IMG/VR virus record: IMGVR_UViG_3300045988_160259
Location: 1-64,000 of that record
Origin: a virus
Length of the DNA: 64,000 nucleotides
Direction: 5' to 3' (one strand)
The notes under the pieces are model-generated. The model was not told the DNA's origin. It saw only the letters and a list, made by a program, of their open reading frames with translations, and made no database searches. The translations under genes were made by a program, and so were the position numbers. Below are positions 1-64,000 of the stretch, in pieces. Positions within the stretch are counted from its first letter, which is position 1. Each line of letters starts with the position of its first letter.

Positions 1-250
1 GTCATTCACGGTTGCATTCACTTACAATTGAATGATATTCTAACCGTCATTCACGAGGGAAAACTTCCGTTTCCTTGATTCCATTATATGCAATCTTCGG
101 AGAAAAATCTATTCACAAAATTCACAAACATGCGAACGGTGGTTCGTATAACTTCCACAAACTTGCATAAACTTCTCTATTGTTCTATTTCGTTGTCTTT
201 TCTTCTATTTACTTCTCTCATACGTGTGTTCGAGAGTCTCTTTGGTTGTA
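1..250 (-). ncRNA. partial group I intron-like RNA (further related copy), cut by window edge
   Basis: No long ORF on the minus strand. Blocks CATTCACG (3-10, 48-55) and CTTCCGTTTCC (64-74) repeat blocks 540-547 and 549-559 of the intron at 327-632. Confidence 0.3.
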
Positions 251-274
251 TCTACACTGTGTTCTACCTATTCA

Positions 275-326
275 TCAGTAGCTATAGGAAAGAACACGCC
301 TCAAATTTATAATATCACTTAATATT
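275..326 (-). CDS. predicted terminal mini-exon of the tape measure gene (..EGV|ILSDIINLRRVLSYSY*)
   Basis: Follows the predicted omega-G at 327. Its first 6 nt AATATT can pair with AATATT beside the internal guide (P10). It completes the split GT|A codon in frame. Confidence 0.35.
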
Positions 327-632
327 CAAATAGTCTATATTTTTCAAACCGCCAATCGCTTGCGGTCTTACATTAAGGCATTACGCCACCCAATATGGGT
401 TAGTCTCTGAACGTCTTCCATATCATTTCTGACTTAGGAAGTTCGCTGCGTCTGGGAGACTTGCACTCCCGGTTATCCCTAGTTTAATTATTTTTATGGT
501 TTCTATCCAATAACGAACTGTGAGTTTAAAACTCTACCGCATTCACGCCTTCCGTTTCCGGTTACGTTGTAGCTAATTAAACCTTATGGGGACTTCCCGC
601 AATTAAATAGATTTTACAGGAGCAAATATTTT
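327..632 (-). ncRNA. group I self-splicing intron in the 3' end of the tape measure gene
   Basis: Minus strand carries, in canonical order, P-like AATTGCGGGAAGTCCCC (588-604), Q-like ACGCAGCGAACTTCCTAAGTCAG (429-453), R GTTCAGAGACTAA (400-412) and S-like AAATATAGAC (331-341). P1 is AGGGGT|AAA pairing with GCTCCT (618-623). Confidence 0.75.
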
Positions 633-3600
633 ACCCCTTCTAAAGCCATGATTTGTGCCTTAATAGCATTAATATCATTGCTCTTTTTGGATATTGATTT
701 ATCATAGGAATAATAGTCAGCTTTTGCTTGAAGCGCCGACTTTCTCTTTTCTATGATTTTATCAAGATAATCAACCTCTGTACTCATAGCATTCTTATAC
801 AGATCAACCAGACTGTCCTGATATGATTTCACATCTGCAATCGAACCTTGAATACCTTCACGGTAATCTTTTGACTTGTCATTATATTCCGTTAAGGAAA
901 TAACCCCATTGTCATAAGACTCTTTTAGTTTTTGCAGACCCGTGGTATAATCTGCAATTTTTTGTTTTGCCGTACCAATACTCTGCTGTAAGAGAGCAAT
1001 CTGTGCCAATCCATCTTCAGTAATGCGGCCTTGTTTATCAAGGAATGCATCATCGTTCAGAAGGGCGCGGAAACTTTTCAGCTCATCTTCAAGGTCACTG
1101 TACTTCTGGATAGCATCGTCAAGTGGCTTGAAACGTAGCTCATAGATACTATCTTGAAGAGATTCATTGTCCGTAATTAGTTCCAGAGTATTTTCTTTTA
1201 GCGTTTGAATCTTTTCTGCATAATCTTGATACGATTTAGAATTGACATCAAGAACCGCCTGTTTCTTCCGGTATATTTCCATCTGCTTTAGATTCTGCTG
1301 TACCTGAGCGTTATTATTATCTATACGGTCAGTGTATAAATTCTCTGGCACATCACGATTCTGGGATTGCAGGTAAGAAATATATTTCTCCGTAATATCC
1401 GAATTACGTTTGATTCCGTCAATTACATTCTGGATAGTATCAATTTTAATCTGATCCAATTTATCCCGTAGTTCAAGAAGGCTAGTAGAAGCATCGTAAA
1501 TCTTAGCTGTGAAATCTTGAATATTTTTCATAGCAGCTTGATAAGCTTCGGAACCTTTCTTAAGATAACCACTGGAAAGTTGTGAATTTACTTCTTTCTG
1601 ATAATCGGAAAGCTTTTTGGTAAGCTGATTGTAAGTATCTTCCTGTGCTTTGATGGAATTATTCAGATTAGCATAATTGTCTGGATTGTCGATGGCTACG
1701 CCAAGTGCATCATTCAAGGATATTTTGGAATCGGCTACGGATTTTATCGCATCATTGATGTCTACGATCGCATCATATTCTTTTTCAATGATTTCCAGAC
1801 GTTTTTCGGCGAGTTCGGTGATTTTATCTTCGAGCTTTAACGCATTGTCTCTTGCAGATAAGTAAGATTCATAATAGCTTTGGAAGTCATTAATTTTCTT
1901 TTTCAGATCTTCATCTGTGATGGTATCTATATTAATACTACCATTCATGATCTGGTTCTTATAAGCATCAGACAAACTAATGCTATTAGCTTTTGCCAGA
2001 TAAGCATCTGCTGCCCGTTGATTATGAACCATTTCATTCGTTGCCTTACCGATTGCATCTGCCGCGGCTGCTTGTTTATTTGCAAGACCTACTGCACGTT
2101 CGATTGCATCAGTTGCAAGTTCTGTCATACGGGACAGACGGGAGAGCATAATTTTGATAAAATCAATTACTTCTTCGGTTGTTGACTTTGCATCAGAAGA
2201 GGACGAAGAGCCGCCGGAACTTCCTCCGGAAGATGATCGAGTTGAACCACCGGAAGATGTTCCACTGTTTCTACGACTACTGCCATCAGAAGATGAGTTA
2301 TGGCTGGTATTATTCTGTTTCTTTTTGTCTTCCCATGTGGAAGAATCCGCTTTTGTTCCAGAACTTCCAACATTAAATCTTCCCGATCCACCAGAGAACG
2401 CACTACCTAAAGAATAACCACCACCTGCAAGTTGTGCATGAGAGCCGGTAACATAACCATGTTCAAGTAACTGCTCCGTCTGATCACCGTTAAATACAAC
2501 ATCATCTTTCTTTAGATTTGCAAAAGTAGGATCGCCGCCATTCAAGATAAACGCCTTACCATCCCGAACGATTGCTTCTGGTTTTAACTCATTTACAAGC
2601 GCATGTGGTTCATTGTGAGCAAGTCCCCAATTACGGCTTGCAGTACCTGCCGCATGAGCAGTTCCTATAGCGTGTGCCGTACCATTTACTTTTGGAGCCG
2701 TACCATTAGTCTTAATATTGTAAGTCAGACTTCTTGTTTTATTACCTGGTAGATTTTCAAGTCCGGAAACAACCACACTGTAAATAACCGTAGCATTTTT
2801 GTCTTTCGGATCATAACTGTCAATCGCACTATGGTCAACTTTGTATTTTACCGTAGCGTCCTTATCTTTCGGCGTATAATTTACAATCGCTTCTTCGTTT
2901 ACACCAGCTTTTACAAGTAATTCTGGCGTAATTCCAGAAATCTTTGTAGAGACGTCGGCAAGAGCATTCGGATCAAGATTTACCCCTATTCCTACATCAA
3001 TCGGATGAGTAGCAATATTAGAAAGTTTCGACTGAAAATCAGTATCGTCAAGACCTAACTTTGCTGTCGTATCAGCATCAAGATTCTGTAGCTGTCCTGC
3101 CAACTGTTGTACTTTCTGCTGTGCATCTGTGGTATCAATGTCGATACCCTGTGTTTTCATCGTATTCTGTGCGTTCAGAATCTCTACAGCATTCTGATAT
3201 TCCTGTAATTTTCCAATCGCATTGCCCAGTTCTCCGTCAACCTGCGAAGTATCAACCTGTAGAATAGCTGGTGTATTTTCAAGATTTTGCTTCGTAGCGT
3301 ACAGGGATTGTAAACTGTTGACAGCATCTTGTGTATCGGCATTAACAGGAATCGTGCCGTCATCATTTCTGAACTGCTCCAACTGACTCTTCAGATCAGA
3401 GATCTTTTGATCGACAGAACTTGCATCCGCATCAATTACAATATTATTTTGTCCAGCCTCTTGCTGTTTCTGTACCAGATAGTCAAGAATATTATTGGCT
3501 TGCTCTAATCGTTCTGTCCGAACTTCTGGTTCCAAATCAGCGTCATTGACTTGCTGAATATATTCCTTAACCTTGTCAATATCATCTGTGATTTCACTGA

Positions 3601-6250
3601 ATGAATCTGTGTCCAAATTGATGCTATCAAGAGAAGTTTCACCCATTCCATCAAGAGCTTCTTTTGCAGACTGAGCTTCTGTCTTTAGTTGTTCCAGAGA
3701 TTTAACCGGCTGATCGAGGTCGATGTCAAAGCCAAAATCATGCAGTTTTCTTAACACTGATTGTACAGCTTCCACATCAATTCCCAGTGCATCCGCAATT
3801 TCTTGATCGTTTCCGACACCAAAGTTAATATCCCAGGAACCATCTTCATTCATGTGCGCCCATTCAGAATTAAGGTTAGAGATATCTTGTAAGAATGCTT
3901 GACATCCTTCCTGTCCTTCTGTGAAGTAACGCTCCATCTTCGGATAGGATTCTTCATAGGCAGTCACAATTTCATCTACACTGGCATTGGTCAGATCCTT
4001 ATTGGACATAAGGTCAACAAACTCACGGAATTTGTTTTCTCCTACAAGTCCCTTATCATATAGATCTTTGATGGATTCCATGTTACCCTGGATGGAATTA
4101 TACATATCACCTTCTTCACCACCGGACATAGCATCCTGCCATTGTTGATAAGCAGAAGTAGCAGTTTGATACTGATATGCTAGATCCTCCAGAGAGGAAA
4201 TATTATCCAAAATACCTTCGCGCTGTGCCTGTAAGCCGCTGACATCTTGACCTTTGACCATTGCATCGGCAATCTGCTCCTCGATTTGTCTCAGAGCTTC
4301 TTGTTGATCTGCAAGGCCGGAAAGATAATCCGCTTTGTTCATTTCAGATTGTTGCGCCTGTAGTTTTGCAAGTTCTTCACGGTTGATATGATAACCGTCT
4401 GCTGTTTTCTCCAGAGCACGCTCCGCATCATCTCCGAACATCTCTTTAAATGCTTTGACATTATCAGCAGAAATACCTGCTCCCGAAACAGATTCGGACA
4501 TAATCGTCTTAAGTGTTTCCAAATTTGCTTGCGCTTGCTGAATGGTAGTATTGATTTCTGAGAAGGAATCATCCACTTGATTCATGGATACGGTTGCCGT
4601 CATACCCATATCCGTTAAGAGATCAACAACTTTTGCCACACTTTCAGCAGAATCATCAGAAACAATTCCGAGATCCATTGCTTCGTTTACTGCCATGCGT
4701 AGAGCATCTTTACCAGACACAACATCACTTGTGTCAAGATTGATGCTCTTGAGGTCAATGTCTGTGTAATTCTTCAACTCTTTGAGTTTCGAAAGTACAG
4801 TATTATTTAACTTATCTGCACCTCTACCGGATAAGCGTTCTTTGAACTCATAAGTCTTTTCGGATGCTGTATCAATACCATCTGCAATCTCATCAAACAG
4901 TTCCTTGTATTTTTTACCGGAATCTCTACTGACAATATTATCTACGGATGCTTTTACTCCATCTAATGCAGTCTTTGCTTCTTCAACTTTAGAAGTATCT
5001 CCACTTTGCAAAGCTTCGTTATATTTGTCCACAGCATCCGCATATTGCTGATACACAGTTGCTGGTTTATTATTACCGTAACCTTCTGCAAGCATGGAAT
5101 TTTTCAGATACTCTTGATAGACTTCTTGGTGCTTATCCAAAATATCTTTATAGGAAGATTCCGCATCTTCCGCGGAACTGATAATATTGTCAAAGTAATC
5201 AGTATTCTTGCCCTCATCTTGGAATTGACGCTTCAGCTCTTTGACAGTGGCAAGGAAATTGTTCAGCTTTTCATCTGCTCCTGTAACTGTTTCATTTTCA
5301 AAACCGAGTTGGAACTGACCTGTAGCCACACCATTATATTGTTTGAGTCCTGCTTGCTCTGCCGCTTTCTGGATTTCTTCGACCTGAGACTTACTGTTCC
5401 GGTAACGTTTGAGCATCTCTTTATAGGTATCAGAATTTGTATATTCAGATTTCTGTGGTTCCGATCCGAGCATAGCTAAAGTAGGAGTGTTACCAAAGAA
5501 TGACTCATAATCATCTTTGGTCATGGCTTTATTAACTTTTTTGTATGCTTCTTCATGATCGGGGTCATTCAGCCAGCTTTTCGCATTTTCAACCTTAAGC
5601 TGTTGCATCTTCTCAACCTGTTCATCCAGCTTACCATTTACCAGATCAATTCCATCTGCTTGCTCACCGTAAGAATCAGATAATTGACTTTGGATATCAA
5701 GCAATTGACTCTTCGTGTTGTATGCTTCTTGCTCCGTAAGAGTACCGGATGCTAAAGACTCTTTTAACTCTTGTACTTTTTGAATATTATCATCTAAAGA
5801 TTTATTCTTTTTTTCTAAGACACTTGAGTCCTCTTTTGTTTGTTGTATTTGTTCTTGAAGATGTTGTTGTTGTGCTCTATATACTCCAAAACCAACCGCT
5901 ACGGCTGCTAAAGCACCAGTAAATATACCTAATGCAGTTGTTGATATACCAATTGTTGCTGCTAAACCAGAAAATGCTGTTTTTAGACCAGAAAGTCCAC
6001 TGGATGACGCTTCTAGTTCGTGCATTTTTAAGATTACATCGTCTGTGTTATCTGCTAAATCCGCTGCTTTTAAAGCAGCCGCGGCGAATTCATCAGAAAT
6101 ATCTGCGCTATAAAATACTTTTGCTATATCAGTTACATTAGACAATCCCTTGATAGCATCCGCAACACGATCTTTGCTTGAAGATGCAGAGATTACTTGA
6201 TCTGCGATAGATAATAAATCTTTTCCTATACTTGCTTTTTTTAATGACAA
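614..6250 (-). CDS. tail tape measure protein, distal part (1878 aa ORF; predicted exon 6247->633)
   Basis: N-terminal hydrophobic segment, long coiled coil, LVNELKPEAIV motif and a Ser/Gly-rich linker. The only start is a TTG with no SD, 3 codons after an in-frame TAA. The last 6 codons and the stop lie in the intron. Confidence 0.8.
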   Translation of the reverse strand: MSLKKASIGKDLLSIADQVISASSSKDRVADAIKGLSNVTDIAKVFYSADISDEFAAAALKAADLADNTDDVILKMHELEASSSGLSGLKTAFSGLAATIGISTTALGIFTGALAAVAVGFGVYRAQQQHLQEQIQQTKEDSSVLEKKNKSLDDNIQKVQELKESLASGTLTEQEAYNTKSQLLDIQSQLSDSYGEQADGIDLVNGKLDEQVEKMQQLKVENAKSWLNDPDHEEAYKKVNKAMTKDDYESFFGNTPTLAMLGSEPQKSEYTNSDTYKEMLKRYRNSKSQVEEIQKAAEQAGLKQYNGVATGQFQLGFENETVTGADEKLNNFLATVKELKRQFQDEGKNTDYFDNIISSAEDAESSYKDILDKHQEVYQEYLKNSMLAEGYGNNKPATVYQQYADAVDKYNEALQSGDTSKVEEAKTALDGVKASVDNIVSRDSGKKYKELFDEIADGIDTASEKTYEFKERLSGRGADKLNNTVLSKLKELKNYTDIDLKSINLDTSDVVSGKDALRMAVNEAMDLGIVSDDSAESVAKVVDLLTDMGMTATVSMNQVDDSFSEINTTIQQAQANLETLKTIMSESVSGAGISADNVKAFKEMFGDDAERALEKTADGYHINREELAKLQAQQSEMNKADYLSGLADQQEALRQIEEQIADAMVKGQDVSGLQAQREGILDNISSLEDLAYQYQTATSAYQQWQDAMSGGEEGDMYNSIQGNMESIKDLYDKGLVGENKFREFVDLMSNKDLTNASVDEIVTAYEESYPKMERYFTEGQEGCQAFLQDISNLNSEWAHMNEDGSWDINFGVGNDQEIADALGIDVEAVQSVLRKLHDFGFDIDLDQPVKSLEQLKTEAQSAKEALDGMGETSLDSINLDTDSFSEITDDIDKVKEYIQQVNDADLEPEVRTERLEQANNILDYLVQKQQEAGQNNIVIDADASSVDQKISDLKSQLEQFRNDDGTIPVNADTQDAVNSLQSLYATKQNLENTPAILQVDTSQVDGELGNAIGKLQEYQNAVEILNAQNTMKTQGIDIDTTDAQQKVQQLAGQLQNLDADTTAKLGLDDTDFQSKLSNIATHPIDVGIGVNLDPNALADVSTKISGITPELLVKAGVNEEAIVNYTPKDKDATVKYKVDHSAIDSYDPKDKNATVIYSVVVSGLENLPGNKTRSLTYNIKTNGTAPKVNGTAHAIGTAHAAGTASRNWGLAHNEPHALVNELKPEAIVRDGKAFILNGGDPTFANLKKDDVVFNGDQTEQLLEHGYVTGSHAQLAGGGYSLGSAFSGGSGRFNVGSSGTKADSSTWEDKKKQNNTSHNSSSDGSSRRNSGTSSGGSTRSSSGGSSGGSSSSSDAKSTTEEVIDFIKIMLSRLSRMTELATDAIERAVGLANKQAAAADAIGKATNEMVHNQRAADAYLAKANSISLSDAYKNQIMNGSINIDTITDEDLKKKINDFQSYYESYLSARDNALKLEDKITELAEKRLEIIEKEYDAIVDINDAIKSVADSKISLNDALGVAIDNPDNYANLNNSIKAQEDTYNQLTKKLSDYQKEVNSQLSSGYLKKGSEAYQAAMKNIQDFTAKIYDASTSLLELRDKLDQIKIDTIQNVIDGIKRNSDITEKYISYLQSQNRDVPENLYTDRIDNNNAQVQQNLKQMEIYRKKQAVLDVNSKSYQDYAEKIQTLKENTLELITDNESLQDSIYELRFKPLDDAIQKYSDLEDELKSFRALLNDDAFLDKQGRITEDGLAQIALLQQSIGTAKQKIADYTTGLQKLKESYDNGVISLTEYNDKSKDYREGIQGSIADVKSYQDSLVDLYKNAMSTEVDYLDKIIEKRKSALQAKADYYSYDKSISKKSNDINAIKAQIMALEGVKYLLL

Positions 6251-6272
6251 AGTGTATTATATTTAGTATAAT
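6244..6272 (+). promoter_or_regulatory. sigma70-like promoter for the plus-strand two-gene module
   Basis: ATGACA, 17 nt spacer, TATAAT, followed by RBS AAAGGAGA and the ATG at 6309. Confidence 0.55.
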
Positions 6273-6308
6273 TTTGTTTCTATCAAAATTCTACAAAAGG
6301 AGATAACT

Positions 6309-6773
6309 ATGGCATTAATCAAGTGTCCTGAATGTAATCGTGAAATTAGTGATAAAACTGAATATTGTATTCATTGTGGTTTTCCGTTAAAGCAAAATTA
6401 TACAATTATCATAAACGGAAAAATATATTCATGCGAAGCAATTCAAAATGCAATCAACGACTATAAAAATAATATTATTGATAGAAACCATTTCTGTGGT
6501 ATTATCATGAGATCTATTAACAATACACATGCACTTTCTACACATTATGCTCTTGAATTATGTAATTATATAGAAGACAATCTTGAAATTCCAAAAGAAT
6601 TTAACGGAGAATCAGAAGAAGAAGAAAACAAACCACATTGTCCAAAATGTAATTCAACAGCAATTTCTATCACAACCCGTGGATATTCATTCGTCAAAGG
6701 ATTTGTTGGATCTGGCAAACCAATGAATGTATGCCAGAAATGTGGATACAAATGGCAACCTGGAAAGAGATGA
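6309..6773 (+). CDS. double zinc-ribbon protein
   Basis: CPECN..CIHCG at the N-terminus and CPKCN..CQKCG at the C-terminus. Good RBS. Opposite strand to all surrounding late genes. Confidence 0.75.
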
Positions 6774-8011
6774 AAAATATGAAACATCCAGAAGAATCCA
6801 GTTCCAATATTATTTATCAAAAAATGTTGGATAGTATTTTTAAAGTAATAAAACAGAGATTATTATGTACACTCGACCAGAAATGGACTTTTCATGGTGA
6901 AATTGATTATCCAAAATATCATGATATAAGATTTAAATTAGGATACCATGAAGATATAGAATATTCTATAACAGGAGTCTGTGATGTTTTAAAACGATTT
7001 TCTTTAAAGAAACTAACTTTCAAAGGTGATATATTTGATGATTCCAGCTCGGATTGCGTATATCTCGATGTCGATTATCATGAAAGAAAATATCTTGGCG
7101 ACTTTGAAGCTATCATCTATAGGATCTTAAAAAATAATCGTAGTTACAGAAATTTTTACGAAACTTACGAACGATACACAAAACAAAATCCATTTCAATA
7201 TGTAGGTAATTTAATTAAAAATCGTTTCCTTAACATGGAAGTAGAAGAGTACTCAGAGTTTGATTGGATCAGTTACCATTATACCGGCGAGTATAAAAAC
7301 GATTCTTTTGAAATCTTTATAGATAATAGTGATCAGCTTTTTGATGATGAAGAAGATGTTTCTTTTGATCGTTTCGAAATATATACAAAAGAATTCCAAT
7401 TATCATTTGAAGAAGAACAGAGCGAAAAAATCCGCGAATTATGTTATCTATTAAAAACTCAAAGTATTCCGGTTGAAAATTTCCTGATCAGAACTACTAC
7501 AATGCATTGCATCAACCAGAAACATCATCTTCAAAGAATAAAGGCACTTGTATATATAGATACTGGCAAGACGATTAAACAAGAAGAGATAGAAGCCGGA
7601 TTCTGCATCGAATGCAATCAATACTTTATTACAGAAATAGAATATCAAAAGCTTTGCAAAAAAGGAAGAGTTTGTTGCCGAGTTGTTACATTACCAGAAT
7701 ATCAAGAAATTTCTAAAGTAACAGATTTTAATTTGGCTGGTGTTTCTTTACTTAAAAGTTATGGATACAATGTCAATGCCAAAAATAATTTGCCAGATGC
7801 CGAAAGAAGACGCATATTATCTTTTATTGTAGAAAATAAGATTGAATCCATTGACCGAATTATAGGATTCATCGAATGGCTGATCAGAAGAAATTCTAGT
7901 TCCAAACTTCAAGTAGCACGTTCAAAATGGAATAGAGATCTTGATTACATGAAAAGATACAAACCTGTCGAAGGAATTGTGCGTGTTGGCAGTATATATC
8001 AAAGAAAATAA
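6770..8011 (+). CDS. hypothetical protein, translationally coupled to the zinc-ribbon gene
   Basis: ATGA start/stop overlap at 6770-6773 (the ORF track starts at 6731). Cys cluster [13 protein letters not shown]. No family recognised. Confidence 0.7.
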
Positions 8012-8033
8012 CACATATTATAAAAGAGAATTT

Positions 8034-8606
8034 TTATAATAACATATACATAGCATCATTTTCAGCTATTTCCATATTCTCTTCACGAAGCATGTACTCA
8101 TCAAATTTTGAAAACATATTCCGCTCATAAAATCTTTTTGCTTTTTTGTCAGCGTATAAAACTATGTAATTTGCTGTCAACTTTTCTTCTGAGAGATTTC
8201 TGCATATTTTAATTACATCACACATAATACTATCACTTAAATAAAAATGATCTTCTGGATTTTGACTATTTTTAGAAGATTCTTCCATATACATTTTTTG
8301 GAAATAAATATCCACGGCAAAAATATCTATTTTAATCGATGGAAGTATTTTAACATAATTGTCCATTTTTAATATAATTCCAGATGCCGCCAAAGAAAAA
8401 ACTCCAATAATCCTTCCTGTGATAGAATCATATACTTTAAATGGTAATCCATCATCTGTATCCAAGATATCATTTTTAATCAACTCATTATGAATATAAT
8501 AATCCAATCGCCGATTCCCACATGAAAACGCCTGAATATCATAATAATCTTCAGGCGTTACTCTGCTATACGAATAATTTACTTCTTCTCCATATTGATA
8601 ATTCAT
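8034..8606 (-). CDS. GNAT acetyltransferase, TacT/AtaT-like toxin candidate
   Basis: N-terminal FSCGNRRLDYYI motif, IFAVD..Q block and C-terminal RFYERNMFSKF typical of GNAT. The acetyl-CoA loop is divergent. Confidence 0.55.
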   Translation of the reverse strand: MNYQYGEEVNYSYSRVTPEDYYDIQAFSCGNRRLDYYIHNELIKNDILDTDDGLPFKVYDSITGRIIGVFSLAASGIILKMDNYVKILPSIKIDIFAVDIYFQKMYMEESSKNSQNPEDHFYLSDSIMCDVIKICRNLSEEKLTANYIVLYADKKAKRFYERNMFSKFDEYMLREENMEIAENDAMYMLL

Positions 8607-8749
8607 TTGTTTTTCCTGTTTTTAGTTTTTCTGTTTTCGAAACGGTTAATAGCATCTATGCTAGATTTTACATTACGAGAGAAAAAATCATTTGCTTTTT
8701 TAGGATCTAAGATAAAAGCTCCTGTTGTTGGTTTAGAAATTGATGCCAT
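8603..8749 (-). CDS. small protein overlapping the GNAT start (candidate antitoxin)
   Basis: MASISKPTTG.. with RBS AGAGAGGG. ATGA overlap with the GNAT gene. Promoter-like TTGAAA, 17 nt spacer, TATATT upstream. No family recognised. Confidence 0.45.
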   Translation of the reverse strand: MASISKPTTGAFILDPKKANDFFSRNVKSSIDAINRFENRKTKNRKNK

Positions 8750-8949
8750 ATTATCCCTCTCTTTCTTCTTAATATATAAAACCTCTGTTCGCATTAAAGT
8801 GTCGGTATCTTTAGGATATAATCAGTTTCTAATAATAATATATCATATTGTGTTACAACTTTCAACATACTTTAGAATAAGAATTTTTTCACTATCAAAT
8901 TCAGAAGTGGGTGATCCACGTTAGAAAATAACACAAAGTTATACTGATA

Positions 8950-9445
8950 ACGGTATTTGATTTACCGGAAGTTTTTCATACGCATTCGCGCTACATTTGG
9001 TTACTATAAAAGTAAACGTATTACTGAAACTTTCTCTAAATCGCAATACGTACTATACATTAAAAGAAGAATAATACTAAGGCGACTATTCTCTCCGAGG
9101 ATGGGTATGTCTCTGGGGATACTATCCGAAAAGGATATTGTCCTGCTTATTATCTCTGTATTGATACGTAGGTGTCATCTTTATTTTCATAAAATTAACC
9201 ATATATCTTCAATCAATTTTTTCGGTTTCCCTAACATTGTGCGTTATTCCTTTCGGACATTCGTTTTAGTTTGATTGATTTTAACGAGTTTTTCAAGCAT
9301 TTACTCCTCTATGACACAAAAATTATATTATAAAACATGTCATGCTCCGCCATTTGATCTATAACGCCATTATGTTATATTTCTTATGTCGGCTAGGCTC
9401 ACTATCATGCAAGTATAAGAGATAGAAACCCATGATTTCGGGTTT
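8950..9445 (-). ncRNA. group I intron core (5' part of the intervening sequence in the tape measure gene)
   Basis: 5' splice site CTTAGGT|AAA (exon ends at 9446) pairs with GCCTAG (9393-9398), including the U.G pair. R-like CCAGAGACATACCC (9099-9118) and S-like GAGAATAGTCGCC (9081-9093). ORF-free and hairpin-rich. Confidence 0.5.
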
Positions 9446-12400
9446 ACCTAAGTTTTTAAAAAATTCAAATATTCCACCACCAGCAAGTAGAGGTGTTAAA
9501 ATACCAATTTTATCGATTATTTTTGTCAAGACTTCAACAAAAGAATTCCCAAAATCAATTACACCTTTAATCATTCCAGAATCAGCCATTGTTGCTGCTA
9601 ATTCTTGACAAGATGCTTTTATTCTATCAATAGAATATTGAATGGATTCTTCATATTTATCTTGCTCTTTTTTAGCACTTCCTGCAGAATTTTCTGCTGT
9701 TTCATATGCTTTTTTTATAACATCAATATTATTTAAAGCGGCAGCTAAAGCGTTACTTTGATTTTTTCCAGCTAATATTTCAAGCAAAGATGCACGATTA
9801 ATATCAGTCATGCTTTGCCATTTTTCACCAATACCAACAACGATATCATAAATATCTTTATATGTATTTTGGTCTTTCATAATGTCAAAACCACCTGTTA
9901 ATGCTTTGACTTTTGCTTGAAGTTTAGAAGTAGAAGTAATTAAATTATCAGTGTCTTCTCCCATTTCGGAAAGTTCAACTTCTGACCCTCGAAGTCTAGC
10001 ACTTACAGTTTTCCACATATTTCCTACTTTATCCGGGTCCTGAAGTGTTGTGTTGGTTCCGGTAATTAAAGCAATTGATTTTGAAAGATCTGTATTTGCG
10101 GCATTGAATGATGCAGCACTTCGTTGTAACGCTTCTCCAATTCCACCACTATTGATTGCAAAATTATTGCTGACTTCATTAAATTTGTCAATGATACTCA
10201 TCGCATCATCAGCTTCCAAATTAAAGCCTTTTAATGTCGAGATTAGAGAATTATTGGCTTCTTCAATGTCAATTCCATCACCAACGTTTTTATAAATGAG
10301 AGAAACTCTTGCTAATTCTTGACTATCTGGGATATTGTATCCCATTCTTGCCCAATCAGAAGTAGCCGAAATAGTGTCCGTAATTGTAGCTCCAACATCT
10401 TTTGCCAAATTTGCATAATCCGAAAGTTTTGACTCTAAATCACTAACCGTCGCATCTGATACTTTTGATAAATCTGTAAAAGCGCTATTGACATCAGTCG
10501 CCACTGAAATAATCTGTTTTCCATAATTTACAACATCATAAATACTAAAAAATTGCGCAAAAGATTGTTCTAAACCACTAGAAATTTTATCTTTAACATT
10601 TTGAAAAAATTTATTTCCTGTTAAATCCATTTGTTTGGATTGGTTTGAAATCGCTAGGAATTGAGCTTCCAAACCTGATAAGTCGGCTTCAGAACCTAAC
10701 GTTTTAATTTTATTGATTATCTCATCAAGTTCGTCCCCAAAGACAGCAACGGCTTTCCCATTGTCTCCCATAAAATTATAAATTTTACTGATTAATTTTT
10801 CGGCAGAATTTATGGATGTTCCTTTTCCAACTTCTTTTAGCTTGGTTTCTGTTTCTGATGCTTGATTTTTTAGCTCAATGAACCGATTAACTTGATCTTC
10901 TGATAGTAAATCTACACTGCTTATTTTTTGAGCTTCTTCTAATATAGTATGTAAAGTTTCTACTAAATCTTTATAGTCTTGTTTTTGGGATTTTAAGGCA
11001 CTAGAATCGTAATTGGAAATACGATTAGCTAAAGAAGAAAAATACGTTTTTTGTGTACTAATATTGGTTTTTTGATGGGCAGTTATTAAGTTACCCTTTT
11101 GATCTACCGTAACAGAATTACCGTTAGAACCAAGAACTTTATACGAAAGCGCTTGCTTACCATTTAATTCTCTATAATTCTTTTCTACATTTACTATTTG
11201 ACCTAATTTATCTAGATATTGAGAAGCAGCTGCTGTAGCCTCAGACCATTCATTGGTATTGAAAGGTATGTTACCATTAAGTCCTGTATTTACTCCTGAT
11301 GAAACAGATTGTATCTTGCTTGTACTATTTTGTAAAATAGAGGCGAGATTTTGTAATGCACCAGCTTGAGAAAGTAATTGATTTAACTGTGTAAAATAGG
11401 TGTTTGTATTAGTATCAGCATTTGCAATAGCTTTATTAATTTCGTCTAAAGCAATGGCTAATGAAAGAAGATGATCTGCTTGTTTCTCTGTTACTTTTAG
11501 TCCTTTTAATATGTTGGAAACATTTGTAAGAGAATTAATATTTGACAGAGCAGTAGCTAATTTGTTGAATTCATTGCCTAAATCGCCAAAAGTAGTAACT
11601 TGTCCTTTGGTATTCGATACATTATTTAAAGAATTAAAAAACTTTTCTAAACTAGAAAATAGCTTTGGGTCTGGAAGTTGAACTTGTCCAATTGCAGTTA
11701 ATTGATTCGAAAGTACATCTAAAGCATCCTGAATTTGTTTTAATGCAGTTACTGCTTTTTGAGAAGCTTGCTCGAATGCTGTTCCAATTTTTATTGCTTC
11801 TTCATCCACGGAGTTATTTAATTTTGGCCCAGGATTGTTTGTAGATACATTAATATTTGAAGCTTCTTTTTCTTTTTGAATCAGCTCTTCATATGCAACA
11901 GTCAATTTATTGATTGTATCTTCTGTTTTGCCCAATTGATCAAGTTGGTTCGTACCACCCATGTTTACGTATTCTTGATAGGCTTGTACAACATCGTTAA
12001 TACGTTTTAACTGATTCTTTTTTACATCGCCATCTTTTTTAGTGATTCGATCAAGAATAGCTTCTGTTTCTTCCCATTTAGAATTAATATCTGTTTGAGA
12101 AAAAATATTATTTGATCTTGCAATAGTTTCTTCTACATTTTGGATAGCGCTAATTATATTTTTTAGGTCAGACAAATTATTTAAAGAATTAGAAAGTACC
12201 TTACTAAAATCTTCTAATCCATTAAATTTTAAACCTTTCGAGTCAATTTCTGAGAGCAGACTTTTGATTTCTTCCATTTTTGAAAGAACTTCATTTAATG
12301 TTGAAACGTCTTTCTCCGAAAATACAGACTGATTACTTGAAATATTTTCTTTTATTTTATCAATATTTTCTTCTGTTCTCTCTGCGAATTGACCGAGAAA

Positions 12401-13807
12401 AGACGATAATTCATTTCCACTACAAAACTCATTAAATTCAGAATATAACTGTTGAAGTTGTTTTCTAGCATCTTCAATTTCTTTTCCGATATTAATGTTT
12501 GTTTTGCCATCTGTATCCAAAATTGCTTTTCCGATTTTAACTTTTTCATCATCAGGAACAGCAAGATGAATATTAATAGGATTATTTTCAAAGAAACTTG
12601 TTACTTCTTTGATAGAATCCTTTGCTACAGATGTTGCATTATGTATTGCAGCCCTTAAAGATTTATCATATACTTTTTCTATATTATCTATATAAACATT
12701 GCCACCAGAATTTTCCAGTTCTTTTCGAGCTACATTTATTTGATTCTGGGTTAAAGACGGATCGCTTTCTGTCTTTTGGGTTTTTTCATATTCAGAATCG
12801 ATACGTAGCTTAACAGGGGCAATAATTGGCTTTTTCGAAGCTATCGCCTGGAGATCTTCCAAAACAGTTGTAAGCTCAGATTTTAATTCTTTCGAACTGA
12901 TCTTTAATTTGATAACACCATTTTCTGATACTTTAGTAGAAGAATTCTTTGGAGCTTGAGAAGTATCAGTTGTTATTTTTTTTACATTTTTTTGTAAAGA
13001 AATTAGATCGTCTACACATTGACGAGACATTTCATTTAATTCATCTTCTGAAATGATATTATTCCAATTGATTTTTCCGTCATCAATGGATTCGTATATG
13101 TATAAAATATTTTTTGCAGCATCTAACATACTTGATTGAGCGTCAGCTAATTCAATCTGTTGTTGTCTGTATCCTGATTGGGTTTTCCGTAATAAATTAT
13201 CATTAATACTATCTATTTTATCTGCAGCATCATAATATTTTTGAATTAATTCATTGCATTCTTTCTCTATTTCTGCAACAGATGCATTTAGATTTGTATC
13301 ATAAGATTCATTCTTAATTCGAGATATTCTATCTGTAATAGTTTTTAAAGGTACCGAATTAGAGTTCTTTGAACTTGAAACCATTTTTTCTGTATTAATG
13401 CTAAGTTCTTTAAAAGCACTATTTGCAGATTTAACAGCATTACTCATAGTTGTGAGTTGTGTTGTAATTAACTCTATACCAGTATGTTGCCCAATAGTTT
13501 GTAAATTTTGTTTTAGAATATTAATTTCAGAATTTAAAGCTTCGAATTTTTGTGTGACTTCTGATTTGAATTTCACAAATTGAGAAGTATCTAATTTTAC
13601 ATCATCAAATTTCTCAAATGTACTATCTATGTATTTTTTTAAATCATCAACAATACCTTTAATTTCACTTTTTTCTTTTTCGATGTCGGAAGTTAAATCA
13701 ATTTGTCCATCTAATCCATTTAATGTATTTTCGATATCTGAAAACATTTTTTGTAGTTCTTTTTTGTATTCAAATCCAATACTAACTAATCCATCTTTTT
13801 TTGCCAA
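9359..13807 (-). CDS. tail tape measure protein, proximal part (predicted exon 13807->9446)
   Basis: TTG start with SD AAGGTGGTGA. TP901-type TMP core (..NSGGIGEALQRSAASFNAANT..ITGTNTTLQD..) followed by a hydrophobic segment. The last 28 codons look like read-through into the intron. Confidence 0.85.
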   Translation of the reverse strand: MAKKDGLVSIGFEYKKELQKMFSDIENTLNGLDGQIDLTSDIEKEKSEIKGIVDDLKKYIDSTFEKFDDVKLDTSQFVKFKSEVTQKFEALNSEINILKQNLQTIGQHTGIELITTQLTTMSNAVKSANSAFKELSINTEKMVSSSKNSNSVPLKTITDRISRIKNESYDTNLNASVAEIEKECNELIQKYYDAADKIDSINDNLLRKTQSGYRQQQIELADAQSSMLDAAKNILYIYESIDDGKINWNNIISEDELNEMSRQCVDDLISLQKNVKKITTDTSQAPKNSSTKVSENGVIKLKISSKELKSELTTVLEDLQAIASKKPIIAPVKLRIDSEYEKTQKTESDPSLTQNQINVARKELENSGGNVYIDNIEKVYDKSLRAAIHNATSVAKDSIKEVTSFFENNPINIHLAVPDDEKVKIGKAILDTDGKTNINIGKEIEDARKQLQQLYSEFNEFCSGNELSSFLGQFAERTEENIDKIKENISSNQSVFSEKDVSTLNEVLSKMEEIKSLLSEIDSKGLKFNGLEDFSKVLSNSLNNLSDLKNIISAIQNVEETIARSNNIFSQTDINSKWEETEAILDRITKKDGDVKKNQLKRINDVVQAYQEYVNMGGTNQLDQLGKTEDTINKLTVAYEELIQKEKEASNINVSTNNPGPKLNNSVDEEAIKIGTAFEQASQKAVTALKQIQDALDVLSNQLTAIGQVQLPDPKLFSSLEKFFNSLNNVSNTKGQVTTFGDLGNEFNKLATALSNINSLTNVSNILKGLKVTEKQADHLLSLAIALDEINKAIANADTNTNTYFTQLNQLLSQAGALQNLASILQNSTSKIQSVSSGVNTGLNGNIPFNTNEWSEATAAASQYLDKLGQIVNVEKNYRELNGKQALSYKVLGSNGNSVTVDQKGNLITAHQKTNISTQKTYFSSLANRISNYDSSALKSQKQDYKDLVETLHTILEEAQKISSVDLLSEDQVNRFIELKNQASETETKLKEVGKGTSINSAEKLISKIYNFMGDNGKAVAVFGDELDEIINKIKTLGSEADLSGLEAQFLAISNQSKQMDLTGNKFFQNVKDKISSGLEQSFAQFFSIYDVVNYGKQIISVATDVNSAFTDLSKVSDATVSDLESKLSDYANLAKDVGATITDTISATSDWARMGYNIPDSQELARVSLIYKNVGDGIDIEEANNSLISTLKGFNLEADDAMSIIDKFNEVSNNFAINSGGIGEALQRSAASFNAANTDLSKSIALITGTNTTLQDPDKVGNMWKTVSARLRGSEVELSEMGEDTDNLITSTSKLQAKVKALTGGFDIMKDQNTYKDIYDIVVGIGEKWQSMTDINRASLLEILAGKNQSNALAAALNNIDVIKKAYETAENSAGSAKKEQDKYEESIQYSIDRIKASCQELAATMADSGMIKGVIDFGNSFVEVLTKIIDKIGILTPLLAGGGIFEFFKNLGKPEIMGFYLLYLHDSEPSRHKKYNIMAL

Positions 13808-13823
13808 TTTATTTCACCACCTT

Positions 13824-14300
13824 TTATGAATGACATCTTGATTCAAATTCATTTTGTAATTGATCTCTGAATTTATTTAATTCGTCATAAATACTAAAAG
13901 AAGCAGGATCTCCATAACCGCCATGCCAGTCACCGCCATGATAGGTTCCACTTCCCGTATAAATAAACTTATCTAATAAATCTTGACCAGAGAATCCGTT
14001 TCCATCCAAGCTCGGGTATGTTCCTAGTTTTTCACCAGTAATTTCAACGCCGCCGTAAATATGATATTTACCAGAATTCTTATAATAAGGAAAAGCCGAA
14101 TTATAAAGACGCCATTTTCGCTCATAATAAGGATCTCTATAACTGTTTATTCCCGGCATATAACCTGCGTAATACCAGTCAATTAGATCTTTATATTTAT
14201 CCGTTAATCGTTGCTCTGCTTCTTTTGCCAATGATTTTGCTTTTTCCTTTGCAAAATATTCTAAATTTGATTTTAATTTTGTATCTAATCTAAAAGACAT
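13824..14300 (-). CDS. hypothetical tail-module protein
   Basis: 158 aa ORF directly upstream of the tape measure gene. No family recognised. Confidence 0.65.
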   Translation of the reverse strand: MSFRLDTKLKSNLEYFAKEKAKSLAKEAEQRLTDKYKDLIDWYYAGYMPGINSYRDPYYERKWRLYNSAFPYYKNSGKYHIYGGVEITGEKLGTYPSLDGNGFSGQDLLDKFIYTGSGTYHGGDWHGGYGDPASFSIYDELNKFRDQLQNEFESRCHS

Positions 14301-14348
14301 CGTGTCCTCCTATATAAAAATAAGAGGACACGATGATCCTCTTATCAA

Positions 14349-14858
14349 TTATTTTTTTTGATTATTTTTCAGAAATTCAGGTAAAATATCTTTTGAAAAA
14401 TAACTTACCTTATCTAACATAGATGAGATAAAATTATGCGGTTCCGTATAATTAAATATATAATCATCTTCTGTTAGCTGAAGTATCTTGTTATACTCGA
14501 CTAATTCTTTTTCTGGAATACTATTAATAATAATATCAAGTAATCCATATTTATATAAATTATCATAATCATTTACAAATATATTATCTGAAACAATGAG
14601 ATTTGTATAATTTTCAACAATACTTCTATAATATAATAAATTTTTTGCAACACTATTTTTTGTGAATTTCTTATTATGTGTTACTGGATCTTCAGACCAG
14701 TAACTTGAATTCACAATCTTCTTCGCTAAATTTGCTTTTGTCATATATGAAAGATGAGAATAGATAAATAATGTCCTTTTTAAATAATTTTTCTTTGCCT
14801 CATCTGAAATACATTGCTTATAACCATCTACGAATTTATTAATTTTTATTTTATCCAT
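14349..14858 (-). CDS. hypothetical protein, paralog of 14859..15260 (possible tail assembly chaperone position)
   Basis: Shares the KFV.xY, ENYTNL and GLL..I...PE.E blocks with the adjacent ORF. Confidence 0.65.
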   Translation of the reverse strand: MDKIKINKFVDGYKQCISDEAKKNYLKRTLFIYSHLSYMTKANLAKKIVNSSYWSEDPVTHNKKFTKNSVAKNLLYYRSIVENYTNLIVSDNIFVNDYDNLYKYGLLDIIINSIPEKELVEYNKILQLTEDDYIFNYTEPHNFISSMLDKVSYFSKDILPEFLKNNQKK

Positions 14859-15260
14859 TTACTCGTTCTCCTCTTTAAAATATAAAATATCATGTAAAAT
14901 CATATCTATAAATTTTTTAGATTCATTGATTTCGTTCTCTGGAACTAATGAAAGTATTTTGTTTAATAAACCGCTAGATCTTAATAAATCATAGGTTTTA
15001 TACATATCAACATCAATTTGAAGATTGGTGTAATTTTCAATCAAATATGCTGTAAATAACACATATCTATATATTGATGAAATATTTTGAGTTTTTAATT
15101 CTAATGATTTGTTAATTATTTCACTTAACTTTTCTATTTTTATTTGTAGATTAACATAATTGCATACACAAAAAACATTATCATTAAAATACCGTTCTTG
15201 CATATTTGAAACGACTTCATTATATGATTCTACAAATTTGCTTAATAGAATCTTTTTCAA
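14859..15260 (-). CDS. hypothetical protein, paralog of 14349..14858
   Basis: Its stop codon abuts the start of the next ORF. Shares sequence blocks with its neighbour. Confidence 0.65.
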   Translation of the reverse strand: MKKILLSKFVESYNEVVSNMQERYFNDNVFCVCNYVNLQIKIEKLSEIINKSLELKTQNISSIYRYVLFTAYLIENYTNLQIDVDMYKTYDLLRSSGLLNKILSLVPENEINESKKFIDMILHDILYFKEENE

Positions 15261-15271
15261 TTTTTCTCCTT

Positions 15272-15457
15272 TTATTCCTGATAAATTTTAACTTCCCAAT
15301 GATATCCGTCATCTGTATGAATACTATATTTATCAGAATAAGCATCATACTTCACCTGACAGATCTGGGAAGAGTTTTCTACTATTTTGAAATACAAGTG
15401 TGACGGCAAACAATAATTTCTCTTTTTTAAAATATCATCTATTTCACTGGAGTACAT
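15272..15457 (-). CDS. hypothetical small protein
   Basis: 61 aa ORF packed between flanking genes. Confidence 0.5.
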   Translation of the reverse strand: MYSSEIDDILKKRNYCLPSHLYFKIVENSSQICQVKYDAYSDKYSIHTDDGYHWEVKIYQE

Positions 15458-15968
15458 TGTTTACCTCGCATGTATCTTTTATAAACTGCTTAACGTCATA
15501 AGAATAATTTACCTTTTTAATGTGTGACTGCACACGTACAGTATCGTATTTTGCTAAATCCTTTTGATTAAAAGACTTTTTGCCTATTTCTGAAATCATC
15601 TTGTTAAATTCCTGAATACTCATAAAATATGTATCATTGTTTTCTGTTCGAAAATTGAATAAAAATCCTGCAATTAAATTATGTTCGCTTGCGTCCGTAA
15701 GCTCATCAATTTGATTCTTTCGAATCATGCTTAGTGGGATACTTGTACCCTTAGTTGATTTTTGCTCTAAACAATAGAGTGTTTTTGACTTGTCATCAAA
15801 AACCAAACAATCACACATGTTATGACTTGCAAATCTTGTATTTTCACCAGATGCAAAGCTGGCTGCATTATCTTTCAAGCGATAGTACCAAACGTCTGGT
15901 AATTTATTAACAGAGTTTTTCCAATCAGCTTCAAATTGTTTTCCTGCGTTAATGGCGATTAAAATCAC
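15444..15968 (-). CDS. recU: RecU-like Holliday junction resolvase
   Basis: INAGKQFE..WYYRLKD..CDCLVF..LEQKSTKG pattern resembles the RecU/PrfA nuclease core. Confidence 0.55.
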   Translation of the reverse strand: MILIAINAGKQFEADWKNSVNKLPDVWYYRLKDNAASFASGENTRFASHNMCDCLVFDDKSKTLYCLEQKSTKGTSIPLSMIRKNQIDELTDASEHNLIAGFLFNFRTENNDTYFMSIQEFNKMISEIGKKSFNQKDLAKYDTVRVQSHIKKVNYSYDVKQFIKDTCEVNNVLQ

Positions 15969-16373
15969 TTCCTTCTATATACAATAAAGCGGGAGAGTAG
16001 TGTTCAGTCATTTCTACTCTCCACAAAGAAAATGCCCTTACCAGGCGACTGAACTTTGGTCTAGTAAAAGCATTTTGGATGTGTTATAATAGTTAAACGG
16101 TCACAAGTTCTTAGTCTGTAATTTCAGAAGAAAGTTCTTGGTGATATCTATGTTCTATGAAATGTATCCATTTCTCGTTCACGTATGTGCTTATTGGCGC
16201 TTCCGTCTTAATAGATGGGAATACGTTAGGGAGCACTGGCGTTCTTATCCTTCCCGATAGGATAGAACACCACGCTTTGTAATTTTCCAGTAGAACCAGG
16301 GTTGAGCTTTCTGATAAAAACTTAACACGTCTATTGTGGGAACCTGTGACCGCTTTTTTACTTTCAATGAAAT
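15969..16373 (-). ncRNA. candidate group I intron-like RNA (alternative: 88 aa ORF 16111..16377)
   Basis: R-like ACAGACTAAG (16110-16122) is followed by GTGACCGT, complementary to upstream GCGGTCAC (P3 position). AGTCGCCT 8-mer shared with the S element at 9081-9093. 8 bp hairpin GGAGAGTA/TACTCTCC. Confidence 0.3.
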
Positions 16374-17072
16374 TCATCTTTCAATATTTTGATTTGTATG
16401 ACTTTTCATTTCATCAAATTTCACAACAGCGGGGATAACTGGAAGATGTTCCATGCAATAATTAAACTTTGCATCTCCCAGATGATTTCCGCCACATTTT
16501 TTATAACAAAAATGTAAATTAATGAATTCTTCAACCTCATCTTCTGGAATTCCATTATTAGCCAAATAAAATTTATATTTTTGGTTAATGCGATCCGCCA
16601 AAGATTCTTTTTGAGCTTGAATTAAATTTTTGATTTGTTCTTGTTCTTTTTCATCTGATTTAACAATTTGAGATATATTATCTTTTAATTCTTGCTGGAT
16701 TTGTAAACTTTGTTTTCTATCATGGATTCTATTCTCAGAATATGTATTCACAATATTTTGCGTATCCGTGATAGCTTTACGGATCTCTTCCAGATATTGA
16801 TCTAGATTTTCTTGTATTTTCTTATCATGTTTTATTGATTGACTGACATCTTCTTCACGTTGTTTTGAAAGTTCTTTTACCTCTTTTGCTGTATTTATAA
16901 GCAATTCATGTTCTTCTTTTTTCTCGCGCATTGCTTTTGTTTCAATGCCCAAGAATTCAAATAAAAACCAATGTAATACTTGAATAATTGCCTGAAATCC
17001 TAGCAACGCTACAAAGACTGTTATTCCGAACGCCTTCCAGTCTATGCCAAAAAAGTCACGTATAGGTTCCAC
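16374..17072 (-). CDS. membrane-anchored coiled-coil protein next to the holin
   Basis: N-terminal TM segment ITVFVALLGFQAIIQVLHWFLF followed by a charged coiled coil. Confidence 0.65.
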   Translation of the reverse strand: MEPIRDFFGIDWKAFGITVFVALLGFQAIIQVLHWFLFEFLGIETKAMREKKEEHELLINTAKEVKELSKQREEDVSQSIKHDKKIQENLDQYLEEIRKAITDTQNIVNTYSENRIHDRKQSLQIQQELKDNISQIVKSDEKEQEQIKNLIQAQKESLADRINQKYKFYLANNGIPEDEVEEFINLHFCYKKCGGNHLGDAKFNYCMEHLPVIPAVVKFDEMKSHTNQNIER

Positions 17073-17088
17073 ATTGCACCTACACTTT

Positions 17089-17349
17089 CTAAGCCTTTGG
17101 CTCTGTGTAAGTCATAGCATTCTCTGAATCGCCAGCACCTGCTGTCGTAGGATCAATTACAATACCTAAAATTGCCAATACTACGAACACTGCATTAACA
17201 ACGTTGACCAAATTGTTTCCAAGTTCACTCAGGTCAATTGTAAACCCAAATACTGCAGCAATAGTTTGAATAAGTATGATCATCGCTGGAATTAATGAAA
17301 TCCAGAACATTTTATTTTTCACTCTAACGAGCCAATTAATATTTCTCAT
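17089..17349 (-). CDS. holin (phi LC3 / holin_1 type)
   Basis: MRNINWLVRVKNKMFW.. with two TM segments and the ..IDPTTAGAGDSENAM.Y motif. SD GGAGGG upstream. Confidence 0.75.
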   Translation of the reverse strand: MRNINWLVRVKNKMFWISLIPAMIILIQTIAAVFGFTIDLSELGNNLVNVVNAVFVVLAILGIVIDPTTAGAGDSENAMTYTEPKA

Positions 17350-17421
17350 AGTTTTACCCTCCATAATTTTAATATGATAGGAGAGTGATAATACACTTTT
17401 ACGCCCATAACCATGAGCAAC

Positions 17422-18528
17422 CTATGTTAAGTTCCTCAATGTCATGACACAATTTTTTATTTGATTACATATGTAATCTAATTCTTCTTTTGTTTCTGAT
17501 CCGCACAAAGTTAAACGGATGCCATTATGAATATATTTTTCTTTCATTCCAATGGCAAGCAAGGTATCAGATGATTTCAAACTTCCAGAATTACAAGCAG
17601 ATCCAGTAGATACAATTACACCATGCTCATGAAGTAAGGTCATTAATGCTTCGCCAGATACTCCTTCAAAACACAAAAATAAATTATATGGTAGTCTATT
17701 ATTATAGGAGCCAACAACAAAAAAATTTGGAACTAATCCTGATAATGTTTTTACGAGATAATCTCGTTTTTCTGATGTACATTGATCATAATTATAATGC
17801 TTTACAACGTATCCTAGAGTTAAGATACCAAGTGTATTCTCTGTTCCGCCAAAAAGTCCATGTTCTTGTGAACCATATATAATAGGAAACAATTGAATAT
17901 TATCCTTTTTATATAAAACTCCACACCCTTTTAAAGATCCTAATTTGTGCGCAGAAAATCCTGCAATATCAATATCCAATTTCTTGGCATCCAGTGGAAT
18001 TTGACTGATCGACCCAGTGCAATCGATATAAATTGTACCGTTATAAAAATGGATCAAATCAGTGAGCTTTTTTACATCTTGTATTGTACCGATTTCACTA
18101 TTAGCATAATCCATGACCACAAAACTACTTTTATTATATATAGAAAGAAGAGATTTCAAATCATCAAAATCAATTTCGCCCTGTCCATTGACTTTTAATG
18201 GAATAGCACTTCTAACTGTTTTTACATAATTTAAAATTGATTTATGTGCAATAGGAGAGTACAGAATAACACAGTCATTTTGGTCTTTATATCCTTTGAC
18301 TGCTAACGTATTAGAGGCCGATCCTCCAGAAGTAAATAAAATATTACTTTCATCTGCATGAATAAAATCAGCAATATTTTTTCTTGCTTCATCAATTTTA
18401 TTCCGAATATTTCTTCCTTCCTGATAAGCACTGGATGGATTATAATAATCGTCTAAAATAGATATAATATAATTTTTTGTCTCTTGATTTAATGGAGTAG
18501 TGGCAGCATTATCTAAATAAATTTTCAT
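17422..18528 (-). CDS. class V aminotransferase / cysteine desulfurase (NifS/IscS-like)
   Basis: PLP-lysine motif SAHKLGS and active-site Cys loop STGSACNSG. ATG at 18528 follows SD AGGTG. Confidence 0.8.
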   Translation of the reverse strand: MKIYLDNAATTPLNQETKNYIISILDDYYNPSSAYQEGRNIRNKIDEARKNIADFIHADESNILFTSGGSASNTLAVKGYKDQNDCVILYSPIAHKSILNYVKTVRSAIPLKVNGQGEIDFDDLKSLLSIYNKSSFVVMDYANSEIGTIQDVKKLTDLIHFYNGTIYIDCTGSISQIPLDAKKLDIDIAGFSAHKLGSLKGCGVLYKKDNIQLFPIIYGSQEHGLFGGTENTLGILTLGYVVKHYNYDQCTSEKRDYLVKTLSGLVPNFFVVGSYNNRLPYNLFLCFEGVSGEALMTLLHEHGVIVSTGSACNSGSLKSSDTLLAIGMKEKYIHNGIRLTLCGSETKEELDYICNQIKNCVMTLRNLT

Positions 18529-18539
18529 AGTCACACCTG

Positions 18540-18815
18540 CTAATCATAATATTCATTGTTAATGTAAAAATTTTTCAATGCTTCAAATAATTCCGGTGTC
18601 TTTTTATATTTCCAAACAGTTTTTCCGGTATCATCGACCTTTACGAATTCATAACGAATACCGTATTCTTTTAGATATTTATACTCGTCAACAAAAGAAG
18701 TCGCGTATTCTTTATCAAACTTCATTTTCCTTTTGTTCCTTCCTGATATATAAGCGTAAAAAATAGGGGTGCGTATAATTGATATATACGTACCCCTATA
18801 ATTCTCATATATCAA
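18540..18815 (-). CDS. hypothetical protein
   Basis: 91 aa ORF overlapping its neighbour by 4 nt. Confidence 0.55.
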   Translation of the reverse strand: MIYENYRGTYISIIRTPIFYAYISGRNKRKMKFDKEYATSFVDEYKYLKEYGIRYEFVKVDDTGKTVWKYKKTPELFEALKNFYINNEYYD

Positions 18816-19165
18816 TCAACACTATTCTTATTCACTTTAGATTTTGGAACAATCTTTACAGCTTGTTCTCTTTTTTTAGTCGCAGTAACTTTTTTATCAT
18901 TCTTATTATCAATAATTTCTGATACAAGTTTTTGGATATTTTCCTTGTAGATAGAAACTTTTGATAAATCACACAATGATAGATTTGTAGCTGCTGTTTC
19001 TTTACTTATTGCACCTTGAGCGTAATCGCTTACAGTTTCAAAAACATTTTTGCAATTTTCTGTATCAAACAGATTCATCCACATCGGGAGATTCTTGCTC
19101 GTAGGACAATATCCGCAATACTCATAAGCCTTACCACAAGTAAGGCATACTCTGTTATTTGCCAT
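18812..19165 (-). CDS. Cys-rich (zinc-binding) hypothetical protein
   Basis: CLTCGK..CGYCP motif. Confidence 0.6.
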   Translation of the reverse strand: MANNRVCLTCGKAYEYCGYCPTSKNLPMWMNLFDTENCKNVFETVSDYAQGAISKETAATNLSLCDLSKVSIYKENIQKLVSEIIDNKNDKKVTATKKREQAVKIVPKSKVNKNSVD

Positions 19166-19188
19166 TTGTTTCTCCCTTCTGATTAGAA

Positions 19189-19983
19189 TCAGTCTTCGTC
19201 AACCTCATCAGCATCGTAAACGCTATACAGAATCTTGTCATCTCCACAATATTCGATCTCTAGATCGCCTTTGAAATCCATGGTTGCAGTGTCAGCACTA
19301 ACTGGAACAGTGGTTTCTGGAGATACCTGGAATGATGGCATTACAATGTAATCTGCTTTTAGATCATTTTTCTTACATGGATTGTAGTATGTAGCTTTCA
19401 TAATTGCGTATACAGATGTTGGGAATTTATCTGCTCTATTGTGGATTACGGCACCTGTCTCTACTTCACGATCATAACGAATAAAGAACATTTCTGCGTC
19501 TTCATCTAGTGGAAGAGTTAGTACAGCACCTTCTTTCGCAATAGAAAATTTATCTGTAGCAGCAGTCGTATCCATAGTATATGTTTTTCCAATAGAACCA
19601 TCGCCAAAATACTGAGCTACTTTTACAGAACCTTCTACATATCCGGTAATCGTAACGGTTTTAACACCATTTTTAACATGCATCAGTCTTGGCATTTTAA
19701 CTTTACCACTTTTAGATGCAAAAATTGGCTGAGATCCAGAAGATGCAGCAACGATATTGGTGTTAACAAAAGCATTTGTTGCAGAAAAAGTACCTGCTTT
19801 AGACTTCCAAATCTTCTTTACAAGATTACCATTTTTATCGGTAACATCTGTAGATTCAGCAGTGATTTCAATATTTGCATCACTTAATTGGGTGAGTACA
19901 TATTGTGGAGTGCCAGTACTTTTATCTTCTGCATAAAAGTATAGAATCTCTTTATAGATTTTGTCACCTAATTTAAAACTCAT
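19189..19983 (-). CDS. major tail (tube) protein candidate
   Basis: 264 aa, acidic C-terminus, placed between the head-tail connector genes and the tail chaperone/TMP genes. Confidence 0.55.
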   Translation of the reverse strand: MSFKLGDKIYKEILYFYAEDKSTGTPQYVLTQLSDANIEITAESTDVTDKNGNLVKKIWKSKAGTFSATNAFVNTNIVAASSGSQPIFASKSGKVKMPRLMHVKNGVKTVTITGYVEGSVKVAQYFGDGSIGKTYTMDTTAATDKFSIAKEGAVLTLPLDEDAEMFFIRYDREVETGAVIHNRADKFPTSVYAIMKATYYNPCKKNDLKADYIVMPSFQVSPETTVPVSADTATMDFKGDLEIEYCGDDKILYSVYDADEVDED

Positions 19984-20017
19984 TTATTTTTCCTCCTTAA
20001 ATTTTTGTATAAAAAAA

Positions 20018-20851
20018 TCATGCAGATCCTTTAAGATCTCGCATGAAATTAAATTCATTTTTTGGAATTTTTGATGTATCAACAAATCCAGAATAACTGC
20101 CATTAATAACAGCATGTGTTGATTCATAAATTTGAAGTCTTTGTACACTATCATAGAATTCCACAATTCCAACATTGCGCAGTTCATTCTTTTTATATTT
20201 CGATCCAGGGTGATTCAGATAGAAAGAAATCATAGATAATAGACTTGGTGGTTTTAAAGAATTGTCTCTTTTCATCGCCAGTAAATTCTGTTTGTCTCTA
20301 TTAATAAGATCTCTTTTAAGAGTCTTGCTAGAAGTGAATTCTTCTTCTGGCGGAAATGCATGAAACATATATTGAATATATTTACACATTTTAATTCGTG
20401 TTGGTTCGTCAATCTTTATATCTTGAATAGGATTATATAAAATAACACTTTCTTTTCCATCTTTTTCTTCAGTAAAGAAAGAAAAACCATGAAAATCAAT
20501 ATCACCAAACATCAGTTTTGAATATTCCAAATCAATACTTTTGATTAAAATGGAAAACAATTGCTGATTTGTGATATCATTCCAGTCAATTCCATTGTTC
20601 CAAAGTTGCAAACGGCATTTTGTTGTATTTGAAATAAATGGATAAATAACGGATTGTATATTTTCTTCTCCGTATGTTATATAGTCCTGAATTGATGGCT
20701 GATGAATTGTGATTTTATCATTCACTACATAATCATCTCCAAAATATAGTTGAAGAGGATTAAAATCTAAATATTCTTCTTCATTATTTTCTTCATTTGC
20801 TATCTGTGCTTCAATTGCACTTTGTACAAGATCATTATTCGCAAACCCCAT
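20018..20851 (-). CDS. hypothetical virion-module protein
   Basis: 277 aa ORF in the structural operon. Confidence 0.6.
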   Translation of the reverse strand: MGFANNDLVQSAIEAQIANEENNEEEYLDFNPLQLYFGDDYVVNDKITIHQPSIQDYITYGEENIQSVIYPFISNTTKCRLQLWNNGIDWNDITNQQLFSILIKSIDLEYSKLMFGDIDFHGFSFFTEEKDGKESVILYNPIQDIKIDEPTRIKMCKYIQYMFHAFPPEEEFTSSKTLKRDLINRDKQNLLAMKRDNSLKPPSLLSMISFYLNHPGSKYKKNELRNVGIVEFYDSVQRLQIYESTHAVINGSYSGFVDTSKIPKNEFNFMRDLKGSA

Positions 20852-20854
20852 AAT

Positions 20855-21496
20855 TTACCACCTTTTATTACTATAGAAGGATTTACCATTCTCTGTTTTT
20901 GTAATATTGTTTGGGGTAATAATTTGATATTGCAAAGTACGAACAAGATAGTTATTATCCATCGTTGATTCTTTATCTAAAGATGGAATCGGATTTTCAA
21001 CCTCGGTTCCAATCCATGCAAATCTATCTCGCAATATTGCAGCAATTAGATCATGTCTTGGTAAACCAGTAAGATCATCTATAACATCTTTTTCATGGAT
21101 AAATATTGTGAAAGTAAGAAGAAGTGTTTTTTCGGAATTATTATATCTTGCTAAGTCGTTAAAACTTGTTTGATAACATACATAATTCCTAGAATCTGTT
21201 TCTGTTTCTGGGAAAAATATATATGGACGGATATGGGCGTTTTCACCAAAATAACGATCCCACTCACCCAATGGTTCGCCATCTGCATCAACGTTTAAAT
21301 TTCCATCATCGTCGAATAATTCGGATTCCAACTCTGCATCATGAATTGCATACAGTAATTCTGGACAGTGTAATAATGTTTGATATACTTGATTTTTAAT
21401 ACGAATATTATCATCATCTGGATTATGTGTATACGCGCGTAATTTATTAAGCATATCATCTTTTGTACGAAAGGAGTATTCATTTATTTTATTCAT
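20855..21496 (-). CDS. hypothetical virion-module protein
   Basis: 213 aa ORF in the structural operon. Confidence 0.6.
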   Translation of the reverse strand: MNKINEYSFRTKDDMLNKLRAYTHNPDDDNIRIKNQVYQTLLHCPELLYAIHDAELESELFDDDGNLNVDADGEPLGEWDRYFGENAHIRPYIFFPETETDSRNYVCYQTSFNDLARYNNSEKTLLLTFTIFIHEKDVIDDLTGLPRHDLIAAILRDRFAWIGTEVENPIPSLDKESTMDNNYLVRTLQYQIITPNNITKTENGKSFYSNKRW

Positions 21497-21507
21497 TCAG
21501 ATACCCC

Positions 21508-22755
21508 CTATACAGTAATTTCAAAATTTTCAGCAACTCGAATAATGTTATTATTTAAAGAAACATCACATGATATTGATAATAATTTCCCTAAATAACT
21601 TCGATCGTTGATAAATTTCATTTTAATTTGATTATATTTACAACCAGATTTTGACCACGATACATGATCAGATAATTCATTATTTTCTACGGAGCATTTC
21701 CAAGTAAATTCTCCGCCTTTATATTGATCAGATATGTCATTGTGATCCTCGTCTAGTATTTTTATAGTAAACAGTTTATAACTGCCACCAACTTTTACAT
21801 TGGTAGAAGATGCTATAATTTCTTTATTTATACCGGCAATTTCTCCAGGCGTTGATGGTTCAACTGGGATAACAGACGAGTCATAATAATCAGCATACAT
21901 ACCAATAATCTTGCCGTTTTCATCACGTTCAATATAATCTCTATGTTCATCCCAAAAATCTTGATAAATTGTAAGCTTTTGGATTCCGACAGGTTTTGTG
22001 TTTTCTATTTTTGTTACAGACCATACCAAAGGATGCTCTGTTGGTGCGCTAATAATAAGACGCATTGTTTTACTAACATCATCGTTATACCAAAACTTTT
22101 CAGTAATTGGATTTAACGGAAACCAGATTTTATCCTGGTTGTCTGGGTGGGCAAAGTAGTGATCTCTATACTTACCAGTTGTGTACGAATTCTGGTTTCT
22201 AAGCACACCCCACATTTTCCGCTTAATTCTGTTTTGACCAGTTTTTTCAATCCATGTCAAATTATAATCACATGGAAGAATTAAATACTTCCGAAATTGG
22301 TTTGCAATTTCTCTTCCAACAATTAACCATTTATGATAAATTTTATTATCATCTGGGATATCTACGAATAACCCAATCGGAAAATCGGCTAGATACCGTT
22401 CGTGATAATTTGTTTCATAATAATACAAATCATCATTTTCGGAAAAAGAATATTTTTGAGACGGACGAAATTGTAGATAATAAGGAACCTGATCCTTATC
22501 TATAGACTGATAAGAATTAATAATAAACTTTGCATCAATTGGAGTTTTAGTTGTATTTTCATAAGTAATGTCTTGATTCTTATCTGGTTGATCGTCATGG
22601 TAAAAATCATAGATATAACACTTTTTGGATTGGATATCGTTATCCCAGGTGAGATCCATAAGTTCGTCAGATGAATCTTTCATATCTTGTCCAAGTGTCC
22701 ATTTTTGATCTTGTGATACATTGGCAAGTTTTCTAGCAATCGATAGGCTTGGCAT
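21508..22755 (-). CDS. hypothetical virion-module protein
   Basis: ATG at 22755 follows SD GGAGGTGA. The ORF track starts at 22773. Confidence 0.6.
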   Translation of the reverse strand: MPSLSIARKLANVSQDQKWTLGQDMKDSSDELMDLTWDNDIQSKKCYIYDFYHDDQPDKNQDITYENTTKTPIDAKFIINSYQSIDKDQVPYYLQFRPSQKYSFSENDDLYYYETNYHERYLADFPIGLFVDIPDDNKIYHKWLIVGREIANQFRKYLILPCDYNLTWIEKTGQNRIKRKMWGVLRNQNSYTTGKYRDHYFAHPDNQDKIWFPLNPITEKFWYNDDVSKTMRLIISAPTEHPLVWSVTKIENTKPVGIQKLTIYQDFWDEHRDYIERDENGKIIGMYADYYDSSVIPVEPSTPGEIAGINKEIIASSTNVKVGGSYKLFTIKILDEDHNDISDQYKGGEFTWKCSVENNELSDHVSWSKSGCKYNQIKMKFINDRSYLGKLLSISCDVSLNNNIIRVAENFEITV

Positions 22756-23098
22756 TTGTATCACCTCCTTCAAAAATCTCCTTAATATAACTGTGAGAAT
22801 CGAGAATTAATTTACGAAACAATTTGTAACTGTAATCATCTCTTTGTACACAACTGTACGCAGCCTGAAGGGTTGACATTAAATTCACCATTAAGACAGG
22901 CTGTCCTAATAGATCATTTAATCCACCAAAACGATATAAAAGGTTTTCGAAGTAAATTAAAAAGTCTTGCTCAGAATTAAAAATTGCATCCTTGATATTT
23001 TTATCTTTAAATAAAAGTAGTTTATGAATATCATTATGCATTAACTGTGCTGACTCATAAATCTGTTTATCTGTAAAATTACCATATAGATAATCCAT
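22733..23098 (-). CDS. hypothetical head-tail connector-size protein
   Basis: ATG at 23098 follows SD AAGGAGGT. Confidence 0.55.
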   Translation of the reverse strand: MDYLYGNFTDKQIYESAQLMHNDIHKLLLFKDKNIKDAIFNSEQDFLIYFENLLYRFGGLNDLLGQPVLMVNLMSTLQAAYSCVQRDDYSYKLFRKLILDSHSYIKEIFEGGDTNAKPIDC

Positions 23099-23099
23099 A

Positions 23100-23555
23100 T
23101 TAATTACCTCCTTGTAAATAGGAGTTGTTAATATAACCATGGTAACTCAAAAGATTGCTAAATTCTTTCTGCAAGGTTTTTTGTCTTTCTTGCAACTGTT
23201 TATATAAATTCTGTAACATTTTTTCTTCTTTTCCACCCAGAGATATAAGAGTGTATTTTCGATTATTAATTCTATGCTGATACCATTCGATTGCCATACC
23301 CAAAGACAATAATCTCGAAAGATACTCTTGATCAGCAAATTCACTTACAGAATTTTTCAGTTCAAATGTAATTTCTTCAAAATCATCATCTAATTCCAGA
23401 GTATCAAATTTACCTAAAATTCTAGGATCACCAAAAACCTGATGTAATCTTTCAACTTCCAATTCCATAAGATCGGACTCTTTGAGATTTAATTCGCTTT
23501 GATCCTCTAGAATTCCAAGATATCTTGAAAAAATCGTTTCATATGGAAGTGTCAT
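23100..23555 (-). CDS. hypothetical head-tail connector-size protein
   Basis: ATG at 23555 follows SD AAGGAGGTG. Confidence 0.55.
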   Translation of the reverse strand: MTLPYETIFSRYLGILEDQSELNLKESDLMELEVERLHQVFGDPRILGKFDTLELDDDFEEITFELKNSVSEFADQEYLSRLLSLGMAIEWYQHRINNRKYTLISLGGKEEKMLQNLYKQLQERQKTLQKEFSNLLSYHGYINNSYLQGGN

Positions 23556-23566
23556 CACACACCTCC

Positions 23567-24130
23567 TTATTTAACAAATAGATCACTTAAAAGATTGAAG
23601 TCTGAATCAAAAAGATTACTTAGCGCGCGAACTTTTGAAATACTGTCAAGATGACCGTTTGCAATTTCTGAACCGATCATTTTTTCAAGAACATCTTGTG
23701 TAGCTTCTGGAAGTTCTGCGATTGCAGCTTTCATTTTTGCGATTGGAAGGTCAAGAATTTCAAGCAGGTCATTTTTTGTATACATTTTCTCGTAAACATT
23801 CTTAACAGTTGGAAAATCTTCAAGTAAATCATCATTTAAAATGATGAACCTCGGAAGAAATACATGATCAGACCCTTTTCTAATTAAAGATACAAGGTCA
23901 CGATAGTTAATTTCACATTCTGATCCATAATCACCGAATTCATAAGAATTTCCAGATTGTCCTCCTATATATAGAGCACCATATGTAACAGATCGACATA
24001 GAATATAATCAGAATCTGTAAATACACGTTTTTCTTTTATTGGTTCAGTTTTAATTTTTTCTATGTTTTCAGCAATAACTGGTTTTACCGTTCCAGCAAC
24101 GGTTTCCTTTCTTGTTCTAGCTGTAGCCAT
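23567..24130 (-). CDS. hypothetical head-module protein
   Basis: 187 aa ORF with SD GGAGGA. Confidence 0.6.
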   Translation of the reverse strand: MATARTRKETVAGTVKPVIAENIEKIKTEPIKEKRVFTDSDYILCRSVTYGALYIGGQSGNSYEFGDYGSECEINYRDLVSLIRKGSDHVFLPRFIILNDDLLEDFPTVKNVYEKMYTKNDLLEILDLPIAKMKAAIAELPEATQDVLEKMIGSEIANGHLDSISKVRALSNLFDSDFNLLSDLFVK

Positions 24131-24144
24131 AACATTCCTCCATT

Positions 24145-24176
24145 ACAAAAATAGGAGAGTACTAACGTACCCTCCT
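24145..24176 (-). terminator. intrinsic terminator after the capsid gene
   Basis: Minus strand AGGAGGGTAC-GTTA-GTACTCTCCT followed by ATTTTTG. Confidence 0.7.
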
Positions 24177-24194
24177 ACAATATTTAAAATTAAA

Positions 24195-25307
24195 TTACTC
24201 TGCAGTGATTGTCCAAGCACCAAAGTATCTACCAAGACGAGTAGCAACACCAAATTCACGCTGTACTTCGTATTTCATAAGATCAGCGATATTACTATTG
24301 GCTGTTCCACGATCAGTGATCTCTTCGATTAATGTTTCACCAACATCAACCATATCTACCAGTTTGTTGTCACCAGAAGCAAACATAAATAAGGTGTCGT
24401 CTTTGTACATATCTTTAGTTACATCGTTTCTTGCGAATCTCTGTGGGATTTCAACAAGAGTATAGCGACCATAATGACCAAGACGGCCCATCGCTGCTTT
24501 CTCTTCTTTCTGAGAATCTGCAATCCAATTGATATTAATAAGACCTTCAAGTTCTTGTAGCGCAACAGATGTTCCCATGATAACAACTTCTGCATTGTCG
24601 TTTGCTACAGATACATTCTGAAGAATCTTATTAAATTTCTTTCTGTTTGCCTCGGTAAGAGCACCAGTACCTACAAACTGAGCCTGTGGTACAATTTTCT
24701 TTGGAGCATTCATAATCTCAGTGAAGATTAGCTCTTGAATCATTACAACAAATGCTTTAGTAATTGCGTCAACAAGTTTAGTCCAATCTTCTTGTCCAAT
24801 GAGATATCTATCAATATCAGCACCTACTGCTGCTCCATACAGATCAGTCTCAACAGAATAGGTTGTACCCTCTGGTAATCTCTGCAGCATGGTATCATGA
24901 TGTCTTTTACCCATTCTTGCGATAGAGAGAATAACCTCGTCATGCTCCTGATAGAATAAATTCTCATCGTTTTCTTTTAGATTTTTATAGTTAACTAATA
25001 CATTAAACCATTCGTTTTCTTTTAGACCAGTAGATACAGTCCAGTCAACTACTTCCTCAATAATATCGAAGAATTGACGACCATAATCTCTATATGCTCT
25101 TTCACGCTCTCTACGAGAGGAATCTTTCGTAAGACCGAATACTTTCTGACATACTTCACGTAGTTTATCTTCAGCATCTCTTTTTGAAAGACCTTCCTCT
25201 AAATCGCCTTTGTACAGGTCAAACATTAGATTTTTTACTTCGTCATAAGAAGTTTTCATATCTTCAAACACATTCATAACATGTGCGCTAAAATTCATTT
25301 TTCTCAT
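24195..25307 (-). CDS. major capsid protein candidate
   Basis: 370 aa with a strong SD, followed by a strong terminator. Position after the scaffold-like gene. Confidence 0.65.
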   Translation of the reverse strand: MRKMNFSAHVMNVFEDMKTSYDEVKNLMFDLYKGDLEEGLSKRDAEDKLREVCQKVFGLTKDSSRRERERAYRDYGRQFFDIIEEVVDWTVSTGLKENEWFNVLVNYKNLKENDENLFYQEHDEVILSIARMGKRHHDTMLQRLPEGTTYSVETDLYGAAVGADIDRYLIGQEDWTKLVDAITKAFVVMIQELIFTEIMNAPKKIVPQAQFVGTGALTEANRKKFNKILQNVSVANDNAEVVIMGTSVALQELEGLININWIADSQKEEKAAMGRLGHYGRYTLVEIPQRFARNDVTKDMYKDDTLFMFASGDNKLVDMVDVGETLIEEITDRGTANSNIADLMKYEVQREFGVATRLGRYFGAWTITAE

Positions 25308-25326
25308 ATTCTAATTCCCTCCTTTC

Positions 25327-25818
25327 TTATGCAGTAATTTTGTGCCGCTGACTGCCAGCTTCTACGGTTACTTTTGCTCCAGCTTGTGGAGTACCATCAA
25401 ATGCATCTGCACTTAGTTCATAAACATCGGTTACAGTAAGAACTAAACCTCTAACAGTTCTTGTTCTGGTCGCAGATGCTGCATTATAGAAATTAGAAGT
25501 TTTCGTGAATTCTTTATTATAATTTGCTGCAATTTCTGGAACCTCATAAATTAGAATTGCAGGATTATTTACATCAACTTTTGTAACTTCAACGTACCAG
25601 TTACCATCTGCAGCCTGTTCTGTAATTACGCCTTCAAATCCTGCTGGAGCATCAGCTACTTTGTATTGATCAAAGCTTACATAAGCGCCTTTTCCACAAA
25701 CTGTACCATTATCGGTATCTTTATCAATTACCATGTTTAGGACTCTACCAACTTTGTCGGAAAGGACTTTAGTTGGGAAACAAACGTGGTGTTGGTCAAT
25801 TTTATATTTTATTGCCAT
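25327..25818 (-). CDS. hypothetical head-module protein
   Basis: 163 aa ORF between the scaffold-like and capsid genes. Confidence 0.55.
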   Translation of the reverse strand: MAIKYKIDQHHVCFPTKVLSDKVGRVLNMVIDKDTDNGTVCGKGAYVSFDQYKVADAPAGFEGVITEQAADGNWYVEVTKVDVNNPAILIYEVPEIAANYNKEFTKTSNFYNAASATRTRTVRGLVLTVTDVYELSADAFDGTPQAGAKVTVEAGSQRHKITA

Positions 25819-25891
25819 TTGTTTTTCCTCCTATTTTTTTACAAAATAAAAAGACCATCTATATGAATGATCTTCAAAATTTAAAAATTAT

Positions 25892-27571
25892 TTATTTATC
25901 TTCTTTAGCAAATAATTTTCCATATCTGCTTGCCTTTACTGGCTTTTTATTTACGTTTGCAAACTGTTTCTTTGAAACCATTGTTTTCTCTTCTGTTGGA
26001 TTTCCTGCTGAAAAATTAGAGTGCTCAGAAATATAATCTGAATGAAGAACTTTAATTTCTGTCTCAAGATCAGCGAGAGAGTAGTTATCCATTTCAGAAA
26101 CAAGCTTCTCATAATCTTTATTTACAAATTTTCCTTCTTCGTCTTTCTGTGCAAGAATTTCATATTTCTCAGAATCAAGAATTGCTTTCTTCTTCTCACG
26201 AAGCTCGTTTAATTCAATTTCTTCTTTGAATGCTTTTAATTCTGCATAGTTTGAACGCATTTCTTCGATAGAAATTTTCTCTGATTCAGTAAGAAGCATT
26301 GCAAACATTTCTGTTCTCTCTCCAGCAAGTGCAATATTATCTTCATCTCTTGTATAGGACTGTTTGTAATATTTATCACTGTCCCAATCCTGCATAATAA
26401 AATATTCATCATATACCTGAGACACATAGCACCATTCAGAATCATTTCTATAAATAGAACACAATGCATTTAATGCGTATCTGATATCTTCAAAAGAAAT
26501 GTCAAATAATTTATTGAATAGCTCATCTTTTGAAAAACTTTCTGCTTCAGTATCGTTAGTTTCTTCTTCGATGACCTGTTCTGATTCTTCCTGGCTTTCT
26601 TCTGTTCCTTCAGTAGTTTCTGTCTCTTCTTCGGAGGTTTCCTCAACTATTTCCTCAGATTCTTCTTCTGTGGTAGTTACTTCCTCTTCAGACTCTTCTG
26701 TTTCAGTTACTTCCTCAGTTTCAGTAACTTCCTCTTCAAAGTGTTCCTTATTCAATTCGGTCCCTCCTTTCGTATTATTTTTTATATCATCACAGAAAGA
26801 TTCAAGTTTATCTAATCTTTCTTGTAATTCTTCCATTTTTAAGTCATAGTCTTCAAATAAGCTATTGTTTTTTGCATTAAAATCCGCGAGTTTAATATTA
26901 GAGCCTTGCATTCCAGGATTAACGGTTTCGCCTTGTGGCGTCTTCCCAAGAATTGTTACTCCAGAAAACCAAAAATCCTCAATATTTAAAAATTTCTGTT
27001 TAGCATCATAACTAAGTTCTCTAATTGATAGCTCGACGGATACGAAACACTCTTCCTCTCGTTCAAGTATTTCTGCAGCTTTTGAATATTCTTCAAAAAT
27101 ATAACCATCAACTTCACAGTAGGTCTTTTTCTTTTCTTCATCATAAACAAGTTGTGCATTACAACTTTCTGGAATAATTCCGACTGGATATTCGTCGTAA
27201 ACGATTTCACCATTTTCGTCCTCATGCATGTTATGTGCATAAAATTCCCATTTGCCTTCAGGGTTTTCATCCGTTACAACTTTATGAAGGTATCCAAGAA
27301 TTGGGCGGTTACTAAAAGATGGAAGCGCAGCTTCCATAACAGATGTATCAATATTTGATCCGTTGACGTTTAAATCTGTATGACATGCTTGCAGATGAAC
27401 TGGTAATAGTCCTTCTTTGTCTTTATTTGTTTCATCAAATTTGATTTTTCCATGTACTTGAACAACCAATGGATCTCCATTTTTCTCAATGCTGAAATGT
27501 GTAGATCTCTTATATTTGTTTAAATAGAAATCATATAAATCTTCTATAAAAAGAAGTCTTTTTTTTGACAT
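25892..27571 (-). CDS. scaffold/prohead-maturation-like protein with an acidic repeat region
   Basis: ATG at 27571 follows SD AAAGGAGGG. Long E/T/S acidic tract (EEVTETEEVTETEE..). Located after the portal gene. Confidence 0.55.
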   Translation of the reverse strand: MSKKRLLFIEDLYDFYLNKYKRSTHFSIEKNGDPLVVQVHGKIKFDETNKDKEGLLPVHLQACHTDLNVNGSNIDTSVMEAALPSFSNRPILGYLHKVVTDENPEGKWEFYAHNMHEDENGEIVYDEYPVGIIPESCNAQLVYDEEKKKTYCEVDGYIFEEYSKAAEILEREEECFVSVELSIRELSYDAKQKFLNIEDFWFSGVTILGKTPQGETVNPGMQGSNIKLADFNAKNNSLFEDYDLKMEELQERLDKLESFCDDIKNNTKGGTELNKEHFEEEVTETEEVTETEESEEEVTTTEEESEEIVEETSEEETETTEGTEESQEESEQVIEEETNDTEAESFSKDELFNKLFDISFEDIRYALNALCSIYRNDSEWCYVSQVYDEYFIMQDWDSDKYYKQSYTRDEDNIALAGERTEMFAMLLTESEKISIEEMRSNYAELKAFKEEIELNELREKKKAILDSEKYEILAQKDEEGKFVNKDYEKLVSEMDNYSLADLETEIKVLHSDYISEHSNFSAGNPTEEKTMVSKKQFANVNKKPVKASRYGKLFAKEDK

Positions 27572-27608
27572 GATTTTGCCATTCCCTCCTTTCTGTTTAA
27601 AATTAGGC

Positions 27609-27638
27609 ATAAAAACACCACTCAGATAGGAGAGTGGT
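27609..27638 (-). terminator. intrinsic terminator
   Basis: Minus strand ACCACTC-TCCTATCT-GAGTGGT followed by GTTTTTA. Confidence 0.6.
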
Positions 27639-27817
27639 TAAAATGTAAGAATGTTGCTATATTGAATTTTGGATTTGTCTATATCATTTGAAAACTGAAT
27701 TTTATCAGAGTTTAGAAAAATATAAATCCCGTTTGATTCGCTTACTGTTTGAAAACCGATTTTCTTTAAAACGGCTGCGGTATGAGAATCCATTGTTTTA
27801 ATAAATTTTGTTTTCAT
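27638..27817 (-). CDS. small hypothetical protein (59 aa, below the ORF-track cutoff)
   Basis: MKTKFIKTMDSHTAAVLKKIGF.. with SD AAGAGG. Fills the gap after the portal gene. Confidence 0.55.
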   Translation of the reverse strand: MKTKFIKTMDSHTAAVLKKIGFQTVSESNGIYIFLNSDKIQFSNDIDKSKIQYSNILTF

Positions 27818-27831
27818 CTATACTACCTCTT

Positions 27832-29385
27832 TCATTTTTTATCCTTCGTTTTACTTCCTTCGTCAGAGATAGTTTCGTCTGATACTGTAGGTCTCCCTCC
27901 ATCGCTCGAACTTGAAACAGTATTTGCTGATGTAAGAGTCGTAAATCTACTAGGAAGATCCAAGATATCATTTGCAAGAAAAGCTAAAGAAAGAGTGTCT
28001 AATTCACTTATACCATTAAGAGAATTAATTAATAAAATTTTAGAACTATCATATTGAAGATCCTTTTGCATAGATTCTTTCAATATATCTTTCGTATAAG
28101 AAGATATCTCAAAAAACTTAACTTTCGCTGGATTTGACATTTGATATGAAAGCATTCGATTTGTCCATCCTTCGATCTGACCAAGAAGAGCAGAAATTGC
28201 TAATTCTGTATCCGCTTTGGTTGCAGCTCTAAATGCTTCAGCCCCAGAAATAGTAGAAGAGTTTAGTATCTGCGCACCGCCAGAGGTGTTTAATACTTCC
28301 TTTGTTGCTCGTTGTACTTTTGTTGTATCAGATGCTTGATCGTCTGCAAATGAAATTGTTTGAAGTGGAAGAGGTGTAATAACAGATCCGATATAAGGTG
28401 GTAAACTTTCTACTAATTTATTGTAATAATCCACTGCAAAATCAATGTTTACAGCCCATTGATCAGGTTCGTCAGCCCCAGATATTGTCGGAATAGTCGC
28501 TGTGATTAATTTATAAATCTGCTGCTCATCAGCAACTGCCTGTACATCGGCAAGATTTAACAAACCAATCAAATCAATAAATAAACCACTATATATAGGA
28601 ACAATTGTTTCCCATGTTTCTACTCTTGATTTCGTACACAAAGCGTATTCATCAGGCATTGGTTGCCATTTATTCTGATTGTTTCCGCCATAAGCCTTAT
28701 ACATTGACTGTAAAGGATCTCCTAAAAACTCTAGGACGTCTTCATATTTTTTATATTGGCTCATATCTACACTGAATGAATAATCACCTGTAAAATATTT
28801 TCCAGAAATTCTACAATAATTAGGTGGTATTTTTAGAATAAACATACCAGTTTCGTCCAACCAACAACATCCAAAAAATACATCTTCAATAAAATTATTG
28901 ATTACTGTCGATAATAAATTACTTTGAAGATTCATTCTATTCAACCAGATAAGTGTGTCATAATAATCTTTTAAAATAGATTCTTTGTCATTATCTTCTG
29001 TAGGATTATATGACGGAACAACATATCTTGCATTTAGATCAAACATTGTTGCATTATACATAATTAATCTAAAATAAATTTGGGAACGATAGAAGAGATA
29101 ACGAGAAAGACCACGAAGTTCTTCTTCGTAGCTGTCAATATTTTGCAGATAACGAATAACATTTTCTTTACTATAGGAACTAATAGAAATCTGCCGAGTT
29201 GTTTTTGTTACGTCACGAACTTGCTTGAAAGCATTCTGTGTTTCTGCGAATCTTTCTTTTTGTAATTCGAGATTTTGTATATAATTTTTTCGCTCTGCAG
29301 CGGTTGGCTGTTTTGAATAATTTCTTTTTTTAGGAGATGTTTTTGTCATCTCTTTTTTCTGTTGTGTCATTCTTAATGAAAACAC
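27832..29385 (-). CDS. portal protein candidate
   Basis: 517 aa ORF immediately downstream of terL. Start ambiguous (GTG at 29385 or ATG at 29370). Confidence 0.6.
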   Translation of the reverse strand: MFSLRMTQQKKEMTKTSPKKRNYSKQPTAAERKNYIQNLELQKERFAETQNAFKQVRDVTKTTRQISISSYSKENVIRYLQNIDSYEEELRGLSRYLFYRSQIYFRLIMYNATMFDLNARYVVPSYNPTEDNDKESILKDYYDTLIWLNRMNLQSNLLSTVINNFIEDVFFGCCWLDETGMFILKIPPNYCRISGKYFTGDYSFSVDMSQYKKYEDVLEFLGDPLQSMYKAYGGNNQNKWQPMPDEYALCTKSRVETWETIVPIYSGLFIDLIGLLNLADVQAVADEQQIYKLITATIPTISGADEPDQWAVNIDFAVDYYNKLVESLPPYIGSVITPLPLQTISFADDQASDTTKVQRATKEVLNTSGGAQILNSSTISGAEAFRAATKADTELAISALLGQIEGWTNRMLSYQMSNPAKVKFFEISSYTKDILKESMQKDLQYDSSKILLINSLNGISELDTLSLAFLANDILDLPSRFTTLTSANTVSSSSDGGRPTVSDETISDEGSKTKDKK

Positions 29386-29428
29386 CTCCTTTTCTTTTGA
29401 ATTTTTATTATGGAACTATATATAATAC

Positions 29429-30910
29429 TTAGAAAGTTTTAGAAAATGAAGACATTCGTTTTGGTTGATTAATAGAAAGTTTGGATAAAAGAGATTGATT
29501 AGATTCTTGTGGACGTTTTCGATGTGTAATGCTTTTTCGACGTTCACACATAAGAGAATAAGCAGCCATACATGCAGTATACGATCTATCATCATGAAGC
29601 TTATTTGCTTTTTCTGGTGTTAATTCAAAAGAGTCTTTTCCAGAATCTCTTTTTTTTCTAACCATGTTCACAAGCTCCTCCTTTAGCGCATCCATATTGG
29701 CAAGTGCAATTTTATCCTGCCAGTCAAGTTTAATCATTTTTGTGTTAACAGATTGAATTTTTCCAAGTTCATCATTTAAACGACTTTCAAATTCTTTTTC
29801 ATTTAATTTTTGCTTTTTCAATTCTTGCGATATACTTTTTCTTGCTTCCTCTAATTTCTTTTCATCAACGTCGAAAACAGTTAAATAATCTTTGTTGTCA
29901 TATGGTGCAGTAAAACTTATTTTATCTTGATTCATTAATTCTATCATCGCTTCATACATTTCTGATTTGTATGCAGAGGGAGACATGAGGTGTATTTTAT
30001 TTACTGCATTTGGAAACTTATTGACATATTCTGCAGAATATTCTTTATCAATTAATCCTCTGTGCACAATACCTGCAGAATCAGTCCAGTCTGGCATTAA
30101 ATAATCGGCAATATTTACACCGCCACCACCAGATCCTGCATCAATATAAATCCCAACAATGTTTCCGTATGCATCGGCACCGCCGTTATAAGCAAGAATA
30201 ACTTTTTTTAAGTATTCAATTTGATCTGGTGTTTGCATTGGAGATTTTATTTTCTTTCCAACATCAATAAGATTAATACAGTTTACTAATCGCATACGAA
30301 TATCTATGCTTCCGTCTATTTGCTCGAATTCATATATTTCGCCTACAAGAATAACCGAGTTATCTCTTGATCTAGCTGGATCATATGCTATAACAAATTT
30401 TTTATCACCAGTATCATTATATAAAAGTGGTTTTCTGACTTCTTCATTTCTGGAAATAACGCCGCGTCGTATAATTGCGTCGCTACCTGCGTCGGTGGTA
30501 AATTCACAATAATATTCTCGCCTAGCTTTTTCTGGATTTGTTCTCATATCAGCATCAATTGTTGATTTCTCAAACAATGGCGCCATAACTTGCCCATGAA
30601 TGGTAGGATGTAACGGAATATCACAAGTAATATTTGCTACAAAATAATCCTTATTTCCCATTAACATCTGTTTGGAGAATTCTCTATATAAAGAATAATA
30701 TTTTGTAGATGTATCAGAAGCAGAAGATATGTAAAATTTCTGGTTTGGAATTTCTTTTGGAATTGCTCTTAGACGTATTTCATCAATTCTATTTCCATCT
30801 CGATCTTTTCCAGATTTAAAACTTTTATTTACAATTGCAAATGCAGAATATACAGACATCATTTCGTCTGAAAGGAAACCGCATTCATCAAAAATTACAT
30901 TTCCGCGCAT
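29429..30910 (-). CDS. terL: terminase large subunit, exon 2 (Walker B and nuclease domain)
   Basis: Begins MRGNVIFDECGF (Walker B hhhhDE). Only 2 codons separate it from an upstream in-frame TAA. Confidence 0.8.
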   Translation of the reverse strand: MRGNVIFDECGFLSDEMMSVYSAFAIVNKSFKSGKDRDGNRIDEIRLRAIPKEIPNQKFYISSASDTSTKYYSLYREFSKQMLMGNKDYFVANITCDIPLHPTIHGQVMAPLFEKSTIDADMRTNPEKARREYYCEFTTDAGSDAIIRRGVISRNEEVRKPLLYNDTGDKKFVIAYDPARSRDNSVILVGEIYEFEQIDGSIDIRMRLVNCINLIDVGKKIKSPMQTPDQIEYLKKVILAYNGGADAYGNIVGIYIDAGSGGGGVNIADYLMPDWTDSAGIVHRGLIDKEYSAEYVNKFPNAVNKIHLMSPSAYKSEMYEAMIELMNQDKISFTAPYDNKDYLTVFDVDEKKLEEARKSISQELKKQKLNEKEFESRLNDELGKIQSVNTKMIKLDWQDKIALANMDALKEELVNMVRKKRDSGKDSFELTPEKANKLHDDRSYTACMAAYSLMCERRKSITHRKRPQESNQSLLSKLSINQPKRMSSFSKTF

Positions 30911-31201
30911 CAATTGTTATCCTATAAGTTTTTTATCTTATAGATCTTATAGTTATTATTCCTATAAGTTCGGCATATCTTTTTATCTCAAAAAATGAGA
31001 TATCGAGAACTCGTGGAAAGATTATATTCTATTTCTAGGTTCACTTTCTATGCTCTGCCTGTGACTATATTTTTAAATATAGCCTTCCAGTCTGATTAGC
31101 TTTTCAGCTTTCCAGTTTTCTTTCTCGATTATAAACCATATGAATTATATGGGCGCTGCTTATCACTAAGCAGTGAGGCATATGCGGAAATATTTTGATT
31201 T
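30911..31201 (-). ncRNA. group I intron splitting terL
   Basis: 291 nt ORF-free insert between Walker A and Walker B. P1 is GAGGT|AAA with GCCTC (31175-31179). P10 is CGCAT with exon-2 ATGCG. 7 bp hairpin with a GTGA loop. S-like AAAATATAGTCAC and CAGACTGG. Confidence 0.7.
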
Positions 31202-31813
31202 ACCTCTTTTTTTGTCTATATTTGAATTCAATGTCTGAGTAAAACTACCATTATAAGTGGAGTATGAAAATCCATTACTACCATGAGAAAAGCCATCTCC
31301 AGCAGCGTTTTTGATTTCAATTTCAGCTTTGAATATATAACCAGTTGAACCCATCATTGTATCAATATTGTCATTTGCCAAACGTTCCAACGTAGTAAAT
31401 GTTTGTTCAGCTTGACTACCTGAGCCACTTGCTATGTATGTCCAATAGTTATTAAATAACATATCTTTGGACATAATAATAATATCAATAAGCGTAGATT
31501 TTCCAAAACCTCGACTACATACAAGTAGTACATTCGGACATGTCCAACTTTGTTGTACTATCCATGCTTGCGCGTCAAGAAGCTCAATATTGAACATAAT
31601 ATTTATAAAGGAAACGGGATTGCATTGAAAATATTTTTGTAGATATGCAATTTTAATTAGAGATTCAATTTTTCTAGAAGACATTGCATATACTCCAGGT
31701 TTTACATATATAACGTCCTCTTGAACACACTGATCTTTATATTGAATTAGATCAATAGTATTATCTATTTCTTTAAATTTCATTTGTATTTTCCTGCTTT
31801 TCGTCATTTTCAT
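31202..31813 (-). CDS. terL: terminase large subunit, exon 1 (Walker A ATPase part)
   Basis: Walker A SRGFGKST. The ORF continues 12 codons into the intron to a TAG at 31166. The true start may be an internal ATG. Confidence 0.75.
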
Positions 31814-33077
31814 CTGATGAACCGGATTCCTGTTCAGAAAAACAAGAAAATAATTCGTTTAAATTTACCAGATTCATGTTTAAAGAAATATCATTGTCTT
31901 TTAGATAATCCTTAATATCCAAATTTTCTCTAAGTAAAATACGAGATATTTCAATATACTTATCCAGATCTCTTTGTAAATCTACAATTTTTTGTCGTTG
32001 CTCTGCAACCATATCAGACCATTCTGATTCATCTAAATTTAAAGTTTTCATAATGGAAGCGTTACTAAGATCCATAACTTGCTTCATGGCCTTGCATGTC
32101 TCCATATCAAAGCCGTTGACTTCGCCTTCTCGAAGATTAAGTTCTTTTATTTTCTTGATTTTACCAGTCCATGTGTTTTCACCCTTTTTTGCGTTTTTAT
32201 TATGCTTTAACGAAATACAACTATCCTGGGCCAAACTTGTTATAACAGAAGTTATTTTTCCTTTACTTTCTTGCAGAGATTTTATTGTCGCAGAATTGCG
32301 CTCGATTTGTGAAATATCAGACATTAATTTTGCTACAGTATCATCGATCTTTGACTGCTGCAAAAAACCACGTACAATAGAAATGGCAGAAGAAGTTCTC
32401 ATCATATCTTCATTTGCATCTTCGCTTGAATCAAGAATTCCCAATAATTGAGAATATAGAAATGGCTGATCTGCGACATCTTCCTTTTCAAATGGATCAT
32501 AACTTAACAATCGAATTACATCATTTTTGTTTTTTAAAAAGCTGTCATATGTATCAAGTCCAACATGCTCATTAATTACATCTTTCTCGCTTTTATTTTC
32601 TTTTATAGGGTCTGGATCAGCATGTTGTTTAAAAATATCAGAATCAAAAAAAGTTAAACCTATATAATTTGTCATTTGTATATTTTTAATATACGAAGTC
32701 CAAACATTGAATTTTTGCTTTCCTGTAACAGTGTTTTCTGATTCTGCAATTGACGAATTCCAAACCGTATCAAGAAACGGTTTTTGTAAATATTTTAATG
32801 CTAATATAACACTCTCTTTTGTTGGTTCATGTTCATGTCCTTGTTTATCTACACGTAATGCAATTTTTCTAGCACAATCTCTACAAATAGGAGTACATGT
32901 TTCACTACCATACATAGGATCAGTATTTACATAAAATTTTGTTTCTCTGTCTTTGTGTTTCTTACACATTAAACAAAATGCTGTTTTGTTATAGTTATCT
33001 AATTTATTTTGTAATTCAACAACTTTTTCTCTTGCTTGAGCAGCCGTTAATTTCGGTGCAGTTGCTTTTGTAGCCAA
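31773..33077 (-). CDS. hypothetical protein upstream of terL (possible small terminase/DNA-binding)
   Basis: 434 aa with Cys motifs CLMCKK..CRDC and an acidic C-terminus. Function inferred from position only. Confidence 0.5.
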   Translation of the reverse strand: MATKATAPKLTAAQAREKVVELQNKLDNYNKTAFCLMCKKHKDRETKFYVNTDPMYGSETCTPICRDCARKIALRVDKQGHEHEPTKESVILALKYLQKPFLDTVWNSSIAESENTVTGKQKFNVWTSYIKNIQMTNYIGLTFFDSDIFKQHADPDPIKENKSEKDVINEHVGLDTYDSFLKNKNDVIRLLSYDPFEKEDVADQPFLYSQLLGILDSSEDANEDMMRTSSAISIVRGFLQQSKIDDTVAKLMSDISQIERNSATIKSLQESKGKITSVITSLAQDSCISLKHNKNAKKGENTWTGKIKKIKELNLREGEVNGFDMETCKAMKQVMDLSNASIMKTLNLDESEWSDMVAEQRQKIVDLQRDLDKYIEISRILLRENLDIKDYLKDNDISLNMNLVNLNELFSCFSEQESGSSDENDEKQENTNEI

Positions 33078-33107
33078 TTAACAGCCACCTCCTTTTGCTT
33101 TAATTAA

Positions 33108-33521
33108 TTAAGCACTTTCTGCAAGAGCAGATAAAGTGCTTTCTAAATATTCTACGTATTCATAATTTATATTTACTTGCAAATTATTTTCCGTAAACCA
33201 AGTAGCAAATTCTCCGGTATCGATTCTGTATAAAAAATCCAAAAAGTCAAATGGAGAGAATTTTGTATATCCATAATTGTCATGGAATAATTTATGTACC
33301 TCTTTGTTTATACATGCTCCATACCCATATAACATATGCAAATCTTTTAACGTTAATTTTAATTCATCGAAATCTTCTTTGTTATAATCACATACTTGCT
33401 GTTTTACTTCTATTCCTGTTATTTTAAAAACTTCATCAACAATATCTCTAAATGCTGTTGTATGATGTACATTATCAAATTCACCGCCAGTTATAACGCA
33501 TTTATAATTACAAAATTCCAT
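33108..33521 (-). CDS. HNH nuclease domain ORF
   Basis: CVITGGEFDNVHH...NKEVHKLFH motif. Confidence 0.6.
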   Translation of the reverse strand: MEFCNYKCVITGGEFDNVHHTTAFRDIVDEVFKITGIEVKQQVCDYNKEDFDELKLTLKDLHMLYGYGACINKEVHKLFHDNYGYTKFSPFDFLDFLYRIDTGEFATWFTENNLQVNINYEYVEYLESTLSALAESA

Positions 33522-34393
33522 TGTGAATCATTGAACCAACCTTTTGTATCAGATCTTAACTCGACATAAGTAGAATTAATTCCACCTTTCCAACGACCAT
33601 TTTCTTCGCCAACTAATGGATTTAAATGTCTTGGATTTTTATCTCCAGCCCATTTTCCCTTTTGTCTTTCGCTTATCATTTTGCATTGTTCTGGGCTACG
33701 TCTTTTACCTTTCCACCATCCATTATGAGTCTTAAAATATTCTCTTTTTGTTTCAGAAATTTTCTTTCTGGATTCTTCAGATAATGCTCGCCCTTTCAAC
33801 TTTTCACTATTTTTTATACTTCTAGACAAATTAGCTCTAACTTGTGCATCGTAATTCTTGCCTTGCAAACCAAGAAGCGCTGCATGACATTCTATAGATC
33901 TAACGGTTCTATTTGGCAAAAATAAATTATGCAATTCTTCGCCAGTAAAATCTTTATATTTTTCTAACAATACATTATTTTCTTCATCCGTCCATTTTTC
34001 GGAAACTGTATAATTGGGATCAAGAAAACCAGATTCTTTTTTGCTGCATTCTCTACATACATTTCTTAAACCATCAATACAAGATAGATCGATAGGAAAA
34101 TATAATTTATTATTTGCTAAATCTCTATTGCATTTTTTACAATGTCGTGTCCCTGAATAAAATAAATCTTTATTTTTGTTTTTCTCAATAATCTTCAGAC
34201 GCTTTTCTTTATTAATTATTTTTTGACATTCTTTACATAAAGCATTTAATCGTCCAAGTTTTTTATTTGCATAAGAAAAGAATTCATTTGTATTCGGGAA
34301 TTCTTTTCCACATTTTGTACAAATTCTTGTTTTTGATTCAATACTTGTTCCATGAGTATATCCCATTTTTATTGTCTCGCTTTCCACTCGCAT
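33491..34393 (-). CDS. zinc-finger / NUMOD3 DNA-binding ORF of a homing-endonuclease-like gene
   Basis: Repeated CxxC..CxxC fingers and NUMOD3-like repeats (LSEESRKKISE, RSPEQCKMISE). Overlaps the HNH ORF by 31 nt in another frame. Confidence 0.6.
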   Translation of the reverse strand: MRVESETIKMGYTHGTSIESKTRICTKCGKEFPNTNEFFSYANKKLGRLNALCKECQKIINKEKRLKIIEKNKNKDLFYSGTRHCKKCNRDLANNKLYFPIDLSCIDGLRNVCRECSKKESGFLDPNYTVSEKWTDEENNVLLEKYKDFTGEELHNLFLPNRTVRSIECHAALLGLQGKNYDAQVRANLSRSIKNSEKLKGRALSEESRKKISETKREYFKTHNGWWKGKRRSPEQCKMISERQKGKWAGDKNPRHLNPLVGEENGRWKGGINSTYVELRSDTKGWFNDSQWNFVIINAL

Positions 34394-34598
34394 AACAATT
34401 AAAAAAGAGTAGGAGAGTAGTGCGAGTGTCTACTATGCCAAAGCTCATGACTTCTCTGGTTTCCTACTCCAAAAAAAATTAATCACGCTCCACTGACAGA
34501 GCAATAAACACCAAACTGCTTATGATTACTTATTCTCCAATGAATTTAAAGAGAATAAAAATATAAAACATGAAACAAAATAAAGAAAGGTGATTTAA

Positions 34599-35081
34599 AT
34601 GTGTAAAACTATAACAACATCAGATGGTAAAGTATTAGAACCAATAACTCCATCTGAAGATCTCCAAAAACTACAGGAATTTTCTGATAAATTAATATCT
34701 GACACGAGTTATCAACAAATGCTGAATAGCAATATTAACATAAATATGTTTAAGAACATGCCCAAATTTCCATCTCCAGAAGAACGTTTAAAATTCCTTA
34801 CTGACAAAATGGACTCTATGCAATCTGAGCTTGAAAGTCAGACAGAAGCTATGAGAAAAATTCAGTGCGAAAACATGAAATTGAATGCACAAACTGAGAT
34901 ACAGAATAAAACATTAGATTCTAATTTGAAAGAATTGAATGAACTAAGAAATGTAAATGCAGAATTGAAAGCAATGAATAAAAATCTTGAAAATAGCAAT
35001 AGACACTATTGGCGAAATACTGCAATTATTTCATTTGTAATTGTACTAATATTTTATTTATTAGGTTTTATAACGCCTTAA
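34599..35081 (+). CDS. tail-anchored coiled-coil protein
   Basis: RBS AAAGGTGA, coiled coil, C-terminal TM segment AIISFVIVLIFYLLGFI. Confidence 0.6.
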   Translation: MCKTITTSDGKVLEPITPSEDLQKLQEFSDKLISDTSYQQMLNSNININMFKNMPKFPSPEERLKFLTDKMDSMQSELESQTEAMRKIQCENMKLNAQTEIQNKTLDSNLKELNELRNVNAELKAMNKNLENSNRHYWRNTAIISFVIVLIFYLLGFITP

Positions 35082-35176
35082 AACAATAAAGCACAAAGCA
35101 GAATCCCAGCACATCCGCCAAGAATTCCACCAAACAATGCAGGATTAATCCTGTAAATTCCAGTCATACCTTTCAT
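35078..35176 (-). CDS. 32 aa hydrophobic peptide
   Basis: MKGMTGIYRINPALFGGILGGCAGILLCALLF with SD AAGGAGA 7 nt upstream. The longer track ORF runs into tRNA-Leu. Confidence 0.45.
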   Translation of the reverse strand: MKGMTGIYRINPALFGGILGGCAGILLCALLF

Positions 35177-35204
35177 ATGTATGTCTCCTTTTATAAAAAA
35201 ATAA

Positions 35205-35287
35205 TACCGGCAGCGAGACTCGAACTCGCACTGCTCATAACAATCTGGGCTTAAACCAGATGTGTCTACCAATTCCACCATACCGGC
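35205..35287 (-). tRNA. tRNA-Leu(UAA), long variable arm
   Basis: Hand-folded cloverleaf. Anticodon arm TCTGG-TTTAAGC-CCAGA, T arm GCGAG-TTCGAGT-CTCGC. Acceptor stem has two G.U pairs. Confidence 0.8.
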
Positions 35288-35322
35288 ATACGGAGGCACT
35301 GCCTCCATTCGCTAATTATATA

Positions 35323-35412
35323 CGGAGCCTGTAGGATTCGAACCCACGCGCCGCTATTAACGGCCTATCAGTTTTCAGGACTGACCTCTTCAACCAACTT
35401 GAGTAAGACTCC
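35323..35412 (-). tRNA. tRNA-Ser(UGA), long variable arm
   Basis: Anticodon arm TCAGT-CCTGAAA-ACTGA, T arm GTGGG-TTCGAAT-CCTAC, acceptor GGAGTCT/AGGCTCC. Confidence 0.85.
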
Positions 35413-35421
35413 AAACAAAAA

Positions 35422-35505
35422 TGGGCAGAGCAGGAGTCGAACCTGCGGTGTTTCTAATGTAACGGATTTACAGTCCGTCGCTATCGCCACTAAGCACATC
35501 TGCCC
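35422..35505 (-). tRNA. tRNA-Tyr(GUA), long variable arm
   Basis: Anticodon arm ACGGA-CTGTAAA-TCCGT, T arm GCAGG-TTCGACT-CCTGC, acceptor GGGCAGA/TCTGCCC. Confidence 0.85.
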
Positions 35506-35547
35506 ACAAAAATAGGAGAGTAAACCGAAATATTGGATTCACTCTCC
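35506..35547 (-). terminator. hairpin plus U-tract immediately upstream of the tRNA cluster
   Basis: Minus strand GGAGAGT..ACTCTCC followed by TATTTTTGT. Confidence 0.5.
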
Positions 35548-35581
35548 ATAATAAAAATCATATTAAGTTATATCACAAAAC

Positions 35582-36556
35582 TTATAAATTCTCTACAATA
35601 TTATTCCAGTACTGCAGACGAGCTTTAACACCTGCTGACGAAGTAGTTCCAGACTGTACAAGTTGTTTATATTCTTCGTTAACATCATAGTTTTCAATGA
35701 ATTCATCTACGGCAGCACTAAATTTACGGAAGTCTTTGCTGTCTTTTAAGCATTTATATCCACCATAAAGAATCATTGGAATAGAAGTAGATTTTACTTT
35801 AATTGTATCACCCGTATTCAGAGCATCTAATACATCAGTCAATGTACTAATATCAGCAGCGTTAATATTTTCAGCATACCAAATAACAAAACTGTCGATA
35901 TCCTTTGCTCTAAAAGATGTAAAGTCATTTTCTTCATCTGTATTAATCAGCATAAGTGTCTCACGTACCAGGTCACGCTGAACATCTTTCTTATACTGTG
36001 CTGCGCTAAGAACCTTTTCAAAAAATTCATGATCTGCAAGACTGAAAATGACATCACTAACTTTTTCGCTTTCGATAGCGGTACGTTTCTGAGTGTTATT
36101 CAACGGTTTACCATTATTCTGACGAGTAAACATTTCACGAATATCTTCCCCAGTACAATCAGTAAATACGTAGATTGTCATCTCGTAATCATTCAGTTTA
36201 TCTTGTACTGCCTCATCAAGCTGTGCATATTTTTTACCAGCAATTTCATATACCTCGCCATCAACTGTAACTGGTTTTAAATTTTTAGCTAATCTAAAAC
36301 CATCTTTTTTAAAAAAGTCTCTTACTGTGGTAGCTCGCTGAACACCATCAAAAATTCTTCTTACATCATCAGATCCGACCTCACATCTAATTGGATCAAT
36401 CGGATATGGACGAAGCATAGAGTCAATCAGTAAACTTTTCTGACGATTACCCCACTGATTTTCCTGGCGTTGAAACTTGTGTTTCATACTGTATTTTCCT
36501 TTTGCGATATCTTTAGTAAAGTTCTTTGCACTCTGTCTTTTTACTACATAGTCCAT
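35582..36556 (-). CDS. DUF262 (ParB-like nuclease superfamily) protein
   Basis: FQRQENQWGNRQKSLLIDSML and DGVQR motifs typical of the DUF262/GmrSD N-terminal domain. No DUF1524 partner domain. Confidence 0.7.
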   Translation of the reverse strand: MDYVVKRQSAKNFTKDIAKGKYSMKHKFQRQENQWGNRQKSLLIDSMLRPYPIDPIRCEVGSDDVRRIFDGVQRATTVRDFFKKDGFRLAKNLKPVTVDGEVYEIAGKKYAQLDEAVQDKLNDYEMTIYVFTDCTGEDIREMFTRQNNGKPLNNTQKRTAIESEKVSDVIFSLADHEFFEKVLSAAQYKKDVQRDLVRETLMLINTDEENDFTSFRAKDIDSFVIWYAENINAADISTLTDVLDALNTGDTIKVKSTSIPMILYGGYKCLKDSKDFRKFSAAVDEFIENYDVNEEYKQLVQSGTTSSAGVKARLQYWNNIVENL

Positions 36557-36765
36557 ACAAAATTACCTCCTGTATTTGATAATTTCACATTATCACAATA
36601 GGAAAATTTTGTAAAGGTACAGCACGTCCTTTTTATAAATATTTTTGCGATTTTTTGTATTTTTTGACGTCGCACATTTTCTCAGGTATGTGCCAATACC
36701 GATTCCTAGACGTCTGTCGGAGATTGCAGTTTGCGTGTTGCTACACGACCACCCATATTTTACTA

Positions 36766-36794
36766 TTGACAGATTTTTCCTCTTGCCATATAAT
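36766..36794 (+). promoter_or_regulatory. consensus sigma70 promoter
   Basis: TTGACA (36766-36771), 17 nt spacer, TATAAT (36789-36794), firing into an ORF-poor region. Confidence 0.6.
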
Positions 36795-37377
36795 CTATAT
36801 GTGGGAGTTCACCCAGGCGTTTTGTTTACGGCTGGATGAAATGTTAAGGATTTTTCAGAGTCGCACCGGAGCAGTGATGCTTCGTTATATAGATACCCTT
36901 GCTAAGAAAGGAGGGTGATGCGATACGAATCATGTTTGGAATGTAATTAATGATACATATAGACTGATCAATGAGAGTAGCGTACTTTCAAAGACCGTCG
37001 CTGGTATTATTTCCGGACTAACTATTGAGCTTTTTCGAGATTTTAAACAAACAAAAAGAAACCACTAAATAAGTGATTTCTTCTCGTTTTACCAAAATCA
37101 GCCGTTTCCCCTCGGCTCTGAGAAATCCATCTGGATGGACATCCCAATTTTATATTCGATTTATTGAAAGCCACTTGACAATCAAGTGGTTATTTTTATT
37201 ATTGTAATCGTGATTCAAAATAATTATTTTTATATTAAAGTATAAAACTTGCTTTATTTTCTTATATACTTGTATAATGTAATATACCTTATTTCAAACA
37301 AATTGTCAAGATGGGTATTGACAATTTACAAATTTGTAGTAAAATATCAGAATGTGATTTTGAAAGGTTGTTTCATA

Positions 37378-38448
37378 TTATAAATCAGACAAGGATTTTT
37401 GTTCGACTTTCCTTATACCGTCTTCACAAAAATATTTTTCAAACTCTTCATCAACTTCAATATCCTTATACACACTTACCATGTCAAGAGAAGACCATCC
37501 TATAAGCATCTGAATAACGTTATCCGGTAGACCACTGCGAGAACAAGCAGTCGTAAAGAAATGTCTGAGACTGTGAAAGTAGAAGTCAATTCCTAAAATT
37601 CTACTAAATGTTTCAGCCCAACTATTCAGTGTCTTTGCACTCATTGGTTCATCTATATATTCTCCATTCTTTTTCTTTGGGAATAGCCATTCTGATTCAA
37701 TTCCATGTTCTTTTCTATAATTCATCCATAAATCAAAATATGGTTTAAATGGTTTTGAAAGAACATATGCTGTTAGCATTTTTCCACGACTTCCACGCCC
37801 TTTAGTTTTTATTTTTTCTGGAGTTTTATATAGAGATCCATAAATGATATTTTTGTCATCGAAGTAATTTACCTTAAATCTCGGTAATTCACTTTTTCGA
37901 CGTCCAGAATTCATTGCTAAAGATAACATACAAGCCTTATCAAATTGTTGCTTTTCTACAAGATAATCAAGTAAATTTTGTAATTGTTCTTCCTCTAAGA
38001 CAGTTTTTACCATAACTTTTTCATTTACCGGATTTTCTATTTTTCTAACAATTGGACGATAATTTTCAAATTCATCATCCAACATATTTTCAACATAATT
38101 AGAAAGTGATGAGAGAGTGGATTTTACTCGTCTCATTCTAGCAGGACTCCATTTCCATTCCGTTAAACAGTAACTTTGATATTTTGAAATATCTCTCTTA
38201 GACAATTCTACAAAAAATTTGTTGTTGCAATGCTGTAACAAATATACCCAAAATATTTTTAGGTCATTCTTATACTGATCGATCGTTGATCCTGCTCTGT
38301 CAACCGATCGGAGATAATCAAGAAAATCATTTCCTAAATCTATATTCTCTGGATTAACCTGAGCTAATAATTCATTTGTTACAATACTATTGCGTTGGAC
38401 TTTTCTACCTGCTATTTTTCTCACTTCCTTCCAAAATAAAAGAAGCAA
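37378..38448 (-). CDS. int: tyrosine recombinase / phage integrase
   Basis: GRRKSEL, HSLRHFFTT and C-terminal ..SVY catalytic pattern, with an N-terminal SAM-like domain. Confidence 0.85.
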   Translation of the reverse strand: MLLLFWKEVRKIAGRKVQRNSIVTNELLAQVNPENIDLGNDFLDYLRSVDRAGSTIDQYKNDLKIFWVYLLQHCNNKFFVELSKRDISKYQSYCLTEWKWSPARMRRVKSTLSSLSNYVENMLDDEFENYRPIVRKIENPVNEKVMVKTVLEEEQLQNLLDYLVEKQQFDKACMLSLAMNSGRRKSELPRFKVNYFDDKNIIYGSLYKTPEKIKTKGRGSRGKMLTAYVLSKPFKPYFDLWMNYRKEHGIESEWLFPKKKNGEYIDEPMSAKTLNSWAETFSRILGIDFYFHSLRHFFTTACSRSGLPDNVIQMLIGWSSLDMVSVYKDIEVDEEFEKYFCEDGIRKVEQKSLSDL

Positions 38449-38470
38449 AATAGTATAAACTATTCTGCTT

Positions 38471-39121
38471 CTAAACTAATTTCATAAAATTGCTACATGG
38501 TTGATTTGTATTTTCTGTTATTTCGATGCAAATATTCCGCAATCCTTCAATTTCTTTCCCCTTTTTAACTCTTACGACAGAAAATATATCCCTTCCTTTC
38601 AACCAAGGATTAGGTTCATTGGAATAACCGTTATATAAAGGTTCTCCAACAACAACCATTCTATTTAACTCTGATTTAATTTCTTTCATTCTTTTTGAAT
38701 CTTCTTCTTTTGAATATTTGTGTTGTTCTTCATCATACTCAATAATCATATTTAATTCTGGCATGAAAAAATCAATTCTATAATTTAAAATTTGATATTG
38801 CGATATAATTATTTCGGATGGAAACATTTCTCTTAATAAACACTCAAATTTATATTCAAATCTTGGATTCATAGCAGAATATATGTATTTGGTATTTAAA
38901 ATATTTAACCCTTTATTAGTTAAAAAATAACACCGATATTTTTTATTCCTTGAGTTCTTATAGCTATGTAAAATAAAATCAGATTGCAAGGCTTGGTTTG
39001 TTTTAATAATATTATCAATATCTCTTAAAACTTGATCGTGCCTTTTTCCAAACTTTTCTGCAATATCATTGCTACTTGCTACCACTTGCCCTTTTTCTTC
39101 TTTTAAAATAATTTCGTTCAT
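38471..39121 (-). CDS. Rha-family regulatory domain fused to an endonuclease-like domain
   Basis: N-terminus VVASSNDIAEKFGKRHDQVLRDI (Rha-like). C-terminus ..RIDFF..IIEYDEEQH.. (DUF559-like). Confidence 0.6.
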   Translation of the reverse strand: MNEIILKEEKGQVVASSNDIAEKFGKRHDQVLRDIDNIIKTNQALQSDFILHSYKNSRNKKYRCYFLTNKGLNILNTKYIYSAMNPRFEYKFECLLREMFPSEIIISQYQILNYRIDFFMPELNMIIEYDEEQHKYSKEEDSKRMKEIKSELNRMVVVGEPLYNGYSNEPNPWLKGRDIFSVVRVKKGKEIEGLRNICIEITENTNQPCSNFMKLV

Positions 39122-39354
39122 TATATTTTGGTTTCTCCTTTTGCTAAGAAATATATTTTTTAGAAAAGGAGAATTGGTTGGTAATTATCCAACAAAGTTC
39201 TCCATTGCTGGTGTGATAGGAACATACCCTATACATTCGTTCCACCAATAGAGATGAGATAGGAGAGCATTAACCATCCTATATTACTCATTACCAGGTT
39301 ATCCACCCGTCTCTAATCATTTATTCTCTGCACTCATTTGCAGAAAATTGTAAA

Positions 39355-39426
39355 CAGGAAGCCAGGGATTCGAACCCTGATTAACAGTTTTGGAGACTGT
39401 CGTGTTACCAATTACACTAACGACCT
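39355..39426 (-). tRNA. tRNA-Trp(CCA)-like, acceptor stem with two mismatches
   Basis: Good D, anticodon (ACAGT-CTCCAAA-ACTGT) and T arms (CAGGG-TTCGAAT-CCCTG). Acceptor AGGTCGT/GCTTCCT mispairs at 4:69 and 5:68. Confidence 0.55.
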
Positions 39427-39468
39427 GTATTTGAGTGTGTAAGCTGCAGTCTTACACACTCAACAAAA

Positions 39469-40071
39469 TTATAAATAAAAACTTTTCAAAATCTCAGATA
39501 GACGATCCTTACTAACCTGTTCAGATGACCAATATGAAATAGAACTATATCCATTCTTATCATGCTTGCTACATGTAAATCCTTGTCCATCATCAGAGAA
39601 ATCTACATCCATAGAATCGTCCTTGGATCGTGAATCACAGTCGTAGTCATCACAATCATGGTGGTCGATCATATGGTCAGAGTTATCACTAGATTCTTCT
39701 TTCGTGATTTCAAATTCATATTTCATATCCGATTCAAAATATTTAACGCATTTAGAATTTGCATTTTCATCAAAAAATACAAATTTTGGGGATAGCATAC
39801 AATATCTTCCATCCAATTTTAGCTTCTCGCAAAATATTTCATCACACACAATACTGATAACATATTCGTCTTCATAGTTATCCCACTCAGGATCTGCTAA
39901 CTCAACAAATTTTAGATCATAATCGTAAAATACCAATTCTCTCAAAATTTCTTTTGCATTATCATACTTAGCAACAAAACTTACGTTTCGATCACAATCA
40001 TGTAGTAGCTCATAAGTCTCGACAACTACTTCGACTAATTCTTCGATACTTTTGCATTTCAATGTATGCAT
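39469..40071 (-). CDS. acidic hypothetical protein
   Basis: 200 aa ORF. No family recognised. Confidence 0.6.
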   Translation of the reverse strand: MHTLKCKSIEELVEVVVETYELLHDCDRNVSFVAKYDNAKEILRELVFYDYDLKFVELADPEWDNYEDEYVISIVCDEIFCEKLKLDGRYCMLSPKFVFFDENANSKCVKYFESDMKYEFEITKEESSDNSDHMIDHHDCDDYDCDSRSKDDSMDVDFSDDGQGFTCSKHDKNGYSSISYWSSEQVSKDRLSEILKSFYL

Positions 40072-40089
40072 ATAATCACCACCGATCTA

Positions 40090-40362
40090 TTAGAGAACAG
40101 CCTCTTTAAGAGCAGTAGCTGCCTTGAATTTCGGTGCTTTATAAGCAGCAACCATAATTGGTTCACCAGTCTGAGGATTACGTCTCTTAGATTCTGCCTT
40201 TTCTACAACCTTGAATTTTCCAAATCCTGCGATATTTACAGATTCTCCCTTAGCCATTGCATCTTTAATGGTAGCGAAAACGGCATCTACATATTTTGCT
40301 GCATCTTTCTGGGTTACTTCTAAGTTTGCTGCTACGGTTTTAATAATATCTTGTTTGTTCAT
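40090..40362 (-). CDS. HU-family DNA-binding protein
   Basis: MNKQDIIKTVA..GFGKFKVVEKAESKRRNPQTGEPI.. is canonical HU. SD AAGGAGA precedes the ATG at 40362. Confidence 0.9.
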   Translation of the reverse strand: MNKQDIIKTVAANLEVTQKDAAKYVDAVFATIKDAMAKGESVNIAGFGKFKVVEKAESKRRNPQTGEPIMVAAYKAPKFKAATALKEAVL

Positions 40363-40525
40363 TTTAATATTCTCCTTTTGTTCAAATAAATTTTGCACTT
40401 ATGAAGTGCTTGTCTAATTTTTTATAATGTGTTATTCTTTATAAGTACGGAGCATCTTCCGTACTCTTGGACTGCCGGTTTTTCCAATGATAGAAAGTTT
40501 ATCAACGGAAGGCAGGTGATTTAGT

Positions 40526-40639
40526 ATGGCGATGGTTTATTCACCAGAAACACCAGTGCATGTCAAAAGCTACTCACGTTTTCGTTATAATAAATGGGAA
40601 CAAGTGAGAGAGCATTGGCGTCACGAACCTAACCGTTAG
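40526..40639 (+). CDS. 37 aa basic peptide on the opposite strand
   Basis: MAMVYSPETPVHVKSYSRFRYNKWEQVREHWRHEPNR with SD AGGTGA 6 nt upstream. A plus-strand terminator lies at ~40818-40846. Confidence 0.4.
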   Translation: MAMVYSPETPVHVKSYSRFRYNKWEQVREHWRHEPNR

Positions 40640-40850
40640 GTAGGTACCTGCATCCTGATGACAGGATTGAATTCTCTGATAAAGTTCACTTCTAGAAATC
40701 AAGATGGCCGTCAGTCCTTCTTCTGTATTGTTTTAGTCATCGGCTTTTCCCGAGTTTTATACGTTTTGTTGTATAACAACGGAAAGTCATGAATTCTAGG
40801 TAGCCGATGACCTTCTTTATATGTAAGTACAGACGTATCTGTACTTATTT

Positions 40851-42032
40851 TTAGTTTAATTCAACAGGATAAAAAGCCTGTACCCCTTTATCTGTACAAA
40901 TACATACCATCTGAGATGGTTTTCCTGTTAATCTTTTTTCCACAGTGTGCTGATCTCCACATCCAGCTAAAGATCCACCTCGAATCATTTTTACTCCATT
41001 CACTTCATCAAGAGCACACGTATGTAAATGTCCATATAACACAGCGTATGGAATGTATCCAATCGCCAGACACAAATTTTGTACACCAGATTTCCCAAAT
41101 GGATCAAAATCACCATGCACACCAACATATGTTTTTCCACGGATAGATATATCAACAATTCCCGAATCGAGATTTCTTGTCAAAATATGAAAATTATTGA
41201 TATGCTGTAAAGATAAATCAACTGCCCAACTAATCAAATCATCTAACCGTTCGTCATGAATTGCATCTTCTTTTCTATCAATTCTTGTATGGTTTCCAGA
41301 CACGTTTGTCATGAATACGACTTTAAAATATTTGGTCAACTCATAACAAAATGAAGAGATGAGTTCCGTTGCAATTTTAATCTGTTCAATTACATTTTCA
41401 CGATTAGTTACTTGGATTGTTTTATGAATATTTCCTGATATGAGATCTCCTTGTAGAGATACATAACACCTTTCAGAATTATGTAGTTTTTGGATAGAAA
41501 TGATGTTATCTAATAATTGTTGCATTCTGTCTTTAGCAATATCAGTATTATATTCTCCAAAGAATGAATGAAATGTCTGACCGATATGTAAATCACTTAA
41601 AATTACAAGCATATCATTATCAGATGATATAGAAACGTCATTATGTTTAGAAAAATTTACTTTTCCAAGATCGCTCAATTGTTTTTCTAATAGATCTAAT
41701 TTTTGCTCAATTCTAGCATCAATATAATTTTGCTTTTGCCAAGCGTTTCTTTCATCTCTAAATTGAATTTTTAATCGCTCTAATTCTCTTTGTGCAAACC
41801 GAATATCTTGCAACTGTTTATCAGAATCAACAAACATATCACGATTTGCATTCAGCATTCGATCAAATGTCGCTTTATCCTTCCGAAATTTTGATTCTCC
41901 ATAATGAGTTCCAAGTAACTCATTAAGCACGTCAGCTACATCGTTCCAGGAACCGATTAAATCTTTATCATTGGTAACTCTATAGATGAGTTGATCATCT
42001 GTTTCGCCAGGTAATCTTTTATAGGAAGTAAT
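40851..42032 (-). CDS. calcineurin-like metallophosphoesterase, probable ATT start
   Basis: Motifs LSDLHIG, GDLISG, GNHT, GHLH. 34 protein-like codons extend upstream of the track start to an ATT at 42032, 9 nt after SD GGGAG. Confidence 0.7.
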   Translation of the reverse strand: MTSYKRLPGETDDQLIYRVTNDKDLIGSWNDVADVLNELLGTHYGESKFRKDKATFDRMLNANRDMFVDSDKQLQDIRFAQRELERLKIQFRDERNAWQKQNYIDARIEQKLDLLEKQLSDLGKVNFSKHNDVSISSDNDMLVILSDLHIGQTFHSFFGEYNTDIAKDRMQQLLDNIISIQKLHNSERCYVSLQGDLISGNIHKTIQVTNRENVIEQIKIATELISSFCYELTKYFKVVFMTNVSGNHTRIDRKEDAIHDERLDDLISWAVDLSLQHINNFHILTRNLDSGIVDISIRGKTYVGVHGDFDPFGKSGVQNLCLAIGYIPYAVLYGHLHTCALDEVNGVKMIRGGSLAGCGDQHTVEKRLTGKPSQMVCICTDKGVQAFYPVELN

Positions 42033-42049
42033 AGTAGGTCACTCCCTTC

Positions 42050-42253
42050 TTACTCAACATCAACTGGCTCATCCAGCTCCTCTTCGTCCTTGACCTTAAT
42101 ATTGATTTCTACTGGCATGTTTGCGAAGTCACGTAGAAGAGTAGAAAGTTGCTTATCTTCTCCATCAACATTAATTACCATTGTCTGTGGATTTAAAATA
42201 CCAGTAACTTTCATTGAAGTTGTCGATGTTTTCTTATAAGTAAATGCTGCCAT
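42050..42253 (-). CDS. small hypothetical protein
   Basis: MAAFTYKK.. with SD AAAGGAGA. The track ORF is N-terminally extended. Confidence 0.6.
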   Translation of the reverse strand: MAAFTYKKTSTTSMKVTGILNPQTMVINVDGEDKQLSTLLRDFANMPVEINIKVKDEEELDEPVDVE

Positions 42254-42288
42254 ATCGTATAATTCTCCTTTTAATCCTAAAAATTTGT

Positions 42289-42317
42289 ATAAAAAATAGA
42301 AGAGTAGCAAACTCTTC
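42289..42317 (-). terminator. intrinsic terminator after the ClpP-like gene
   Basis: Minus strand GAAGAGT-TTGCT-ACTCTTC followed by TATTTTTTAT. Confidence 0.7.
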
Positions 42318-42318
42318 C

Positions 42319-42996
42319 TTAAATAATTTCATCTAAACTTGTGATAATTTTATCAGCAACACCATATTTAATAGCTTCTTTCGCAGATAAATACCAGTCA
42401 TTTTCAAAGTTTTCATTAAATACATCTTCTGGAATCTTTGTTCTAGATAAAACAAAGTCACCAAGTTCTTCGATTTGTCGTTGATAATTTAAAATTGCTG
42501 CAACTACATCATTGTATGTCCCAGCAAATTGACCAGCTCCCTTATGGATGAGGAATTCTGCCGTTGGAAATGTAAAACGCTCATGACATGCTAAATAAAT
42601 AAAGCATCCACTTGATGCAGCAATACCAACATTAATTCCAATAACTTTTGTTTGGCTTAGTTGAATTGTATCAACCAAACAGTTATTTACTTCTAAATCG
42701 CCACCAGGACTAAAGAAGATTACTTTAATTGGTTTACGTTCTTCTACTGGAATATTATTTTTCTTATCTTCCGAATTCCACTGCATAATCATCTTTGCAT
42801 ATTCCAAAGTCATGGTTGTAATTTCATCATCAATCCAAATAATTCTATCATCGTAATTTTTATAAAATTGTAATAGCGTAGGATCTGGCAACTGTAAATT
42901 TTCTACATTACTTGGAATTGCAATATCTAAATATGTTGCTTCTAATTTTTTCTTGAGTTCCTTTTTCTCCATTGGCAATATGCCTCGTGCTTTCAT
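42319..42996 (-). CDS. ClpP-family serine protease
   Basis: FFSPGGD.., GIAASSG (Ser) and LIHKGAG (His) motifs. Confidence 0.8.
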   Translation of the reverse strand: MKARGILPMEKKELKKKLEATYLDIAIPSNVENLQLPDPTLLQFYKNYDDRIIWIDDEITTMTLEYAKMIMQWNSEDKKNNIPVEERKPIKVIFFSPGGDLEVNNCLVDTIQLSQTKVIGINVGIAASSGCFIYLACHERFTFPTAEFLIHKGAGQFAGTYNDVVAAILNYQRQIEELGDFVLSRTKIPEDVFNENFENDWYLSAKEAIKYGVADKIITSLDEII

Positions 42997-43014
42997 AATA
43001 TTTCCATAAAAGGA

Positions 43015-44253
43015 TTAATCTAATAAATCTGCCATAGCTGCAGTTTCACTTCGTTCTGTTTTCTGAAGCTGTACATAACCAAATTTTGTATGTCCTGCAA
43101 GTTTTTGTACAGTGGATAGTAAACCATTATTCATTCTAAAAAGAGTAGAATCTGTTTGTTTAAAATCTCCGTTCATCCAAAGAGCAGATCCTTCACCAAC
43201 TCGTCCAATAAGAAGCTGGACATGTTCTTTTGTTAGATTTTCTGCTTCACTAACGTAGATAATCGCATTTTTAATATCTCGTCCTCGAATATAACCGAGA
43301 TGTTCAACTTCAATATTTCCTGCCATAATCTGCATTTCCAGACCATTTTCTCCACCAAGGTGATCTGCTAACGGCATTGCAAAGGGCAAAATCTTCTCAA
43401 ATTTAGTACCAGGTAAGAAACCAACCTCATTTGCATCTTTTACGCCAATTGCATTTCTGACATAAATTAATTTCTCAAATTTTCCTTCTTCGATTAATTT
43501 GATAGCATTTGCAATCATGAGATAGTCTTTTCCACTACCAAATCTACCTGAGATAACTTTGATTGTCTCTTCTTTGTCCTGTAGCATATCAAATGCTAAA
43601 ACCTGTTGTGGGTTTCTTGGTTTGATTTTGCCCATAAAATGACTATTGATTTGTTTATAAGAAATAGGATGATATTCTTGTCCATTCCATTTTCTGTAAT
43701 CAACAACCTCACCATCATTCTTTCGAATTATCAGATATTCATTCAGAAGTGAATCATATTGATTTTCATTTAAATGTAAATAAAAATAACTCATTTCCTC
43801 ATCAGAAAGAGTTACATCTTTGTATCCTGTGTATTCATCAATATTTTTAACAAGATTTATTTCATTTACACCTTTAGTTGGTAGTTTAAAAATATTTTTT
43901 GAAATAAATTTACAATTGAGATCGTCTGTACAAACAATGACAGGAGATACATTTCGATTATATAAAACTGCTGATGCAAGAATAATGTTATCAGGTGTTT
44001 CCTCTAAGTAATATCCTGCAAGAATTTTTTTTACATCTGTGTTAGTTGCGACAACCTCATATTCTCCATAATGCTCATCCAGCATATGAGCCGTTTGTCT
44101 GGCTTTGTATTTAACTTCATTATCTTTATGACCTGAAGTCTTAATACTTTCAATCTCTTCAAGCGTCTTCTGTGAGATAATAAAGGGTTCTTTAAAAGCT
44201 TCCCTTTGCAAATTCAGAAGAGCATTGGTATCTAGGAATAATTTAAATTCCAA
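43015..44253 (-). CDS. PIN-domain / PhoH-like ATPase
   Basis: N-terminal LFLDTNALL (PIN), Walker A GRFGSGKD, PhoH block IRGRDIKNAIIYVSEAENLT..GDFKQTD. Confidence 0.8.
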   Translation of the reverse strand: MEFKLFLDTNALLNLQREAFKEPFIISQKTLEEIESIKTSGHKDNEVKYKARQTAHMLDEHYGEYEVVATNTDVKKILAGYYLEETPDNIILASAVLYNRNVSPVIVCTDDLNCKFISKNIFKLPTKGVNEINLVKNIDEYTGYKDVTLSDEEMSYFYLHLNENQYDSLLNEYLIIRKNDGEVVDYRKWNGQEYHPISYKQINSHFMGKIKPRNPQQVLAFDMLQDKEETIKVISGRFGSGKDYLMIANAIKLIEEGKFEKLIYVRNAIGVKDANEVGFLPGTKFEKILPFAMPLADHLGGENGLEMQIMAGNIEVEHLGYIRGRDIKNAIIYVSEAENLTKEHVQLLIGRVGEGSALWMNGDFKQTDSTLFRMNNGLLSTVQKLAGHTKFGYVQLQKTERSETAAMADLLD

Positions 44254-44286
44254 TAATTGATACCACCTTTCTCATTAAATTTCGCA

Positions 44287-44499
44287 TTAGCGATGATATA
44301 ATTTTTTTCTATAATTTTCGAGAAGTCTCATATTATGAGGAGTCTCACACAAATAGAATTTTTTACGTTTATGACATGATTCCGAATGGGATACGCCACC
44401 TTCCGCATAAGGAACTCCATGCTTTACTAAATATTCTTTCTCTTGTTTAGTAATGAGTACTATATTAATGCACACCTTTCGTTTTAAATTTCTTTGCAT
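44287..44499 (-). CDS. small hypothetical protein
   Basis: The track ORF runs into tRNA-Ile, so the internal ATG at 44499 is taken. No clear SD. Confidence 0.4.
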   Translation of the reverse strand: MQRNLKRKVCINIVLITKQEKEYLVKHGVPYAEGGVSHSESCHKRKKFYLCETPHNMRLLENYRKKLYHR

Positions 44500-44518
44500 T
44501 TGCCACAAAGATAAATAG

Positions 44519-44592
44519 TTGGGGTGGTAGGACTCGAACCCACGACCGTTCGGATATAAGCCGAATGCTCTCGCCAACTGAGCTACACCGCA
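44519..44592 (-). tRNA. tRNA-Ile(UAU)
   Basis: Anticodon arm TTCGG-CTTATAT-CCGAA, D arm GCTC/GAGC, T arm GTGGG-TTCGAGT-CCTAC. One C.C mismatch at 3:70. Confidence 0.75.
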
Positions 44593-45463
44593 ATAATGCT
44601 ACATAAGTAGCAAAATAAGTACGCTGAGATTAAACGTATCTTCGGAAACCTTTACCGACATTATTTTTTCTTCGGTTATCCACTATATGTTGCTTACGCA
44701 CACACATAGTATCTTCCACAACCGCCTTTTGAGAAGAGGCTTATCTTCTTTACTGTATGACTACTCAAGTTTCATCATTCCATTAACACTGCCGTGCTAT
44801 AAATCTCCGCTAAGAGAACTGTGCAGAATCCGCTTAACACATCCAGATATTGCGTATCTTTCAGTGTGTGTATTACCTCCGAAGAGATTACACATTTTGG
44901 CTGCTTACACCATACAGAGGTACAGACTTTCGCTTTATAATTTGTTTGCCTTTTGCATCAAACCAATTTTTATGTTCTTCCTGAATATACTAATTAATAG
45001 AAACGAAATTGAATACAGAAGACGCGCTGCACCAGATGTTTCGTTATCTTTTGGATAACAAAATCCATCACGCCTTCGTAGCTTTCGGTTATAATCCCTA
45101 CTCACATCCTGCATAAGCTAATTTGGCATCTCTACCAATTCACTTACCCAAATGGACATCGCACTTGTCTAATAAGGACTCGCACTATATATCCTTCTAA
45201 TTCCCCATCATATCTTCATAGGTTCGCGTGAGCTATTCTGTTGCGCAGAAAAATGATTCTCAGCGGTTGCCCCTGAATCACCTTGTTGCTCCCTATTTCC
45301 TGACACTATTTCCACACAGGACTTACTCGTTTTACCGGTATGAAACGGCACTTTTTGAGTGCCTGGGATGTTAGTTTTGCATAGATTGACCAATTTTCAT
45401 GGCGACGAGTTGTAAATTCGCCTTTAATACGCTCACACGCATCTATCTGTGCTATGCCACGAG
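44593..45463 (-). ncRNA. large ORF-free structured RNA candidate between two tRNA(-like) genes
   Basis: ~870 nt with no credible ORF and many hairpins, including cUUCGg loops. Shares CACGCCTTC..GGTTA..AGCTAATT blocks (45068-45124) with the intron at 540-578. Strand inferred from the flanking tRNAs. Confidence 0.4.
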
Positions 45464-45536
45464 TTGCGGGACTACGAGTCGAACGTAGCTTTAGAGAATA
45501 TGAATCTCTCGTGGAACCGATCCAGCATATCCCGCG
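45464..45536 (-). tRNA. tRNA-like element with CAU anticodon and C1.A72 ends (degenerate D arm)
   Basis: CGCGGGA...TCCCGCA ends as in bacterial initiator tRNA. Anticodon arm AGAGA-TTCATAT-TCTCT, T arm CTACG-TTCGACT-CGTAG. The D stem is poor. Confidence 0.45.
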
Positions 45537-45625
45537 ATAATACTGGCAAACTATTATATCTGCCAGTAAAAAATAAAACATAAAAGAAAGAGGAGATAAT
45601 TATGAAATTAACATAAAGAATTAAC

Positions 45626-45657
45626 CTTTTTAAAAGGGCGGCAGAGAGTAACCGCCC
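45626..45657 (-). terminator. intrinsic terminator
   Basis: Minus strand GGGCGG-TTACTCTCTG-CCGCCC followed by TTTT. Confidence 0.7.
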
Positions 45658-45663
45658 ATGTAA

Positions 45664-45960
45664 CTAATTAAAATAATTATTTAATTTTCTGTTATAATAT
45701 CTAGTGATTTTTGGTTTTGCCCAAATTTTCGGTTCACATTTGATATTTTCGTAAGTATGGATTTCATGTTCTGGAATATATTCACATTCCAAACTCAACC
45801 CATCTAAAAGTTTTACCACTGTATTTTCAGTGGGAGTAGTAGAAGATAAGTAGGCAAATACACATTTCTCCATTCGCTTAACAACTTTACGAACGATTGC
45901 TACATTAATATCTTCTTTGCTAGCGATTTCTTTGATAATATTTTCTTGTGTAATTGTCAA
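45664..45960 (-). CDS. HU/IHF-like small DNA-binding protein candidate
   Basis: 98 aa with an N-terminal ITQENIIKEIASKEDINVAIVRKVV pattern resembling the HU fold. Immediately downstream of the RNAP-like gene. Confidence 0.4.
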   Translation of the reverse strand: MTITQENIIKEIASKEDINVAIVRKVVKRMEKCVFAYLSSTTPTENTVVKLLDGLSLECEYIPEHEIHTYENIKCEPKIWAKPKITRYYNRKLNNYFN

Positions 45961-46152
45961 AATATTATTCCTCCCAGCTGTACGAATTCGATTAGAGAAT
46001 TGTATTAAGATATTTCATCAGGCAATAGCCTATTTATTTATTCTCCATATAGGCACAAAAGAAAACCCATGTGATGTGGACTATTTTATTTTTGACTGTT
46101 TAAAATAGTCCACATATAATGGTCGAAAAAAATGCCTTAAGATATGCGGAAT

Positions 46153-48918
46153 TTATCTTTTACGCTTTCTTTCACGGTCTAATTTCTTACGATATTCACG
46201 TTGACAATCATCACATCTTACTGATTTTGACTTAGAATCAACCTCAATCCATTCTCCACAATCCATGCATTGAATAAACTTTGTCGATTTAATTTTGATA
46301 TTATTATTCAAATTATTTACTACATATTGTCCATAACAAAACCAGAAGAGTTGTTTTCCTCTCTTTTCGTTTCCATATAAATATTGAATCAACATATCAG
46401 CAATAACATCTTCTGAATATCCAAAATCTAAAAATTGATTTCGAATAGAACAAGCAACATAATGAAGATTATCAATATATTCATCTTTCATATTTACCAT
46501 ATAACGGTATTCTTTATTGAGCTTATCATATAAATTAGAAACTTCTTTTGAACATACAATATTTACATTGTGCATCATTTTTTGATAATCTAACTTCCCT
46601 AATTTCATTCCTCTTGTGTTTATAGATTTATTAGGGATTTTGTCATATAATTTATTAACAAAACTTTGATTGCGCATACTAACTTGATCAGCTTCTTTAT
46701 CTTTTGCATATTCAAAGAATGCAGGTAACTTCGCGTTCGTAAATTCCTTGATTTCATCATTAATACGATCGGGAAAAGCAGGTTTGTACAAAGTTTTGGC
46801 GTAATCGATCACAAAATTATTCTGACAACATAAGCGTTTTACACAATCAATAGCATGTTGCTTTTCTTCTTCTGACCCATTAATAAATACATCGTTATTC
46901 CAGATCTTTGAAATATTATTACTATAAATTCCAATATTGCCACCGGTAAATGCAGCATTAAGCCCATCATAAATGTTTTGGTTATTCAAAAGTTTTGGCT
47001 CTGCTTTGCGCATATTATAATAAAGAGGAACAATTCCTTCCATATTTTTCTCTGCGATATTCACAAAATTTAGATCTGCAACAACTAAAGATTTATCTCC
47101 ATCCACATCGAACTGTAAAATTTTACTGATCAAATCACGAGTACTGGTATAAACTCCGTTTGTTGTAAACCATTGTCTGATTCTTCGAGATCGTTCCCCA
47201 TATTTCTCATGCGCAACGTTCAAACGAATAGCATGTTCTTTGTAAAGATGTGGGCTGCGGAGACAATCAAGCTTCTCATTTTTGTTAAAAAGCCAACAGA
47301 ATACTTCTTTGTCATTTAGCAACCCTTCTGGGGTATCTATATGTTTAAACCAATATTCACAAGCCGCATAAAAATCCGGTAAAAGGAATGTATATTTCCC
47401 ATGGACTTCAAGTTTCCCGCTGCGATATTTCTTCACAAGACTATTTTTTACTTCACGAATTACATCTTTAGCATAGGTATCATTCAATAATGCAGGATAA
47501 AGTTTTACAGCTTTTTGAAATGGTGTCATATTTGTATTATATGGGGTGATACCTAAAATCTCTTTGACTGTTTTTTCTGAATTGCAAATATTGGTAATTT
47601 TATCAACTGACCTTTTCGTAAGTAAATCAATCTCTTCATCTGTAATATCAGTTAATGTCTGCAACATTTGATAGTTAATTTTTGCATCTTTAATTCTATC
47701 TTCTTCAATATTACACCGACCAGCCTGACAATTATATTTTTTAAAATTATCCTTATACTCATCCCAAGAATCATAAAACTTATACATCTTGAATTGACTT
47801 TTGGTAAAGATAATCCGAATATCATCATCAAAAATATTATACTCTTTGCCGTATATATCTTTGATAGTAGGAGATCCATCATTTACTTCAATAAACTTTC
47901 TGAAATCAAAAACTCCTAATAATCCTTTTACCCATGGCGCACGAAACATAGTATTTTTAGTCATAACTGATGGAAGCATCATACCAGCTCCATCAGTATG
48001 AGGAATCGGTACATCACCAGTTTTTCTTGTAATTGAATAATCCGACTCATCAATAAAATCAAAAGTCCCTGGTACATTCGTTTCAAAATCATCAATTACT
48101 ATACAACGGTCAATATCAAAATCAGTCCACTGGTCAGTTGCAGAATTTGCTAATGCCATATAAGCTAAATGTTTATTTACATTATTACCACCCTTTGAAT
48201 TGATCTTTTCTATTGTAAGGCCACACATAATAGTTTTTTCAACCTTATCCCAAACAGATTCTTTAATAAATACTGCTTTTTTCTTCCTGATTTGCCCAGC
48301 AGAAGAAGTAAAATATCTATATTTTTCACCTTTATATGTAAAACCATAAAAAGAAATATCTTTAAATACATCAAAATAGTAAATTTGAACCACAATTAAA
48401 GCATCCGTCAGTTCATCTTTTTTTATACCGATAGAGCGAGTAAGAGATGATTCAAATACAGAGATAATATTTTGATCTGTTAATTCTTCTTCTCTTAAAC
48501 GTCTTAGCGGGATTTGATTATATGGAATATTTTGTGAAATACAATAACCAATTTTATTAGACAACTTCTCTTTATTAAGAACTTTATTTTTTAGAAGTGT
48601 TAAAAGTTTTTCTTTTGATGCTTTTGCTTTCTTTCGTTTATGTTCTATAATCAAATTTAATCTGACATAATTTTTAACCATATCATTAGTTAGAAGACGA
48701 TAATCTTTTTCTGTATACGCTTTGAATTCTTTAATCTCTTCTAATGTATAACCATTTAAAAGTAGTTCATTTTCTGAATTGGAAAGCATATTATTCACAT
48801 AATTTCGTTCGCTTCTGTATTTACAATTCATTTCATGCAAATATTTTTCATGATTACTGTAAAAATGTCCCGTATCCACAGAATACATATTAATTTGTGT
48901 ATCTAAAATAACTATCAT
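46153..48918 (-). CDS. YonO / RdRP-like single-subunit two-barrel RNA polymerase
   Basis: Motifs FTSSAGQIRKKK, HTDGAGMM, LRSPHLYKEH and the metal-binding FDVDGDK (47095-47109). C-terminal CxxC..CxxC zinc ribbon. Confidence 0.65.
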   Translation of the reverse strand: MIVILDTQINMYSVDTGHFYSNHEKYLHEMNCKYRSERNYVNNMLSNSENELLLNGYTLEEIKEFKAYTEKDYRLLTNDMVKNYVRLNLIIEHKRKKAKASKEKLLTLLKNKVLNKEKLSNKIGYCISQNIPYNQIPLRRLREEELTDQNIISVFESSLTRSIGIKKDELTDALIVVQIYYFDVFKDISFYGFTYKGEKYRYFTSSAGQIRKKKAVFIKESVWDKVEKTIMCGLTIEKINSKGGNNVNKHLAYMALANSATDQWTDFDIDRCIVIDDFETNVPGTFDFIDESDYSITRKTGDVPIPHTDGAGMMLPSVMTKNTMFRAPWVKGLLGVFDFRKFIEVNDGSPTIKDIYGKEYNIFDDDIRIIFTKSQFKMYKFYDSWDEYKDNFKKYNCQAGRCNIEEDRIKDAKINYQMLQTLTDITDEEIDLLTKRSVDKITNICNSEKTVKEILGITPYNTNMTPFQKAVKLYPALLNDTYAKDVIREVKNSLVKKYRSGKLEVHGKYTFLLPDFYAACEYWFKHIDTPEGLLNDKEVFCWLFNKNEKLDCLRSPHLYKEHAIRLNVAHEKYGERSRRIRQWFTTNGVYTSTRDLISKILQFDVDGDKSLVVADLNFVNIAEKNMEGIVPLYYNMRKAEPKLLNNQNIYDGLNAAFTGGNIGIYSNNISKIWNNDVFINGSEEEKQHAIDCVKRLCCQNNFVIDYAKTLYKPAFPDRINDEIKEFTNAKLPAFFEYAKDKEADQVSMRNQSFVNKLYDKIPNKSINTRGMKLGKLDYQKMMHNVNIVCSKEVSNLYDKLNKEYRYMVNMKDEYIDNLHYVACSIRNQFLDFGYSEDVIADMLIQYLYGNEKRGKQLFWFCYGQYVVNNLNNNIKIKSTKFIQCMDCGEWIEVDSKSKSVRCDDCQREYRKKLDRERKRKR

Positions 48919-48926
48919 TCCTTTCT

Positions 48927-49193
48927 TTAATTAACTAGAATATTTCCAAATATATCCAAACGCTGTTTTTGATTCCCTTTGCAACAACTTAATATGGATG
49001 AAGTTTGTTCTAAACTTATATCTAAAGTATTTGAAATTTCTTTTGTAGAAGACCATGTCTTTATAAAATTTTCATCTAGATCATACTGCTCTATCTTTTT
49101 ACCTTTTAAGATTGAATTTTTTCCACAACAAATATATATTGGACTTTCTATTACATTATCTTCATTTACAAAACAAATGTATATCCATGATAT
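48927..49193 (-). pseudogene. NUMOD1-type HTH fragment without a start codon, out of frame with the LAGLIDADG ORF
   Basis: 88 open codons (..KIEQYDLDENFIKTWSSTKEISNTLDISLEQTSSILSCCKGNQKQ..) in the -1 frame relative to the end of the LAGLIDADG ORF. No ATG, GTG or TTG. Confidence 0.45.
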
Positions 49194-50125
49194 TCACAAC
49201 GTTCATGATACAAACACTGAGTAAAAGAAGTTCTGGAGATATGTTCTCCTAAGATCGATTTGCTTTCTCTTTCTAATTTTCTACGATTATCACATGTACC
49301 TATGTATTCTCCGAATTTATATATATTAAACGCTTCATTACAAACTGAATTTCTATGTTTATATGAATAATCCATAGATTTCTGTTTATTAGATATTTCT
49401 TCTTTAAGTAAAAGGTATTTTTGATACTTTCGTTCAAGATAGATTGTTGATCCTTCATACAACCAATCTAAGATTTTTTCTACTATATTATTACCATCAA
49501 TTAATAATGTATAATTATCATGCCCATTATCCCATCTGCTATGAATATCACCTACAAATTTAACTACATTTTTATTTAAATATTCCTTTGTTTTGTTAAT
49601 AAATGCGGAAGTTCCTGTAAAAGTAATTTGAAAATGTATATAATTTTTTCTGAATTTACTTTTTGATTTTCTTACACTTCCAGATATACTTCCATCTCCA
49701 TCCAAATAACCTCTAAGAAAATGATGAATTAAATTATTTGGAACAATTTCTTCGGAAGGAAATATAATTTTAAACGTTTTTCTTGGCGGACAACCCAACT
49801 TGATTAAATCATCTACTATTTGGTCACTTCGAAAAGACAACCTACACATATCTCTGGTAAAATTGTAGTCTCTATTTTGATATTTAAAAAATTCATTCCT
49901 TTCGTAAATATGTCTTTTTATAGGGCATTCATTATTCATTTCTTCTGCTATGGTTTTTAATAAAGCTACATCCTTGTATTTTAAATCTAGTTTTGCCCAC
50001 TTGCTAGATCCACTATTTGAATAAACACATCCATCTGCATATAATAATCCAAGAATATATGCTTTTCTTTCTGTGTCAATTTTATTAAAATAATTATCAT
50101 TTATATTATATTTTCTATTTTTCAA
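49166..50125 (-). CDS. LAGLIDADG homing endonuclease
   Basis: Two motifs, LGLLYADGCV and LRGYLDGDGSI. TTG start without SD. Confidence 0.8.
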   Translation of the reverse strand: MKNRKYNINDNYFNKIDTERKAYILGLLYADGCVYSNSGSSKWAKLDLKYKDVALLKTIAEEMNNECPIKRHIYERNEFFKYQNRDYNFTRDMCRLSFRSDQIVDDLIKLGCPPRKTFKIIFPSEEIVPNNLIHHFLRGYLDGDGSISGSVRKSKSKFRKNYIHFQITFTGTSAFINKTKEYLNKNVVKFVGDIHSRWDNGHDNYTLLIDGNNIVEKILDWLYEGSTIYLERKYQKYLLLKEEISNKQKSMDYSYKHRNSVCNEAFNIYKFGEYIGTCDNRRKLERESKSILGEHISRTSFTQCLYHERCEYHGYTFVL

Positions 50126-50216
50126 TTAACTACTTGGAGCTTTGCAAATTTAAGTCATGACACTCACATCTCCTTTCGCTTTTTAAAAATTATCACCTAT
50201 ACTATATATTCTCTAT

Positions 50217-50621
50217 TTATTCCTCCAAAATCTTATATTCTCCATCATCAACACAGATAATAATTCCATACTGATGTAGCTCTAAATCATTAAACATACC
50301 ACAAACTTGAAGATAGTCTTCAGAAATGTTTTTCAATTTAATACAATGAATTTCACCATCATATTTAATTGCACCAAGCATTTCATTCTTTTCATTGATT
50401 GCAAAAACAACACAATAATTGCAATCTTGAGTATCTACAAGCTCATAACAAAAATCATAGATGTCATCATCATTTTCAAGTAAAACATTCATTTTCTCAC
50501 CACATCCGCATTCACAAACTGGCGCACATAACATGTTATATTCAGGATCTAATCCAAAATCCTTAAGTTTCAAGTTTTTAAAATTCCATACAAAATCTAT
50601 AATATTTGTATTAATATTCAT
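50217..50621 (-). CDS. hypothetical Cys-rich protein
   Basis: ATG at 50621 follows SD AGGAGGA. ATGA overlap with the deaminase stop codon. Confidence 0.6.
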   Translation of the reverse strand: MNINTNIIDFVWNFKNLKLKDFGLDPEYNMLCAPVCECGCGEKMNVLLENDDDIYDFCYELVDTQDCNYCVVFAINEKNEMLGAIKYDGEIHCIKLKNISEDYLQVCGMFNDLELHQYGIIICVDDGEYKILEE

Positions 50622-51058
50622 ACTAAATCCTCCTGTGTTACACATTCATAAGCAAAGCCTTCATTTGTAGTATAGTAAATGTGTTTTATGCCTAAATCCT
50701 TGATGGCAGCCATACATGACGGACATGGCCTAGACATACCATAAGGTTTATCATTTCGTTTTCGATATATATATAATTTTACTTTGGAAAAATCTATATC
50801 CAGATGTCGGATGGAATTGATACAGCTAATTTCTGCATGTATTTTAGGAAGAAGTGTTTCCTGATCAACGTCAGTAATTCTATATTTGTTATAATATTTC
50901 TGTACTGGATGTGTTTTGTTGGTATTACAACCAATGCCAATAATATTTCCCTTATATACTGCTACACAACCAATATGTACGTTTTTATAATCAGAAATAT
51001 CTGCAGCCTGTCTTGCTTTAGATAAATATCTACGATCAGTTTTAGTAAACAAACTCAT
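50618..51058 (-). CDS. dCMP/cytidine deaminase
   Basis: Zinc motifs HAEISC and PCPSCMAAI. Confidence 0.85.
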   Translation of the reverse strand: MSLFTKTDRRYLSKARQAADISDYKNVHIGCVAVYKGNIIGIGCNTNKTHPVQKYYNKYRITDVDQETLLPKIHAEISCINSIRHLDIDFSKVKLYIYRKRNDKPYGMSRPCPSCMAAIKDLGIKHIYYTTNEGFAYECVTQEDLV

Positions 51059-51287
51059 CCACTTCCTTTACTGTGGACTGATTAGTTTTAAATTTTTGTG
51101 TTTGAATAATATTTCTTCGACACTGTTCATCAAATTTTCTGTCTGCAATAATCTTTTCTGCGAAGTGCGATCCATGTGATAGGGTAGTAGAATTCGGATA
51201 TGGAGAAAGTTCTGTAAACTGAATTACTCCTCCAAATCTTGTATTATCTCTTAAACTTCTGGTGCAAAATCTTGTGTTCTCTTTCAT
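51042..51287 (-). CDS. hypothetical small protein
   Basis: 81 aa ORF overlapping the deaminase start by 17 nt. Confidence 0.4.
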   Translation of the reverse strand: MKENTRFCTRSLRDNTRFGGVIQFTELSPYPNSTTLSHGSHFAEKIIADRKFDEQCRRNIIQTQKFKTNQSTVKEVDEFVY

Positions 51288-51391
51288 AATTAATGTCTCC
51301 TTTGATTTTCATAATTTTTAAATACATTTCTATCACTCCTTAGTTATAGGGATGATTAATAGTTCCTAATTTTATGTTCTCTAAACATTCA

Positions 51392-53251
51392 TCAACATTT
51401 CATCTTTTTAACGCTATCTCCAAGTTCATCAATAAACGGACTAGGATTCATCAGATTATCATTGTATGATGCAGTAGAAGAGAGATATAATTCATTCTCT
51501 GCTCTTGTAATTCCGACATATAATAACCTGCGTTCGTCATCGAGATTATCACTTTTTGCATGTGGGAGCAGTCCATCATTTAATCCAACAATAAACACGA
51601 TTGGATATTCCAACCCTTTTGCTCTATGAATTGTTGAGAGATGTACTTTATCATTATTCTCCATTGCAACTTGTCTATTGATGTCATCTAAGTACAATAT
51701 AAACTCATTTAAATCAGAATACTTTTCTGCAATATTCTGAAAAGCATCCATATTTTCAATCTGTTCCGAAAATCCACCATCATCAGCCTGTTTACCCTTG
51801 CTAACAAAATCATCGATTTTAAGATAGAATCTCAAGTATTCAATCATCTTACCAACCGACTCGAATTTTCTGTTCTGTAGTGTATTAATAACTTCATATA
51901 ATTGATCAATTCCATTTTTGAAACGCCAATTTCTACGATCAATCGTAAACATTGCGTTGTACAAAGAAGTGTTTTTCTTCGTAGCATTTTCCTTGACTTC
52001 AGCGAAAAATTTCTGATATAACCAACGATTTGGTTTATTATACACATACGAAAATGCTGAATTATCTCCTTCGTGCAATGCCAATTTAAGATAGGAGATC
52101 AGTAACTTAATCTCTGGTAGTTCCGTAAACATGACCCCATTAACAACGTCATATGGAATCATATTTTTAGACATGACAGTTTGCAATATTGTCAACTGGG
52201 CATTTGTCCTTGCTAGAACAGCCATGTCTCTATACTCATTGTTCTCTCTTTTCTCTGTGATCTTTTTACAAATCCAAGAGGCTTCGTCATATTCACTTAC
52301 AAATTTTCTATATTCAGGGAGCTGATTCTTTCCTTTAGAAGCAATACTTTCTACGTAATTCTTATCCTTACTGTCAGGAATATGCTGCGCCAACATATTC
52401 GCCATACGTACAATATCTGTACTACATCTGTAATTCGTGTTTAAATGGACGATTTTCACATCAGAATAGTCCTGATCAAATTGCATAATGTATTCGCTGC
52501 GTCCACCACGAAAAGAATAGATTGCCTGTAAAGGATCACCTACAATCATAGTGTTTTTATTATTAATTCTTTTAAGAAGAAGAGACTGTGCCATAGACAC
52601 ATCCTGAAACTCATCTGATAACACGTAAAGATATTTATTCTGATAAAATTTTAAAATATCTTGGAATTTGTCAAAACACTGATTTGCCATATTCAGGAAA
52701 TCATCAAATTCAATATAGGACTTATCCTTTTTATAATCTTCGTACATTTTATAAATCTTTTTCATCCGATCATCAGGATACGGATCGTCATCTGAATAAA
52801 TCAAACTATCTGTTGACCCTAACATATTTGTCTTTTGAATTCCCAAAAATCTCAGTATTCCATTATAAGGAACATCATCTTTGTTCTTGCATAATCCAAG
52901 TAAATCACAACAAATTTCTTTCAGTGCTTTTTCTTTTTCCCAAGATGCAGTCCATACCTTGTATTTTCCATATCCATATGTAGAAGTAATAATTTTAAGA
53001 GCGAGAGAGTGAAAAGTTTCTACATTTACACCCGTTACTCCAAGTTTTCCTAATCTCTGCTCAATGCTTTCTTTTGCCTTTTTACTGAACGTGACAGCCA
53101 AAATAGTAGTGGGATCAATTCCATGATTCTTAACCATGTTTAAAATTCTATATGTAAGTACAGATGTCTTTCCAGATCCAGCTGCAGCAATGACAACCAT
53201 ATTCCCGTCTATGGTGTGAATGGCTTCTTTTTGGTTTGTATTAAATTCCAT
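51392..53251 (-). CDS. UvrD/PcrA-family helicase
   Basis: Walker A AAAGSGKT, DEFQD box, C-terminal TIHRAKGLE. ATG at 53251 follows SD AAAGGAGA. Confidence 0.85.
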   Translation of the reverse strand: MEFNTNQKEAIHTIDGNMVVIAAAGSGKTSVLTYRILNMVKNHGIDPTTILAVTFSKKAKESIEQRLGKLGVTGVNVETFHSLALKIITSTYGYGKYKVWTASWEKEKALKEICCDLLGLCKNKDDVPYNGILRFLGIQKTNMLGSTDSLIYSDDDPYPDDRMKKIYKMYEDYKKDKSYIEFDDFLNMANQCFDKFQDILKFYQNKYLYVLSDEFQDVSMAQSLLLKRINNKNTMIVGDPLQAIYSFRGGRSEYIMQFDQDYSDVKIVHLNTNYRCSTDIVRMANMLAQHIPDSKDKNYVESIASKGKNQLPEYRKFVSEYDEASWICKKITEKRENNEYRDMAVLARTNAQLTILQTVMSKNMIPYDVVNGVMFTELPEIKLLISYLKLALHEGDNSAFSYVYNKPNRWLYQKFFAEVKENATKKNTSLYNAMFTIDRRNWRFKNGIDQLYEVINTLQNRKFESVGKMIEYLRFYLKIDDFVSKGKQADDGGFSEQIENMDAFQNIAEKYSDLNEFILYLDDINRQVAMENNDKVHLSTIHRAKGLEYPIVFIVGLNDGLLPHAKSDNLDDERRLLYVGITRAENELYLSSTASYNDNLMNPSPFIDELGDSVKKMKC

Positions 53252-53267
53252 TTTTATATCTCCTTTG

Positions 53268-54347
53268 CTAATTAATTTGAAGTGTGTATTCATCTTCAAC
53301 TTTACGTTTATTAATTCTCTTCCCAAGATATTCGGTTTCATTGTTTATTGTCATTTCGCACAACCCCTTAAAACACAGGGAATAATCATCTTTGCTTTCA
53401 TAGATCGTATATTTTCGAGGTGATTTATCAAAACGTTTTTGAGCATTGCCAATAATCATCTCTGTGAAAGTATCATTAAATTTTTTGATAATATTGGATT
53501 GATGTGGAAATTGATTTAGAACAAAACTACATTTGTCAAGATCGATGTAATAAGCTTCATATGACTTATAGACAAGTTTGATTTTGCGTTTATATAATTC
53601 ATCTTTGATGGCTTCGTTAAATCGTTGTGATTTTTTGCTGTAATATCTTTCTGATGCATTTGTGATATTTGCTTTTTCATCAGCAACCTTAATACAAGCA
53701 GCATAAAAATCCATATCTTCTTTGGACGCCTCTCTAGTTTCCAATTTAATATTTGCATGAACAACTCCATCCGAATCGATTTCAATCATCTCGTCTGATA
53801 CTTCAGAAGTGATCTTGTACACATCACGCCAGATGATAAGACCTGCGGATTTAAGATAATCCAGAGCATTCATAATATAATACTCAATCATATCATCTGA
53901 TTTATTATAAAATTCATTAATAGTATCCAGTTCGTATTTAATAGCTCTGCTAGTTTCCTCTTTATTATATTTACAGAGATTATAATTTTGGTTGACCATA
54001 TTGATTTCTCTGGCCCATTTGCCAAGCGTGATATCAATTTTTCGATTCTGATCATGTCCATTAATAATTTTTTCCAGTAATAGTGGAACAATATATTGAT
54101 ATAGAGAAGTATTCATCTTCTTAAAATTAGCTGGTAAGATATATGGATAGACTTCTGTAATTTCATATTCTCTTTTACCAAGATCAACAATTTTACAGTA
54201 TTTGGACATTTTTTCCAAAAGAGTCCTTTTGTTCTTTGTTAGGAGCTTACCATTTTTGATGTACGACTCCTTAACAGCAGGGCTTGCATACTTGTTTACG
54301 AGATCAATTTCTTTAATTTTCCCTTGTTTTACAACCATTTTTTCCAT
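53268..54347 (-). CDS. hypothetical early protein
   Basis: 359 aa ORF with SD AAAGGAGGAAA. Repeats and an inverted repeat lie upstream. Confidence 0.65.
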   Translation of the reverse strand: MEKMVVKQGKIKEIDLVNKYASPAVKESYIKNGKLLTKNKRTLLEKMSKYCKIVDLGKREYEITEVYPYILPANFKKMNTSLYQYIVPLLLEKIINGHDQNRKIDITLGKWAREINMVNQNYNLCKYNKEETSRAIKYELDTINEFYNKSDDMIEYYIMNALDYLKSAGLIIWRDVYKITSEVSDEMIEIDSDGVVHANIKLETREASKEDMDFYAACIKVADEKANITNASERYYSKKSQRFNEAIKDELYKRKIKLVYKSYEAYYIDLDKCSFVLNQFPHQSNIIKKFNDTFTEMIIGNAQKRFDKSPRKYTIYESKDDYSLCFKGLCEMTINNETEYLGKRINKRKVEDEYTLQIN

Positions 54348-54553
54348 TTTTTAATTTTTCCTCCTTTAAAATTCCCTTATTTTTTCTGGAAAAAGTTCCT
54401 CTCAAAAACGGGTACCAAAAGTTCCTAATATATAATATATATAGGGAAGAAATGGTACCCGCATTTCACCCAATATTTATAAGCAAAAAAATGCTCTATT
54501 TTATAATCTGTTTATAATTGGTTAATGAATACTTTATAATTGTATTAGTACCT

Positions 54554-54668
54554 GGTGGCTGCTTTAGCAGACGCCAGAGCAAGGAGAGCTACTGCATCTC
54601 CGCGCTAGTAGCGTGGCACACTATTGTCAATCCAACCGTGCAACCGAGAAACTACCGTAGCCACTTTT
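54554..54668 (+). ncRNA. small GC-rich structured element (strand uncertain)
   Basis: Closing helix GGTGGCT/AGCCAC around four local hairpins, followed by TTTT. Stands out in an AT-rich intergenic region. Confidence 0.3.
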
Positions 54669-54710
54669 GATAATTCATTCTCTAATAGAATAATGGTTTT
54701 ATCAAATTGT

Positions 54711-55481
54711 TCACTCATCCAGAATTGCATCAACCATCTCTTCAAATAAACTTCTATATTCTTTGTCATAAGCTAGTGCATCCATGGTCATACAATTCTT
54801 TAGATTATTATTATGACAATAGTCATCTATCATCTGATTTAAATCCTTATCTGTATATTGTTCTCCAAACTCTTTAAATAATTTTCTATATAATGTTTTG
54901 TAATCATCAATTCCATATTTCATCATAATCCGCTTGAATTTAGGCATCATAATACTTACCCAATATGGCATTTTCTTGTTTGATATTGTTCCAAATGTAT
55001 TCATATTATTTTCTAATAAGGTCAATCGTTCATTTAACTGAGCAATATCTGTGTCATATCTTTCATATAGTAAATTAACTGCCTGAGTCATATTATTTTG
55101 GGCTTGAATAAGATTTTCAAGAGCTTTAATAATTGGCTGTAAGTTTATAGATGTAAAAGTATTATTTCTATATTTTTCTACAATATCCCATACCCAATCC
55201 ATAAATTCGTCTGCTTTCTTTTGATGGGACCATCTGCAAATTTCCATGACACCTTTATGGGAATAATAGTAAGTTTCATGTCCTAAACCATCTGACAAGC
55301 AAATGGACAGTTTGTCCAATCGGTCGCTATGTCTTTTATGAATTTTACCAATAGCATTTGTTGGATCTTTATATTCCAACGCTTGCCCAATTTGTTCTCT
55401 TGTCAATAAAATGTCATCATTCATATTTCTGTAAAAGCTGCAGTCCAGTTCTCCAAACTTCTCTGTTGTAATCAGTTTCAA
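54711..55481 (-). CDS. Bro-N domain protein (antirepressor-like)
   Basis: N-terminus ..FGELDCSFYRNMNDDILLTREQIGQAL.. is typical of Bro-N. Confidence 0.7.
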   Translation of the reverse strand: MKLITTEKFGELDCSFYRNMNDDILLTREQIGQALEYKDPTNAIGKIHKRHSDRLDKLSICLSDGLGHETYYYSHKGVMEICRWSHQKKADEFMDWVWDIVEKYRNNTFTSINLQPIIKALENLIQAQNNMTQAVNLLYERYDTDIAQLNERLTLLENNMNTFGTISNKKMPYWVSIMMPKFKRIMMKYGIDDYKTLYRKLFKEFGEQYTDKDLNQMIDDYCHNNNLKNCMTMDALAYDKEYRSLFEEMVDAILDE

Positions 55482-55600
55482 ATTATTATTTATAGTAAAT
55501 ATCTCCTTTTTTATTTATGATTTGCTTTGGTATTCACTTATTCTCCATACGATTTGAACCATTTTTGTGTTTTATGATTTGTCAATTTTTGATTTTGAGC

Positions 55601-55638
55601 ATAAAAAAATAGCAGACAAGATTTCTCTCATCTGCTAT
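55601..55638 (-). terminator. intrinsic terminator
   Basis: Minus strand ATAGCAGA..TCTGCTAT followed by TTTTTTTA. Confidence 0.65.
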
Positions 55639-55662
55639 AGGAATGTATTTTCATATATTATT

Positions 55663-56439
55663 TTATTCTTCTTCTCTTGCATTAATTGTATCAAAGGATA
55701 ACCAGAACACATCAGGCTTAGAAATAATCCTTGCATCAATGTATGCCATCTTCATGGAAAGACATGTTCTTGCTTGGTAACACTTTCCATCTATTTCATT
55801 AAGCACCAATGCAACGTCAGGAATATTATTTTTGTTGAAATATAATGGAATCATTAGCTGAATCCTGTTATTGTAGTAATGAGGAATAGCAAGCTTATAA
55901 TTCGCAGTAACCTTTTGAATTGAAGAATCGATTACTCCTTTTAGTGTTTCCAATGCAAGATCACTTGTCCGAATACGTTCTGGTAAACGCTGCGCTGTAT
56001 TAAGGTCATCTAAGATGTGTTCATAATGAACATTAACGGGATAATGCCAGTTGAATATGAGTTTGCCTGGATCAGAAAAGTAATCAGCTCTTTCTGGTAA
56101 ATCAATGATTTTTAAATCGCCTAGCTCATAACGATCTTTGAATCCTTTAAATATCCAACTTGAATAGCCTAATCTATTATTAGGTTCTGCATATACATAA
56201 ATTGGTTCGTTATAATTATCATATAGGCCTGTATTAAAAATACAATAATATTTTGCTGTAACGATTTTCCCTTCACTCTGCAGTTTTTGGAAAGTATGTT
56301 TCATATAATTTTTTAAAATTGAATAATCGTTTATATTTCCAAAAGACCACGGCTCTGACTGTGCTCTTTTTGCTAATTCCGCCATCTGAGCATTGTAATC
56401 TCCCCAATAGAAAAAGCTATATAAATCATTCATGCCCAA
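55663..56439 (-). CDS. hypothetical protein
   Basis: 258 aa ORF. No family recognised with confidence. Confidence 0.65.
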   Translation of the reverse strand: MGMNDLYSFFYWGDYNAQMAELAKRAQSEPWSFGNINDYSILKNYMKHTFQKLQSEGKIVTAKYYCIFNTGLYDNYNEPIYVYAEPNNRLGYSSWIFKGFKDRYELGDLKIIDLPERADYFSDPGKLIFNWHYPVNVHYEHILDDLNTAQRLPERIRTSDLALETLKGVIDSSIQKVTANYKLAIPHYYNNRIQLMIPLYFNKNNIPDVALVLNEIDGKCYQARTCLSMKMAYIDARIISKPDVFWLSFDTINAREEE

Positions 56440-63972: not shown

Positions 63973-64000
63973 ATGGAAAAACGACATAATCCAGCTGGCT
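63973..64000 (+). CDS. start of an ORF truncated by the window end
   Basis: ATG at 63973 follows AGAGAGGAAAA. Confidence 0.4.

Follow-up and report, generated by a model that had tools for sequence, protein, structure and literature searches.

A probable group I intron with four cargo genes inside the tape-measure gene of a large gut Firmicutes phage

Results

The minus-strand segment 9445–6248 of the window (the whole 64,000-nt stretch of viral DNA analyzed here) is probably a 3198-nt group I intron that interrupts the tape-measure gene of a large phage with gut Firmicutes as hosts. Comparison with related sequences established its boundaries, the pairings of its guide and its core helices, with their conservation and covariation, as well as an empty-site allele in one relative.

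The tape-measure gene is interrupted at a conserved codon

The two coding parts of the gene are as follows.
9446–13807, minus strand: exon 1, 1454 codons, with a TTG start, a strong Shine-Dalgarno (SD) sequence and a PhageMin_Tail domain
633–6247, minus strand: exon 2, about 1872 codons; its first 6 nt (TCATTA) are a strand of P10 and a second group I intron borders its 3′ end

A preliminary description had assigned a TTG start, a strong SD and a TP901-type core to the proximal ORF (9359–13807, minus strand), and we found the TTG, aaaaGGTGGTGAaataaa upstream of it, and PF10145 at residues 1134–1347. This ORF is composed of exon 1 and 29 intron-encoded codons down to position 9359. It was said to stop resembling protein after ..FFKNLG and, indeed, homology to every relative ceases after ..KNLG (codon 9448–9446), i.e., exactly after T9446. 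The 29 codons past KNLG are conserved only in the near-identical L027/P0003, and among relatives the post-break tails of the exon 1 ORF vary from 0 to 73 unrelated codons. The distal ORF (614–6250, minus strand) begins with TAA TAC ACT TTG and has no SD sequence, in agreement with the earlier view that it lacks a real start. Its frame opens 2–3 codons ahead of the junction, and the exon 2 coding sequence starts directly after G6248. Across relatives the last intron triplet is ATG/ACG or TTG/TCG, its G being invariant; as this boundary triplet varies, it is not a start codon. In the L009 group, the first ATG is preceded by 67 codons with five synonymous vs. three conservative changes, all downstream of codon 3. 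Codon 3 itself falls within the intron under the splicing model. The exons join in frame once the 3198-nt intervening sequence is taken out, as had been claimed.

The split of the tape-measure gene, also proposed previously, recurs at the same codon in 59 of 75 related viral contigs, with inserts of 0.85–7 kb, while the remaining 16 are continuous. The reading frame is likewise uninterrupted at the break point in the cultured phages Sundance and CB473P3. Alignment with insert-free relatives had been suggested as a check; after removal of the 2058-nt insert from L074, the spliced product predicted for it aligned gap-free over the junction with the continuous L077 (LVQSLTGHG/AVQYDKENGW vs. LVQSFTGHGAVKYDSENGW). 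Similarly, ..IKNF-T-QLKSLGD.. of L087 fits the L009 exon 1 end ..SSIG joined to exon 2 QLKNLGD... Neither an intron-less allele close to the window type nor a spliced junction sequence turned up in searches. Amino acid identity among relatives amounts to 32–50% for exon 1 vs. about 90% for exon 2.

An internal guide pairs with both exons

The following elements define the splice sites.
9446–9451, minus strand: P1 exon strand TTAGGT, pairing with GCCTAG (9398–9393); 5′ splice site after T9446
9426–9445, minus strand: hairpin AAACCC-GAAATCAT-GGGTTT, made of the very first intron nucleotides, in the P1 loop
9393–9404, minus strand: internal guide, TAGTGA (9404–9399, P10) followed by GCCTAG (9398–9393, P1)
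6248–6308, minus strand: intron 3′ tail with the terminal G6248 as 3′ splice site

The pairing of GCCTAG with TTAGGT (9451–9446) places U9446 opposite G9398, which gives the hallmark U·G pair at the 5′ junction, and L070 is the sole interrupted lineage in which exon 1 does not end in T. TAGTGA in turn pairs, with one G·U, to the first six nucleotides of exon 2 (TCATTA, 6247–6242). Both helices had been put forward from the window letters; they stand, and the covariation of the guide with both exons across lineages agrees. An equivalent of the P1-loop hairpin (TAGCCA..TGGCTA) occurs at the matching place in L009-type relatives.

When homology was used to fix the 5′ site and the 3′ site had to follow a G in frame, the 12 contiguous guide pairs of the window were reached in 0.95% of shuffles (p = 0.0095). 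In 19 lineages the guide is contiguous, lies 12–64 nt inside the insert and forms 10–19 pairs, again for a fixed 5′ and an in-frame 3′ site, with shuffle p values mostly ≤0.01. Each lineage's guide fits its own exons and co-varies with both of them, including compensatory guide/exon changes such as ATATTC/GAATAT vs. ACATTC/GAATGT and CTGAGT/GCTCAG vs. CTGAAT/GTTCAG. In a swap control, the window guide scored 12 on its own exons vs. 0 on the exon pairs of all 15 other lineages (overall mean 13.7 for self and 3.0 for non-self). The G of the 3′ splice site is conserved in relatives and preceded by T or C. Two other P10-compatible G sites inside the insert, at 8043 and 6461, are both followed by stop codons within a few codons. 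Beyond the six P10 pairs, no helix joining the 3′ tail to the 5′ module across 2.6 kb was found.

The 5′ module contains the elements of a group I core

The core elements are listed below.
8880–9445, minus strand: conserved non-coding 5′ module (ribozyme), about 565 nt, with no notable ORF on this strand
9290–9309, minus strand: P3 5′ strand GAGGA (9309–9305), J3/4 and P4 5′ strand TGCTTG (9299–9294)
within 9117–9149, minus strand: P4 3′ strand TAAGCA (9149–9144) and Q-like ATAAGCAGG
9143–9117, minus strand: P6 hairpin GGACAATATCC-TTTTC-GGATAGTATCC, with the L027 differences located in its loop
9116–9104, minus strand: R-like CCAGAGACATACC with the P7 5′ strand GAC(A)TA
9101–9097, minus strand: P3 3′ strand TCCTC, after the R-like element
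9096–9063, minus strand: P8 hairpin with loop GCCT
9062–9050, minus strand: S-like J8/7 and P7 3′ strand, TAATGTATAGTAC
9017–9050, minus strand: candidate P9 hairpin CGTATT..AATACG, by sequence inspection

Together with AAATGCTTGAAAA in 9290–9309, which resembles the classical P element, the P/Q/R/S-like elements of the window follow the canonical order. R/S-like elements had been placed at 9081–9118; the R-like element was retained (9116–9104), but S had to be moved to 9062–9050, GAGAATAGTCGCC at 9092–9080 being part of P8. In nine sequences P3 is 100% paired with three compensatory pairs, and P7 and P8 are also 100% paired with compensatory changes present. An A-U pair of the candidate P9 stem in the window is replaced by G·U in L027. 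Over the 33 pairs of P1, P10, P3, P4, P7, and P8, 92% of cells were paired and 20 of the 33 pairs had changed on both sides, a combination reached in 0 of 500 shuffles; as the core helices in the nine sequences were chosen by visual inspection, the blocks aligned by hand and two bulged bases removed from the window P7, these covariation counts lean towards the proposed structure. A covariance model (R1) built from seven relatives with the window sequence excluded detected the window core at 9054–9107 (minus strand; 30.6 bits, E = 1.6e-5) as the sole significant match in 64 kb, which bears out the group I nature first ascribed to the insert.

Rfam RF00028, on the other hand, gave no match on the window module even at E ≤ 10 (471-nt search) and none at gathering score in the loci of 13 relatives. 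Even the canonical intron at 310–642 reached just 21.8 bits with this model, whose gathering score is 50, so the test is a weak one, though still failed. Minimum free energy folding of the 5′ module was no better than that of shuffles (z = −0.34). At the same site L033 and L029 have textbook R (TCAGAGACTAC) and S (AATGTATAGTCC) elements, and their introns are similar in sequence to the second intron of the window, which RF00028 aligns end to end.

The cargo consists of four genes on both strands

Between the ribozyme core and the 3′ splice site lie 2.6 kb with four genes.
8603–8794, minus strand (sense): 63-aa gene, overlapping the next gene by 4 nt
8034–8606, minus strand (sense): 190-aa acetyltransferase-like gene (phrog_1758 "acetyltransferase," 1.2e-11)
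6731–8011, plus strand (antisense to the tape-measure gene): 426-aa gene
6309–6773, plus strand (antisense): 154-aa double zinc-ribbon gene (PF13240/PF12773, phrog_2546)
6244–6272, plus strand: promoter-like site ATGACA-17-TATAAT (11/12 matches), serving the antisense module

A promoter-like site for the 63-aa gene is present at 8865–8837. Family searches with the 63-aa product gave no match, and the 3′ half of its gene has a counterpart with 92% DNA identity in the introns of five relatives (L012, L015, L020, L021, and L024). The two sense genes had been interpreted as a GNAT toxin pair. This label goes further than its basis, the PHROG match and a weak match to the N-acetyltransferase of PDB 9ilr (E = 0.0017); Pfam and PADLOC searches with the 190-aa protein gave no match. 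The 426-aa protein had no match in Pfam, PHROGs, PADLOC, NCBIfam, or PDB. In total, 1.7 kb of the insert is taken by opposite-strand genes with a good promoter, in accordance with the promoter-equipped plus-strand two-gene module described before; the 6244–6272 site straddles the intron/exon 2 boundary, and a distance of 61 nt separates the start of the zinc-ribbon gene from the 3′ splice site. An antisense ORF starting 39–96 nt from that site was seen in 19 of 21 lineages and encodes a zinc-ribbon protein in 14. No strong terminator was detected on the gene strand of the insert, and no homing endonuclease, tnpA, or tnpB was recognizable among the window cargo.

The cargo differs between relatives. 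L027 is about 95% identical to the window up to about 8880 and unrelated beyond, and cargo at the same site elsewhere includes MazF-like, GmrSD_N, DUF3800, peptidase, lipoprotein, and TnpB genes. L062 and L038 have a TnpB/OrfB_IS605 gene in the cargo position, and their inserts have the appearance of IStrons that occupy this site. In the short relative L088 a strong bidirectional terminator-like hairpin directly follows the ribozyme.

Discussion

Splicing, its cis mode and the roles of the cargo are set out here as we infer them. The whole ribozyme (P1–P9) would occupy the first ~565 nt, followed by the 2.6-kb cargo and a 61-nt tail to G6248. A late transcript would read through the insert; the guide (9404–9393) would hold the end of exon 1 as P1, and free guanosine would cleave after U9446. 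The 5′ half of the guide would then form P10 with bases 1–6 of exon 2, setting G6248 in the guanosine site, and the exons would be joined in frame (..FFKNLG/SLKKASIG..). The spliced product would have about 3330 aa, continuing beyond the second intron at 633. The tail of roughly 0.5 micrometre suggested in the preliminary description would be an extrapolation from protein length. The junction peptide ..FFKNLGSLKKASIGK.. is the sequence predicted by splicing and not by a split gene. Of the cargo, the small ORF and the acetyltransferase-like gene may be expressed in sense from their own promoter-like site, and the zinc-ribbon and 426-aa genes from the promoter at the intron/exon 2 boundary.

Splicing in trans appears unlikely, yet it is the alternative to which we give most weight. 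Here an RNA with exon 1 and the ribozyme would end in the cargo, a promoter within the 3′ tail would drive exon 2 separately, and the two RNAs would meet via P10 and be ligated in the second step. The unusually long P10 of many relatives (8–14 pairs) would suit such intermolecular contact and the cargo is not looped out by any helix, but the window P10 has just six pairs, one of them G·U. A gene-strand TTGATA-19 nt-TATAAT is located in the 3′ tail, ending about 8 nt before G6248, and the TTGATA stretch recurs as an 18-nt near-copy at the opposite cargo edge; however, a 19-nt spacer is poor for sigma-70 and the site was missed by the promoter scan. The 1.7 kb of antisense transcription would hinder a full-length precursor and L088 has its hairpin right behind the ribozyme, whereas no convincing gene-strand terminator lies within the window insert. 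Natural trans-splicing group I introns are known only from organelles. Somewhat less likely still is a truly split gene, in which the ribozyme would be a relic or act in cleavage only, the tape measure would be made in two pieces (1482 aa and about 1878 aa) and the insert would be an ordinary accessory island. The long insert with genes on both strands and their own promoters, the ATG or TTG that ends the intron in the exon 2 frame in many lineages, and the far greater divergence of exon 1 than of exon 2, like that of separate modules, would fit this. Phage genes in pieces that function after homing endonuclease insertion are also on record (ribonucleotide reductase, Friedrich et al., as cited in PMC10448857). 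Against it, exon 2 has no upstream SD sequence, several lineages have ACG or TCG as the triplet and reach the next start only after 67 codons that show signs of purifying selection, and stops follow exon 1 at random distances. Moreover, a guide that co-varies with the first 6–14 bases of exon 2 would be useless unless the 3′ exon is ligated.

An intron of ordinary size is very improbable. Its 3′ splice site would lie near the core, e.g., after GTATTG at 9044, and the distal ORF would be independent. The core does end near 9017, a G occurs shortly past P7, and the join would add 34 codons before a stop as a short protein tail, but the CGATTT after that G is unable to pair with the P10 strand TAGTGA and the conserved module extends to about 8880. 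Nor would this reading explain why exon 2 lacks a start and why P10 covaries. Removal at the DNA level, like that of developmentally excised elements, or decay of a prophage gene has hardly any plausibility: nothing more than the presence of the insert speaks for either, there are no direct repeats at 9446/6248, no recombinase was found in the insert, and the same architecture with intact frames on both sides exists in dozens of long viral contigs.

A group I intron spliced in cis is the reading that we compare with known systems. The T4 sunY (nrdD) intron reportedly selects a remote 3′ splice junction via pairings that include P10 (Michel et al. in 1992). It resembles the window intron in its 5′ catalytic core and a 3′ splice site far downstream past an ORF, but the distance is <1 kb with one sense-strand ORF, as compared with 2.6 kb, four genes and antisense transcription. 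Tape-measure genes of Bacillus cereus-group prophages contain group I introns IVS1–3 (PMC2504315), and splicing of those of Vibrio phage ICP1 was documented by RNA-seq and RT-PCR (PMC10448857). The window intron shares with them the host gene, ribozyme class, U·G pair, guide, terminal G, and P/Q/R/S elements, and also the presence of several introns per gene (a second at 633 in the window, up to two more inside exon 1 in relatives). The gene content of those introns, however, is limited to a single homing endonuclease gene or, at most, a pair (PMC2504315, PMC10448857), whereas ours has four genes on both strands, no recognizable homing endonuclease, and a content that varies between close relatives. 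IStrons (CdISt1, BcISt1, and others), ~1.4–2.6 kb in the survey and with IS genes only, also combine a 5′ group I core with foreign genes before a distant 3′ splice site, in Firmicutes and phages (PMC4227781). In contrast, the window intron has neither tnpA nor tnpB, and its cargo, part of it antisense, is toxin-antitoxin-like and without known function and extends to ~7 kb in relatives. The hexacoral mitochondrial ND5-717 is a giant group I intron of many kb that likewise houses several bona fide genes (PMC6545197); yet it is organellar, it houses the conserved set of mitochondrial genes and not a variable accessory cargo, and there is no indication of common descent with the window intron. 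The earlier remark that a cargo-bearing intron would be unusual therefore holds in part: tape-measure introns and IStrons are known (PMC2504315, PMC10448857, PMC4227781), and what is new is a multi-gene, bidirectional cargo of variable content with no homing endonuclease or IS gene.

Because the same site holds differing cargo in relatives, the stretch from the core to the 3′ splice site acts as an exchangeable accessory-gene island that leaves an essential gene undestroyed. The intron thus seems to shelter accessory genes inside the essential tape-measure gene.

Interruption of the Tape-Measure Gene

In the window, two minus-strand open reading frames (ORFs) of the tape-measure gene flank an insert (9445-6248, minus strand) that carries four cargo genes:

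9359-13807, minus strand: proximal ORF, 1482 aa, TTG start preceded by aaaaGGTGGTGAaataaa
614-6250, minus strand: distal ORF, 1878 aa
8794-8603, minus strand: cargo ORF, 63 aa, 4 nt overlap with the 190-aa ORF
8606-8034, minus strand: cargo ORF, 190 aa, phrog_1758 'acetyltransferase' (1.2e-11), weak match to N-acetyltransferase PDB 9ilr (E=0.0017)
6309-6773, plus strand: cargo ORF, 154 aa, double zinc ribbon
6731-8011, plus strand: cargo ORF, 426 aa

The proximal ORF contains a PhageMin_Tail domain (PF10145, residues 1134-1347), and no Pfam match was obtained for the distal ORF. The distal frame opens with TAA TAC ACT TTG TCA TTA.., where a ribosome-binding site is absent, and GC content changes from ~0.40 in this ORF to ~0.30 in the insert. 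Removal of the 3198-nt insert joins exon 1 (9446-13807) and exon 2 (633-6247) in frame as ..CTTAGGT/TCATTAAAA.. (the slash marks the predicted junction), which would encode ..FFKNLG/SLKKASIG... Both the length of 3331 aa for exons 1 and 2 (longer past a second intron) and the length of the tail were extrapolated.

The window's virus probably infects a Blautia-like member of the Lachnospiraceae. No GenBank phage was similar in DNA to the region by blastn; IMG/VR contained many relatives, designated here by L numbers and called interrupted or continuous according to the presence of the insert at the same codon. In all of L001-L024, homologues of the proximal ORF lost similarity at one shared codon (..GGT/), and a homologue of the distal ORF followed 3.4-9 kb beyond the break, with differing genes in between. 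Using the last 118 residues of exon 1 as query, we retrieved 75 further contigs. In 59 of them the gene was broken at this codon, after GGT or GAT, and ran into unrelated tails of 0-73 codons, while the other 16 were continuous and read on for 700-2400 residues. The cultured phages Sundance and CB473P3 also encode a single continuous tape-measure protein through the break point. The gap to the next long ORF ranged from 0.85 kb (L088, L091) through 1.4-2 kb (L035, L085, L092, L037, L074) to about 7 kb.

At the other boundary, the exon 2 frame of the L009 group opens two codons before TTG CAG TTA AAA. In L018 and L024 this TTG is TCG and the next start codon lies 67 codons on; past codon 3 of that stretch we counted five synonymous and three conservative changes among 15 contigs of the L009 group. 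The boundary in the largest group reads AGTAYG/AYATTCAAAAC, with both ATG and ACG occurring. In these comparisons it is the G that is conserved at the boundary, not a start codon.

A direct view of both boundaries came from L074: after removal of 2058 nt (between ..CATGGT/ and ..TTACAG/), its protein aligned without gaps across the junction to that of the continuous L077 (LVQSLTGHG/AVQYDKENGWSGIIVD vs. LVQSFTGHGAVKYDSENGWSGIIVD). Both boundaries are thus fixed to the nucleotide in one family member, where the insert is preceded by U and terminates in G. In a more distant empty-site comparison, the continuous L087 reads ..GFIKNF-T-QLKSLGD.. vs. ..FISSIG at the end of exon 1 and QLKNLGD.. at the start of exon 2 in L009. 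For the window's own type no closely related empty-site allele was found, and a search of the junction peptide against 5.8 billion proteins gave no match covering both halves. Predicted spliced junctions were also derived for the L047 type (AAAAACATCGGT/ATATTCAAGAC) and the L009 type (AGCATAGGT/CAGTTAAAAAAT). Exact scans for the predicted spliced junction gave no match in metagenome contigs (window type) or in viral contigs, and a degenerate pattern for subfamily B gave 32 matches, all in unrelated genes.

Guide Sequence and Splice Sites

The preliminary description had proposed that the 5′ exon end and the start of exon 2 pair with two abutting strands, and both pairings, together with the in-frame join around 3198 nt, were recovered at its coordinates:

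9398-9393, minus strand: P1 strand GCCTAG, pairing with TTAGGT (9451-9446), G9398 facing U9446
9404-9399, minus strand: P10 strand TAGTGA, contiguous with the P1 strand, pairing with TCATTA (6247-6242)

The U.G pair of group I introns was present in nine of nine aligned sequences, and exon 1 ended in T in every interrupted lineage inspected but L070, where its last base is C and the facing guide base is A, not G (ACCGAC, L070:10340-10420). P10 was 96% paired across lineages, with compensatory changes at five of six positions. The terminal intron base is G6248, corresponding to the omega-G; it is invariant in the relatives and preceded by a variable base (TTG/TCG, ATG/ACG).

An unconstrained search for P1 and P10 returned spurious chance solutions of 13-14 pairs, which shows that constraints matter, and it was discarded. 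In the constrained search the 5′ site was set by homology, and 3′ sites had to be in frame, after a G and no more than 44 codons into the downstream frame. In 19 lineages this search yielded a contiguous P10 and P1 strand, located 12-64 nt from the start of the insert.

Base pairs in P1 + P10 from the constrained search
window: 6+6 (shuffle p=0.0095)
L028: 6+7
L101: 7+10
L037: 7+12
L041: 6+9
L048: 6+12
L047: 3+14
L058: 6+8
L062: 5+10
L068: 7+10
L073: 6+6
L082: 6+6
L085: 6+6

Between lineages the guide tracks both exon 2 (ATATTC with GAATAT vs. ACATTC with GAATGT) and exon 1 (CTGAGT with GCTCAG vs. CTGAAT with GTTCAG). Swapping guides and exons gave a block-diagonal matrix, in which the window's self score was 12 and its score with each of the 15 others was 0. 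Within the window's insert the only other P10-compatible sites after a G are at 8043 and 6461, and stop codons follow at once after both.

Ribozyme Core

The 1.6-kb ENA contig L027 matches the window at ~95% identity from exon 1 as far as about 8880 and has no relation to it beyond, which delimits a 565-nt non-coding module. The window, L027, L009, L062, L029, L033, L088, L092 and L038 form one subfamily of nine sequences that share ATAATGGCG, GGAGnnAnTGCTTGAA and a well-aligning R..S region, with textbook R (TCAGAGACTAC) and S (AATGTATAGTCC) in L033 and L029. Hand assignment of helices gave the conserved core order P3-P4-P6-P7-P3′-P8-P7′ with P, Q, R and S elements:

9309-9305, minus strand: P3 5′, GAGGA
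9299-9294, minus strand: P4 5′, TGCTTG
9149-9144, minus strand: P4 3′, TAAGCA
9143-9117, minus strand: P6 hairpin
within 9116-9104, minus strand: P7 5′, GAC(A)TA
9101-9097, minus strand: P3 3′, TCCTC
9096-9063, minus strand: P8
within 9062-9050, minus strand: P7 3′, TAGT(A)C
9050-9017, minus strand: possible P9

The preliminary description had recognized R- and S-like core elements; its R was retained and its S was moved to 9062-9050, GAGAATAGTCGCC having been dropped as the S element after alignment with L033 and L029. P3, P7 and P8 were paired in 100% of cases and P4 in 85%, with compensatory changes in each. In a block alignment of the core helices with P1 and P10 (33 pairs, nine sequences), 92% of cells were paired and 20 pairs had changed on both sides, a test that is supportive but not independent, because the blocks were hand-chosen and the window's P7 was trimmed of a bulged base on each strand. 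None of 500 shuffles matched the observed values, and pairing fell to 29-38% when partners were slid.

Independent evidence came from R1, a covariance model of P7-P3′-P8-P7′ derived from seven relatives, with the window and L027 left out. Run on both strands of the 64 kb, it gave a sole significant match at 9054-9107 (minus strand; 30.6 bits, E=1.6e-5). The introns comprise at least two sequence subfamilies, of which R1 detects only subfamily A, and the 5′ modules of all lineages were too divergent for a global MAFFT alignment. Folding the 5′ module as a single sequence by MFE gave no useful signal (z=-0.34 for the window, -1.13 for L009).

Rfam models did not recognize the insert. At the gathering score neither the whole window nor the loci of 13 relatives returned a group I match, and RF00028 at E<=10 gave none on 5900-9800, 8990-9460 or L009:1000-5000. 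This failure says little, since the same model reached only 21.8 bits (gathering 50; E=0.003) on a canonical intron at 310-642 (minus strand) and missed L009:3455-3997 despite its textbook R and S. We take it to reflect a shortcoming of the model on these phage introns, the whole set of which Rfam's group I model misses; even so, the insert failed this test of membership.

Other Introns and Structured RNAs

The canonical intron at 310-642, the second group I intron of the window, has its 5′ splice site after T633 and terminates exon 2 (..GAAGGGGT/AAAATATTTGCTCC). Its P (AATTGCGGGAAG), Q (GACGCAGCGAAC), R (GTTCAGAGACTAAC) and S (AAAAATATAGACTA) elements are all canonical, and RF00028 aligns to it end to end. 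A chain of similarity leads from it to L033 (E=2e-10), from L033 to L038, on to L088 and from there to L009. The L009 homologue continues for ~497 residues past this point; an exon 3 was not found within the window. Exon 1 of L009 bears two more insertions (L009:1179-3108 and L009:3455-3997; also in L006 and L008), both missed by Rfam. One encodes a 490-aa NUMOD1-domain protein, a likely homing endonuclease, and the other has ~545 nt with textbook R and S. Many database proteins begin with MWKTVS just after the first of these sites.

The window also contains a full-length GOLLD RNA (44621-45078, minus strand, 196 bits) adjoining a tRNA gene (44519-44592, minus strand), a Pistol ribozyme (58475-58541, plus strand, 69.5 bits, gathering 34.5), a three-tRNA cluster (35205-35505, minus strand) and one more tRNA gene (39355-39426, minus strand), which makes five tRNA genes. 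In L010 a drum RNA (RF02958, 71 bits; 15946-16052, plus strand) lies just downstream of the tape-measure gene.

Cargo of the Insert

The 63-aa and 190-aa ORFs had been described as a 'GNAT toxin pair'. This label is weakly supported: the two ORFs overlap and the 190-aa protein has the PHROG acetyltransferase match, and it gives no match to Pfam GNAT models or in PADLOC. The 426-aa protein had no match in any search and may be a novel nuclease. Among the four cargo proteins we found no LAGLIDADG, GIY-YIG, HNH, His-Cys box or PD-(D/E)xK endonuclease domain and no tnpA/tnpB or transposase match.

A strong promoter-like site (ATGACA-17-TATAAT, 6244-6272, plus strand) straddles the 3′ splice site and faces the antisense pair. 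In 19 of 21 lineages an antisense ORF begins at a distance of 39-96 nt from the 3′ splice site; in this survey it encodes a zinc-ribbon protein in 14 and lipoprotein- or membrane-like proteins in several others. Further cargo in relatives includes MazF-like, trypsin-like peptidase, DUF5067, GmrSD_N and DUF3800 proteins. The GmrSD_N (DUF262), DUF3800 and MazF-like genes, a content typical of defence islands, lie at L041:11585-12556, L047:12191-13165, L058:10986-11978, L074:10955-11716 and L009:4685-5320. In L062 (10927-12033) and L038 (10873-12042) a sense-strand TnpB with OrfB_IS605, HTH and TNB domains directly follows the ribozyme core, and both copies resemble IStrons lodged in the tape-measure gene at this site.

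An imperfect 18-nt direct repeat (15/18) brackets the window's cargo, one copy (8899-8882) lying exactly at the end of the conserved ribozyme module and the other (6287-6270) in the 61-nt 3′ tail; each includes TTGATA when read on the gene strand. The repeat may have arisen by chance, mark the boundary of a cassette or reflect duplication of a promoter. A helix closing the cargo (3′ tail with 5′ module) was no better than shuffles in seven lineages.

Splicing Mechanism and Alternatives

We file the insert as a probable group I intron; at the sequence level it passes every test applied except the Rfam model, the empty site being seen in relatives. The view that such an intron splits the tape-measure gene stands overall, with the S element moved, the 'GNAT toxin' label weakened and the lengths treated as extrapolated. 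Most likely the insert follows standard group I chemistry and has its 3′ splice site far from the core: P1 would position U9446 for attack by guanosine, P10 would position exon 2 and G6248, and ligation of the exons would yield ..FFKNLG/SLKKASIG...

Splicing in cis is taken as the default, and the gene strand of the insert contains no convincing terminator. Trans-splicing to a separately transcribed exon 2 is nevertheless a real alternative: part of the insert is transcribed antisense, P10 is long in relatives, a promoter-like TTGATA-19-TATAAT stands just before G6248, and a terminator-like hairpin follows the core in L088. A truly split gene encoding two separate proteins is unlikely, as this arrangement gives no reason for the covariation of P10. 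A split intein was rejected on the tail after exon 1, which has 0-73 unrelated residues and often an immediate stop, and excision at the DNA level on the absence of a recombinase and of repeats at the splice-site boundaries.

Relation to Known Introns

Group I introns of bacteria and phages have generally been portrayed as short ribozymes with at most a homing endonuclease, or an IS element in IStrons. Group I introns in tape-measure genes have been documented in B. cereus-group prophages (PMC2504315) and in ICP1, where splicing was seen (PMC10448857). IStrons have a group I core at the 5′ end, a remote 3′ end and IS genes in the space between (PMC4227781), and a coral mitochondrial group I intron holds many genes (PMC6545197). 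In the literature we found no phage or bacterial group I intron whose cargo comprises several genes in both orientations and belongs to neither the homing endonuclease nor the IS class. What is unexpected here is that, inside an essential structural gene, the interval from the core to the 3′ splice site contains several unrelated genes in both orientations, and that its contents are swapped between close relatives. Public protein sets break the tape-measure genes of these phages into two to five fragments, so tail-length estimates and gene counts for these phages are wrong.

It is possible, if somewhat doubtful, that the intron family is fixed at one tape-measure site of large gut-Firmicute phages as a site for accessory-gene cassettes (defence-type, toxin-antitoxin, lipoprotein and zinc-ribbon, many antisense from a promoter straddling the 3′ splice site). 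Up to ~7 kb would be tolerated through an extended P10 to a distant or separately transcribed exon 2. On this view the intron would be a 'safe harbour' that has been domesticated, and it might also be the first natural case of a group I intron splicing in trans beyond organelles. Confirmation of splicing would mean that a P10 of six to fourteen bases suffices to select a 3′ splice site kilobases away, and that a self-splicing intron can serve as an insertion-tolerant harbour for phage accessory genes.

What the first reader, a model, noticed from the sequence alone, without database searches (positions are those of the whole stretch)
44593..45463. ~870 nt ORF-free structured region sandwiched between tRNA-Ile(UAU) and an initiator-like tRNA mimic
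The only ORFs here (44687..45058, 45208..45393, 45306..45581) have implausible composition and overlap tRNA-like sequence. The region is visibly more GC-rich than its surroundings. It contains many helices (GGCACT-CAAAA-AGTGCC, GGCGA..TCGCC, a long imperfect helix capped by cUUCGg, GTTT..TACCGGTA..AAAC). One ~60 nt block is homologous to the P4-P6 side of the tape measure intron. No host gene or split tRNA that it could interrupt is evident. It could be a free-standing or decayed group I-like RNA, or a large tRNA-linked RNA of the kind (GOLLD/ROOL) known to sit beside phage tRNAs. It starts just after a strong terminator (45626-45657).
Basis: partly seen in the sequence, partly recalled or inferred. 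Interest (0 to 1): 0.65.

Follow-up and report, generated by a model that had tools for sequence, protein, structure and literature searches.

The report
GOLLD RNA gene between phage tRNAs
The ORF-free stretch is a phage copy of GOLLD, a known giant non-coding RNA that assembles into hollow RNA-only cages, so it is a clear but ordinary member of a described family rather than a new kind of RNA.

Summary
Window 44621-45460 on the minus strand is a full-length GOLLD RNA of about 840 nt. Rfam RF02032 matches 44621-45078 end to end at 196 bits (gathering score 150, E 1e-54). This is the conserved 3' domain.

The remaining 382 nt (45079-45460) are a 5' domain. It is conserved in more than 50 large uncultured phage contigs. 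Its structure is well supported: 89 pairs, 99.6% paired, and 32 pairs with compensatory changes.

The RNA keeps the loops that make inter-subunit contacts in the solved GOLLD cages: L14 CAAAA, the complementary J13/15 GC and L20 CGCAA, and L21b GGCA.

It lies between a non-canonical tRNA(CAU)-like cloverleaf (45465-45535) and tRNA-Ile(UAU) (44518-44592). The order tRNA(CAU), GOLLD, tRNA recurs in related phages.

Neither the group I intron reading nor the claimed 60-nt homology to a tape-measure intron finds any support. The ORFs in the region are not conserved.

The phage appears to infect Bacillota and encodes a YonO-like RNA polymerase next to the element.

Verdict: a new member of a known family. 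The biological function of GOLLD is still unknown, and interest is low to moderate.

The parts
45626..45657 (-). Intrinsic terminator hairpin of the upstream 98-aa ORF (GGGCGG...CCGCCC followed by UUUU). It marks the start of the RNA-gene block.
   Evidence: -14.8 kcal/mol, z -3.05. The sequence was read.
45538..45566 (-). Stable 11-bp hairpin just 5' of the tRNA-like element. Weak sigma-70-like -10 hexamers (TATAAT, TATTAT) overlap it. Its role is unknown.
   Evidence: -15.2 kcal/mol, z -6.46; promoter-like site at 45566-45537, 9 of 12 matches; inverted repeats occur at the same place in L004 and L001.
45465..45535 (-). Non-canonical tRNA(CAU)-like cloverleaf. It has a 7-bp acceptor stem, a canonical T arm (GUUCGACUC), a UUCAUAU anticodon loop, a weak 3-bp D stem, and A at position 8. 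It ends 4 nt before GOLLD.
   Evidence: ARAGORN finds it only with -ps; no Rfam tRNA match at E<=10; cloverleaf MFE -24.3 kcal/mol, z -2.5; conserved at this position in relatives. A canonical tRNA-Met(CAU) occupies the equivalent place in other clades.
45079..45460 (-). GOLLD 5' domain (variable domain) of a subtype shared by 6 of 32 GOLLD clusters sampled. The consensus has 16 helices.
   Evidence: the homology boundary lies at 45460; 89 pairs, 99.6% of cells paired against 36-44% when slid, and 32 pairs with compensatory change against 0-5 when slid; distribution of the subtype; no sequence similarity to the env-38 5' domain.
44621..45078 (-). GOLLD conserved 3' domain (P14-P27), matched over the full length of the Rfam model.
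   Evidence: RF02032, 196 bits, gathering score 150, E 9.4e-54, model positions 1-416 of 416.
45049..45053 (-). L14 loop CAAAA. In env-38 the equivalent adenines A447/A448 make the inter-chain A-minor contact B6.
   Evidence: conserved in nearly all clusters; contact table of Kretsch et al. The mapping is by alignment and is an inference.
44924..44936 (-). J13/15 conserved motif AAAGCGAAAGUCU. Its GC dinucleotide (44933-44932) is complementary to the L20 loop.
   Evidence: the J13/15 and L20 dinucleotides are complementary in 121 of 122 GOLLDs (GC:GC, GG:CC, GA:UC).
44850..44854 (-). L20 loop CGCAA. It is the partner of J13/15 in the inter-subunit kissing contact, bridge B7 of env-38.
44808..44813 (-). 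L21a loop, here a 6-nt UUAGCG variant of the usual CGCAA. It still contains the self-complementary GC.
   Evidence: the variant is shared by window-type clusters. L21a GC/CG forms the symmetric contact B8 in env-38.
44790..44793 (-). L21b tetraloop GGCA, identical to env-38, where G675-C676' forms the symmetric contact B9. The G.U wobble in the fourth stem pair is also kept.
44593..44620 (-). 28-nt 3' trailer with a small hairpin (GCUACUUAUGUAGC), lying between GOLLD and tRNA-Ile.
   Evidence: -7.9 kcal/mol, z -2.5; the 28-nt spacing is conserved in close relatives.
44518..44592 (-). tRNA-Ile(UAU), canonical, on the same strand immediately 3' of GOLLD.
   Evidence: ARAGORN. (Rfam tRNA, 62.5 bits).

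Best explanation

Shown here:
- The 3' 458 nt are a full-length match to the conserved GOLLD domain.
- The 5' 382 nt are a structured, covarying variable domain.
- The whole 840-nt unit is conserved as a block in many phage contigs.
- It sits on the same strand between a tRNA(CAU)-like cloverleaf 4 nt upstream and tRNA-Ile(UAU) 28 nt downstream, with no terminator in between.

Inferred:
- The three RNAs are made as one precursor that starts after the terminator at 45626-45657.
- RNase Z, or an equivalent 3' processing enzyme, cuts at the discriminator of the cloverleaf. RNase P cuts at the 5' end of tRNA-Ile. Together they would release an RNA of about 870 nt.
- Like the two GOLLDs solved by cryo-EM, this RNA would then self-assemble without protein into a closed dihedral cage of roughly 10-14 copies. 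The 3' domains would form the ring and the contacts between half-shells, through L14 A-minor, the L20:J13/15 kissing pair, and the self-complementary L21a and L21b loops. The 5' domains would form the caps. The A/U-rich J13/15 linker would point into the lumen.

What the cage does for the phage is unknown. The leading published ideas are that it encloses or sequesters tRNAs, ribosomes or other macromolecules during lytic growth.
For: - Rfam GOLLD matches at 196 bits against a gathering score of 150, E 1e-54, model positions 1-416 of 416.
- The same family is found at the homologous place in MT835469.1, at 172.6 bits.
- Homology of the full 840 nt extends to 50 or more IMG/VR loci in identity groups of 97-99%, about 90%, about 70% and about 68%. 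The boundaries coincide at 45460 and 44621.
- The 5' domain has 89 pairs. 99.6% of cells are paired, against 36-44% in slid controls. 32 pairs carry compensatory changes, against 0-5 in slid controls.
- The J13/15 and L20 dinucleotides are complementary in 121 of 122 GOLLDs across three covarying states, and the window has GC:GC.
- The window keeps L14 CAAAA and L21b GGCA. These are the residues that make bridges B6 and B9 in env-38.
- The order tRNA(CAU), GOLLD, tRNA is conserved in relatives.
- Published work (Kretsch et al. 2025, PMC12286853; review PMC12990946) reports RNA-only cages of 14, 12 and 10 copies. It also reports the location of GOLLD in phages near tRNA islands, higher expression during phage lysis, and that env-38 lies downstream of a Met-tRNA.
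Against: - No expression, end-mapping or assembly data exist for this sequence.
- The 5' domain shows no detectable sequence similarity to the 5' domain of env-38 (nhmmer E 0.069 over 35 nt). Its cap geometry and the copy number of the cage therefore cannot be predicted.
- L21a is a 6-nt variant loop.
- No convincing sigma-70 promoter was found.
- The upstream cloverleaf is non-canonical. It might be a pseudo-tRNA that is processed poorly, or not at all.
- About half of the GOLLD clusters sampled have no flanking tRNA within the range searched (about 1,150 nt upstream and 300 nt downstream of the GOLLD 3' end). Processing through tRNAs therefore cannot be a general requirement of the family.
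Confidence: 0.88

Rival explanations
1. It is a free-standing or decayed group I-like intron or ribozyme, related to an intron in the tape-measure gene.
For: The only support is a weak, sub-threshold Intron_gpI match elsewhere in the window, at 310-642 on the minus strand (21.7 bits against a gathering score of 50, E 0.29). This shows that an intron may exist in this phage.
Against: No Intron_gpI match lies in 44300-45900 at E<=1. BLAST finds no block of the region similar to 310-642 or to any other place in the window. The whole interval is accounted for by GOLLD. No split gene or split tRNA flanks it.
Confidence: 0.01
2. The region codes for small proteins, from the ORFs at 44687-45058 (+), 45208-45393 (-) and 45306-45581 (-).
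For: The ORFs exist. A stop-free stretch of 145 aa is present in the window and in its closest relatives.
Against: The open frames collapse to 55-84 aa in relatives at 94% identity or less, while the RNA structure is kept through compensatory changes. Alignment with MT835469.1 shows many indels that are not multiples of three. One ORF overlaps the tRNA-like element.
Confidence: 0.01
3. It is a different tRNA-linked large RNA, such as ROOL or an undescribed class, and only resembles GOLLD.
For: The 5' half has no Rfam model. It is not similar in sequence to the 5' domain of the solved env-38 GOLLD.
Against: The family-defining 3' domain matches end to end, above the curated threshold. It carries the family's characteristic L20:J13/15 covariation. 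A variable 5' domain is itself a described property of GOLLD. No ROOL match was found at E<=1.
Confidence: 0.02
4. It is a GOLLD-derived relic that is no longer functional, like the degenerate tRNA next to it.
For: The neighbouring tRNA(CAU)-like element is sub-threshold for tRNA finders. L21a departs from the consensus loop.
Against: Every helix of both domains is intact, and 99.6% of cells are paired in the 5' domain. All other contact loops are kept. The element is maintained across phage lineages that are only 68-70% identical. This indicates purifying selection.
Confidence: 0.04

Closest known systems
GOLLD RNA (Rfam RF02032; Weinberg et al. 2009; cryo-EM structures env-38 14-mer PDB 9MEE and Streptococcus agalactiae 12-mer PDB 9L0R)
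   Same: The conserved 3' domain matches at full length, at 196 bits. The size is about 840 nt. The RNA has two domains. It lies in a phage beside tRNAs. The L14 CAAAA, J13/15:L20 complementarity and L21b GGCA contact elements are all kept. Like env-38, it sits directly downstream of a tRNA(CAU).
   Different: The 5' domain belongs to a subtype found in 6 of 32 sampled clusters and has no detectable sequence similarity to that of env-38. The L21a loop is UUAGCG rather than CGCAA. The upstream tRNA(CAU) has a degenerate D arm and lies only 4 nt away.
GOLLD copies in Mycobacterium/Mycolicibacterium tRNA arrays (Morgado et al. 2020, cited in PMC12990946)
   Same: GOLLD is embedded in a run of tRNA genes on the same strand.
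   Different: Those copies can carry a tRNA inside the J13/15 linker. Here the linker (about 44937-45016) holds no tRNA, and the tRNAs flank the RNA.
ROOL RNA (Rumen-Originating, Ornate, Large)
   Same: It is a large phage or plasmid non-coding RNA found near tRNAs. It also forms RNA-only cages.
   Different: Its sequence and fold are unrelated, and its 5' and 3' halves are intertwined. No Rfam match to it was found here.
Group I self-splicing introns (Rfam RF00028)
   Same: Both are large structured RNAs found in phage genomes.
   Different: There is no model match, no P4-P6 or P3-P9 core, and no flanking exons.

Membership tests
GOLLD RNA (RF02032) | Covariance-model score for the conserved 3' domain at or above the curated gathering score | tested here: met
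   196 bits against 150, E 9.4e-54, model positions 1-416 of 416, no truncation.
GOLLD RNA (RF02032) | Total size of about 700-850 nt, with a less conserved, structured 5' domain in front of the conserved 3' domain | tested here: met
   Homology boundaries give 840 nt. The 382-nt 5' domain has 89 pairs, 32 of them with compensatory changes.
GOLLD RNA (RF02032) | Complementarity between the L20 loop and J13/15. This is the pseudoknot-like covariation of Weinberg 2009, shown to be the inter-chain bridge B7 in env-38. | tested here: met
   The window has J13/15 GC (44933-44932) and L20 CGCAA (44854-44850). Across 122 GOLLDs, 121 are complementary, in three covarying states.
GOLLD RNA (RF02032) | Conserved contact loops L14 (CAAAA) and L21b (GGCA), and a self-complementary dinucleotide in L21a | tested here: met
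   L14 CAAAA lies at 45053-45049 and L21b GGCA at 44793-44790. L21a is a UUAGCG variant that keeps GC. The mapping to env-38 residues is by alignment and is an inference.
GOLLD RNA (RF02032) | Location in a phage or prophage, often next to tRNA genes | tested here: met
   The neighbouring genes are of phage type: PhoH-like, head-maturation/ClpP-like protease, and YonO-like RNA polymerase. tRNAs flank the RNA. Relatives lie on 80-216 kb viral contigs.
GOLLD RNA (RF02032) | 5' domain with the canonical P1-P13 architecture seen in env-38 | tested here: inconclusive
   A 5'-domain HMM run with nhmmer against env-38 gives no significant match (E 0.069 over 35 nt). Only the GUAGGGAU motif just before P14 is visibly shared. 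The family is described as having variable 5' domains. Structural equivalence could not be tested.
GOLLD RNA (RF02032) | Self-assembly into an RNA-only dihedral cage of 10-14 copies | not testable with these tools
   This needs in-vitro transcription followed by mass photometry or cryo-EM.
GOLLD RNA (RF02032) | Expression that rises during lytic growth | not testable with these tools
   No transcriptome is available for this uncultured phage.
ROOL RNA | Match to the Rfam ROOL covariance model | tested here: not met
   No match at E<=1, either in the region or in the whole window.
Group I intron (RF00028) | Match to the catalytic-core model, and flanking exons of an interrupted gene | tested here: not met
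   No match lies in 44300-45900 at E<=1. The only weak match in the window is at 310-642. No split gene or tRNA flanks the region.
Bacterial initiator tRNA (for the upstream cloverleaf) | A mismatch at positions 1 and 72, and three consecutive G-C pairs at the bottom of the anticodon stem | tested here: not met
   The ARAGORN fold shows G1-C72 paired and an anticodon stem AGAGA/UCUCU. The element also fails the general Rfam tRNA model.

The most novel reading that the evidence does not exclude
In this GOLLD subtype the tRNA(CAU)-like cloverleaf 4 nt upstream is not a decoding tRNA. It is a conserved functional module of the GOLLD precursor. It keeps an intact acceptor stem and T arm but has a degenerate D arm. 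One possibility is that it serves as a dedicated RNase P/Z handle that sets the 5' end of GOLLD. The more interesting possibility is that it stays attached, so that each cage displays or encloses 10-14 tRNA-like units. That would tie the unknown function of GOLLD directly to tRNA biology, for example as a decoy for host anticodon nucleases or as a store for phage tRNAs. Two observations are compatible with this. tRNA(CAU) is the flanking or embedded tRNA in 12 of 32 GOLLD clusters sampled. The solved env-38 GOLLD also lies downstream of a Met-tRNA.
Probability: 0.1. Interest if true: 0.6.

Novelty: new member of a known kind. Interest (0 to 1): 0.25.

Why it matters
GOLLD is one of the largest bacterial and phage non-coding RNAs. 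Cryo-EM showed in 2025 that it forms RNA-only cages larger than a ribosome, yet its biological function is unknown.

This copy adds nothing categorically new. It does give a well-bounded example from gut phages that probably infect Bacillota. It comes with more than 30 distinct relatives, a 5'-domain subtype supported by covariation, and a recurrent order of tRNA(CAU), GOLLD, tRNA. Together these could help in designing experiments on processing and cargo.

For the genome scan, the main value is that a puzzling ORF-free region is now explained.

Tried and rejected
- **Group I intron.** The whole window was searched in Rfam at E<=1. This gave only a weak match at 310-642, unrelated to the region. 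BLAST of the region against the rest of the window found nothing above chance. The reading was rejected.
- **Coding potential.** The ORFs are not conserved. Rejected.
- **Near relatives among cultured phages.** Megablast of 24 kb around the region against the INPHARED collection gave no match. Only one unannotated faecal phage, MT835469.1, shares the RNA, at 68% identity.
- **Host identification.** Scanning 185,579 species genomes for a 5'-domain 18-mer gave 65 hits. All but one were chance matches in unrelated genomes. The one true hit is a 5.7-kb contig binned with an Elusimicrobiales MAG, probably a mis-binned phage fragment. The host therefore remains inferred from protein similarity alone.
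- **5'-domain comparison with env-38.** nhmmer found no significant similarity. The env-38 sequence, recovered from a machine-read PDF, had 815 of 833 nt. Residue numbers were therefore anchored locally on G656/C657 and checked against U646/U647, U669/G670, G675-A677 and U681/A682. The exact register of U617/C618 within CUCUCAA is ambiguous by 2 nt.
- **Rfam tRNA model on the upstream cloverleaf.** No match.
- **Sigma-70 promoter scan.** Only weak sites were found.
- **Weinberg et al. 2009.** The paper is not held in the library. Several supplement term searches returned nothing.
- **First regex attempts for J13/15 and L20.** These picked the wrong hairpins. They were replaced by a search restricted by position.

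Full report
**What is there**

A scan of the whole window against Rfam at gathering thresholds places GOLLD (RF02032) on the minus strand at 44621-45078. The score is 196 bits against a gathering score of 150, with E 9.4e-54. The match covers model positions 1-416 of 416 without truncation. A more permissive scan of 44300-45900 returns only this match and the neighbouring tRNA.

The Rfam model describes only the conserved 3' half of GOLLD. These are expected to be the variable 5' domain.

**Extent of the element**

A distant BLASTN search of phage records finds one record that shares the RNA: MT835469.1, an unannotated 176-kb phage from human faeces. It aligns at 68% identity over query positions 241-1078, which are window 45460-44623. 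That locus also scores as GOLLD, at 172.6 bits.

Two exact-pattern scans of IMG/VR brought in 60 loci from viral contigs, most of them 80-216 kb. BLASTN of the 840-nt interval against these loci gives end-to-end alignments in identity groups of 97-99%, about 90-94%, about 70% and about 68%. The ends coincide across groups. The unit is therefore 44621-45460 on the minus strand, 840 nt in all.

**The 5' domain is a real structured RNA**

An RNAalifold consensus over 24 distinct 5' domains has 89 pairs in 16 helices. Thirty-two of these pairs carry compensatory changes. Counting the pairs on that alignment gives the following:

| Measure | Structure as given | 3' partners slid by 1-3 columns |
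|---|---|---|
| Cells forming a standard pair | 99.6% | 36-44% |
| Pairs with a change on both sides | 32 | 0-5 |
| Covariation score | 0.424 | 0.04-0.10 |

GGCACU-CAAAA-AGUGCC lies at 45347-45363, and GGCGA...UCGCC lies at 45401-45422. The proposed GTTT..TACCGGTA..AAAC helix is not the conserved pairing.

An HMM of this 5' domain finds no significant similarity in env-38, the GOLLD solved by cryo-EM (E 0.069 over 35 nt). It matches only 6 of 32 GOLLD clusters sampled from IMG/VR. This fits the published description of GOLLD as having a conserved 3' domain and a variable 5' domain.

**It is not coding**

The longest stop-free stretch is 145 aa in the window. It falls to 68-84 aa in relatives at 90-94% identity, and to 55-65 aa in the 68-70% group. 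The helices are nevertheless maintained. The alignment with MT835469.1 has many indels that are not multiples of three.

**It is not a group I intron**

No intron model matches the region. The only weak match in the window lies at 310-642, at 21.7 bits and E 0.29. BLAST of the region against the rest of the window gives only chance-level hits. The claimed 60-nt homology to a tape-measure intron is therefore not reproducible.

**Flanking tRNAs**

tRNA-Ile(UAU) lies at 44518-44592, 28 nt downstream on the same strand.

Upstream, ARAGORN at lowered thresholds calls a 71-nt tRNA-Met(CAU) at 45465-45535, 4 nt before GOLLD. It is missed at default thresholds. The Rfam tRNA model finds nothing there even at E<=10. 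On its own it folds as a cloverleaf, at -24.3 kcal/mol with z -2.5. It has a good acceptor stem and a canonical T arm, but only a 3-bp D stem.

It is not initiator-like. G1-C72 is paired, and there is no run of three G-C pairs in the anticodon stem.

The arrangement is conserved. Every close relative with enough flank has the same cloverleaf 2-4 nt upstream and tRNA-Ile(UAU) downstream. In the 68% group a canonical tRNA-Met(CAU) sits 54 nt upstream, with tRNA-Arg downstream. Two loci of the 70% group have tRNA-Met(CAU) 11 nt upstream.

Across the 32 clusters of diverse GOLLDs, 16 have a flanking tRNA. tRNA(CAU) is directly upstream in 6, directly downstream in 5, and apparently embedded in 1. 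Kretsch et al. note that env-38 also lies downstream of a Met-tRNA, and that tRNAs are sometimes embedded in the linker.

**Contact elements for cage assembly**

Supplementary Table 2 of Kretsch et al. lists the inter-chain contacts of the env-38 14-mer. These are B6 (A447/A448 of L14), B7 (U617/C618 of L20 with A547/G546 of J13/15), B8 (G656-C657' in L21a) and B9 (G675-C676' in L21b).

Aligning representatives of the 32 clusters together with env-38 gives the following for the window:
- L14 is CAAAA, at 45053-45049.
- J13/15 is AAAG-GC-GAAAGUCU, with the GC at 44933-44932.
- L20 is C-GC-AA, at 44854-44850.
- L21b is GGCA, at 44793-44790, with the G.U wobble in its stem kept.
- L21a is a 6-nt UUAGCG variant that still holds GC.

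A search restricted by position over 122 GOLLDs finds the J13/15 and L20 dinucleotides complementary in 121. There are three covarying states: GC:GC in 19 clusters, GG:CC in 12, and GA:UC in env-38. This independently reproduces the known covariation. It also shows that the window retains the contact.

**Genomic context**

All neighbouring genes lie on the minus strand.
- Upstream is a 921-aa protein. It matches Pfam RdRP. It is 46-51% identical to proteins of SPbeta-like Bacillus phages and Clostridium phage D-1873; Enterocloster and Thomasclavelia phages also match, all below 60% identity. I read it as a YonO-like single-subunit RNA polymerase, by analogy with Forrest et al. 2017 (PMC5467207). 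That identification is an inference.
- It is followed by a 98-aa ORF and a terminator hairpin at 45626-45657 (-14.8 kcal/mol).
- Downstream are a PhoH-like protein and a ClpP-like or head-maturation protease.

The host is therefore probably a gut member of the Bacillota. A genome-wide pattern scan did not identify a lysogen.

**How it most likely works**

Shown: the family identity, the boundaries, the structure of both domains, the retention of the contact loops, and the same-strand tRNA flanks with no terminator between them (one search finds none that is credible).

Inferred: transcription starts between the terminator and the cloverleaf. Only weak sigma-70-like sites are present there, and a phage polymerase promoter is possible. 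The tRNA-processing enzymes then cut at the cloverleaf's discriminator and at the 5' end of tRNA-Ile. The RNA would then assemble, without protein, into a dihedral cage like those of env-38 (14 copies) or S. agalactiae GOLLD (12 copies).

The copy number cannot be predicted, because it depends on the 5' domain, and that differs here. The biological role remains unknown. Published hypotheses are that the cage encloses tRNAs, ribosomes or other macromolecules.

**Verdict**

The element is a clear member of a known, curated family. It carries some subtype-specific features: the 5'-domain subtype, the L21a variant, and the closely abutting non-canonical tRNA(CAU)-like element. It is a new member of a known kind, of low to moderate interest.

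Noticed in passing
window 58475-58541 (+): A Pistol self-cleaving ribozyme (RF02679) matches at 69.5 bits against a gathering score of 34.5, over the full model.
   Followed up: no
window 310-642 (-): A weak, sub-threshold group I intron match (21.7 bits against a gathering score of 50, E 0.29) lies at the 3' end of the 1878-aa ORF 614-6250. It shows no similarity to the GOLLD region.
   Followed up: partly
window 46153-48918 (-): A 921-aa protein lies two genes upstream of GOLLD. It matches Pfam RdRP and is 46-51% identical to proteins of SPbeta-like Bacillus phages and Clostridium phage D-1873; Enterocloster and Thomasclavelia phages also match, all below 60% identity. It is probably a YonO-like single-subunit DNA-dependent RNA polymerase.
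   Followed up: partly
window 45538-45566 (-); also L004 and L001, upstream of their tRNA(CAU): A very stable hairpin (-15.2 kcal/mol, z -6.5) lies immediately 5' of the tRNA(CAU)-like element. Unrelated sequences with long inverted repeats occupy the same position in two other clades. Its function is unknown. It could be a 5' stabiliser, a processing signal or a promoter element.
   Followed up: partly
IMG/VR loci L062-L164 (32 GOLLD clusters): tRNA(CAU) is the most frequent tRNA next to GOLLD. It is directly upstream in 6 clusters, directly downstream in 5, and apparently embedded 166-237 nt before the 3' end in L069. L069 lacked recognisable J13/15 and L20 motifs, so that last case is uncertain.
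   Followed up: partly
L165 (JAUNWB010000104.1, 5,661 nt, binned as an Elusimicrobiales MAG), 4111-4474 (-): This short contig carries a window-type GOLLD 5' domain (294 bits with the 5'-domain HMM). It is probably a phage fragment mis-binned into the MAG.
   Followed up: no
window 35204-35506 (-) and 39354-39427 (-): Further phage tRNA genes lie on the same strand: Leu(UAA), Ser(UGA) and Tyr(GUA) in a tight cluster, and Trp(CCA).
   Followed up: no
window 42319-44253 (-): A PhoH-like protein (43015-44253) and a ClpP-like or head-maturation protease (42319-42996) lie just downstream of the tRNA-Ile.
   Followed up: no
L032 (IMGVR_UViG_3300045988_123311): This is the only one of 122 GOLLDs in which the L20 loop (CACAA) is not fully complementary to J13/15 (GC).
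   Followed up: no
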